64,000 bases of DNA, from contig JAPDFW010000068.1 of assembly GCA_028826165.1 (NCBI GenBank), positions 248,001-312,000 of the forward strand, written 5' to 3'. Origin of the DNA: Anaeramoeba ignava BMAN (Eukaryota > Protista > Anaeramoebae). Made by a program: the position numbers and the translations under genes. Each line of letters begins with the position of its first letter. Positions within the stretch are counted from its first letter, which is position 1. The notes under the pieces were generated by a model, which had not been told where the DNA came from, made no database searches, and saw only the letters and a list, made by a program, of their open reading frames with translations. This document shows, one piece after another, positions 1 to 64,000 of the stretch.

Positions 1-552
1 GCTTAAATAATTTGATGAGTTAATTTTGTTGGGGATTTATTATTGAATTAATATGATTACATAGAAATAAAAATGTGAAATTGATTTGACAATATTTAAT
101 TTAATTTTAATAATGATATTTTTTTTTTGGAAAATAAATTTACTAATCATTATATTTATAAATTCATTTCAAATAAACTAATGAAAAAAATTTTAATTTA
201 ATTTAAAAATGTAGGGATAGATAGGAATTGGAAAATAGATCTGAGATTTAATAGGATTTTTTTAATATTAATCCTTTTATAAAAAAAAAAATCAAAATTA
301 TTCAACTTTTATATTTTATTACTAAACTTTAGAACAAAAAAAAAAAAGAAAAAAAGAAAAAAAAATTAACTTATTTTACAACATTTTTTACTTTATTTTT
401 TTTACAATTCATTTATAAAATTATCTTTTTTTTTTCCATTCGAAAAAAAAAACAAAAACAAAAACAAAACAATATAAAAAATTCACATCCAAATTTAAAT
501 TTAAAATTTAAAAACAAATTTCCAAATTAAGTTTTTAAAAATCTTTTATCAA

Positions 553-1284
553 ATGTTAAAGTAAGAAAAAAAGAAGAAAAAAAAAAAAAAAAAAAACGAA
601 TTAAAAAAAAATTTTTTTTATAATTAAAATTAAAAAAAGAAAGAAGAAAATAAACAAAAAAATTAAAATAATTAAAAATTAAAATTAAAAATTAAAATAA
701 TTTAAAATAGAAAAAAAACAAAACGTATTCCAGAATTTTATTGTGATATTTGTGGTCGAGATATCACAGAATCTGTTCGTATTCGATGTGCTGTTTGCGT
801 TGATGTTGATCTTTGTGTTGATTGTTTTGCAAAAGGAAAGGAAACAAACACTCATAAAAAAAATCATCCATACTTAGTCATCCATGGACAAAGATTACGA
901 ATTTTTAGTAATAAATGGGATGTTCTTGAAGAATTACTTTTACTTGATGCTATTAAATTATATGGTCTTGGAAACTGGCTAGATATTGCTTCCCATGTTG
1001 GTACTAAAACTCATAGAGAATGTGAGAAGCATTATACTTCTATTTATTTGGAATCTGATGATTTTCCTTATCCTGATGAAAGTAGCATTCTTGATTCAAA
1101 AGAAAATGAAAAAAATTCAATTAAAAATTCAAATTCAAAATCTTCAAAATCAAATTCAAAATCTTCAAAAGCAAATGGAAATAATTCTAAATCTTTAAGA
1201 AAAAATCAAAATCAAAAACAAAATCAAATTGCTAAAAAGAGAAAAAATCAACCTAATCGTGGAAAAAGAAAAAGTGCTTGGTAA
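553..1284 (+). CDS. ADA2-like transcriptional adaptor, ZZ zinc finger + SANT/Myb domain only (short)
   Basis: ATG at 553, GT-AG intron 561-710, exon 2 reads FYCDICGRDITESVRIRCAVCVDVDLCVDCFAKG...HPYLV...WDVLEELLLLDAIKLYGLGNWLDIASHVGTKTHRECEKHY, matching the Ada2 N-terminus; stop at 1282-1284. Confidence 0.85.
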
Positions 1285-1489
1285 TTGTAAATAGCCTTTA
1301 TTTTTTCTTCCAAATTTTTTTGCTTTTTTTCTCTTTTTTTCTTCTTTCTTTTTTTTTTTGCTTTTTTCTTTCTTTTTTTCTTCTTTTTTCTTTTGTTCTG
1401 TTTTGTAGATTCCTCTTTTCCTTCTTTCTTTTTTCTCTTTTTAAAAGAAAAAAATATCAATAAAAATAAATTTTCAAATAACTTTTCTT

Positions 1490-3710
1490 AATCAATTTTA
1501 GATTAATTTTATTAATAAATTTTATAAATAAATTTAATAAATAAATTTAGATTAAAATTAATAAATAAATTTTGATTAAATTTAATAAATAATTTTAGAT
1601 TAAATTTAATAAATAAATTTTGATTAAATTTAATAAATAAATTTAGATTAAAATTAATAAATCAATTTAGATTAAAATTAATAAATAAATTTAGATTAAA
1701 ATTAATAAATAAATTTAGATTAAATTTAATAAATAAATTTAGATTAAATTTAATAAATAAATTTAGATTAAATTTAATAAATAAATTTAGATTAAATTTA
1801 ATCAATAAATTTAGATTAAAATTAATAAATAAATTTAGATTAAATTTAATAAATAAATTTAGATTAAAATTAATAAATAAATTTAGATTAAAATTAATAA
1901 ATAAATTTAATAAATAAATTTAGATTAAATTTAATAAATAAATTTTGATTAAATTTAATAAATAAATTTAGATTAAAATTAATAAATAAATTTAGATTAA
2001 ATTTAATAAATAAATTTAGATTAAATTTAATCAATAAATTTAGATTAAAATTAATAAATAAATTTAGATTAATTTTAATAAATAAATTTGGATTAAAATT
2101 AATAAATAAATTTAGATTAAAATTAATAAATAAATTTAGATTAAATTTAATAAATAAATTTGGATTAAATTTAATAAATAAAATTAGATTAAATTTAATA
2201 AATAAAATTAGATTAAAATTAATAAATAAATTTAGATTAAATTTAATAAATAAATTTAGATTAAAATTAATAAATAAATTTAGATTAAAATTAATAAATA
2301 AATTTAGATTAAATTTAATAAATAAATTTAGATTAAATTTAATAAATAAATTTGGATTAAATTTAATAAATAAAATTAGATTAAATTTAATAAATAAAAT
2401 TAGATTAAAATTAATAAATAAATTTAGATTAAATTTAATAAATAAATTTAGATTAAAAATTAATAAATAAATTTAGATTAAAATTAATAAATAAATTTAG
2501 ATTAAATTTAATAAATAAATTTAGATTAAATTTAATAAATAAATTTGGATTAAATTTAATAAATAAAATTAGATTAAATTTAATAAATAAAATTAGATTA
2601 AAATTAATAAATAAATTTAGATTAAATTTAATAAATAAAATTAGATTAAATTTAATAAATAAAATTAGATTAAAATTAATAAATAAATTTAGATTAAATT
2701 TAATAAATAAATTTAGATTAAAATTAATAAATAAATTTAGATTAAAATTAATAAATAAATTTAGATTAAATTTAATAAATAAATTTAGATTAAATTTAAT
2801 CAATAAATTTAGATTAAAATTAATAAATAAATTTAGATTAAATTTAATAAATAAATTTAGATTAAAAATTAATAAATAAATTTAGATTTAAAAAATTAAT
2901 AAATAAATTTAATAAATAAATTTAGATTAAATTTAATAAATAAATTTAGATTAAAATTAATAAATAAATTTAGATTAAAATTAATAAATAAATTTAGATT
3001 AAAATTTAATAAATAAATTTAGATTAAATTTAATCAATAAATTTAGATTAAAAAATTAATAAATAAATTTAGATTAATTTTAATAAATAAATTTGGATTA
3101 AAATTAATAAATAAATTTAGATTAAAAATTAATAAATAAATTTAGATTAAATTTAATAAATAAATTTGGATTAAATTTAATAAATAAAATTAGATTAAAT
3201 TTAATAAATAAAATTAGATTAAAATTAATAAATAAATTTAGATTAAATTTAATAAATAAAATTTAGATTAAAATTAATAAATAAATTTAGATTAAAATTA
3301 ATAAATAAATTTTAGATTAAATTTAATAAATAAATTTAGATTAAATTTAATAAATAAAATTAGATTAAAATTAATAAATAAATTTGGATTAAAATTAATA
3401 AATAAATTTAGATTAAAATTAATAAATAAATTTAGATTAAATTTAATGAGAAAATTTAGATTAAAATTAATAAATAAATTTAGATTAAAATTAATAAATA
3501 AATTTAGATTAATTTTTTATTAATAAATTTAATAAATAAAATTAATAAATAAATTTTGATTAAATTTAATAAATAAAATTAATAAATAAATTTAGATTAA
3601 AATTAATAAATAAATTTAGATTAAATTTAATAAATAAATTTAGATTAAAATTAAATAAATAAAATTAGATTAAATTTAATAAATAAAATTAGATTAAATT
3701 TAATGAGAAA
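1490..3710. repeat. Intergenic tandem satellite, 24-bp unit (TTTAGATTAAATTTAATAAATAAA), ~90 copies
   Basis: Directly visible; the spurious minus-strand ORF repeats every 8 aa (FIKFNLNL), giving 24 bp. Confidence 0.95.
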
Positions 3711-3795
3711 ATTGAGATCGAAAATAATTTAAATTTTTTTTTCATTTTTTTCATTTTTTTCATTTTCATTTTTTTCTTGTTTTTTATTTTTTAAA

Positions 3796-7668
<3,873 letters not shown>

Positions 7669-7861
7669 ATGAGTCATTTTTGAAATTTTTTTAATAATTA
7701 TGATGGAATAAATACTCATTTAAAAAAAAATAAAAAAAAATTTTTTTTTCTTTTTTTAATTTTTTTTAATTTCATTTTTTTTTTTCTCTTCAATAGAAAA
7801 TTAATTTTTTAAAACAAATAAAAAAAAAAAATCAAAAAAGAAAAAAAAAAAGTTATAAAGA

Positions 7862-8948
7862 ATGTCAACTAAAAAAGAAACTCAACCAAAAAAAGAAACA
7901 CAACCAAAAAAAGAAGCTCAACCAAAAAAAGAAGCTCCTCAAAAAAAAACAAGAAAAGCAAGAGGTAAAGCAAAAGCAAAAGCAGGTGAACAAGAAGAAC
8001 AAAAAGAAGTACAAACTTTAGGACCTAAAACAAGACCAAATGAACTTGTTTTTGGAGTTTGTCATATTCTTGCTTCTTTTAATGTTTGTTATTCTTTTTA
8101 TTTTATCAAATTATAGAAAATTAAAAATTATTTATAAAATTAAAAATTATTTATAAAATTAAAATAGGATACCTTTATTCATGTTACAGATCTTTCTGGA
8201 AGAGAAACTCTTGTTAGAATTACTGGTAAATAAGAATAATTTTAAAAATTTAAAAATTTCATTTTCTTATTATGATTATTATTATTATTATGATTATTAT
8301 TATTATTAACAGGAGGAATGAAAGTTAAAGCAGATAGAGATGAATCATCTCCTTATGCAGCTATGCTTGCAGCTCAAGATGTTGCCGCTCGTTTAAAAGT
8401 AAATTGAGAAATGATTTAAAAAAATATAAAAACATCAAATGAACAAAAATATAAAAATATCAAATGAACAAATATATAAAAACATGAAATCAACAAAAAT
8501 ATAAAAACATGAAATCAACAAAAATATAAAAATGAAATCAAAAAAATATAAAAATATGAAATGAAAAAAAATATAAAAACATGAAATCAACAAAAATATA
8601 AAAAAATCAAATGAACAAAAATATAAAAACATGAAATCAAAAAATATATAAAAATATCAAAAAAATATAAAAATATCAAATCAAAAAAAAATATAAAAAT
8701 ATCAAAAAAATATAAATTTCTAAAATTAATTTCTCTTTCTTATTTAAAAGGAACTTAATATCAGAGCTGTTCATATAAAACTTAGAGGTTCAGGAGGAAA
8801 TAGAAGAAGAGCAATTGGACCAGGAGGACAAGCAGCTCTTCGTGCTTTAGCAAGAGCAGGAATCAAAATTGGAAGAATTGAAGATGTTACTCCAATTCCA
8901 ACAGATGGAACAAGAAAAAAAGGTGGTCATCGTGGAAGAAGACTTTAA
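7862..8948 (+). CDS. RPS14: 40S ribosomal protein S14 (uS11), with an N-terminal PKKE(T/A)Q repeat extension
   Basis: Exons 7862-8083, 8168-8225, 8313-8398, 8751-8948; [69 protein letters not shown]. Confidence 0.97.
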
Positions 8949-9728
8949 ATTTTTACATTAAATTTACATTTACATTACATTAAATGACTTGAATTGATTT
9001 TTCCTTCTTTCTTTTTTAATATGATCCTATTTTTTTTCCTCTTCAATTTTTTAAAACAACAAAACATTTTCTTTTTCTTTCTTTTTTTTTTAAAAAAAAC
9101 TAAAAATACAATTTTAATTTCCAGTCATTTTCTTTTATTTTTATTGATTTTTCTATTGTGAATTTATTTTTAAAAATTGATTTTTCTATTGTGAATTTAT
9201 TTTTATCAAAAAATTGAGAAAAGATTATCATCATTTTCATTTTAAATTTTTTTTTTTTTTATTCATTTTTTCTTATTCATTTTTTTTCAAAAATTATAAA
9301 TAGAAATACACAGAAGAAACATTTATATTTATTCTAACAGCATTCTCAGAAAAAGTTAGCACGAAATAACTGAAAAAATTTATTAAAATTTTATAGGAAT
9401 GTGCAATTTTTTTTTTTAATTTTTTTTTTCAACAAAAACAATTTTTTTTGGCTATTTTTTCCATGCTTTAATTTGAAGATATATTCTTCTTTTAATATCA
9501 TGCAAAAACTGCCATGTTTAAATGAAAAATAAAAGAAAAATATTTACCTCTAATCAATCAATTTTTTGTATTTTCCTTTTTTTTTTTTTGTTTATTTAAA
9601 AGATCACACAATATAAAAAAAATATTTTTTTTTCTGGCAGATCAATATTCACTTTTTTTTTGACAACTTTTTGTTTTTTTTTTTTTTTCTCTTTCAATTT
9701 TGTTTCAATTTGTTTTTTGAAAAAAAAA

Positions 9729-12700
9729 ATGAAAAATTTCAAAAAAAAAAAAACTAATCTTCGTCTTTGTTATATATGTGGGAAAATGAAACCAAAAAAA
9801 GGAAAAAAACCAACCCAAATTCTTCTAGAATGCTCCAAAGAAGCTATTAAGAGCAAATATTGTTGTTCAAGATGCTATAATGATAATGCAAAAATGGTAA
9901 ATTTTGTTTTTCTCCCTTTTATTTTTTTTTAATTCTCTTTTTTTGATAGATCAAGAAAAAGAACAAAATAAAGACATTAAAAGATCAAATAATGGAATTA
10001 AATACTCAATATAAAGAATTGGAAAATCAAATCAAAATTTTAGAAGAAACGAACAAAAAATGGATTAATTTGTCTTATTCAAAAGATGCTCATATAGATT
10101 TGCATGTACAAATGGAAGAAAAATTGATGACACAAATGAAAAAAGTTGAAACTTTAGTAAACAAAAAATCACAAGAGATAGAAGATTTATCTCTTGAAAT
10201 TTTAGAATTGAGAAGAAAATTAGTGCAATCTATGGAAGAAAACATGAGACTAAAAGATGGTTCTTATTTAGAAAATTCCAAATTAGTTCTTGATTTACGA
10301 GCGGAGAAAGAAAATTTATACAAACAACTCATGAAAAAGGAAGAAGAATTAAAAGAAACTAGAAGAAGACTTTATTATCATGAAGTGGAAAAACCCAAAA
10401 ATGAGAAATCAAAACAAGAATCTTGCGAAAAATCAAGTAATTCGAAGAAAAAAACAGAAAGTAAAACTAAAAATACTGGGGAAAATCAAGATTCATTATA
10501 TAAATCCCGAAAATCACCACAAGAAACTCGTCAAGCTATACAAAATTTCAAAGATTCATACGAAACAGATAGAAATTTTCGTTCAGTTTTCAATATAGGA
10601 GCCAAAATAAATGGACTCGCCATTTCCAAACTTTATCGTGTTCTCAATATGTTGAATATTAAAACACAAGAAGGACGACAAGAATATTGCCAGGATGTCA
10701 AATACAAGTTAAGTCATAACGTTGAAGAAATGTACCAAACAAAAATTAAAGAAATTGATAATAAAATTAGAGAAGAAACAGACCCTGAACAATCGGACAT
10801 GATTCAACATATGAAAGAAAATTTTATTTCAAATGAACAAATTCCAAAAATCGCGAAACTTGCAAAATCACTTTTCTTAGGGAATAAATTGGAAGAAAAA
10901 GAAGAAATCTTGAATTTCCAAACTGAATTAACTGAAAAAGTCATACACTGTATTGAAAATAAAGAAGGAATATGCAAGAATAAGAATAAGAATAAGAATA
11001 AGAATAAGAATAAGAATAAGAATAAGAATAAGAATAAGAATAAGAATAAGAATAAGAATAAGAATAAGAATAAGAATAAGAATAAGAATAAGAATAAAAA
11101 TAAAAATAAGAATAAGAATAAGAATAAGAATAAGAATAAGAATAAGAATAAGAATAAGAATAAGAATAAGAATAAGAATAAGAATAAGAATAAGAATAAG
11201 AATAAGAATAAGAATAAGAATAAGAATAAGAAGACGAAAAAACATCATAAAAAACATCATAAAAAACATCATAAAAAACATCATCACAAGGATTCACAAA
11301 ATGATGAAAATAATGAAAATAATGAAAATAATGAAAATAATCAAAATAATGAAAATGATGAAAATAATCAAAATAATCAAAATAATCAAAATAATGAAAA
11401 TAATCAAAACAATGAAAACAATGAAAATAATGAAAATAATGAAAATAATGAAAATAATGAAAATAATCAAAATAATGAAAACAATGAAAATAATGAAAAT
11501 GATGAAAATAATCAAAATAATGAAAATAATGAAAATAATGAAAATAATGAAAATAATGAAAATAATCAAAATAATCAAAATAATGAAAATAATGAAAATG
11601 ATCAAAATAATCAAAATAATCAAAATAATGAAAATAATGAAAATAATGAAAATAATGAAAATAATCAAAATAATGAAAATAATGAAAATAATCAAAACAA
11701 TGAAAATAATCAAAACAATGAAAATAATCAAAACAATGAAAATAATCAAAACAATGAAAATGATGAAAATAATGAAAATAATGAAAATAATGAAAATAAT
11801 GAAAATAATGAAAATAATCAAAATAATGAAAATAATGATAAAAGGGTTGAAAAAAACAGTTTGAATTGTTCCAATCAAAATTATGATTTCAATCTCATTC
11901 AAAATCCACCTAAAACTCAAGAAATGAAGGATGAAAAACCAAAAGTGTATTTGATTTTGGCCCATGATACTGGTTTTGCTCATAGAAACAATAGATCTTC
12001 AAATGCATGTGGGGCTTTCATCGAAAAGAATACAAAGTTCAACTACATATGCCATCTTGAAAGTTCATCTACTACAAAAACGATCAAATCTCAAGGACTA
12101 GAAAATGTTATAATTCCAAATGGAGTGAAAGCTGTAGAAAATAATTTTTCGATCATAGCAACAATCCACGACCAAAAAACTTGTATGGAAATCACAAAAA
12201 AATTGCCACATGTGATGCATTTGCTCGATCCTTGGCATGTGACAAGAAGTATAAGAAGAAGAATTGCAAAAATAATCACAAGATTCTTAGCACAACAAAG
12301 AAAAAGAGAAGAAACAGAAAAAGTAGGAAAACTAACACAAAAAGAAAGAGAAGAGCTCAAAAAAGAAAAAGATAAATATTTGAATGGAGAGGTTCTATTA
12401 TTTCTCATTTTTTGAGATGTATCAAAAGTTGTCATGGAGATATTCCAATTCTCCTTAAAAATTGGTTCATTTATTTCATTCATTCAAATGGAAATCATGA
12501 ATTCTGCGTGAAATTCAATGAAAAATATTCAAAAGATCCTAATAATAGCACGCCTCCTTGCACTGTTAAGAAAAAAATCAATACAAATCAGGATTTTGAA
12601 TTACTTAAACTCATTCTATCTGATGTGCCCATTCTACAAAAATTGATATATTGTCGATATGATCTATCTACAAGCCATTGTGAGTCTTTTTTTAGTGTGC

Positions 12701-14678
12701 TGAACCTTTATCGATCAAAACTTACACATTCAGGAAATTACCCTCTTTTGTATAAATTAGCTTCCTTAGATTGGAATTATAATAGAACTAGGCAAAAAAG
12801 TGATTTGGAAAAGGAACAAGAACGTCAAAATGAAAATAATCAAAACAATGAAAATAATGAAAATAATGAAAATAATGAAAATAATCAAAATAATGAAAAT
12901 AATGAAAATAATCAAAACAATGAAAATAATGAAAATGATGAAAATAATGAAAATAATCAAAACAATGAAAATAATAAAAATAATGAAAATAATGAAAATA
13001 ATCAAAACAATGAAAACAATGAAAATAATAAAAATAATGAAAATAATGAAAATAATCAAAATAATGAAAATAATGAAAATAATCAAAATAATGAAAATCA
13101 AGTAAAATATAAAGTGGAAATAGAATTTGGAGAAGAAATTTCACAATATCACGAATCTCAAAATGAAGATGAAGATGAAGATGAAGATGAAGATGAAGAT
13201 GAAGATGAAGATGAAGATGAAGAATCTTTTTCAAACAAAAACAAGAAAAACAGAAGAAAAAAAAAGGATATGAACTGGCAAAAAATTCTCCTTCATCAAT
13301 CTCTCCCAGAAATCTTTCAAATTGATGAACCTTCGAATCAAAAAGAGGTGGAAAAATCAAATTTTAATTCCAATTCTCCAAAAGAAAAAAAAAAAAGAAC
13401 AAAGAAGAGAAGAAATTGTAAATCGGAAACCAAATTGAAACCAAAAAGACCAAAAACAAAAACAAAAACAAAAAAAAGAGAAACTCAAAGTAATGGCAAA
13501 AAAAAAAAGGAACCAATTACAAAAATTAGGTCAAAAATGAATCCTCGTTTAATTGATTTTGCCAATGAAAAAAAGAGAAACCGAACAAGAAGAGAAGTTT
13601 TTCCACTCCAAAAAATGCTTCAAAATTATCCATATCAAGAAGAAATAAGGAGGAATCGGTCGGAGATAGATGATTTTTTGAATCATTTGATTAATGAGCC
13701 AACACCCATTCAACTCACTTATGAAATTCATGAAGCTTGGTGGGAAAGGTGGGATATAAACGGATGGCTTGAATTTGAGGATATTTCTATTGTCCTGAGA
13801 TTTTTATTTCAGGATCAATACCATTTAGATCCCGATTGGACTAAATTGATTCTCGATCCTACTATGAGAAAATTTTCAGCTGGATACCGAAATCTCCAAG
13901 AATTTGAAAACCAACAGGCAGAAGATAGAAAGAATTTTGACCAATTTTTAGAGAAAACACAACAAACACTACCAAATCTGATTGAGTACTTCCAAAATTT
14001 TCAATCCAATAATCCACACTTGAATAAATTGAAAGCTTTTTCTAATTGGCTATCCTCAATAGATCTAAGAAATGATTTGGCCCAAAATGAACAAATCAGG
14101 ATTTTTGAAACAGAATCAAAAAGAATGGATGGAAAAGAGAAGTTTTTGAAAACATGGAGGAATGCAAAAGAATTCTGAGATTTGATCAAGATAAAAATAA
14201 GAGCCCAGTTCCTTTAATTTGGTGGTATGTGAATCATTATGTCTGTTTTATAGTTGATCATAATAAGAATCAAATTTTACAATTTAACAGTTTTCCTCAA
14301 TGTTGGAAAGAGGAAGTTGCCAATTTCGGTGAGAGAATCACCTTTTTTATGGAAGGAGTTACTAATAGAAAATTTGAAAGGATTGTTTTGGATACCACAA
14401 ACCTTCAAATTGACCGAGCCCAATGTGGGATTTTCGTTCTTCTCTTTCTTTGGTTAGTTTTGACATGGGGAATGCCAATTGAAAAATGTCTTCAGGTGAT
14501 GAATCATTGGTTAGCATTGCGATTCAGATTGATGATACTAGTCCAAATTTTGAACAAAAAAAAAATTCCCATTTATCTTAAACCACAAAATCAAATTGAA
14601 ACTCTCATGGCAAATCATCCATGGGGAAAAAAGAGAGTATCATTTTTTCTGAAACCCCAATCAACAATTACATATTGA
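9729..14678 (+). CDS. Transposase polyprotein: C4 zinc finger, coiled coil, low-complexity block, DDE core, Ulp1/C48-like peptidase (two frameshifts)
   Basis: Exon 1 9729-9896 (LCYICG..CCSRC), intron 9897-9949 joins in frame to ORF 9992-12415; frameshift ~12377-12383 (next frame reads EWRGSIISHFLRCIKSCHG); frameshift ~14160-14178 into the ORF with NHY, FNS, LQIDRAQCG. Confidence 0.75.
10977..11840 (+). repeat. In-frame coding microsatellites inside the transposase: (AAGAAT)n encoding KN, KKHH, and 9-bp AAT-GAA/CAA-AAT encoding NEN/NQN
   Basis: Directly visible; a second NEN/NQN block at ~12828-13100 and (GAAGAT)n at ~13164-13220. Confidence 0.95.
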
Positions 14679-14912
14679 ATCACGCAATTCCAAAATTTAT
14701 CACTTTCTTTCTTCTTTTTTCTTTGCTTTTTCTTTTTTTTCTTTTTCTTTTCTTGATTTTTTCAAACGAGAAATTCAAAAAAAATGCCAAAAAAATACAC
14801 AAATTTTTGATGGAATTTAATAAAAAGAAGAAAAGATTCCAAAAGAAAAGAAGAACAGGAAAAACTTTTTTTTTTTTTTATTTAAAAAACTGACACGTGT
14901 TAAAAAAAAAAA

Positions 14913-16371
14913 TCAAAAATTCGAAAAAAAATTTTTTTGGGAGAAGGCTTTAAGAAATTTATCCAACATAACAATTTCTCGATCTAAACTTTCATCTCCA
15001 ATTTCTTTCATTTCTTTCAAAAAATATTCTTTAAATTGACGAATTTTTGTTTTTGATTCTTCATCAACTGTTTCTTTATCTAAAATTTGATGAACAAAGG
15101 AAACATAACGGATTAAAAGAATTCCTTTTCTTGCCATTAAATCTTGGAAATGGTCATTTTCATCATTCTTTTCCAAAATATCCAAAAAATTGATTGTTTG
15201 AGAATCAACAAATTCTTGACCCTTTGTGTCTTTATAAGAAGTAATAAGTTTAAAAGGAATTCCATCAGAAACCGAACTTGCGAGTTTGAGAATAATCACA
15301 CCACCTTCAGTTTCGTTTTTCATTTCTATCCCCAGGCATGACAGTCGAGATATCAATAAGATTGTCTTCAGATTTGATAAAGAGTATCTTCATGATCAGG
15401 GAGAACCATAAACATTCAGTATTTGTACACCTTCGGTTTTGATTTTCAAATCAAATGCAATGGGAGTAACAATAAAATCAAATTCCTTCTCCATTTTCCT
15501 TCGGAATTCAGACGCAGAATTGACACTCAAATAATTAGCTCCTTTTGTTTTTGTGATTGCGTTGCAAAGCTCAGTATTGAAATCTACTCCAATTCCAACA
15601 AGTGTGATATAGATGTCTTGTTGAGAGTATTTTTTGGATAAACCTAGTAAACCTGTGGATGAAAACTCTCCTGTGTTTGGATGCGCATCGGTCAAGAAAA
15701 TCACTCGATTTTGGAAAAGATCTTTTTTCGTCTTCATTTGCTTCAGATTGTCTTGAATAAGAGCAACTCCCTCTCTGAATCCCAGCGACATATCGGTTCC
15801 TCCTCTTGGTTTCAACTTGTCAATTTTTTGATACAACTTTTTTTTATTGATTGATTTCCATTCTTGAGATTTTTGGATCAAATCAGTTTCGTTATCAAAA
15901 ACAATCATTCCAAAATGATCATCAGGCTTCAACTGAGCAGTTAATCCTTTTCAAAAAGCGCGTTTTGCAATTTCCAGTTTGTCAAGCGAACGTTCAAGTT
16001 CGTTTCTTGATCATTTTTGGATCGTCTTTCGTCTGATTGAATAAATGAAGATCCCATTGATCCAGAAATATCAAGTACAATCACAATATTCAATTTGGGT
16101 CTTCCAAGTGTTTTTGATTCTTCTCCATCGTACTTGGATGTTACTAGCACTGCTGCATAATATTCTTTCTCGTTTGACTTTTTGAGGGTTCTTTGTAATT
16201 GCGCATTTTGTTGATATTGTTAAAATGTTTTCACTTGATTTTCCACTTATTGGAAAATAATATTCATTTATTAATCCATTAAATGTAATTGAAGATTTAG
16301 GTGGTAAATATGAATATGAAAAGATTTGAACGGAAATTTGTTATATCAATTGCTCCTCCAAATGATTCCAT
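14913..16371 (-). CDS. Intronless VWA-domain protein of a prokaryote-type family (YfbK-related); frameshifted
   Basis: ATG at 16371, MESFGGAIDITNFR..YLPPKSSITFNGLINEYYF; LNIVIVLDISGSM (MIDAS DxSxS), PRGGTDM, RVIFLTDAHPNTG, GIGVDFNTEL..I.KTKGANY, spread over 3+ frames. Confidence 0.8.
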
Positions 16372-16554
16372 TTTTATTTAAAGAAAAATAAAAATTAAAA
16401 AAATTCGAAAAAAAAATTTTTAAATTGAGAACTTTTAATTTAAAATCCTCTTTTTTATTTTGCCATTTTTTAAATTTTAATCTTAATAAATTATTATTTT
16501 TAATTTAATTTAATTTATTTTTGATTATTATTATTAAACTAAAATTGAATAAAA

Positions 16555-19290
16555 TTAAGCTCCAGGACCAACTCTTAAACCATAACCAAAAAGATAAGTA
16601 TTAGAAATATAATCAATTTCAGCACTTAATTTAAAAGAGATGAGTGGATGAAGCATTTGTTCAACAAGTGTTGAAATTTTTCCATTTGATGTAATTTGAC
16701 CACCAACTTTTATCTAAATTTTTCAATAAATTTTAAAAATCAATTTTTCAATCAATTTTTCAATAATTTTTTCAATAAATTTTTCAATAATTTTTTCAAT
16801 AATTTTTGAATAAATTTTAAAGTAAATTTTGAAATAAATTTTGAAGTAAATTTTGAAGTAAATTTTAAAGTAAATTTTAAAGTAAATTTAAAAGTAAATT
16901 TAAAAGTAAATTTTAAAGTAAATTTTAAAGTAAATTTTGAAGTAAATTTTAAAGTAAATTTAAAAGTAAATTTAAAAGTAATTTTAAAAGTAAAATTTAA
17001 ATAAATTTAAAAGTAAATTTACTAAAGTAAATTTTAAAATAAATTTAAAAACAAATTTAAAATAAATTTAAAAAGTAAATTTAAAAAGTAAATTTAAAAG
17101 TAAATTTAAAAAGTAAATTTAAAAATAAATTTAAAAAGTAAATTTAAAAGTAAATTTAAAATAAATTTAAAAAATTTAAAAGTAAATTTTAAAATAAATT
17201 TAAAAATAAATTTTTAAAAATAAATTTAAAAGTAAATTTAAAAGTAAATTTAAAAATAACCTTGAAAATAAATTTAAAAGTAAATTTTTGAAATAAATGA
17301 AAAAATAAATTTAAAAATAAATGAAAAAAATTAAATTTAAAAGTAAATTTAAAAGTAAATAAAAGTGCTAACCTTTAAAAGTAAATTTAAAAGTAAATTT
17401 AAAGTAAATTTAAAAGTAAATTTAAAGTAAATTTAATTCGTTAAAGTAAATTTAAAGTAAATTTAAAGTAAATTTAAAAGTAAATTTAAAAGTAAATTTT
17501 GAAATAGATTTTAAAATAAATTTTAAAGTAAATTTAAAAATAAATTTAAAAATAAATTTAAAAGTAAATTTAAAAGTAAATTTAAAAGTAAATTTAAAAG
17601 TAAATTTTAAAGTAAATTTAAAAGTAAATTTTGAAATAAATTTAAAATAAATTTTAAAATAAATTTAAAAAGTAAATTTTGAAATAAATTTTAAAATAAA
17701 TTTAAAATGCGCAATTTAAAAGTAAATTTTCAGGCCAAATTAAAAATAAAATTTAAAAATAAATTTTAAAGTAAATTTAAAAGTAAATTTTAAAATAAAT
17801 TTAAAAATAAATTAAAAGTAAATTTAAAAGTAAATTTTAAAATTTTTAAAGTAAATTTAAAAGTAAATTTTGAAATAAATTTAAAATAATTTTTTCAATA
17901 AATTTAAAAATAAATTTTGAAATGAATTTAAAAGTAAATTTAAAAGTAAATTTAAAAGTAAATTTAAAAGTAAATTTAAAGAGTAAATTTAAAAATAAAT
18001 TTTAAAAATAAATTTAAAAAGTAAAATTTAAAAGTAAATTTAAAAGTAAATTTAAAAGTAAATTTAAAAAGTAAATTTTAAAGTAAATTTAAAAGTAAAA
18101 TTTAAAAGTAAATTTAAAAGTAAAATTTTAAAGTAAATTTAAAAGTAAATTTAAAAGTAAATTTAAAAGTAAATTTAAAAGTAAATTTAAAAGTAAATTT
18201 AAAAGTAAATTTAAAAGTAAATTTTGTTTTGTATTTTTTGTTGTGAATAAAAAATTTTGTTGATTAATTTTTGTTAAAAGAATTAAAAACAAACCTGACG
18301 CAAAGAATATAGATAACCAGCACTCATAGCACTTAAACCATTTTCAATATTATAAATAAACTCAGCAGCCAAACCGACTCTAGGAGTAATTTTTTGGACA
18401 TAATGAAGAGAAAAATGTTTAACAGGAAAAGTAGAAAAACTAGAAGTAAAAATAAAATTATGGGTAAAATAACGACTTGCAAAAATAATAGATGAAGTTT
18501 TCATATTGTGATAATAAATAAATTCCATTCCAAGATTTAAACGAGGTGTCATTGCTTGAAGATAAGATAATCCAAATACTTTGTTTGATTTCAATTTCGA
18601 TTGAATCGTGAAATTTTCTCCATAATATTCTAAATCTGCTCCAAATGTATCTTGTGAATCTTCTTGTTTTTTTCCTGATATTTGTGTGTATAATGTTGTT
18701 AGAAATTTCCTTCCAAATTGTTGTATATATCTTGCATATGTTCCATCATTTTTTCTGTTTCCAATTAAAGCATACTTTTTAAATTTTAATTTTAATTTTA
18801 TAAATGAATTTTAATTTTAAATTTAATTTTGATTTTAATTTTAATTTTAATTTTAATTTAAATTTAATTTTAGTTTTAATTTTAATTTTAAATTTAATTT
18901 TAATTTTAATTTTAATTATAATTCTAATTTTAATTTTAATTTTAATTTTAAATTTAATTTTAAATTTAATTTTAATTTTGATTTTAATTTTATTAAAATA
19001 TAAAAATAACAAACTTTTTCTTGAACATAATTAGCACCAAAAGTATAAGAAGGTTCTTCACGTAAAGAACCCATTGATAAAGCATGAGTTAAACCAAAAG
19101 ATTGATTCATTTGTTGATTAACTTCAAGTCTAAAACCATCAAAAGTTTCAACATTAAGAATTTGAGTTGATTCTTTACAAAATTGTTCAAATTTTCCTGG
19201 ATTTGTTAATTTAAATGTGTTTTCTAATGGGATTTCAACTTTTGTTTCTTGACTTCTACTTTCTTTTGTTTTTTTAACTTGATTCCCCAT
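16555..19290 (-). CDS. TOM40: TOM40 outer-membrane protein import channel (mitochondrion or mitochondrion-related organelle); 3 exons
   Basis: Exons 19290-19015, 18774-18295, 16713-16555; MGN start, NPGKFEQFCKE..FDGFRLEVNQQMNQSFGLTH, GLSYLQAMTPRLNLGMEF, C-terminal beta-signal FGYGLRVG. Confidence 0.92.
16714..18294. repeat. TOM40 intron 2 (1.58 kb) filled with 12-bp (AAAAGTAAATTT)n
   Basis: Directly visible between GT and AG on the minus strand. Confidence 0.9.
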
Positions 19291-19349
19291 TTTGTTTTTC
19301 TATTAAATAAAAATGAAAAAAATGAAAAAAAAAATGAAAAAAAAATTTT

Positions 19350-21580
19350 TATTATTAATTTAATTTAATAATATATCATTCCACTTTTATATAAATATTA
19401 TTTAATTTAATTCTACAATATTATAATAAATAATTATAATTTAAAAAAAAAGATATAAATTTATTAAAATAATTTTAGAATTAGATAAATTTATTTCATT
19501 TTTTTATATTAATTTTAATTAATAATTTTATTATATTTTTATATAAATATTATTTAATTTTAATTTTATAATATTATAATAAATAATTATAATTTAAAAA
19601 AAAGAAATAAATTTATTAAAAATAATTTTTAGAATTAGATAAATTTATTTTCATTTTTGATATTAATTTTAATTAATAATATTATTATATTTTTTATATA
19701 AAATATTATTTAATTTTAATTCTATAATATTATAATAAATAATTATAATTTTAAAAAGATATAAATTTATTAAAATAATTTTAGAATTAGATAAATTTAT
19801 TTCATTTTTGTATTAATTTTTAATTAATAATTTTATTATATTTTTTTTATATAAATATTATTTAATTTAATTCTATAATATTATAATAAATAATTATAAT
19901 TTAAAAAAAAGAAATAAATTTATTAAAATAATTTTAGAATTAGATAAATTTATTTCATTTTTGATATTAATTTTAATTAATAATTTTATTATATTTTTAT
20001 GTAAATATTATTTAATTTAATTCCTATAATATTATAATAAATAATTATAATTTAAGAAAAAGATATAAATTTATTAAAAATAATTTTAGAATTAGATAAA
20101 TTTATTTCATTTTTGATATTAATTTTAATTAATAATATTATTATATTTTTATATAAATATTATTTTTAATTTAATTCTACAATAATATAATAAATAATTA
20201 TAATTTAAAAAGATATAAATTTATTAAAAATAATTTTAGAATTAGATAAATTTATTTCATTTTTATATTAATTTTAATTAATAATATCATTCCACTTTTT
20301 ATGTAAATATTATTTAATTTAATTCTATAATATTATAATAAATAATTATAATTTTAAAAAGAAATAAATTTATTAAAATAATTTTTAGAATTAGATAAAT
20401 TTTATTTCATTTTTGATATTAATTTTAATTAATAATATTATTATATTTTTATATAAATATTATTTAATTTAATTCTACAATATTATAATAAAATAATTAT
20501 AATTTTAAAAAGAAATAAATTTATTAAAATAATTTTAGAATTAGATAAATTTATTTCATTTTTGTATTAATTTTAATTAATAATTTTATTATATTTTTAT
20601 ATAAATATTATTTAATTTAATTCTACAATATTATAATAAATAATTATAATTTTAAAAAGAAATAAATTTATTAAAATAATTTTAGAATTAGATAAATTTA
20701 TTTCATTTTTGTATTAATTTTAATTAATAATATCATTCCATTTTTTTATATAAATATTGTTTTAATTTAATTCTACAATATTATAATAAATAATTATAAT
20801 TTTAAAAAGAAATAAATTTATTAAAAATAATTTTAGAATTAGATAAATTTATTTCATTTTTGATATTAATTTTTAATTAATAATATTATTATATTTTTTA
20901 TATAAATATTATTTAATTTAATTCTATAATATTATAATAAATAATTATAATTTTAAAAAGAAATAAATTTATTAAAATAATTTTTAGAATTAGATAAATT
21001 TTATTTCATTTTTGATATTAATTTTAATTAATAATTTTTATTATATTTTTATATAAATATTATTTTAATTTAATTTTATAATATTATAATAAATAATTAT
21101 AATTTTAAAAAGAAATAAATTTATTAAAATAATTTTAGAATTAGATAAATTTATTTCATTTTTGTATTAATTTTAATTAATAATATCATTCCATTTTTAT
21201 ATAAATATTGTTTAATTTTAATTCTACAATATTATAATAAATAATTATAATTTTAAAAAGAAATAAATTTATTAAAATAATTTTAGAATTAGATAAATTT
21301 ATTTCATTTTTGATATTAATTTTAATTAATAATTTTATTATATTTTTATATAAATATTGTTTAATTTAATTTTATATAATATTATAATAAATAATTATAA
21401 TTTTAAAAAGAAATAAATTTATTAAAATAATTTTAGAATTAGATAAATTTATTTCATTTTTGTATTAATTTTAATTAATAATATTATTCCACTTTTTATA
21501 TAAATATTATTTTAATTTAATTTTTATAATAATATAATAAATAATTATAATTTTAAAAAGAAATAAATTTATTAAAAATA
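19350..21580. repeat. ~150-bp tandem satellite, ~15 copies, between divergent TOM40 and VPS24
   Basis: Marker TTAGATAAAT recurs at ~19481, 19636, 19787, 19940, 20092, 20242, 20391, 20541, 20688, 20839, 20989, 21141, 21289, 21439. Confidence 0.95.
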
Positions 21581-21682
21581 AATGAGTAATTATTATAAAT
21601 TATTGATTAAACTTGATAAAAATAAAAATAAAAAGGAAAAACAAAAATCATTTTTTTCTCTTTTTTTTTAATTATTTTTATT

Positions 21683-22991
21683 ATGGGATTATTTGGTAAA
21701 AACAATTACCACCAAAAAAGAACAAGTTAAAGTATGGAGACAAGAATTAAGAAAAAACAACAAAGACAACTTCAAAGACAAATTTACTCATATTGATAGA
21801 GAAGAATTAAAAATTAAGAATGAAGCAAAAAGCTGCTGCAAAAAGAGGTGATAATGTTAGTGCAAAAATTCTTGCTACAGAACAGGGAGATTCAGAAAAG
21901 CAAAAAGATAGAGTTTGTTTTATTTTATTTTATTAAAATTAAAATTCATTTATTAAAATTAAAATTCATTTATAAAATTAAAATTAAAATTAAAATTAAA
22001 AATTAAAATTAAAATTAAAATTAAAAATTAAAAATTAAAATTAAAAATTAAAATTAAATTAAAATTAAAAATTAAAATTAAAATTAAAATTTAAAAATTA
22101 AAATTAAAAATTAAAATTAAAATTAAAATTCATTTTATAAAATTAAAATTAAAATTAAAATTAAAATTAAAATTAAAAATTAAAAATCAAAATTAAAATT
22201 TAAAATTCATTTATAAAATTAAAATTAAAAATTAAAATTAAAATTAAGAAATTAAAATTAAATTTAAAATTCATTTTTATAAAATTAAAATAAAAATTAA
22301 AATTAAAATTCATTTATAAAATTGGAAAAATAAAATTAAAATTCATTTATAAAATTAAAAATTAAAATTCATAATAGTTATACAGCAAAAGACAGAGATA
22401 AACAGCTTAATAATGACTATGCAAACAAACGTTGCAACTCAGAATATTATGGGAGCATTAAGAAATTCTGCAAAAGTTATGCAATACATGAATTCACTTG
22501 TGAGAACTCCAGAAATTTCACAAACAATGATGGTATTATCACGGGAAATGACAAAAAGTAATCAACAAAAATTTATCATTTTCATCCGTTTTGTTTTGTT
22601 GATTAATTTTCTCTTTCTTTCTTTTATTCTATTTCTTTTTTATAAGGCTGGAGCACTTGAAGAAATGGTTGAAGATACTTTCGAAACTTTAGATGGAGAT
22701 GAAATCTCAGATGAAGCTGATGATGAGGTTGACAAAGTTATGGTTCAGCTCACTCAGGGAACTCTTAAATCTTCCGATTCAACAAAAGGATTGTCTAATT
22801 TAGAAAAAAAAGTATTTTTTTCTCTTTAAAATTTGTTAATCCAAAAAGAAATTTTAATTTTTATTTTAATTTTTATTTTTATTTTTATTTTTTAATTAAT
22901 TTTTTAGCAATTGGAAGAACAAGAAGTTGAAAAACGTAAAAAACAAAAAGAAGAAGAAGATGCTTTACATGATCGTTTATCTGCTTTATAA
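21683..22991 (+). CDS. VPS24: ESCRT-III subunit Vps24/CHMP3 (Snf7 family); 4 exons, homopolymer indels in exon 1
   Basis: MGLFGK..EQVKVWRQELRK..IDREELKIK..AAAKRGD..SAKILA; NSAKVMQYMNSLVRTPEISQTMMVLSREMTKAGALEEMVEDTFE..EADDEVDKV; C-terminal MIM-like LHDRLSAL*. Confidence 0.9.
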
Positions 22992-23333
22992 TTTTTCTTT
23001 TATATTTTTATTTTGAAATTTTTCACCTTTTTTTTTAATTGATTGATTGATTGAAATTTTTTTTTTTTTGCTTTTTTTGTTTTTATTTTTTTCAACTTTT
23101 CTTTTTCAAATTCAAAATGAAATCAAAATTGATTAAAAAGAAAGGAAGAATTTATTTTTGTTATTTTTATTTTAAAAAGGAAAAATTTGAAGAAAGAAAA
23201 GAAAGAAAAATTTTTTTTGTTCCATTTTTGTTTAAAATTGAAAAGAAATAAATTGTTTTTGAAACGAAAAAAAAACAAAGCAAAAATTTCACTAAAAAGA
23301 ATTTTGTGTTTTTGTTGTTTTTCTTCTTCTGAA

Positions 23334-26300
23334 TTATTTTTTTTTGGTAATAATTTTCTTTCTGATAATTTTTTGAATTTGTTTTGGTTTTTCAGATAAT
23401 ATTTTTGGTTGAGAAACTGTTTTTGGTTGATTTTGAGAAACTGCTCTTTTTTGAGTTCTTGAAACTTTTGGTTTTTCATCAGTTGAAGGTTGTTTAGTTT
23501 TTTTTAATTTAGAAGGAACAATAACTTTTTTAGTTAATTTTGAAGGAGTTCTTTTTATAATTTTTGGTTTTTGATTTGAATCTTTTATTTCATCATTTGA
23601 ATCTTTTATTTGCTCATTTGAATCTTTTATTTCATCATCTGATTTTGAATTTGATTTTGATTTTGATTTTGATTTTGATTTTGATTTTGATTTTGATTTT
23701 GATTTTGATTTTGATTTTGATTTTGTTTCTGATTCTGATTTAGATTTAGATTTAGATTTAGATTTAGATTTAGATTTTAATTTTGGTTCTTCTTTTTCGG
23801 AATCTGTTGAAGAAATTACTAATTCCTCTTTTAAATCTTTTTTTGGTGATTTTGTTTTTTTAATTATTTTTTTTATTGGTGTTTTTGTTGGTGATTTTGT
23901 TGTTGATTTAACTTTTATTGGTAAATTTGTTGATTTGGTTGTTTTTATTGGAGTTTTTGTATTTGATTTTGTGGTTTTCAATTTTGTTGGTGATTTTGTA
24001 TTTGATTTTGTTGGTGATTTTGTTGTTAATTTTGTATTTGATTTTATAGTTTTCAATTTTGTTGGTGATTTTGTAGTTGATTTTGTAGTTTTCAATTTTG
24101 TATTTGATTTTGTATTTGATTTTGTATTTGATTTTATTGGTGTTCCTTTCATAACTGATATTGTTGTTGATTTAACTGGTTTTTTTGGTTGATTTTTTGA
24201 TGGTGTTGATTTTTCAACTGTTGATTTTATTGATTTAAGTTTTTTTGGTTGTTTTACAACTTTTGAAACTTTCTTTTTTCCTGATTCTTTTTGATCTGTT
24301 GATAAATTTTTTGTTTTCACTCCTCCACTTGTTAAAAATGCTGCTCCCATTCCATCTTTCTTAACAACTTGAACACCTGGTTTAAGATGTCTACGAACAA
24401 ATTCATCAAATTTCATATATCCACCACCAACTCTATTCAATATAAATCCTAATAAATTTTTTCAAATCAATTTTTTCAATCAATTTTTTAAATCAATTTT
24501 TTCAATCAATTTTTCAAATCAATTTTTTTAATCAATTTTTTCAATTACCTTCAAGTAATTTCATTTGCATTTTCTTCCCATCAATCTCAAAAACTGATTC
24601 TAATGTTTGTGGATTTGTACTAATTTCTTTAACTGGAACATCAACTCCATATTTTTGGAAAATTCTTTGAATTGTATGCATCATTAATTTTGAGAAACCT
24701 TTTGCATATTCAGGAGAATTCTTATTTGGAATATGAATTTCTATTTTTTGAATGAATTTAAATATTTAAAATAAATATTAAAATAAATATTAAATTAAAT
24801 ATTAAAATAAATATTAAATTAAATATTAAAATAAATATTAAATTAAATATTAAAAATAAATATTAAAATAAATATTAAAATAAATATTAAAATAAATATT
24901 AAAATAAATATTTAAATTATTTAAAATAAATATTTAAAATAAATATTAAAATAAATATTTTAAAATAAATATTAAATTAAATATTAAAATAAATATTAAA
25001 TTAAATAAAAATAAATATTAAAACAAATATTAAAATAAATATTAAAATAAATATTAAAAATAAATATTAAAATAAATATTAAAACAAATAAACATTAAAA
25101 CAAATATTAAAAACAACATTAAAAATAAATATTAAAATAAATATTAAATTAAATATTAAAACAAAATAAAATAAAAATCAACATAAATATTTAAATATTA
25201 AAAAACAATATTAAAACAAATTAAAAATAAAATATTTAAAATAAATAATAAACAACATTAAAATTAAATATTTAAAATAAATATTAAAAACAAATATTGA
25301 AATAAAAATTAAAATATTAAATATTAAAATAAATATTAAAACAAACAAAATCAAATATTTAAAAATAAATATTAAAATAAACATTAAAATAAATATTAAA
25401 AACAACATAAAATAAATATAAAAACAAATATTAAAAACAAAATATAAAAATAAATATTAAAAATAACATTAAAATAAATATTAAAAAATAAATATTAAAA
25501 ACAAATATTAAAATAAATATTAAAAAATAAACATTAAAAACAAACATTAAAAAAATAAATATTAAAAAAAAATATAAAAAATAAATATTAAAAACAAATA
25601 TAAAAAAAAAATATAAAAAAAAATATTAAAAATAAATATTAAAATAAATATAAAAACAACATTAAAATAAATATTAAAATAAATACATAAAAATAAATAT
25701 TAAAATAAATATTAAAATTAAATATTAAAAATAAAAACTATAAAATTAAAATATTAAAACCATAAAAAATAAAAAAAATAAATATTAAAATAAATAAAAA
25801 TTAAATATTAAAAATAAATATTAAATTAAATATTAAAATAAATATAAAATTAAATATTTAAAATAAATATTAAAATAAATATTAAAATAAATATTAAATT
25901 AAATATTAAATATTAAATTGAAAATATACTTTTGCTTCGACTCCATTCTCTCTGAACCTTGTTTTGAAAATTGTTTCTAACTTGAATTTGATGATTTCCT
26001 GGATTGACTTTATCCAAAATAGCAAAATTATCAAGTAGTCATAATATTGAGTATTATCAACATTCTACTCATATTTATAATTTGCCAACCTAGAATTTGG
26101 GGTATCCCAAGTAAGAAATAAATCAGAATAGAATATTCCTTTGATTTTACTCGTGTGCAGAATTTTTCAATTTTGATTGGAATTGGATCACTCCATTCTC
26201 CCCTTCTGAAAAATCATTCTTTTGCTCAGAAAACATATTGTTTCTGTTGAAAGTTTGGATAATGTTATTTCTGGTGTTTTGTTTTTGTAATTAAGCGTAC

Positions 26301-29300
26301 TTCTTTTTGGGATTAAGGCCTTTTCCATTTCATCTTCCCTTCTAGATTCCATTTTTACTGCTTTTCCCATCCAATTTCATTTTATTTTGATCTTGTTGTT
26401 TTATTTTAGATATCTTTTCTGGTTTTGGATCAATTAGCAATTTCTGGAGATTTGACCATTCTCCATTTTTAGCTCTTATTCTTATTGAATAATTTTCTGA
26501 TGGTTTATGTTTTCAATAATAAATTTTGGTTTTTCACTTTCTTCAATAATTTCATTATTAACTTCAATTTCATATTTTTCAATTTCACTTCCTTCATTTT
26601 TAAGGGTTCTTTCCATTTTAATTCAATTTCATTTAATTTGGGTTCAACTTCAATTTCTTCTATTCTTCAGGTTCTTTTATCATCAGTTTTGGTTTTAATT
26701 TCATTACTCCATTCTGCTTCTCCTTTGGAATTTTTAGCTCTTATTCTTATTGAATAATTTTCTGATGGTTTTATGATTTTCAATAATAAATTTTGGTTTT
26801 TCACTTTCTGCAATAATTTCATTATTAACTTCAATTTCATATTTTTCAATTTCACTTCCTTCATTTTTAGGTTCTTTCCATTTTAATTCAATTTCATTTA
26901 ATTTAGGTTCAACTTCAATTTCTTCAATTTTTTCAGGTTTTTTATCTTCAGTTTTGGTTTTAATTTCATCACTCCATTCTGCTTCTCCTTTGGAATTTTT
27001 TGCTCTTATTCTTATTGAATAATTTTCTGATGGTTTTATGTTTTCAATAATAAATTTTGGTTTTTTACTTTCTGCAATAATTTCATTATTAACTTCAATT
27101 TCATATTTTTCAATTTCACTTCCTTCATTTTTAGGTTCTTTCCATTTTAATTCAATTTCATTTAATTTAGGTTCAACTTCAATTTCTTCAATTTTTTCAG
27201 GTTTTTTGTTTTTCTGATTTGTTTTAGTTTTTAATTTCATTCTTTTAATTCAATTTCATTCTGCTTCTCCTTTGGAATTTTTAGCTCTCTTATTCTTATT
27301 GAATAATTTGTTTTCGATGGTTTTAAATTTTCAATAATAAATTTTGGTTTTTTACTTTCTCCAATAATTTCATTATTTACTTCCAATTTCATATTTTTCA
27401 ATTTCACTTCCTTCATTTTTGGGTTCTTTCCATTTTAATTCAATTTCATTTAATTTAGGTTCAACTTCAATTTCTCTCAATTTTTCAGGTTTTTGTTTTT
27501 GTTTTAGTTTTTAATTTCATCACTCCATTCTGCTTCTCCTTTGGAATTTTTAGCTCTTATTCTTATTGAATAATTTTCTGATGGTTTTATATTTTCAATA
27601 ATAAATTTTGGTTTTTTACTTTCTCCAATAATTTCATTGTTTACTTCAATTTCATATTTTTCAATTTCACTTCCTTCGTTTTTAGGTTCTTTCCATTTTA
27701 ATTCAATTTCATTTAATTTGGGTTCAACTTCAATTTCTCGTATCTTTTCAGGTTCTTTATCATCTGTTTTAGTTTTAATTTCATCACTCCATTCTGCTTC
27801 TCCTTTGGAATTTTTAGCTCTTATTCTTATTGAATAATTTGTTGATGGTTTTAAATTTTCAATAATAAATTTTGGTTTTTTACTTTCTGCAATAATTTCA
27901 TTATTAACTTCAATTTCATATTTTTCAATTTCACTTCCTTCGTTTTTAGGTTCTTTCCATTTTAATTCAATTTCATTTAATTTAGGTTCTACTTCAATTT
28001 CTTCTATCTTTTCAGGTTTTTTATCTTCAGTTTTGGTTTTAATTTCATTACTCCATTCTGCTTCTCCTTTAGAATTTTTAGCTCTTATTCTTATTGAATA
28101 ATTTTCTGATGGTTTTATATTTTCAATAATAAATTTTGGTTTTTTACTTTCTCCAATAATTTCATTATTTACTTCAATTTCATATTTTTCAATTTCACTT
28201 CCTTCATTTTTAGGTTCTTTCCATTTTAATTCAATTTCATTTAATTTGGGTTCAACTTCAATTTCTTCTATCTTTTCAGGTTCTTTATCATCAGTTTTAG
28301 TTTTAATTTCATTACTCCATTCTCCTTCTCCTTTGGAATTTTTTGCTCTTATTCTTATTGAATAATTTTCTGATGGTTTTATATTTTCAATAATAAATTC
28401 TGGTTTTTCACTTTCTGCAATAATTTCATTATTAACTTCAATTTCATATTTTTCAATTTCACTTCCTTCATTTTTGGGTTCTTTCCATTTTAATTCAATT
28501 TCATTTAATTTGGGTTCTACTTCAATTTCTCGTATCTTTTCAGGTTTTTTATCATCTGTTTTAGTTTTAATTTCATCACTCCATTCTGCTTCTCCTTTGG
28601 AATTTTTTGCTCTTATTCTTATTGAATAATTTGTTGATGGTTTTATATTTTCAATAATAAATTCTGGTTTTTCACTTTCTCCAATAATTTCATTATTAAC
28701 TTCAATTTCATATTTTTCAATTTCACTTCCTTCATTTTTAGGTTCTTTCCATTTCAATTCAATTTCATTTAATTTGGGTTCAACTTCAATTTCTCGTATC
28801 TTTTCAGGTTCTTTATCATCAGTTTTAGTTTTAATTTCATCACTCCATTCTGCTTCTCCTTTGGAATTTTTAGCTCTTATTCTTATTGAATAATTTGTTG
28901 ATGGTTTTAAATTTTCAATAATAAATTTTGGTTTTTTACTTTCTGCAATAATTTCATTATTAACTTCAATTTCATATTTTTCAATTTCACTTCCTTCGTT
29001 TTTAGGTTCTTTCCATTTTAATTCAATTTCATTTAATTTAGGTTCTACTTCAATTTCTTCTATCTTTTCAGGTTTTTTATCTTCAGTTTTGGTTTTAATT
29101 TCATTACTCCATTCTGCTTCTCCTTTAGAATTTTTAGCTCTTATTCTTATTGAATAATTTGTTGATGGTTTTATATTTTCAATAATAAATTCTGGTTTTT
29201 CACTTTCTCCAATAATTTCATTATTAACTTCAATTTCATATTTTTCAATTTCACTTCCTTCATTTTTAGGTTCTTTCCATTTCAATTCAATTTCATTTAA

Positions 29301-32300
29301 TTTGGGTTCAACTTCAATTTCTTCAATTTTTTCAGGTTCTTTATCATCAGTTTTAGTTTTAATTTCATCACTCCATTCTGATTCTCCTTTGGAATTTTTA
29401 GCTCTTATTCTTATTGAATAATTTGTTGATGGTTTTAAATTTTCAATAATAAATTCTGGTTTTTCACTTTCTCCAATAATTTCATTATTAACTTCAATTT
29501 CATATTTTTCAATTTCACTTCCTTCGTTTTTAGGTTCTTTCCATTTTAATTCAATTTCATTTAATTTGGGTTCAACTTCAATTTCTCGTATCTTTTCAGG
29601 TTTTTTGTTTTTGGTTTTGGTTTTAATTTCATCACTCCATTCTCCTTCTCCTTTGGAATTTTTAGCTCTTATTCTTATTGAATAATATGTTGATGGTTTT
29701 ATGTTTTCAATAATAAATTCTGGTTTTTCACTTTCTGCAATAATTTCATTATTAACTTCAATTTCATATTTTTCAATTTCACTTCCTTCATTTTTAGGTT
29801 CTTTCCATTTTAATTCAATTTCATTTAATTTAGGTTCAACTTCAATTTCTTCTATCTTTTCAGGTTCTTTATCATCAGTTTTAGTTTTAATTTCATCACT
29901 CCATTCTGCTTCTCCTTTGGAATTTTTAGCTCTTATTCTTATTGAATAATTTTCTGATGGTTTTATGTTTTCAATAATAAATTCTGGTTTTTCACTTTCT
30001 CCAATAATTTCATTATTTACTTCAATTTCATATTTTTCAATTTCACTTCCTTCATTTTTAGGTTCTTTCCATTTTAATTCAATTTCATTTAATTTAGGTT
30101 CAACTTCAATTTCTCGTATCTTTTCAGGTTTTTTGTTTTTGGTTTTGGTTTTAATTTCATCACTCCATTCTCCTTCTCCTTTGGAATTTTTAGCTCTTAT
30201 TCTTATTGAATAATTTGTTGATGGTTTTATGTTTTCAATAATAAATTTTGGTTTTTCACTTTCTCCAATAATTTCATTATTAACTTCAATTTCATATTTT
30301 TCAATTTCACTTCCTTCATTTTTGGGTTCTTTCCATTTTAATTCAATTTCATTTAATTTAGGTTCAACTTCAATTTCTCGTATCTTTTCAGGTTCTTTAT
30401 CATCTGTTTTGGTTTTAATTTCATCACTCCATTCTGCTTCTCCTTTGGAATTTTTAGCTCTTATTCTTATTGAATAATTTTCTGATGGCTTTAAATTTTC
30501 AATAATAAATTTTGGTTTTTCACTTTCTCCAATAATTTCATTATTAACTTCAATTTCATATTTTTCAATTTCACTTCCTTCATTTTTAGGTTCTTTCCAT
30601 TTTAATTCAATTTCATTTAATTTGGGTTCAACTTCAATTTCTCGTATCTTTTCAGGTTCTTTATCTTCAGTTTTGGTTTTAATTTCATTACTCCATTCTG
30701 CTTCTCCTTTAGAATTTTTAGCTCTTATTCTTATTGAATAATTTGTTGATGGTTTTATGTTTTCAATAATAAATTTTGGTTTTTCACTTTCTCCAATAAT
30801 TTCATTATTAACTTCAATTTCATATTTTTCAATTTCACTTCCTTCATTTTTGGGTTCTTTCCATTTTAATTCAATTTCATTTAATTTGGGTTCAACTTCA
30901 ATTTCTTCTATCTTTTCAGGTTTTTTATCTTCAAATTCTCTTTTAATTTCATCAGGCTATTTTTTAAAAAAAAAATAAAATAAATTGATAAATTCATAAT
31001 TAAATGAATGAAATCACCTCAAAATATTAAATCAAATATTACATTATTTAATGAATAATTTCGAAAATATGATAAATAAGTTAAGACTGATAAAGCATCT
31101 ATTGAATCAGTTAAAAGATCTTTTGGTTCAAGTAGTTTTGGTATTTCCATTAATTCATTTGCTTTATCAAATGCGAGTCCGAGATTTTCTTGAGCATTAT
31201 CCTTTATTATATAAAAAATAATTTGGGGAAAATGGATTTGAGTTAATTTTCAAAAAGAAAATCAAAGAATAGAAACCTTTGATAATTGGGAAATTTGGAT
31301 ATTTCCTGGTTTTTGCTTTTCAACCAAACAACAAAGAGCAATTCCATCATTTAAACTAAATTTTATAAATAAATAATTTTTATTGTTATTAAATTATTAT
31401 TATTTATTTTTTTTTTGTTGTGATTTTTACTCATCTGTTAAATTTCGAATTTGAACTCCAAAATCATTTATTCTTGATAGAATCCATTCAAGCATCATCT
31501 TTTGTGTTGAATTTGTTTCTGAATCGTCTCCCTGTGAAATTTGATATCTTCGAATCAAAATCCAGATTAATCCCAAAATAATCTTTAAATTTTCCTTGAT
31601 TAAATCTTTTTAATTTTAATTTTAATTTTGATTTTAAATTTGATTTTAATTTTGATTTTAATTTTAATTTTGATTTTAATTTTGATTTTGATTTTGATTT
31701 TGATTTTGATTTTGATTTTGATTTTGATTTTGATTTTTATTTTTATTTTGATTTTAATTTTGATTTTAATTTAAATTTGATTTTGATTTAAATTTAAATT
31801 TTGGTTTTGATTTTGATTTTAATTTTAATTTTAATTTTAATTTTAATTTTAATTTTAATTTTAATTTTGATTTTGATTTTGATTTTGATTTTGATTTTAA
31901 TTTTAATTTTGATTTTGATTTTGATTTTCAATTTGATTTTTAATTTTGATTTTGATTTTAATTTTGATTTTGATTTTGATTTTAATTTTGATTTTAAATT
32001 TTAATTTTAAATTTGATTTTGATTTTAATTTTGATTTTGATTTTGATTTTGATTTTAATTTTGATTTTGATTTTGATTTTAATTTTGATTTTGAAACAAA
32101 CCTTCACCACCAACATTGACAAGACGAGGTTCTTTTGGTAATCTTTCTGAATCAACAAAATCGATTCCAATTTTACAATTCTCAAGTTTTTGAGCATAAA
32201 CTCTTGGGCGAGGACTATATCTTTGAGGACATTTTTTTATTGCTAAAATTTCCATTAAATTTATTAAAATTACACCACTTGCAAAGTCTGTTCTTGCGTC

Positions 32301-33858
32301 TTCAATTTGAAGATTTCTTTTTTGAAGATGTAAATTACACCAACGAGTAAAAACCTAATTTAAAAAATTTAATCCAAAATTATTATTTTATTTATAATTT
32401 TATTTATAATTTAATTTATAATTTAATTTATAATTTAATTTATATTTTTATTTATAATATTATTTATAATTTAATTTATAATTTAATTTATAATTTTATT
32501 TATAATTTGATTTATAATTTAATTTATAATTTTATTTATAATTTTATTTATAATTTTATTTATAATTTATTTATAATTTAATTTATAATTTAATTTATAA
32601 TTTTATTTATAATTTTATTTATAATTTTATTTATAATTTAATTTATAATTTTATTTATAATTTTATTTATAATTTTATTTATAATTTTATTTATAATTTT
32701 ATTTATTATTTTATTTATAATTTTATTTATAATTTAATTTATTATTTTATTTATAATTTTATTTATAATTTAATTTATAATTTTATTTATAATTTTATTT
32801 ATAATTTTATTTATAATTTTATTTATAATTTAATTTGTGATTTTATTTATAATTTAATTTATAATTTTATTTATAATTTTATTTATAATTTTATTTATAA
32901 TTTTATTTATAATTTTATTTATAATTTAATTTGTGATTTTATTTATAATTTAATTTATAATTTTATTTATAATTTTATTTATAATTATATTTATAATTTT
33001 ATTTATATTTTTATTTATAATTTAATTTATAATTTTATTTATAATTTTATTTATAATTTTATTTATAATTTTATTTATAATTTTATTTATAATTTTATTT
33101 ATAATTTTATTTATAATTTAATTTATATTTTTATTTATAATTTTATTTATAATTTTATTTATAATTTTATTTATAATTTTATTTATAATTTTATTTATAA
33201 TTTTATTTATAATTTTTATTTATAATTTAATTTATAATTTTATTTATAATTTAATTTATAATTTTATTTATAATTTTATTTATAATTTTTATTTATAATT
33301 TTATTTATAATTTTATTTATAATTTAATTTATAATTTTATTTATAATTTTATTTATAATTTTATTTATAATTTTATTTATAATTTTATTTATTATTTAAT
33401 TTATAATTTTATTTTATAATTTAATTTATAATTTTATTTATAATTTTATTTATAATTTAATTTATAATTTTATTTTATAATTTTATTTATATTTTTGTTT
33501 ATAATTTTATTTATAATTTTATTTATAATTTAATTTATAATTTTATTTATAATTTATTTATAATTTTATTTATAATTTTATTTATAATTTATTTATAATT
33601 TAATTTATAATTTTATTTATAATTTAATTTATAATTTTATTTATAATTTTATTTGTAATTTTATTTATAATTTAAAAAGAATTTTGCTTTTTTTTATTGA
33701 AATTTGTTGTTGTTGTTTATTTGTTTTGGATCTTATTTTATTTTTATTATTTTTAATCATTAAACTATTTTAATTCTTACTCGTATTTGTGTTTGAATCC
33801 ATTGAGGTAATTTTGTTATGTCTTTTTCGTTGTAAATATCTTTTGTTGATCTTGACAT
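23334..33858 (-). CDS. Giant cytolinker: actinin-type CH1-CH2 actin-binding domain, ~17-19 FN3 repeats, GAR (GAS2-like) domain, Lys/Ser/Thr-rich tail
   Basis: Exons ~33858-33781, 32354-32102, 31605-31431, 31355-31277, 31201-31022, 30956-25930, 24740-24548, 24448-~23334; WIQTQIRVFTRWCN, LKIILGLIWILIRRYQI, NDGIALCCLV, SVLTYLSYF; 88-aa FN3 units; FILNRVGGGYMKFDEFVRRH. Confidence 0.85.
26410..30930 (-). repeat. 17 near-identical 264-bp coding repeats (88-aa FN3 domains)
   Basis: Unit PEKIEEIEVEPKLNEIELKWKEPKNEGSEIEKYEIEV...YSIRIRAKNSKGEAEWS; repeat starts spaced 264 bp from ~30916 to ~27484, then ~27197, 26933, 26667. Confidence 0.95.
32355..33780. repeat. Intron 1 of the cytolinker filled with 10-bp (TTTATAATTT)n
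   Basis: Directly visible. Confidence 0.9.
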
Positions 33859-34122
33859 TAAAAGAAAAAAAAAAGAAAAATGTTTTTTAATTTTTTTAAT
33901 TTTTTTAATTTAAATTTTTTTATTTATTTGCTTTTTGTTTTTTTTATTTATTTTTTTTTTTTTTAAGTTTTAGGGGGTAAAAAATTAAAGAAGAATTAAG
34001 ATCAAAATTAATTAATTGATTTAAGAAAGAGAATAGTCGTTTTTTTTTTTTAGAAAAGATCTTTTAGTTAATTTTGATCATTTCAATTCTTTTAATTTGC
34101 TTTTCTTTTTTTAATTTTTTTT

Positions 34123-34555
34123 AAATTATTTTAATAAAAATATATAAATAATTTTAATAATAATAAATAATAAATTAATTTGATTCCAAATTTAAATTAA
34201 ATTGAAATAATAATTTTATTGATTAAAATAATATTTTTATGTATTTATTATTTATATTTTTAAATAAAATAAAAAATTGAAAATGGAATTATTTTAATAA
34301 AAATATATAAACAATTTTAATAATAATAAATAATAAATTGATTTGATTCTAAATTTAAATTAAATTGAAATAATAATTTTATTGATTAAAATTATATTTT
34401 TATGTATTTATTATTTATATTTTTAAATAAAATAAAAAATTGAAAATAAAATTATTTTAATAAAAATATATAAATAATTTTAATAATAATAAATAATAAA
34501 TTAATTTGATTCCAAATTTAATTTAAATTGAAATAAGATTTTTATTGATTAAGCT
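34123..34555. repeat. ~163-bp tandem repeat, ~2.7 copies, intergenic
   Basis: AATTATTTTAATAAAAATATATAAA... recurs at ~34124, ~34287, ~34450. Confidence 0.85.
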
Positions 34556-34603
34556 TTAATCTTATTTTTGAATTTAAAAAAAAAAAAAGGGGTTTTATTC
34601 TTT

Positions 34604-36171
34604 TTAAAAGTAGAAAGTTTCGACTTCATCAATTTCCCAAACAATAGAACCAGATAGATAACTTAAGGCCTCAGCCTTTTTAAGTTTGATTCCTTTAGGA
34701 AGATTATAAGTTTCTCCAAAATTTGAACGACCAATTCCTAAACTAAATGGGAAAGAAATATCACCTCTTCCAAAAATTGGACCACTTTTTCATTATAAAT
34801 AATAGCTCTTTTTCTTCACCTTTTTAATTGGAAATTTCTCTGGTTTTCTATTGTTCTTATCATTTCTTAATGAAAAAGAAAAGCATCTGGATCACAAATT
34901 CTTCTTGATTCAAATACTTGATCTTCATTCCATTTTGATTTATCAGTTATAAATCCAACTTTTGTAAATCCTCCAAAAATAAAATTATCTTTTGTTTTGA
35001 TAATAACTAATGTGTTTTCACAATCATCACAAAGTTCGTGCCATTTTCGAGTAGAGAATCCAATATAATGCGTTGAAAATCCTAATTGAACATTGTAAAA
35101 GATTTTGTCATCATTGATCCATTTTCTTAATTTTTGGATGTATCTTTTTTTTTTAATAATTCTGGATTTAAAATTTAATCTTGGATTGAAAATCAGAAAA
35201 TTTTCTTTTTCTTCATCTTCATCTTCATCTTCATCTTCATCTTCATTTTCATTTTCATCTTTTTCTTTTTTTGCTTTTTCTTCTTCTTCTTTTTCTTTTG
35301 CTTTTGCTTTTTCTTTTTTAATAAATTTTTTAATTTTTTTTTCATCTTTTTTTGTTTTTAATGTTAATAACTTTTTTAACTTTCGTGAAATTTGATTTGG
35401 AATTAAATCTTCTTTCAAAGTTTTTTGAAGTTCTTTTTTGGGAAAATCAATAAATCTGATTTTTTGAATAACGTTTGAAATTTGATCTTGTAATTTTTCT
35501 TTTTCTTTTTTATTAAGTTTTGAATTTGCCTTTTTTTGATTAATATTTGATTTGTGTCTTCCCCATTTTATTACTGATTGGAAAAGTTCAACTTCATTTC
35601 CTAAAAAGCAATTACTTGCTAGAAATGGAATTAATTGATTTTCTTCAAGTTCAAGAAAAAATGAAGTTTTGGAAAATTCTTTAAAATGATCCAAAATAAA
35701 TTGGTAACAATAATGCAGTAATAGATTCAAGTCCATTGACTCAGATAGTTTAAGAACATCAACAACAGTTTCAAATTTTAAATTGTTTTTGATAAAATCT
35801 GAAGAAGTTTCAATTAATTCATCAATTAAATATTTTGTTGAAAAAATTAAAATTTGAACTGCGTTTTCTGAATTAAATTCAATTTTTCCTGAATAAAGAT
35901 AATTCAAAATTGAGGATAGAATTGAACTTGAAACATCTTTTAGAATCAATTTGTCTTCTTGAAGTTCTTTCGTTTTGGATTTAAAAAGAGATTTGAAATA
36001 TTCGCTTCTTGAAGAAAGAATTGATTTATGAGTTTTAAATGAAGTTTTGTTTTGTTCACAAATTATTTCAAAATCAAAATAACTTTCTTCATCTTTTTCA
36101 TTTTGGTTTTGATTTTGAAATAAATTTTTTAAATCATTTGAAAGTTTTTCTAAATTTGAATAATTTTCCAT
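34604..36171 (-). CDS. BTB/POZ-BACK-TLDc protein, copy 1 (intronless; frameshift near the C-terminus)
   Basis: DFEIIC..FKTHKSILSSRSEYFKSLF..ILNYLYSG (BTB); ELFQSVIKWG (BACK); WHELCD..TLVIIKTKDNFIFGGFT..DAFLF, GPIFGRGD, IDEVETFYF* (TLDc). Confidence 0.88.
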
Positions 36172-36250
36172 TTTTGCTTTTTTTTTTATTGAAAATTAAA
36201 AAAATGAAAAATTTAAAAAATGAAAAAAAAATTTTTTCCTAATTGAATTT

Positions 36251-37828
36251 TCAAAAATTAAAAAGTAAATGCACATCTTCATTCAAAGCTTGATTCAAAA
36301 CCTGCTCTAATTTATATAAGGGAACATTCATATTTATTCCAATAGGTTCTCCATAGATTCTCCAATAAGGACTTCCAGTTGAATGAGATATCCACCAAAA
36401 AATAGGTCTTGAACCAATTTCTATTTGAGTTTGGAATTCAATGATGATAGGATGAGATAAAGTGAAAATCAAATTATAAAGAGCTCCACCATGCCCTCCA
36501 ATTATAATTTTGCTGATCCAAAAATCGACTAAATTTTTCAAGTCGAAAAATCTTGATGATAAAAATTTTGAATTTGTCACCAAATCTCATTTGTAGATAA
36601 TTTTCAATTTCTTTTTGAATTCAAAACTTCTCTTTTATTTGAATTATTAACTCTTGGAAGATAAATAACATTTTCGGGAATATAGTCCCTAATTTGGTGA
36701 TCTGAATCTGTTTCCAAAATATTCTTGAGAAGAAAAATTTTAGATTCATAAATCAACTGGGGATTCCAAATAGTGGCGCTACAAGCCATCAGGAACTCGT
36801 CAACATCATATCTCACATTTTTGATAAAACTCAATTTCCACATTAAAATCTTTTTGACCAAATTCAAAAAGCATCAACATTTTTGTCTGCTGGGCGTAAA
36901 GCAAGAATTGTATATCCTTTATCTTTTATAAAGGGGTCTTGCTTGCATTAAGGGGGATAAAGCATGATCTATCCAGTGCTGAAAATAATTGGAGCGTGCG
37001 GGAGTGATGAGTGCAAGTTTTTCGAAATGTTTGACATTTTGAGAAGTTGGTTTCTGGAAAGAGTTCATTGTAGTTGTTTCCAAACATTCCGGAAGTTTAT
37101 CAAAACTAAAATTCTTGACAAATGTTTCATTTCCTGTTGTGAAGTAAGGTGTTGTCATACTTGATACAAATTTTTCGCAATCACCTGGTGCCATTGGAGG
37201 CTTATCTCTCTCATCACAAAACATATCATAGGATTCTTGATCCAAAAAATTTGGAGTATCAAGATAAAAAGATTCAAAATCCAAATGATAAAGTATTTCG
37301 TTGTCAGAAACTATTGTTTTTGAAATTTTGGGTCGATCTTCATATCTTTCATACTTGATAAACCTTGTATCTTCTTCAGTATGATAAAAATAGGGATTTT
37401 GATAATGATATAAATTCAAGTCATAAAAATCTGAAAATGGATCATCTATTGAAGGTGTTTTATTTGATTGAGAATCTCGATAACGTTTGAGTTTTTTTTG
37501 CAATGAATTGAGTTGATTTTCAAATTGTATCATTTTTTTTGACATTTCTATTAATTCTTTGTTTTTTCATTTTAAAATCAGATTGTAGTTTGCCAATTAT
37601 TGAATTTGTGTTTTCCCCTGTTTTTGATCTTTTAATTGATTGATTTATTGATTAATTGATTGATTAATTGATTGATTAATTTTTACCATTTGGAATTGAA
37701 CGAACAGAAAGAAATAAAATTAACAAAAATCCAATTAATAGCGCTATTAATAAAATAAAAACTTTATTACAAAGAATACTCTTTAATAAACTTGTGTTAG
37801 ATAATTCAAAAACTTTTTTTCGATACAT
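36251..37828 (-). CDS. Type II membrane glycosyltransferase, GT61/DUF563-like; frameshifted
   Basis: ATG at 37828, N-terminal TM FILLIALLIGFLLILFL, intron ~37687-37619; NYFQHWIDH, VIYLPR..KREVLN, IIIGGHGGALYNLIF..IIEF (GPHGAG.N-type motif). Confidence 0.7.
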
Positions 37829-37918
37829 TTAAAAAACGAAAAAATGAAAAAATGAAAAAATCTTTTTTAGAAAAATGATCCAAAAATATTTTCTAATTGA
37901 TTTTTGTGGTTTTTTTTT

Positions 37919-39388
37919 TTAAAAGAAAAAAGTTTCAAGTTCATCAACTTCCCATTGATCATAAGAACCAGCTAAATAACTATTTGCTTCAATTGTATCA
38001 TGTTTAATTCCATTAGGAAGATTGTAAGTTCGACCAAAATTCGAATAACCAGATTTTAAATTAGGGATTTAAACCGAAATCACCATCTCCAAAATTCGGA
38101 CCAGAATTTGGATAATAAGTAATAGCCAAATTCTGAGGATATTTTTAATTGGAAATTTCTCTGATTTTCTATTATTTTTATCATTTCTTAATGAAAAAGA
38201 AAAGCGTCTCGATCAAAAATAAATCCACAATTTGATTTTTCATCTTCATAATTCCATTTTGATTTATCAGTTGTAAATCCAACTTTTGTAAATCCTCCAA
38301 AAATAAAATTATCTTTTGTTTTTGATAATAACCAGTGTTTTTCCTTTATCGTCACAAATATCATGCCAATTTTCACAATCAAATCCGTCCTCTTTTGCTG
38401 AAAATCCGAGTTCCATATCGGAAAAGATACTGTCGTCATTTATCCATTTTTTTAATTTATTGAAATGCTCAACTTTTTAATAATTTTGGATTCAAAATGG
38501 AATCTTGATTTGAAAATGAATGAATGCTGTTTTTAATAAATTTTTAATTCCTTTTTTATCTTTTTTTGTTTTTAATGTTAATAATTTCATTAACTTCCGT
38601 GAAATTTGATTTGGAATTAAATCTTCTTTCAAGATTTTTCAAGTTCTTTTTGGAAAAATCAATAAATCTGATTTTTGAATAATATTTGAAATTTGATCTT
38701 TGCAATTTTTTCTTTTTCTTCTTTTTCAAGCTTTTCATTTTCCTTTTTGATTAATATTTGATTTATGCTTTCCCCATTTTATTATTGATTGGAAAATTCC
38801 AAATTCGTTTGTTAAATTATAATTACTTGATAGAATTGAATTTAAATGATTTTCTTCAAGCTCAAGAAAAAATGGAGTTTTGATAAATTTTTCAAAATTT
38901 TCCGAAATAAATCTATAAGAAGAATCCAATAATTGATTTAAATTCATTGACTCAGATAATTTAAGAATATCAACAATATTTTCAAATTGGAAATTGTTTT
39001 TGATAAAATTAGAAGAAGTTTCAATTAATTCATCAATTAAATATTTTGATGAAAAAAGTAAAATTTGGATTGCATTTTCTGAATTAAATTCAATTTTTCC
39101 TGAATAAAGATAACTCAAAATTGAGGATAGAATTGAACTTGAAAAATCTTTTAGAATCATTTTATTTTCTTGATACTCTTTCATTTTGGATTTAAAAAGA
39201 TATTTAAAGTATTGACTTCTTGAAGAAAGAATTGATTTATGAGTTTTAAATGAGATTTTATTTTGTTCACAAATTATTTCAAAATCAAAATAACTTTCTT
39301 TTTCATTTTCATTTTCATTTTGATTTTGATTTTGAAATAAATTTTTTAAATCATTTGAGAGTTTTTCTAAATTTGAATAAGTTTCCAT
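37919..39388 (-). CDS. BTB/POZ-BACK-TLDc protein, copy 2 (paralogue of 34604-36171; several frameshifts)
   Basis: METYSNLEKLSNDLKNLFQ.. closely matches copy 1; TKDNFIFGGFTKVGF..DAFLF, GPNFGDGD, WEVDELETFF. Confidence 0.85.
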
Positions 39389-39487
39389 CTTTAAAAATGA
39401 AAAATGATAAAAAAAAATTCGAAAAAAAAAATTTTTCCTTTTTTCATTTTTCATTTTTTTTCCCGAAATAAAAATAATAACAATAAA
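39389..39487. promoter_or_regulatory. 99-bp bidirectional promoter with outward-facing TCATT (Inr-like) motifs around a central TTCGAA
   Basis: ATGs at 39388 (-) and 39488 (+); AATGA copies at 39396-39407, TTCATT copies at 39443-39456, AAAATTCGAAAA at ~39414-39425. Confidence 0.6.
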
Positions 39488-41453
39488 ATGAATAACCAAG
39501 AAAATCCTGAAGAAAAAAACCAAAAAGAAAATCCAAATCAAAATGAACAAGAAAAGAAAAAAATTGAAAATAAAAATATTAAGAAAATTCAAGAAAACGA
39601 TAACATTTTAACAAATAAAGAAGAAAATACTGAAAATCAAACAAAAACAACATCAACAACAACAAGAAGATTAATCCGACTTACGCCTCAAAGAAAATAT
39701 TTAAGTGATAGGTTTCATATATCACAACAAAATAGTCCTGATTCAAAAAGAACTCAAAGCCAAGATTTTATCCAAAACTTAATATCAGAATCAGAAATGA
39801 GATCAAAAAATAACGAACCAAAATTAAACATAAAAACATCAATTCTTAATTACAAAAATTTAATAAGTGATGTTTCAGTGATTCCATTAAGTGACTTATT
39901 AAAAATCATTTATTTTTCTATTGAAGAGACTGAAAAAAATGGAGAGAATACAGGATATCAATTTGTTCTTCAGTGCGCTGATGAAGCATTAAATAAAATG
40001 AAAAGATTAAAAATCCAAATCCAAATCCAAATCCAAATCAAAATCCAAATCCAAATCAAAATCCAAATCCAAATCAAAATCAAAATCAAAATCATAAATC
40101 AAAATTAAAAATGGATCAAAATTTAATCTCATCATTGAATTATATTTCAGCAATTTGCTTTTATCGATTAAATGAGTTTGAAAAGGCAAATGCAAAAATC
40201 AATGATTATCTTTCGATGAATAAAAAATGCAGAAATGGATTTTTACTTCAATGTTTAATTAGCATGAAAAGAAAGGATTATAAAAAAGCAAAAAATGCTT
40301 TAAGAAAAGCACAAAAATCACATCAAACAAATGAATTTCCAAATTATTTTGCGATTGTATCAGCTCATTTATATTTTTACACTCAGGAATCATCGAAAAA
40401 GCAGAGAGTGAATTGGATAAAATATTCCTGGAAAATGTTGAAAAAATGTCTTTTGATTTAATTAAAAGTTCAACAGAAAATAATCAAAAAGATTTTTTGA
40501 ATTTTATCAAAATGAAGATGTATAATCATAATTGGGATCAAGTCGAAAAGATATTGGAAAAATATAAAAAGAATAATAAAAACGCTGAGATATTGAGTTA
40601 TTTAGGGATTTGTTATTTCAAGAAGCAATACACATCAAAAAAAGTTGTTCAAGTATTTCAAATGGTGAAAAAAATACAACAAAATCAAGAAAATCAAGAA
40701 AATCAAGAAAATCAAGAAAAAGAACAAAATCAAAATCAAAATCAAAATCAAAATCAACAAAATCAACAAAATCAAAATTTAAATCAAAATTTAAATCAAA
40801 ATCAAAATCAAAATTTAAATCAAAATCAAAATCAAAATCAAAATCAAAATCAAAATCAAAATCAAAATCAAAATCAAAATCAAAATCAAAATCAAAATTT
40901 AAATCAAAATCAAAATTTAAATCAAATTGATAATTCTAATATTAAAGAGAATTGGTATTTTGTAATGCAATATTATTGGGCAAAAGCATTTTTAGATGAA
41001 ATTACTATTGAATTTAGTCACTTACTAAATCGTCAATTACAAAATAAGAAGAAAAGATTAAGTCCCAGAAAAAGTAGACAAAACACTCCAAATTCAAAAA
41101 TTCAAAAAAAAGTTTTACCAAAAATTAAAAACGCAATTTCTCATCTTGATGAAGCAATAAAGAATAATAATAATATTCAACATACAAAGTTTTATTACAC
41201 AAGAGCTTATGCTTATTATCTTTATTTGAATTTACAAAAGATGGGAATTATCGAGATTTGGGTCTTAAAGATCTTAAAAACTGCATCAAAATTAACTTCA
41301 AAACAAGAAAAGATTAAACAATTATCTGATTTATTTAATATTAAACCAAAATCAAAAACCAAATTTCTTCTTCTTCTTTTTCTTTTTAAATCCAAAAATC
41401 TAATTGAAAAATTTATATTAATTTTTTCTTTTTTCTTTTTTCTTTTTAAATAA
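39488..41453 (+). CDS. TPR-like helical repeat protein with N/Q-rich linkers; frameshifted
   Basis: Three consecutive ORFs with TPR-like helices (YISAICFYRLNEFEKA, SMKRKDYKKAKNALRKA, LSYLGICYFKK, FYYTRAYAYY). Confidence 0.55.
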
Positions 41454-41620
41454 TAATTTAGCAAAAGAAAAGTGTTTTTTCTGGTTGTTTCCAAAAAAAT
41501 TAAAAAGAAGAATTTGATTAAATCAATTAAAATTAAAACAAAAACTAAAATAAAAAAATAAACAAAAAAAATAATAAAATAATTTTTTTCATTTTTTTTC
41601 TTTCTTTTTTTTCATTTCCA

Positions 41621-44600
41621 ATGTTTGCTCTTCAATTCTTATTTTCTTTAATTTTGGTTTTTGTTGTTAATTCTATTTTAATTCGTAAATTAAATTATTT
41701 TTTTTTATTTTTTTTTTTACTGGTTCAAAAAACAAACAAAACACACAAACAAAACAAAATACACAAAAACAAAACACAAATTTATATTTATATTTATATT
41801 TATATTTATTTAAATTTATATTTATATTTATAATTATATTCTTAATTTATATTTATATTTATATTCTTAATTTATATTTATATTTATATTTATATTTATA
41901 TTTATAATTATAATTATATTTATATTTATATTTATATTTATATTTATATTTATATTTATATTTATATTCTTAATTTATATTTATATTTTATATTTTATTT
42001 TTTTTATATTTATATTTATATTTTATATTTATATTTATATTTTATTTATTTTTATATTTATATTTAATTAATTTATATTTATATTTATATTTATAATTTA
42101 TTTATATTTATATTTATATTTATATTTATATTTATATTTATTTATATTCATATTTTTTTATTTTTTATATTTATATTTAGATTTTATATTTTTATTTATA
42201 TTTATATTTATATTTATATTTATATTTATATTTATATTTATATTTATATTTTATATTTATATTTATATTTTTTATATTTTATATTTATATTTATATATTT
42301 ATATTTATATTTATATTTTATATTTATATTTATATTTTATATTTATATTTATATTTTATATTCTTAATTTATTTATATTTATCATATATTTTATATTTAT
42401 ATTTTAAATTTATATTTTAATATTTTATTTTTATATTTATATTTATATTTATATTTAAATTTATATTTATATTTTATATATTTTAATTTAATTATAATTA
42501 TATTTCATATTTTATATTTATATTTATATTTATAATTATATTTATATTTATATTTATTTTATATTTTATATTTTATATTTCATATTTATATTTTATATAT
42601 TTTTATATTTATATTTTATATTTTATATTTATATTTATATATTTATATATTTATATTTTATATTTTATATTTATATTTTATATTTTATATTTATATTTAT
42701 AATTTATATTTATATTTTATAATTATATTTTATATTTTATATTTATATTTATATTTTATTTAAATTTATATTTTATTTATATTTATATTTTATATTTATA
42801 TTTTATATTTATATTTATATTTATAATTTATATTTATATTTATTTTTATATTTTATATTTATATTCTTAATTTATTTATAAATTTATATTTATATTTATA
42901 TTTATTTATTTTATATTTTAATTTATATTTTTACATATTTTATATTTTATATTTATATTTTATATTTATAATTATACATTTATATTTTATATTTATATTT
43001 ATATTTATATTTATATTTATATTTATATTTTATTTATTTTATATTTATATTTATATTTATATTTATATTTATATTTTATATTTATATTTATATTTATATT
43101 TATATTTATATTTTATATTTATATTTATATTTTATATTTATATTTATATTTATATTTATATTTATATTTATATTTATATTTATATTTATATTTATATTTA
43201 TATTTATATTTTATATTTATATTTATATTTTATATTTATATTTTTATATTTATATTCTTAATAGATTTATATTTATATTTTTATAATTATATTTATATAT
43301 TTTATATTTTATATTTTATATTTATATATTTTAATTTTTATTTATATTTATATTTATATTTATATTTATATTTATATTTATATTTATATTGATATTTATA
43401 TTTATATTTATATTTATATTTATATTCTTAATTTATATTTATATTTATAATTATAATTATATTTATATTTATATTCTTAATTTATATTTATATTAAATCC
43501 AAAAGAAAATGTGATCGATTCGTCATATTTACTAGAAGTATATGAAACACAAGTAATATCACACATCAGATGTAGTAACACTGACTATTTAATTGGAACA
43601 TATGAACATCTTTCATATAAAAGAATTTTCGTTGAAGAATTCATTAACGGGATATACCAGACAGGAAGGGTTTTGGGATCTACAACAACACAATTACATT
43701 TATCAAGCGTTAGTTTAACCGAATTCTGGGGGTATTGCTTTATAACACTAGCAGGAAACGTAACAGGAAGTGGATTCATCGGGACAATTGATGCATATCA
43801 AAACGTAACAGGACCAATTTCATTATCATCAGGATTCATGTATATATATTATCCCCATAGTATTTGGTTCTCAAGCGCCTTTGGAGATGGTTCTTATGAT
43901 TTGGATATATCAGGATTTGAACTTTTCAATGATGGCTACGATTATTTATATCTTCTCCTTTCGGGATATTCTGCAAATACTTTGTTTCCACCACTTCATA
44001 ACCAATTGAGGAATTTTTCGGATGAAAATCAAGAACAAGACGGATTCATGTGTCTTTTCTATTGGGATACAGGAAACTATTTAGATCTTATGTTCAGCAC
44101 TTTCCTCGGAACAACAGCAATGACGAATTTGAGCACTGGAAATCTAGTTGTTTATGAAGAAGAAGGATATCAAATTCCCACTTATTTACTGACTGGATAC
44201 ACAAAAGGCCAACTTTCGTTAATAACGGAATCAACTGCAATTCTCACTTCAAATCCATCACTTTATTCCGGATCTTACTCTTCTTTTATCATCCATTTAA
44301 AATTGACCAATATTACAATTACAACGCTCAACCTACTTTTTGGAATATGGTAGTTTCATCGGCGGTTTGAATGAGGACAGGATCACAAGCTTTACTACTT
44401 ACCAGCAAATCCCCCTCAATCACAAACGGATTCATCTTCTATTTTGCCGGAATCACTAAATCAACTGATTTGATTGATTACATCAAAAACGAACATTCCT
44501 TTTCAAACAAACAAAACATCGACAAGTTACTATTCAGCATTTATTTTCTCGATTGATTCAAATTATTCCTTTTTAAGTGGAACACTTTTTGAGGGACAAA

Positions 44601-47065
44601 TTGCAAAGTTATTACATCAGTCAATTGTCTGGAAGTTTTGAAGATGATGGGGTAATGATATGTGGCTCAACATATTGCACAGCGGATCAAGTGATGATTG
44701 AAAAGAGTCCTTGCAACCAGAAAAAATTAGGAGGATTATTCGATTTAGATCCAACATTAGTAATTTTCGATTCGAATTTAACGACGCTCAGATTTTCGTC
44801 GTATATCGGGTCATTTGGCGCGGCTCAAGCAACGCTATCCTTTTCTCCAAGAGAAATCTACGTTTCGGTAAAAACATCATCGCGAATATTCCCGATTAAA
44901 GGAAACTATCTTGATCCCACACTTAATGGATTTTCTTCAGGCGGTTTTTCATGCTTTTTGATGGATTTGATTGTCCCTAAAGGATACACATGCTCTCAAT
45001 CCACTTATGCCTGTGTGGAGTGCTCTATAGGAACTTATAAAGACTTCCATCGGCGCAGATGAATGTCTCCGAATGTCCCTACCAACCTACCAGAATGAGA
45101 CGGGGAAAATATTCTGTTATGAATGTCCGCCATCAACTTTACACAATGGACACAAAAATCAACGAGTATTAGCGATTGTGTTTCCGCAAACGTTCCTATT
45201 AAGATTGAGCTCAACATGATTTCGCTCAATTCCATAAGTGGGATTATATACTTATTTCTTGGGAATCCCCTTTCAACGGAGGATCTGAGATTACCGACTA
45301 CCGAATCCAAGTTTATGAACAAACTAACTCATCCAATTGCGTTCTTAATACAACATATTCAAACACTTCATATCTTTTCTACAATTTGTCTTCTGGACTC
45401 CAACCAGGAGTCATTTATGCTGTTAAAATTGCTGCCGAAAACGCACCGGTTTGGGTTCTTGGTCTGACGAGAAAACAACCATAACAGATAATGTTCCTGC
45501 TCAAGTCTCTTCAATAAATTACAACTTGCAATCTGGTTATATCACCATCAACTGGAACAAACCAAACGATAATGGAGATCCTATTACTGGATACTATATT
45601 ATAATCACTTCTCAAAATTCATCAAATATTTCTTTTGAATTTTCTTCTGTTTTTGAAAATGTCTCGTTTTATTGGGTGATCTATTCGGTTTCCAGACATA
45701 CAATATCGTTATTATTGCTGAGAACTGGATCGGAAACGGAAGTGAATCAAATGAGTCTGTTTATTTCACGACTCAACAATCTCAAGTTCCCGAAAAAATC
45801 GATTCAATCAATATCACACATTCACATTCCGAATTACAAATTTCTTATTTCATGGAAATCCCGAACTGGAACGGATCGCCTATTATCCAGTACACAATTA
45901 TCTTTGATCCAACAATCCCCGGATTTGGTTCTGTTATCACAACAAACTCTTTCAATCTATCTTTATTCCAATTTTTCTGAGAAATCATACACTATTCAAG
46001 TTTTTCTGAAAATTCTATTGGTTCAAGTGAAATCAGTGAAGAGTATCAATTCTCTGTTGACAAAATTCCTGAAGAAATCACTGGCTTTTATTGTGCGTCG
46101 ATTTACTAATATGATTATTTTCAAATGGGATCCTTCTGATGATTTAAATTTGGATTATTATGAGTTTTATTCTCAACCTGAAATTTATAATTTTCCGAAA
46201 AATTTCACTTCTTATTCTTTTGTCATGGATTATTCTTATTTGACCTCTGGTGTTGTTTATGTTTGTAAAATAAGAGGGCATAATTATGTAGGGAATGGAG
46301 AATGGAGCATTGTTCAAAGTTTTGAATCACCTAGTAAATCAATTTCAAATTAAAATTAAAATTAAAATTAAAATTAAAATTCAATTCAAATTAAAATTAA
46401 ATTAAAATTCAAATTAAATTTAAATTTAAAATTAAAATTAAATTAAAATTAAAATTAAAATTAAAATTAAAATTAAAATTCAATTAAAATTAAAATTAAA
46501 ATTAAAATTAAAATTAAAATTAAAATTAAAATTAAAATCAAAATCAAAATTAAAATTAAAATTAAAATTAAAATTAAAATTAAAATTAAAATCAAAATTA
46601 AAATTAAAATTAAAATCAAAATTAAAATCAAAATTAAAAATTAAAATTAAAATTAAAATTAAAAATTAAAATTCAAATTAAAATTAAAATTAAATTAAAA
46701 TTTAATTAAAATTAAAAAATTCAAATTAAAATTAAAAATAAAAATTAAAATTAAAATTAAAATTCGTAATTCAAAATTAAAATTAAAATTAAAATTAAAA
46801 TTAAAATTAAAATTAAAATTAAAATTAAAATTAAAATCGAAAAATTTAATTAATTAAAATTAAAATTTAAAATTTTTAAAATTCAAATTAAAATTAAAAA
46901 TTAAAAAAATAAAATTAAAATTAAATCAAAAATTGAAACAAATTAAAATTAAAATCGGAAAAATTTTTAAAATTTATTTTATTTTTCTTTTTAGATTCAG
47001 CAATTTTAATCAATTCAATTTACTTTTATCAATCTATTTTGTTATTTTTCTTTTTCTTCTTTAAA
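41621..47065 (+). CDS. Secreted or surface protein: signal peptide, SBBP-like beta-propeller repeats, Cys-rich C..C..GTY repeat, 3-4 FN3, hydrophobic C-terminus (possible GPI signal); frameshifted
   Basis: Exon 1 41621-41684 (MFALQFLFSLILVFVVNS); intron 41685-43505 joins in frame to ORF 43511; DGFMCLF..FSTFLG, AGITKSTD, FSSYIG; CVECSIGTY; WNKPNDNGDPITGY, KIRGHNYVGNGEWS; last exon from 46995. Confidence 0.65.
41800..43495. repeat. (TATATT)n microsatellite filling a 1.8-kb intron
   Basis: Directly visible. Confidence 0.92.
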
Positions 47066-47224
47066 CAGAAAAAGGAACAAAAGAAAAATCTTTTTCATTT
47101 TTGATTTTGATTTTTAATGAATGTTTTTAAACAAAAAGAAAGAAAGAAAAATTTTTGATTTTGAATTTTCATTTTTTTTTTGTGTTTTTTTTTTTCATCC
47201 AATATAAAAAGATTTAAAAATTAA

Positions 47225-50200
47225 ATGAAAAATAAAATAAAAATAAAAATAATAAAGATAATAAAAATAAAGATAATAAAGAATCCCTTTATCATTATCA
47301 GAACTTTAATACAATTTACACTTGAATCATGGAATCAAAGAAAAAAATGAATGATTAGAGAAATTAAATCATTATTTAATCAAGAAACACAAAAATGAAA
47401 ATGAAATTAAAAAAAATTGAAAATGAAATTAAAAAATGAAATTGAAATTGAAAATGAAATGAAAAATGAAAATGAAATGAAAAATGAAAATGAAAAAATG
47501 AAAATTTAATTGAAATTGAAAATGAAAAATCAAAAATCAAAAACAGCAAAAATCAGCAAAAACAAAAAGCAAAAACAAAAATTTTTGAAGTTTGTCAAAA
47601 CAATTAATTAATCCTCAAGCATTTTGTGGAGAAAAACCAAATGCACTTTTTATAGAATATATAATTGTTGAATTGATGAGCACATTTTTGCCTATTCCAC
47701 TTTACAATTGAGGAGAAATAAGCGAACATATTGATGTTCGATCACCACACAAGTTCAAAAGAGTTGATTGATATTGTTGAACATGTCATTTCAATTCCTA
47801 ATTGCATTGTTATAAATCAAAAATGTAAAGAAATTCTTCTCATCATGGAAAATTTCAAATGTTGGGTTTTTAAGTCCGGAAATATGTTTGACATGACAGA
47901 ATCACGACCAAAAATGGAAACAACTCATGCATTTGAGTTTGAGTTTGAATTCCGATTTGGAAATTGAGGACACTATCAACACAATCAGAAACCAAACTGG
48001 AAGAAAACTGGGCATTTTGGGAGCATTTATATATTCATTCAAAAATGCAAGAGGATCATCAAAAAGAATCCTATCATCGCCCAGTAGTTTTATTGTTCTT
48101 TAAACACACACAATTTGAATTTTGTTGAATCATGGGATGTTTTTGTTGAACTAGCTCAAGCAATTATACAAATGGATGGGAACAAGAAATTGAAGCCGTT
48201 TTTAAAAACTAGTCGCGCCAATTGGCGTTCCAATGGATTGAATTTCCTGATGGCGACAACCCAATCACGCTCACAGAGCCTAATGAAATTAGTGGAGACA
48301 CAACTTGGAATTTTTGTTTTGCTTGGATCATGAAGGAATTTAAGACAAAGAGCATTGAATACATCAAACCTTCAACATTTAACTTCGCGCGCAAGCTGAA
48401 TATTTTTGAAAGGATCAAATAATTATTCACAACAGAATTTCTATTCCAAATTTATCAACACGTTGTTTCATATTCATTTTTGCTTCCAAGAAGAACAGAA
48501 ATCTTTATTTGCAAAGTTTCTATTCAACAAAATTGCAATGTTTTGGTCTTTTTGGAAAAGCAAAAAGGACAAGAAAAACCAAAAACGAAAACTTTCTTTC
48601 AGATCTTATCCAAGAATTACAAAAACAACTTTGTTTATCTGGAAAAATACACACCCGACGATTCTGAATATATGGATACGCTTCTTGAGCAAATCGTCTG
48701 GAAGCGCCAAAAGTACCCAAAAAAAGCAAAGATCCTTCATGGAGCTTTTGTTGAACAGCGAAGAGAGCCAAGTCCCCGCAACACAGGGTTTTGGTCCGGA
48801 CAAAATTTCCACATTCACTTTTCGGGAAACTACTCATACACAACTCCACAATCCCAGATCGATATCAAAGGCAACGAGAAAAATCATTTTGATGAAAGAG
48901 ATCCCAATTCTTACAACTCAATCAATGCATTAAACTCTCTTGATCAAGCAAGAGGAATTGATTTCTCTGCAAAATATCAACAAATGCAGAAAAACAAGGT
49001 CTGGAGCAAAAAACAACCCCTACCTTAAATATGGATCAAAACTACCAGAAAAACCAAAATATTTCTGATAATGAACTAAATCAAAATCTCGTGATGAATA
49101 GAAACATCTCAAATTTAAACACCAATTCAATCGGTGAATTTTCTTCTCTCGAATTTGATCCAAGATTTAGAGATCTAATAGTAAAATTTACGACCAAGAT
49201 CCAAATTTCACAAACAAAATGAACTTCTCTGATTTTAGATTCAATAGTATTAGCAAAAATCGAGGCAATTTGACAATAAAATGAAAATATCCAAAATCAT
49301 CGCGAGTTTTCATCAAGACAATCACCATTAATTTCTGGTGATTTTTTATAATTCTTCAGGAAATTCAAGCAAAAACCAAGCCATTTGATTCACAATTATA
49401 TGATTCACAACCATTTTTCGAAAGAAATTTCGAATCAAAACTAGAACAGAAAATACGAAGAATTCTGACTTTGTGAAATTAATAACCAAAAGAAAATACC
49501 AACAACAACATCGAAATCGCAACAAAATATAGTGTATCATTCACTAAATGATCTTCAACAGGCACCATTAACACAAAAAGATGTTGTTGCAATGATTAAT
49601 ACAATCATGAGCATTTTACAAGCGATCAAGCAAAGGGAGATCACAAAGACTTTTGAAAATTTCCATGAGACCCAACCAATATGATCTCGCTAAGAATATG
49701 ATCCAGCAACTATTGATTGTGAAAACGGGAGATTTTTCGATGACACAGAACAGAAACGAACGGCTTAATGAAACAATATTTGAAATCACAAGAGCTTTTT
49801 ATCTGTTCTCATCCAAAATTTGGAGGCAATCAATCTCCACAATTTAATACCAAAATTGTTCGAAACACTTGTGGATCTTGCGAACTATGTTGACTGTAAA
49901 AATTGTCTCGCTTCACACAAATAAAATTTTCAGCAATCAGATTTTTGCTTGGATGGAATTCAATGGAACATATTATTAATACCTTTTGTTTTGGAAAAGA
50001 CGGCACAATTGGAGTAGGAGCAGGAAATGTTGTCAAATTACGGGAACTGATTAAAAAAAAGTGCTTGAAATTATCCTGAAAAATCATGTCTTTATTGGTT
50101 TGATGATTTTGTTATGTATAAAGATGGTTTGAAAAAGGATTTTTATTTTAAGAATAATTCTCAAAACGAAAGACTCAGTTTGGAAGATTCAAATTTAAAA

Positions 50201-52740
50201 AAAAAGCGTTTCATTTTTGAATAGTTTATTTATGAAAGATTTAGATACAATGAAATTAAGTGATATTCATGAATTTTTGGTCTCTTGTTAGAAGTTTTTC
50301 TTCTATTTGTTTGTTTTTGAGAATAATTTACAGATACAGATCCAATATTTTAGTTAAGAAAGTTTCTGATACATTTCAAAAATTTTTCAATTAAAAATTC
50401 TAAGCATCCAATTTCAAGATTTATTACTTGTTTAAAATTGTAAAAATTCAATATTCAATTCAAATCAATTTAAATGAAAATTAAATGAAAAAATTGAATT
50501 CAATTAAATTAAAATTAATATTAAATTCAATTCAATATTCAATTAAATTCAATTAAATTCAATAATTTAATTCAATATTCAATATTCAATAATATCAATT
50601 TAATCCAATATTCTATTTCAATATTCAATATTCAAATTCAATATTCAATATTCAATATTCAATATTCAATTCAATATTCCAAAATTAAAATTAAAAATTA
50701 AAATTCAATATTCAATATTCAATATTTGCCCAAATTCAATATTTCATTCAAAATTTAATTCAAAATATTCACATTCAATTCCAAATTCAATATTTAATTC
50801 AATATTCCAATATTTAAATGCATTATTCACCAATATTCAATTAAATTAAATTCAATATTCGGCCAATATTCAATATTCAATATTCAATTACCAATATTCA
50901 ATTTCAATTTACTCATTCAATATTCAAATATTCAATATTCAATATTCAATATTCAATATTCCTTCATCTTTTCAATTTGAATTCAATATTCAATTCAATA
51001 TTCAATATTCAATTCAATTCAATTCAATATTCAATAATTATTCCACATATTCAATTTAATGGCCACATATTCACCAATATTTGCCTCCCAATATTCAATA
51101 TTCAATATTCAACCATTCATTCGTATTTCAATATTCAATATTTAAATATTCAATATTCAATATTCAATATTTAATTCAATATTCAATATTTTCAATATTC
51201 TAATTCAAAAATTCAAATTAAAAATTCATTCCAAAATTCAAATTCAATTCAATATTAATTCACTAATCCATTCGTATTCCGTATTCAATTCAATTTATTC
51301 AATATTCAATTCAAATTCAATATTCAATATTCATATTCTCAATAATTTAATTCAATATTCAATTTTTAATATTCGGTATTCAATATTATAATTCAATATT
51401 CATTTAATAATTCAATTCAAAATTTAATATTTCAATTTCAATATTCAATATTTTATTATTCAAAATTCAATATTCAATTCAATATTCAATATTCACATTC
51501 GTATTCAGTATTCAATATTCAATATTCATTATTCGAATTAAAAAATTAAAATTTAAATGAAAATTATTCAATATTTCAAATTTAAATTCAAAATTAAAAT
51601 TAAATTCAAAATTAAAATTAAATTCAAATTCAAATTAAAAATTCAAATTCATTCCTTCTTTTGTTTAGGCATACCAACTAAAAATATATTACCAACACTT
51701 TATAGATTATTTTAAAATTACAGATTCTCTCAAATGAATACCATAAATAAATTCCAAATCAACTGGAATGAAGATTCAATGAAAATTTTAAACGAGCATT
51801 TAACTCAATTTACACATTTACAAACTTAAGACACTTTCGTTCAAATCACGCAAAAGATATTAATTTTCAAGAAGCAATTCACATTGTTTGGAAAATTCAA
51901 CAAACGAATTTGGAAATTATATAACAGGCACATATTTTATCAATTCTTTATTAGAAAAATCACACAATTTCTATCACAAAATTCAATATTCAAAATTAAA
52001 TGAAAAAGATTTTCTTGAATTTGTTTCACCTTCTTTTTGAACAATCTTTAAGAAAAGCACAAGTTTGCTTCTGCTTTTGATTTCCGATCTTCAAACTCGG
52101 AATCATTGATTTTTATGCATTTATCAGGAAATTGGCTCATCATTGATTCCCTTTATAAAAACAAAAAGTCTGTTGGCCATATTTTTTTTCATTTCTTTTT
52201 ATTCAATTGCTTACACTGGAATTTTGAAATACTTTCATCACTTTTTCAAAATGAAGAAAATTTTCAAGGAATAATAGAAAAACCAATCACAAGAAATCAA
52301 AAAGAAAAACTGGGAAATCAAAACCGAAAAGAAACTCAAAAAATCACCTCAATCAATAAACGAGAGAACTACAACAGAAACAGTCCGACTCAAAGAATCA
52401 AACTTTGAATATTCAATTTCTTCAAATTTGGTGAATAGTCTTCTATTTTCCTTCATTTACTCACAGAATTAATCGAGGATATCAACAATAATACTATCAT
52501 CGTGGATACATTGATGATTTATATCCAACATTATGTTTCCCAATTGTTTATTTGAGTCTTATTACAAGAAAATATCCTGGTTTCTTCAAAATTTTTGTAT
52601 TTTTGAAGAAAATCATGATCGAACTCGTTTGTTTCTTTCATTAACAAGACTTGGACATCATAATTTAGCTTTTGCTTTATTTGATTTCTCTCAAAAATGA
52701 GAGAAGAAATATTAGCTTTGTATCGCTCAATGAATAAGTA
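47225..52740 (+). pseudogene. Large unidentified coding locus broken by many frameshifts and stops (pseudogene or poorly polished gene); probable intron ~50440-51668
   Basis: Higher GC and coding-like composition, a chain of short + strand ORFs (47731-49847, 52106-52408), TTCAT motifs upstream of ATG 47225, (TTCAATA)n block bounded by GT and AG; no domain recognised. Confidence 0.45.
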
Positions 52741-52933
52741 TATCTAAATTTTTATTATAATAATTATAATTATAATTATTTTTAAGAAAAAGAAAAAGAG
52801 AATCAAAAATTTCAAAACAAGATTTTGAAAGGAAAATTTTTAAATAAAAATAAAAAGAAATAAAAAGATCTTTCCGTTTTTGTTTTAACATGAAAAATAA
52901 AAAAATAATAATAATTAAAAATAAAAATAAAAA

Positions 52934-55655
52934 TTAATTTATATCTGAACCAAGAATTAATAATAAATTGGAATTCACATTTAATTGATAATAATCAATT
53001 GCATCATATAATTCTCTTTGAAAACTTCATCACTTGGTTGTTCTAAAAATTCATCAAAATATAAAAATTCAATCAGAGCTTTAATTTTGCATTTTGAGAT
53101 TTTCCACTATAATCATTAACTTGATCTGATGAGTCTTTAACAGTTAAAAACATTCCACGATATAATTTCCTTCTTATAATTAAAACAACCTTATGGATTT
53201 TAAAATGGAATTCAGAAACAACAATAATTGTGAAATCTTTATTTTGATCTTGATAATAAATTTTTCTTAAATCATTAATTAATCCTTTTGCCAGATTTTT
53301 GAACTAACCAATTTTCTTCTAATCCAGTATCTTTTTAACTATTTGGGAAAATTTTTCTGTTTCGAACTTGGAATTTTGAAATTTTTCCATAAAGAAAAAG
53401 AACAAAAAGAATATCGACATAATCATATTTTTGCAAATGGTTAAAAATCTTGAAATAACGGTTTCATCTTGGCTAATTCTTGCTTTCAATATAAATTTAT
53501 GAACCATAATTTCTCCTGTTCTACATTTAATTGTAACATCTGTGAATTCTTTTCTTTCGTAAAAACGAAGAAAATCTTCAACATAACTATTACTACATTT
53601 AATAACTTTTTTTTCTTTTTCTCCAGCAAGAAAAAGTGGTGTTTTATTCTTTATTTTTTGAAAATGGAATTTTAAATGAGAAAGAAATGTTTTTCAATCT
53701 AAAAATTTTTTGAGAATAACTGACAGTCTATTTTATTTTTATTTTTATTTTGGATTTTCGAATTATTATTATTATTATAATTTATGATTATTTATCCCAA
53801 ATTTACTTTCTAAATTAATTTTTTAATTTTTAATTGAATGAAAAAAAATTTTTTAGAATTAATTTCAAACATCTTTTTGATTTTGATCACATCCTGCTTC
53901 AACAAGTAATCTAATTCCATCAAAATTAGATTTTTCAACAGAAAAATGTAGTGCATTTTTTCCCTTTAAAAAAATTTCAAAAAGATTTAAAAAAATTTAC
54001 TTTAAAAAAAGCAAAAAAAAAAGCAAAAGAAAATCTTACAATCTATTTTTTTATTTATTTTAAAAAGAGGATTAAAAAAATAAATAATTTAAAGAAGAAT
54101 TTGGAATATTTTTTACATCCTAATTTTTATTAATAATTAATTAATTAATAATTAATAAATTAATAATTAAATTCAAGAGATATACAGTAGTTTGATTAAC
54201 ATCAACATCAGAATCAATTAAAAATTTTATAATTTGAGGATCTACTTTATAAAAACAAGCATAATGTAATATTGATCCACCCTATAAAGTTAAAATTCAT
54301 TTCAAAATTCATTTCAAAATTAAATTCAAAGTTAAAATTCATTTCAAAATCAAAATTCATTTCAAAATTCATTTCAAAATTCATTTCAAAATTCATTTCA
54401 AAATTCATTTCAAAATTAAAATTCATTTCAAAATTCATTTCAAAATTCATTTCAAAATTCATTTCAAAATTCATTTCAAAATTCATTTCAAAATTCATTT
54501 CAAAATTAAAATTCATTTCAAATTTAAAATTCAAATTAAATTCAAAATTAAAATTAAATTCAAAATTCATTTCAAAATTCATTTCAAAATCAAAATTAAT
54601 TTCAAAATTAAAATTTAAAATCAAAATTAAAATTCATTTCAAAATCAAAATTCAAATTAAATTCAAAATTAAAATTAAATTCAAAATTCATTTCAAAATT
54701 CATTTCAAAATCAAAATTAATTTCAAAATTAAAATTAATTTCAAAATTAATTTCAAAATTCATTTCAAAATTAAAATTAAAAGAAAAATTAAGAGAAAAA
54801 TTCTAAATAAAAAAAATGAAAGGATGAAATAATAATTACTCCCTTTTTTTAAAAAAAAATTCAATTAAAAAAAAATTCAATTAAAAAAAAATTCATTTAA
54901 AATTTTACTTTCTAAAATGGAAATAAATTTAGATTTTAATTTAAATTTTAATTTAATTTTCAATTTATATACATTAACAGCATTAATATCTGCTCCATTT
55001 TTAACTAATTTAGAAAATATTGAAAAACTAACTCTTCCTAAACAAGCAAAATGTAAAACAGATTCTTGCTAAATAATTAAATAATTGAATAATTAAACAA
55101 ATAATTAAAATTTTATATAAAAATTAAAAAGAAAATAAATTCTAAATTTTACATCCTAAAAATTCATTTAAAATTATTGTAAAACAAATGAGAACAATTT
55201 ATTAATAAGCAAAAATAAACATCTTCCTTTTTAAATTAAAGAAAAAAAAAAAAGAGAAAGTGAATAAAAAATTAAAACAATAAAATTTCTTTTAAAAATT
55301 AAGATTTAAATTAATTAATTTACAGTTTTTTTTAATAAATCAGCTCCTGATTTAATAATTTTATCAATAATTTCTTCTTTTAATTGATGTTTACATGCAA
55401 TTTGTATTGGAGTTAAACCCTTTTTTTATAATAAAAATGTAAATAAAATCAACTAATTCAAAAAGAAGGTTTTTCGAAATTTTTTTTTAAAAAGAAAAAT
55501 ATTTTACTTTCTATTTAAAATAATAATAAATCATAATAAATTTTTTTTTCTTTTTTTTTATTATTATTATTTACTATATAATCATTAACTTTTTCTGGTA
55601 AGAATTTTTCAATTTTTTCTAAATCATCAGATCTTAAAGCAATTTCAAAATCCAT
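52934..55655 (-). CDS. Ankyrin-repeat + C-terminal BTB protein; multi-exon, frameshifted
   Basis: GLTPIQIACK..GAD, ESVLHFAC..LVKNGADINAVN, GKNALHFSV..LLVEAG; BTB DFTIIV..FKIHKVVL..LYRGMF..LIEFLYFD..AIDYYQL. Confidence 0.78.
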
Positions 55656-56017
55656 TTTGAAAAATAAATCAAAAAGAAAATGAATAAAAATGAAAAATGA
55701 AAAAATTAAAATTAAAATTAAAATTAAAATTAAAATCAAAATTAAAATTTAAAAATTAAAAATTAAAATTAAAATTTAAAAATTAAAAATTAAAATTAAA
55801 ATTATAATCAAAATTAAAATTAAAATTAAAATTTAAAAATTAAAAATTAAAATTAAAATTAAAATTAAAATTAAAAATTAAAATTAAAATTAAAATCGGA
55901 TAAAATAATTTTTTTATTCTATTTCAAAAAATCAAATCAAATGAGAAAAAAAATGAAATTTAAGAAAGAAAAAAAAAAGTGGAATGAATTTTAAGAAAAA
56001 AAAAAAAAGTGGATTAT

Positions 56018-58652
56018 TTAATCATCACCAGAAATTTCATCATCACCAATATCTTTATTTTCTTCTTCAAGTTTTCCCATCAAATCAGCAAGATCTTGTT
56101 CATCAGTTTCTGAAATACTTCTTGGGGGAATTTTGACAGAAAATTCACCACCTTTTGATTCAATTAATTCATGAATAGAATCAATAGCTTCATTTAAAAT
56201 ATTGATTCCAACATCTTTATAGGCTGTAGTTGTAGTCATAACGAAATGGGGAGGCGCTACAAGCGTAATCTCAATAGGAACTCCTCGTTCTTTTCCTAAT
56301 TCTTCTCCTTTTCTAAGTGCTTCTTTTATTGCGTCGATTCCTTCATATGTATAACATTTAATTTCAATTTCAGCTCGAATTTTTAATGGTCTGGGTGTTA
56401 GTTTTCTTTTGATGTTTTGCATTAATATTTCCCGAACTCGATCTTCCATTTTAATTCCTTTGAATACTTTTTCTGGATCACTTGAATTTAAATTAAAATT
56501 AAAATTCATTTATAAAATTAAAATTAAAATTAAAATTAAAATTCATTTATAAAATTTAATTAAAATTCATTTATAATATTTAATTTAAATTCATTTATAA
56601 AATTTAAATTTAAATTCATTTATAAAATTAAAATTCATTTATAAAATTTAATTTAAATTCATTTATAAAATTTAATTTATATTCATTTATAAAATAAAAT
56701 TCATTTATAAAATAAAATTCATTTATAATATTTAAATAAAATTCATTTATAAAAATTTAATTTAAATTCATTTTATAATATTTAATTAAAATTCATTTAT
56801 AATATTTATTTAATTTAAATTCATTTTATAAAAAATTTAATTTAAATTCATTTTATAATATTTAAATTTAAATTCATTTATAAAATTTAAATTCATTTAT
56901 AAAATTTAATTTAAAATTAAAATTAATATTAAAATTCATTTATAAAATTTAATTAAAATTCATTTATAATATTTAAATTTAAAATTCATTTATAAAATTT
57001 AATTCATTTATAAAATTTAATTCATTTTATAAAATTTAATTTAAATTAAAAATTAATTAAAATTCATTTATAAAATAAAAATTCATTTATAAAATTAAAT
57101 TTAAATTCATTTATAAAATTTAAATTAAAATTAAAATTAAAATTCATTTATAAAATTTAATTAAAATTCATTTATAAAATTTAATTTAAATTCATTTATA
57201 AAATTTAAATTTAAATTCATTTATAAAAAAATTAAAATTCATTTATAATATTTAAATAAAAATTCATTTATAAAATTTAATTTTAAATTCATTTATAAAA
57301 TTTAATTCATTTATAAAATTTAATTCATTTATAAAATTAAATTTAAATTCATTTATAAAATTTAATTAAAATTCATTTATAAAATTTAATTAAATTTCAT
57401 TTATAAAATTTAATTCATTTTATAAAAATTTAATTTATATTCATTTATAATATTTAATTTAAATTCATTTTAAAAATTTATAATATTAAAATTCATTTAT
57501 AAAATTTAATTCATTTATAAAATTTAATTCATTTATAAAATTTAATTAAAATTCATTTATAAAATTTAATTCAAATTCATTTATAAAATTAAAATTAAAA
57601 TTAAAATTAAAATTCATTTATAAAATTTAATTAAAATTCATTTTATAAAATTTAATTTAAATTCATTTATAAAATTTAATTAAATTCATTTATAAAATTT
57701 AATTTAAATTCATTTATAAAATTTAATTTAAATTCATTTATAAAATTTAATTTAAATTCATTTATAATATTTAATTAAAATTCATTTATAAAATAAAATT
57801 CATTTATAAAATTTAATTTATATTCATTTATAATATTTAATTCATTTATAAAATTAAAATCAAAATTTAATTTAAAATTAAAATTAAAATTTATACACAA
57901 TAGCTAATTTAAAAGCATCATAAGCATGACCAAAAATTTTATAAAGTTTCCAAGTGATTTCTTGATTTAATTCCAACAAATCACTATTTGTAACTTGAGC
58001 AACATGTCTCATAATTCCATGAACCTATAAGAAGTAAAAAATAAAAAAGAGTCAAAAAAACAAAGAAAGAAAAAAACGAGAGAAAAAAATATTCATTACA
58101 ATCTTAGCTTTATTGTATCTAATTTCGCACTGTGAAACTTCTTCAGGTGGATTAGCTCTTTTTTTAGAAAGATCAATATATCCTTTATAAAAAAAGAAAA
58201 ATTAAAAGAAACAAAGAAAAAAAATAAGTTTGATTTTTGTAGATGAATATTTATGCGGAATTAATCTACCTTTCTTATCCACTCGAAGAACTGCACAAAC
58301 TTCTTTTCTTTCTAATCGTGCAACTTTCGGAATTGATCTTATTCTTCGAGATGTTAATTCGGAAAACAATACCATCCCTATTTGATTAATTATTTTTTTT
58401 TCATTTTTTTCCTTCTGTTGTTTTTTATGTCTCTTTCTTACCTTCAACGTTGTTGTATTCTAATAAATGAACATAAACTCCCATATCAGTTACATGTTTA
58501 ATAACAACCTTTTTATTTTATTTTTAATTTAAATTTAATTTAATTTAAATTTAATTTAAATTTTAATTTAATTTTTCTTGTTTTATTACCATAACTAAAT
58601 CTCCTGCTTCAGGAAATTCTGCTTCATAAAATCGACAATCTAAATTTGTCAT
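56018..58652 (-). CDS. EIF2S1: Eukaryotic translation initiation factor 2 alpha
   Basis: [97 protein letters not shown]; GT-AG introns. Confidence 0.96.
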
Positions 58653-58729
58653 TTGTTTGTTTTTTTTTTTAAGAATGAAAAAAATGAAAAAAATGAAAAA
58701 AATGAAAAAAATAAAAAAAATTTTAAATG

Positions 58730-60830
58730 ACGTTTTTATTTCAATTTTTATTTAGATTTTTATTTCAATTTTTAATTATAAATTTATTCCAATTTGTAAT
58801 TATATTTTTAATTAGATTTTTAATTATATTTTTAATCATATTTTTAATTATATTTTTAATTATATTTTTAATTATATTTTTAATTATATTTTTATTTATA
58901 TTTTTATTCCAATTTGTAATTATAAATTTATTCCACTTTTTATTCCACTTTTTATTCCACTTTTTATTTAGATTTTTATTTATATTTTTAATTATATTTT
59001 TATTTCAATTTGTAATTATATTTTTATTTAGATTTTTATTTATAAATTTATTTCAATTTGTAATTATATTTTTATTTAGATTTTTATTTATAAATTTATT
59101 TCAATTTGTAATTATATTTTTATTTAGATTTTTATTCCACTTTTTATTTATATTTGTAATTATATTTTTAATTATATTTTTATTCCAATTTTTATTTCAA
59201 TTTGTAATTATAAATTTATTCCACTTTTTATTCCACTTTTTATTTAGATTTTTAATTATATTTTTAATTATATTTTTAATTAGATTTTTAATTATATTTT
59301 TATTCCAATTTTTATTTATATTTTTATTTAGATTTTTATTTATATTTTTATTTTAGATTTTTATTCCACTTTTTATTTATATTTGTAATTGTATTTTTAA
59401 TTATATTTTTATTCCAATTTTTATTCCACTTTTTATTTATATTTTTAATTAGATTTTTATTTATATTTTTATTTATATTTTTATTTAGATTTTTATTCCA
59501 CTTTTTATTTATATTTGTAATTATATTTTTAATTATATTTCTATTTTGATTTTTAATTATATTTTTAATTATAAATTTATTCCACTTTTTATTTAGATTT
59601 TTATTTAGATTTTTATTTAGATTTTTATTTAGATTTTTATTTATATTTTTAATTATATTTTTAATTAGATTTTTATTTATATTTTTATTTATATTTTTAA
59701 TTATATTTTTAATTAGATTTTTATTCCAATTTTTATTTATATTTTTAATTAGATTTTTATTTATATTTTTAATTATATTTTTAATTATAAAATTATTTAT
59801 AAATTTATTCCACTTTTTATTCCACTTTTTATTTATATTTTTATTTATATTTTTAATTATAAATTTATTCCAATTTTTAATTAGATTTTTATTTAGATTT
59901 TTATTTAGATTTTTATTTATAAATTTATTTATAAATTTATTTATATTTTTATTTAGATTTTTATTTAGATTTTTATTTAGATTTTTATTTAGATTTTTAT
60001 TTAGATTTTTATTTAGATTTTTTATTCCACTTTTTATTTCAATTTGTAATTATATTTTTATTCCACTTTTTATTTATATTTTTAATTATATTTTTAATTA
60101 TATTTTTATTTATATTTTTTAATTATATTTTTATTTATATTTTTATTTATATTTTTATTTATATTTTTAATTATATTTTTATTTATATTTTTTATTTATA
60201 TTTTTATTTTATATTTTTAATTATATTTTTATTTAGATTTTTATTTATATTTTTATTTATATTTTTATTTAGATTTTTATTTAGATTTTTATTTAGATTT
60301 TTATTTATATTTTTATTTATATTTTTATTCCACTTTTTATTTATATTTTTAATTATATTTTTATTTATATTTTTATTTATATTTTTATTTATATTTTTAA
60401 TTATATTTTTATTTATATTTTTATTTATATTTTTATTTATATTTTTAATTATATTTTTATTTAGATTTTTATTTTATATTTTTATTTATATTTTTATTTA
60501 GATTTTTATTTAGATTTTTTATTTAGATTTTTTATTTATATTTTTATTTATATTTTTATTCCACTTTTTATTTATATTTTTAATTAGATTTTTAATTAGA
60601 TTTTTATTTATATTTTTATTCCACTTTTTATTCCACTTTTTATTTAGATTTTTATTTATAAATTTATTTATAAATTTATTTATAAATTTATTCCACTTTT
60701 TATTCCACTTTTTATTTATATTTTTAATTATAAATTTATTCCACTTTTTATTTAGATTTTTATTTATATTTTTATTTATATTTTTAATTAGATTTAAATT
60801 TAGATTTTTATTTAGATTTTTATTTAAAAT
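58730..60830. repeat. 12-bp-period degenerate satellite (TTTTTATTTATA / TTTTTATTTAGA / TTTTTATTCCAC variants) between divergent eIF2-alpha and the RGS-RhoGEF gene
   Basis: Directly visible; the spurious ORF has a 4-aa period (FLII/FLFR/FLFH). Confidence 0.92.
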
Positions 60831-61025
60831 TAAATGGAGAGAAAGTTGATGAAAAAAAAGGTGAAAAAAAAATTTTTTTTTGAAATAATTTTGATAATAA
60901 ATAATAAATCTGACTAATAAAAATGATCAAAAAAAAAAAATTAAAAATTAAAAAATTTTTTTTTCATTTTTTTCGTTTTAAATTTATTTTTTTTTTTTGA
61001 AACTTTTTTAAATAAAAAAAAAACA

Positions 61026-63834
61026 ATGACGGATCAAAAGAAAAAAGAAGAAAAAACTGAAACTAAATCAGAAGTTGAACATATGGAAGCACCAGATATT
61101 TTAAAAATGTTAAATTTAGAAAATTTAGCAGATAAAATAAATAGAAGACCTTCAAGAGAACTTCCAAAAGGATTAGCAAACATTTTAAATGAACCAAAAT
61201 CACCAACTTCAAAAAATCCGTTTTCTTTTGAAAATAAAAGAGTTCCGTTATCAATTACACCAATTGATTCGGTTGATTCTAATCAAAATCAATATCGAAT
61301 AAGACGTCAAAGTCAAATTATAACAAGAAGTCAAATTCAAAATAATGATATTCGAAATCAAATTTTATCTAGGCGTCAAAGTCATGATCCAAATGAATTA
61401 AGAAGTAAAATTAAAAATCGAAGTCCAATTCAAAGTCCAAGACAAAATAAAATTGAAAATGAAAATGAAAATGAAAATGAAAATGAAAATGAAAATAAAA
61501 TTGAAAATGAAATTGAAAATCAAAATCAAAATGAAAATCAAAATGAAAATCAAAATGAAAATCAAAATGAAATTGAAGATCAAAATCAAAATCAAAATCA
61601 AAATCAAAATCAAAATCAAATTGATTCCGAAAATGATGATAATAAAAGTCAAAGTCAAAGTAAAAGTCAAAATTCAAGTCCAAACCAAAGTCAAAATCAA
61701 AGTCGACGTGAATCTCAAAATCAAAATGATAAAAGTCCTAATCCTGAATCTCAAACAAGAAATCGGACATTGACAATTAGAGAAGATCAAAAAGAACAAA
61801 CACCAGTTGAAATGAGAACTTTTGATTCAATTTTAGAACACAAAATTTCTTTAGCTTATTTTAAACAATTTCTTAGAGATGAATTTTGTGAAGAAAATAT
61901 TTTATTTTGGGAAGCAGTTAGACAATATCAAGAAATATTTGATCCAGTTGAAGGAGTTGGAAGAGCAAAAGAAATAATTGAAAAAGTATTTTAGGAAAAT
62001 TATTTCAAAAATTTATTTAAAAAATTTATTTATATATTTATTTAAAAATTTATTTTAGTTTCTCGAAACTCAATCTCCACGTGAAATTAATATAAATAAT
62101 ATTGTGAAAAAAAAAATTATACAAAAAATGGAAGAAGGAAAATTTATCCCTGATCTTTTTACTGAAGCAGCTGATTTGATTAGAAATTTAATGAAAACAG
62201 ATTCTTATTCAAAATTTGCAAAATCAAGTTATTATCCTCAATTAATAGAAGATTGGAGAAGAATCAAAAACGGACAAAAACCAATTGGACCACAAACAAA
62301 AAGAGACACAATTTTTCAAACGATTTATTCTCGAGAAAAAAACTATATGGATTCATTATCAAAACTTTATGATTTTGTAATAAAACCAATACAAAAGGAA
62401 ATTGGAAAAATCATCAATTCTGAAATTTTTGATAAAATTTTTAAAGATATTATTGGAGTGTATAATTTCAGCAAAAATTTCTTCACTGAATTAACAAGCA
62501 AAATGGCATCTTGGAATTATGAAACTTGTATTGGAGATTTATTCCTAGAAAAATTGTCGTTATTGTTTCCTGTTTATCAACAATATTTTTCGCATTTAAA
62601 TATTATAACGGAAAATTATCAACAATTATTATCTACAAAAAATTTCCAAAAATTTATGAAAGCAATTGAATTAAATACGGGAATGGAAGTCGTAAAAATG
62701 TTGAAAATTCCGATGAAAAAATTGGATGAATATCGAACCTCGATAACGGAATTAAAAGACGCAACAAACGAAGATCATCCAGACAAAACCAATCTGGACA
62801 AGCTTTCACTTCGTCTTCTCAATATCACTCAAAATATTCAGCAAAACAAAGTATTGGACATCACTTTAGACAAAAAAACAACAGAATTATTTTCGAAAAT
62901 GAATTTGACGAGAATGGACATTGGGAAAGTTATTCAATATCCGCACAATCCCGAAATGAATGAAAAAATCATACAAATATTCCTGTTTAAAAATGCCATT
63001 TCTTGGTGTTTTTGTTTGCGCGGATCAGACAAATTCACGTTGGATTACATTTCTCCTCTTAATTTTGTATGGATTTCTGATTGGAGCCAAAATCAACAAT
63101 TTGGAAGACAAAAAAAAATGAAAAGCAAAAGTATGATAATCACCAAATTATCACAATTTGTGATCAAAACACCCGATCGTTTTATTGAGTTGGAAATTCC
63201 GAACAAACAAGAATTCATTTCGGATTTTTATAATAATTTATGCGAAGAATTCTCGATGAGAATGGAAGATATTTTGCAAGATAAGGAAAGAGTGTTCACA
63301 TATCCGTATCGGAATTTGACAAAACACACAGGAGCGTTTATCAAGGCAACCCCCACAGGAAGAAGCAAAGTGGAGTATCCAAATGGAACTATTTTTGAAG
63401 GAGAATATGTTGATGGAAAAAAAGAAGGAAAAGGAATAATCAAATTTTCAATTGGAGATGTTTTAGTTTCTTTTTGGAAAAATGGGCTTCCAAATGGAGA
63501 CACTGTTTTGACTGATCCTTCAGGAAAAAAATATCAAGGAATGTTTGTGGATGGAAAAAGAGAAGGCGAGGGTGAGTTTATTGATATTGATGGCACTATT
63601 TATCAAGGAGAATTTAAAAATAATATGTTTCATGGCGATGGAACAATTGAATTTTCTGATGGAACTAAATTTATTGGTACTTTTCAATTTAATTCAAGAG
63701 AAGGTTTTGGAAAGTTTATTGAAAATGAGAATTGTTATTATGAAGGTAATTGGGAAAATGATATGAGAAATGGATTTGGAAAGCAAGTTTTTAATAATGG
63801 TGAAATTTATGAAGGACAATGGATGAATGATATG
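61026..63834 (+). CDS. RGS - RhoGEF(DH) - PH - MORN repeat protein (5' part; continues beyond the window)
   Basis: RGS: FDSILEH..LAYFKQFLRDEFCEENILFWEAVRQY..AKEIIEK/FL..SPREINI..LF.EA..I.NLMKTDSYSKF; DH: R.TIFQTIYSREKNYMDSL..CIGDLFL..P.KKLDEY..HPDK; MORN: YPNGTIFEGEYVDGKKEGKG etc.; introns 61986-62058 and from 63835. Confidence 0.88.
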
Positions 63835-64000
63835 GTAAAGAGATGATAAAATCAATTTATTAAATTAAAATTCATTTATAAAATTAAAATCAATTTATAA
63901 AAATTAATTTATAAAATTAAAATTTATTTATAAAATTAAAATCAATTTATAAAAATTCATTTATAAAATTAAAATTTATTTATAAAATTAAAATTAAAAT

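Follow-up and report, generated by a model that had tools for sequence, protein, structure and literature searches.

The Anaeramoeba ignava genome contains a gene design in which a CH-CH head, an FN3 rod, a GAR (GAS2-related) domain, and a basic tail are joined. One such locus was found on the minus strand of the window, i.e., the 64,000-nucleotide stretch of DNA that was analyzed. It probably encodes a large cytoplasmic actin-microtubule linker, composed of a tandem CH head, a rod of 17 near-identical and two diverged FN3 domains, a GAR domain without zinc ligands, and a basic tail, and the frame breaks in its sequence would then be assembly errors. Read through the breaks, the window copy would yield a protein of about 2,350 aa. 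The same contig (C69) carries the locus a second time in inverted orientation (copy B), and there the predicted length is about 3,000 aa. The host belongs to Metamonada and is not an amoebozoan; a dictyostelid origin, suggested by the composition of the genome, was rejected through an exact look-up of a Ras gene. In this genome the locus is part of a small gene family, of which the largest members join CH-CH head, FN3 rod, and GAR. A diverged paralog, C81, shows the full layout of CH-CH, FN3, GAR, and tail without frame breaks and is unique, and two further paralogs, C93 and C84, are without CH domains.

Exon map and domain order

The locus had been read from the sequence as one spliced gene. 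The exons, splice junctions, and domain order agreed with this, but as assembled it is not one translatable gene. Database searches were run exon by exon. Exon 1 (33781-33858; all features are on the minus strand) supplies the ATG, encodes 26 hydrophilic residues (MSRSTKDIYNEKDITKLPQWIQTQIR), and has a GTAAGA donor after it. It is identical in copy B, and a homologous exon is present in the C81 paralog. No signal-like segment was found in its translation, and the hydrophilic N-terminus bears out the predicted lack of a signal peptide.

The CH domains were recognized on the next four exons. Exon 2 (32102-32354) encodes most of CH1, a type-1 CH of an actin-binding domain (Pfam CH, 36 bits). Its best PDB matches were the actin-binding domains of filamin A/B (E 1e-12), followed by alpha-actinin, and it aligned to filamin residues about 22-92, i.e., CH1. 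Exon 3 (31431-31605; phase 1 in, phase 2 out) encodes the end of CH1, the linker, and the start of CH2, and exon 4 (31277-31355) encodes the middle of CH2 (Pfam CH, E 0.008). The C-terminal half of CH2 was assigned to exon 5 (31043-31201; Pfam CH, 25.6 bits), which aligned to the CH2 of filamin-B (about 197-249), actinin (176-222), and beta-spectrin (229-276). The five 5' introns are all GT-AG with matching phases. CH1 and CH2 thus stand in N-terminal position at the canonical spacing of the actinin/filamin/spectrin type. The actinin/filamin-type tandem CH head claimed by the sequence-only reading was confirmed by Pfam CH matches on the four exon pieces and by the PDB matches to actin-binding domains. 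Judged from these sequence matches, the pair is of the F-actin-binding type.

The rod follows the head in the map. A tandem array with a period of 264 bp and 16.9 copies was found at 26465-30954, and the intact part of exon 6 (27507-30956) encodes 13 near-identical FN3 units of 88 aa in one frame of 1150 aa (Pfam fn3, E 3.7e-166, 13 stretches). Units 1-12 are exactly 264 bp long and in frame, and unit 13 has 263 bp. Two FN3-like, diverged units were placed at 25930-26464, so that the proposed count of 17 near-identical and about two diverged FN3 domains held. Neighboring units are about 93-97% identical in DNA, which is unusual among tandem-domain proteins. Across the 27 intact units of the window copy and copy B, dN/dS was 0.24, which was counted as probable selection and in favor of the preferred reading of the locus. 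In a Pfam scan of the rod pieces, only fn3 and related Ig-like families were detected, with no spectrin, plakin, or SH3 match.

The last diverged FN3 domain ends at a phase-1 GTATAT donor. An AT-rich minisatellite intron of about 1.19 kb (24741-25929), with phase-compatible donor and acceptor, separates the last FN3 exon from GAR exon 1 (24549-24740), which encodes the N-terminal half of the GAR domain. After an intron of 100 nt (24548-24449), GAR exon 2 (23334-24448) encodes the RVGGGY hairpin and helix of GAR, then the tail and the stop codon. The tail was recovered as the basic, K/S/T-rich segment that had been described, i.e., 370 aa with a pI of 10.6, 28% K, 16% S, and 12% T.

Frame breaks and the state of the window copy

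As assembled, the frame of the window copy stops at a TAA (27504-27506) inside FN3 unit 13, and more than 15 frame-breaking lesions were found from 27506 to 25930. Within units 14-17 (26465-27506), unit 15 is intact and units 14, 16, and 17 carry many indels. The diverged FN3 pair is broken by in-frame stops and frameshifts. The array of copy B also has four or five frame breaks, with indels in its units 16-21, so that neither copy is intact as assembled.

The assembly was built from R9 Nanopore reads with ABruijn, Racon, Nanopolish, and Pilon (PMC11550330). In unique DNA, copy B and the window are 98-100% identical. Between window positions 38900 and 36501, 28 of the 29 gap events against copy B were changes of homopolymer length, and mismatches were only three. 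Because the copies differ mainly by homopolymer indels and the assembly is an old Nanopore one, the breaks from 27506 to 25930 are probably residual assembly errors in a recently duplicated and poorly polished segment.

It is rather unlikely, though to be taken seriously, that the window copy is instead a decayed or truncated duplicate, encoding at most the CH-CH head and 13 FN3 units without GAR, or nothing, with the full-length function left to copy B and/or C81. The stop at 27504-27506 and the lesions up to 25930 speak for such decay. In the patch covering the diverged FN3 domains (26500-25925), 21 mismatches and 33 gap events against copy B were counted, only 10 of the gap events were of homopolymer type, multi-base indels occur, and the density of lesions is above that of the flanks. 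Read errors usually leave a milder pattern, and genuine decay may be at work in this patch. However, the flanks of the duplicate show less than 1% substitutions against copy B, which leaves too little time for such neutral decay, and the lesions are private to the window copy. Gap events outnumber mismatches, unlike in natural decay, and where further genes of the duplicated segment are broken in either copy, homopolymer indels are the sole cause. GAR exon 2 keeps an open frame of 375 codons in DNA of about 20% GC. Moreover, an intact frame of 301 aa in copy B (L014:5554-6456) covers the last FN3 unit together with the diverged FN3 pair, and C81 has no breaks.

The public assembly contains frame-breaking errors in duplicated or repeated loci, and its gene models at such loci are not to be trusted.

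GAR domain and predicted function

The GAR-like motif that had been noticed is present and is split by an intron, but GAR exon 2 of the window alone reached only 12 bits with Pfam GAS2 (PF02187; E 0.2), below the cut-off of 21.3, and GAR exon 1 alone gave no Pfam GAS2 match. In profile comparison (hhalign), exon 2 matched the GAR family profile at columns 99-119 (93.9%, E 1.6e-7), and a profile of the paralog exons 1 matched it at columns 41-95 (86.5% probability, E 4.6e-6), so the two matches fall on adjacent GAR-profile columns. Searched in PDB, the GAR family profile matched the GAR domains of ACF7 and GAS2 only (E 2e-9 to 5e-6), with the ACF7 GAR as the best (E 2e-9); phmmer of exon 2 against PDB gave no GAR match. 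In C93, where the GAR is unsplit, Pfam GAS2 reached 25.4 bits when the 101-aa GAR piece was scanned and 21.3 bits, equal to the cut-off, for the frame as a whole. AlphaFold modeled the C93 GAR with a pLDDT of 88.9 and the element order H-E-E-E-E-E-H. The Foldseek top five of this model included 5x57, 1v5r, 9kbw, and 5ve9, all of them GAR structures, with probability 0.99-1.00 and TM 0.49-0.68 for this paralog model only. GAR identity is thus supported by Pfam, PDB profile matches, and predicted fold, through exon-wise profile comparison and the paralogs.

The GAR exons of the window contain zero cysteines, and no conserved cysteine column was found in the alignment of related protist GAR sequences. 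In animal GAR domains, a zinc-binding cysteine motif is held to be essential for domain integrity, and the GAS2 GAR contacts microtubules through R252, G255, W257, and K266 (PMC12084551). The window RVGGGY...RR aligns with VRVGGGW...LK of GAS2, and by this alignment the four contact residues would correspond to R, G, Y, and R.

The most likely function predicted from these domains is actin-microtubule cross-linking. The CH pair would bind F-actin, the GAR hairpin (RVGGG-aromatic) together with the basic tail would bind the microtubule lattice, and the rod of FN3 domains, with a length of roughly 70-100 nm, would space the actin end from the microtubule end. The protein would then act as a spectraplakin with a titin-like FN3 rod in place of the spectrin rod, and the term convergent spectraplakin analogue appears a reasonable functional reading.

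One polypeptide with another role was also considered. The zinc-less GAR and tail could bind membranes, nucleic acid, or another filament, with the FN3 domains serving as scaffold or spring and possibly connected with the unusual cell architecture of Anaeramoeba, which bears a symbiosome. The zinc ligands missing from the GAR are consistent with this, and no enrichment of the SxIP motif of EB1-dependent plus-end trackers was found in the tail, where one SxIP-like motif (TNLP) occurs and shuffling gave an expectation of 0.68 (P 0.5). The A. ignava genome encodes two EB1 homologs. Beyond the GAR hairpin, C93 (pI 5.2) and C84 (pI 5.6), the paralogs that lack CH, continue with an acidic sequence, which would also fit another ligand. 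Nevertheless, this role is considered unlikely for the present protein. The microtubule-contact hairpin and the basic helix residue after it are kept, the predicted C93 fold matches 9kbw, which is the microtubule-bound GAS2 GAR structure, and the CH pair belongs to the type that binds F-actin.

The GAR exons also belong with the rod. The intron between them has its donor after '...EWSRSK' and its acceptor before 'IHIPNK', both in phase 1, and its position and phase are common to the window locus, C84, and C81; in C81 it is only about 70 nt long. In C93, FN3 and the GAS2 domain are contiguous in one open frame of 1165 aa. Coding conservation reaches 19 codons upstream of the Met in GAR exon 1, up to the AG acceptor, and the C81 GAR exon 1 has no Met and so cannot start a gene. 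A gene of their own for the GAR exons is contradicted by this phase-1 intron, which three paralogs have kept. Stops in 25930-26500, which would have separated them, are indeed present in the window copy, but copy B is without them. A separate downstream gene starting from the ATG at 24684, with the CH-FN3 gene ending upstream, could appeal to the 1.19-kb AT-rich gap, to the in-frame Met-Met where the Pfam-defined GAR region begins, and to the broken upstream frame of this assembly, but it is highly improbable against the paralog evidence above, and no stand-alone protein of 206-656 aa came up in a word search (weak evidence).

Comparison with known cross-linkers

Actin-microtubule cross-linkers of animals with CH and GAR are the spectraplakins and the GAS2 family. 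To our knowledge, cross-linkers with CH and GAR have always been rodless or have had a spectrin rod, and a spectraplakin-like design with an FN3 rod has not been described before. New here are the use of FN3 domains as the rod and the occurrence in a metamonad.

Spectraplakins, i.e., MACF1/ACF7, dystonin, and Drosophila Shot, share with the A. ignava protein the N-terminal tandem CH, a long modular rod, the C-terminal GAR with its fold (5x57, 5ve9), and a basic S/T-rich tail. However, their rod consists of spectrin repeats whereas the rod here consists of FN3, and no plakin domain, SH3, EF-hands, or plakin repeats were found by Pfam in the pieces scanned. In spectraplakins an EF-hand pair stands directly before GAR, whereas here the GAR exon comes directly after the last FN3. 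The lack of zinc-binding cysteines in GAR and the metamonad host are further differences.

Pairing of CH with GAS2 has been reported in silico in Amoebozoa, fungi, and choanoflagellates (PMC9145010). These proteins and GAS2/GAS2-like proteins resemble the present one in combining CH and GAR and in the presumed F-actin-microtubule link, and GAS2 also shares the tubulin-contacting RVGGG-aromatic hairpin (PMC12084551). They have one type 3 CH and no rod, in contrast to the tandem CH1-CH2 of filamin/actinin type found here, which 9-26 FN3 domains separate from GAR. Filamin resembles the present protein in joining an actin-binding domain of this kind to a beta-sandwich rod, but its rod is made of Ig-like filamin repeats ending in a dimerization domain, and GAR is lacking. 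Titin shares the intracellular FN3 beads but has neither CH nor GAR.

Coiled-coil + GAR proteins from uncultured eukaryotes (P0121-P0133) carry the closest GARs found (36-40 bits, 39-58% identity), with the same YxFGTKKIY...RVGGGYM motif and likewise no cysteines, and in their alignment all 14 of 14 members match Pfam GAS2. They differ in their small size (77-331 aa), being either fragments or coiled-coil proteins, and no CH or FN3 was seen in the seven that were read. Whole-library HMMER with the C93 GAR gave 13 weak matches and no FN3-GAR relative, in a library where records of this genome are apparently missing from some collections. Word searches with GAR exon 2 of the window and with the C93 GAR region found nothing (weak evidence). 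The same search with the C81 FN3 frame found generic, mostly bacterial FN3 proteins, none with CH or GAS2, and the ESM Atlas returned low-score FN3 clusters only.

It is quite possible, although tentative, that metamonads independently built a spectraplakin-type cross-linker in which an FN3 rod, bacterial- or titin-like, separates a zinc-less GAR from a filamin-type CH pair, with the rod length now evolving by tandem amplification. If true, a free-living anaerobic metamonad would show that another spacer can serve the same head-spacer-tail logic, and both GAR itself and cytoskeletal cross-talk through CH-GAR proteins would extend well outside Amorphea. The zinc-less GAR variant would provide a test of the true requirements for tubulin binding. 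Between head and GAR, about 8 FN3 domains were counted by Pfam on C81, whereas the copies on C69 have 19 and 26. Rods of such different length would be molecular rulers of different reach, and this natural series could show how spacer length tunes cytoskeletal coupling.

Domain organization of the CH-FN3-GAR gene

The gene starts on the minus strand at an ATG at 33858, where a first exon of 26 hydrophilic codons ends with a GTAAGA donor. Four exons matching the Pfam calponin homology (CH) domain follow on the same strand, i.e., 32354-32102, 31605-31431, 31355-31277, and 31201-31043, and all 5' exon junctions are GT-AG with compatible phases. The filamin A/B actin-binding domains gave the best match for the first CH exon (in CH1; E about 1e-12), with alpha-actinins next, and the last CH exon aligned with the C-terminal half of CH2 of beta-spectrin, alpha-actinin, and filamin. 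By these matches, the N-terminus is a canonical CH1-CH2 actin-binding head, as an earlier, sequence-only reading had proposed (tandem, actinin/filamin-type).

Exon 6 starts at 30956 (minus) and leads straight into a 264-bp tandem array (26465-30954, minus; 16.9 copies, 93% matches), of which one unit is one fibronectin type III (FN3) domain of 88 aa. The 1150-aa frame of this exon contained 13 fn3 stretches in Pfam (E 3.7e-166). Two diverged FN3-like units, carrying in-frame stops and frameshifts, follow the array down to 25930 (minus). The rod of near-identical FN3 domains in the sequence-only reading was borne out. Among 27 intact units, taken from the window's locus (copy A) and a second copy on the same contig (copy B), 16 variable codon columns were synonymous-only and 12 were residue-changing. 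Mean dN/dS among these units is 0.24, and the array has accordingly been under purifying selection.

An AT-rich minisatellite of 1.19 kb (24741-25929, minus) separates the last diverged FN3 unit from the GAS2-related (GAR) exons. GAR exon 1 (24740-24549, minus, 192 nt), a 100-nt intron within the domain (between 24549 and 24448, minus), and GAR exon 2 (24448-23337, minus, 1112 nt) complete the gene. The two exons joined read ...FEIDGKKMQMKLLEG and then FILNRVGGGYMKFDEFVRRH..., followed by a C-terminal tail of 370 aa with a pI of 10.6 (K 28%, S 16%, T 12%), i.e., the basic K/S/T tail noticed earlier.

GAR domain and its paralogs

A six-frame genome scan, run first with Pfam GAS2 and afterwards with a profile built on the GAR half of this family, revealed six GAR loci, i.e., two on contig C69 (copies A and B) and one each on C81, C84, C64, and C93. 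The C81 locus mirrors the exon plan of the window gene: a short first exon (...KLPQWIRTQMK), four CH exons, a rod in a single 842-aa frame with eight diverged fn3 domains (E 5.6e-97), an intron of about 70 nt, GAR exon 1, GAR exon 2 (GAS2 17.3 bits), and a basic tail. No frame break was found anywhere in this locus. In C84, three FN3 domains are separated from the GAR exons by a long AT-rich intron; C64 is a degenerate copy of the C84 type. In C93, one open 1165-aa frame holds FN3 domains (about seven by eye, four fn3 stretches by Pfam), a GAS2 domain, and a low-complexity tail. Its GAS2 score was 21.3 bits for the whole frame and 25.4 bits for the 101-aa GAR piece (cut-off 21.3). The C93 locus lacks a CH domain, and an unrelated gene lies directly upstream. 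At the sequence level, the paralogs settle the CH-FN3-GAR architecture.

The C93 paralog (L009:6283-9777) has acidic N/D/E-rich sequence (pI 5.2) after the GAR hairpin and a canonical SIIP motif close to the C-terminus.

The intron between the last FN3 and GAR exon 1 has the same position and phase (phase 1) in the window gene, C84, and C81, and these three also share phase 1 for the intron that splits the GAR domain. The former (window 24741-25929; L011:7256-7830; L014:6457-7068, in copy B) is about 70 nt in C81 versus 0.5-1.2 kb in the C69 copies and C84, being inflated by AT-rich minisatellite. Coding conservation of GAR exon 1 reaches the AG acceptor, 19 codons upstream of the first Met in the window, and the C81 exon has no Met. 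Because of these shared introns, the conservation to the acceptor, and the Met-less exon, the GAR exons are predicted to be internal exons of FN3 genes rather than a separate gene. By the sequence-only reading, a true stop or promoter at 25930-26500 would have put the GAR exons in another gene; on its face copy A has such a stop, but the paralogs contradict that outcome.

The window's GAR exon 2 alone gave just 12 bits with Pfam GAS2 (PF02187). In a whole-library HMMER search, the unsplit C93 domain retrieved 13 short proteins of uncultured eukaryotes (36-40 bits). When aligned with it, all 14 sequences matched Pfam GAS2 (best E 7e-11), and the profile of this alignment matched only GAR domains in the PDB, i.e., ACF7 (2.2e-9 and 5e-9) and GAS2 (5e-7 and 5e-6). 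Window exon 2 matched the same profile at columns 99-119 (E 1.6e-7), and a profile built from exon 1 of the paralogs matched it at columns 41-95, immediately before exon 2 (E 4.6e-6). As modelled by AlphaFold (pLDDT 88.9), the C93 domain has the order helix, five strands, helix, and the top five matches of the model include ACF7 GAR, GAS2 GAR, microtubule-bound GAS2 GAR, and ACF7 EF-GAR. In GAS2, R252, G255, W257, and K266 carry microtubule binding, as determined by mutation (PMC12084551); by our mapping, they would correspond to R, G, Y, and R in the window family. Neither this family nor its protist relatives have the zinc-binding cysteines of animal GAR domains, so the domain is classified from its residues as a zinc-less GAR variant. 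The GAR-like motif reported earlier is upheld by exon profiles and the predicted C93 fold, with a low GAS2 score for window exon 2 and no zinc-binding cysteines.

Duplication of the locus and the frame breaks

Anaeramoeba ignava is a free-living anaerobic metamonad, and the assembly holding the window comprises 42.8 Mb in 147 contigs. A Ras gene on contig C64 is an exact match to KAJ5075794.1 of this species, which sets aside the dictyostelid origin that a GC composition of 7-36% would suggest. The assembly was made by ABruijn from MinION R9.4/R9.5 reads and polished first with Racon and Nanopolish, then twice with Pilon (PMC11550330).

In copy A, array units 1-12 keep the frame, each being exactly 264 bp. 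Unit 13 has 263 bp and contains the TAA (27504-27506) at which the frame ends; units 14, 16, and 17 have eight, two, and nine indel events. As assembled, the window gene is untranslatable as one frame. The proposal of one gene holds for the domain order and splice plan, but not for the assembled frame.

Copy B is an inverted second copy of the whole locus on C69 (418635-450421, about 418.6-450.4 kb). The inverted segmental duplication covers at least window 14950-45500, i.e., at least 31 kb, with 93-100% identity; unique DNA is 98-100% identical, and the CH1 exon is identical. The array has 17 units in copy A and 24 in copy B. In copy B, the first 15 units are in frame, units 16-21 have four or five frame breaks, and the last unit with both diverged FN3 domains forms an intact 301-aa frame with the same donor at its end.

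In unique sequence, nearly every difference between the copies is a change in the length of an A or T run. Between window 36501-38900 and L013:328-2740, 3 mismatches and 29 gap events were counted, and 28 of the gaps lie in A/T homopolymers, mostly 5-7 long. These gaps break a 468-aa neighbouring gene in copy A which is whole in copy B, and a BTB gene is the opposite, whole in copy A and broken in copy B. Such a pattern marks an R9 Nanopore consensus that was left uncorrected in the duplicated segment, within which short reads map ambiguously. The frame breaks of copy A are probably assembly error, which explains them better than real decay. Such decay is unlikely, even if the patch 26500-25925 exceeds the error signature and is worse than elsewhere (21 mismatches and 33 gap events, 10 of them homopolymer-type). 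Substitutions in its flanks are below 1%, so neutral decay confined to copy A could not plausibly have produced it. Given uncorrected Nanopore errors, gene models in duplicated parts of the assembly are unreliable.

Besides the whole CH-FN3-GAR locus, the duplicated segment contains two BTB genes and neighbouring genes. BTB-BACK-TLDc genes adjoin the locus (34867-36171 and 38735-39592), and paralogous BTB genes also lie beside the GAR paralogs of C64 (L012:8696-9901) and C81 (L010:8405-9901), which suggests that the two families were duplicated together. DDE-transposase ORFs (9992-14178) are located at the boundary of the inverted duplication; a 97% identical copy of window 12000-14954 at C68:366667-369621 fits a mobile element that was active recently. 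Dispersed repeats at about 41780-43495 and 16716-18000 have tens to more than 100 matches on many contigs (65-90% identity) and are probably further mobile-element families.

Proposed function and relatives

The CH pair would bind F-actin, and the GAR hairpin, aided by the very basic tail, may bind the microtubule lattice. The rod of FN3 beads, 19 in copy A or 26 in copy B, would keep the two ends apart by roughly 70-100 nm at the usual 3.5-4 nm per domain. The CH-less members (C93 and C84) may join microtubules to something else. The head-spacer-tail logic resembles that of spectraplakins, whereas the predicted spacer is different, i.e., an FN3 rod. Two EB1 genes are present in the genome; plus-end tracking is unsupported because the tail has a single SxIP-like motif, which is not in excess over chance.

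Sequence analysis has already turned up proteins with CH and GAS2 in Amoebozoa, fungi, and choanoflagellates, and GAS2 beyond Amorphea in one ciliate only, in a survey which does not mention FN3 (PMC9145010). Calponin and fibronectin go unmentioned in the Anaeramoeba genome paper (PMC11550330). Full-text searches retrieved no paper combining GAS2, FN3, and CH, or GAS2 and Metamonada, in agreement with the sequence-only reading, to which no described protein of this architecture was known. CH/GAR linkers of the cytoskeleton are already known; the novelty of this putative one lies in its FN3 rod and its metamonad host. In the window, another open frame at 45451-46353 (+) has FN3-like motifs (...ITINWNKPNDNGDPITGYY..., ...GNGEWS...), and the genome as a whole seems to hold many FN3 domains.
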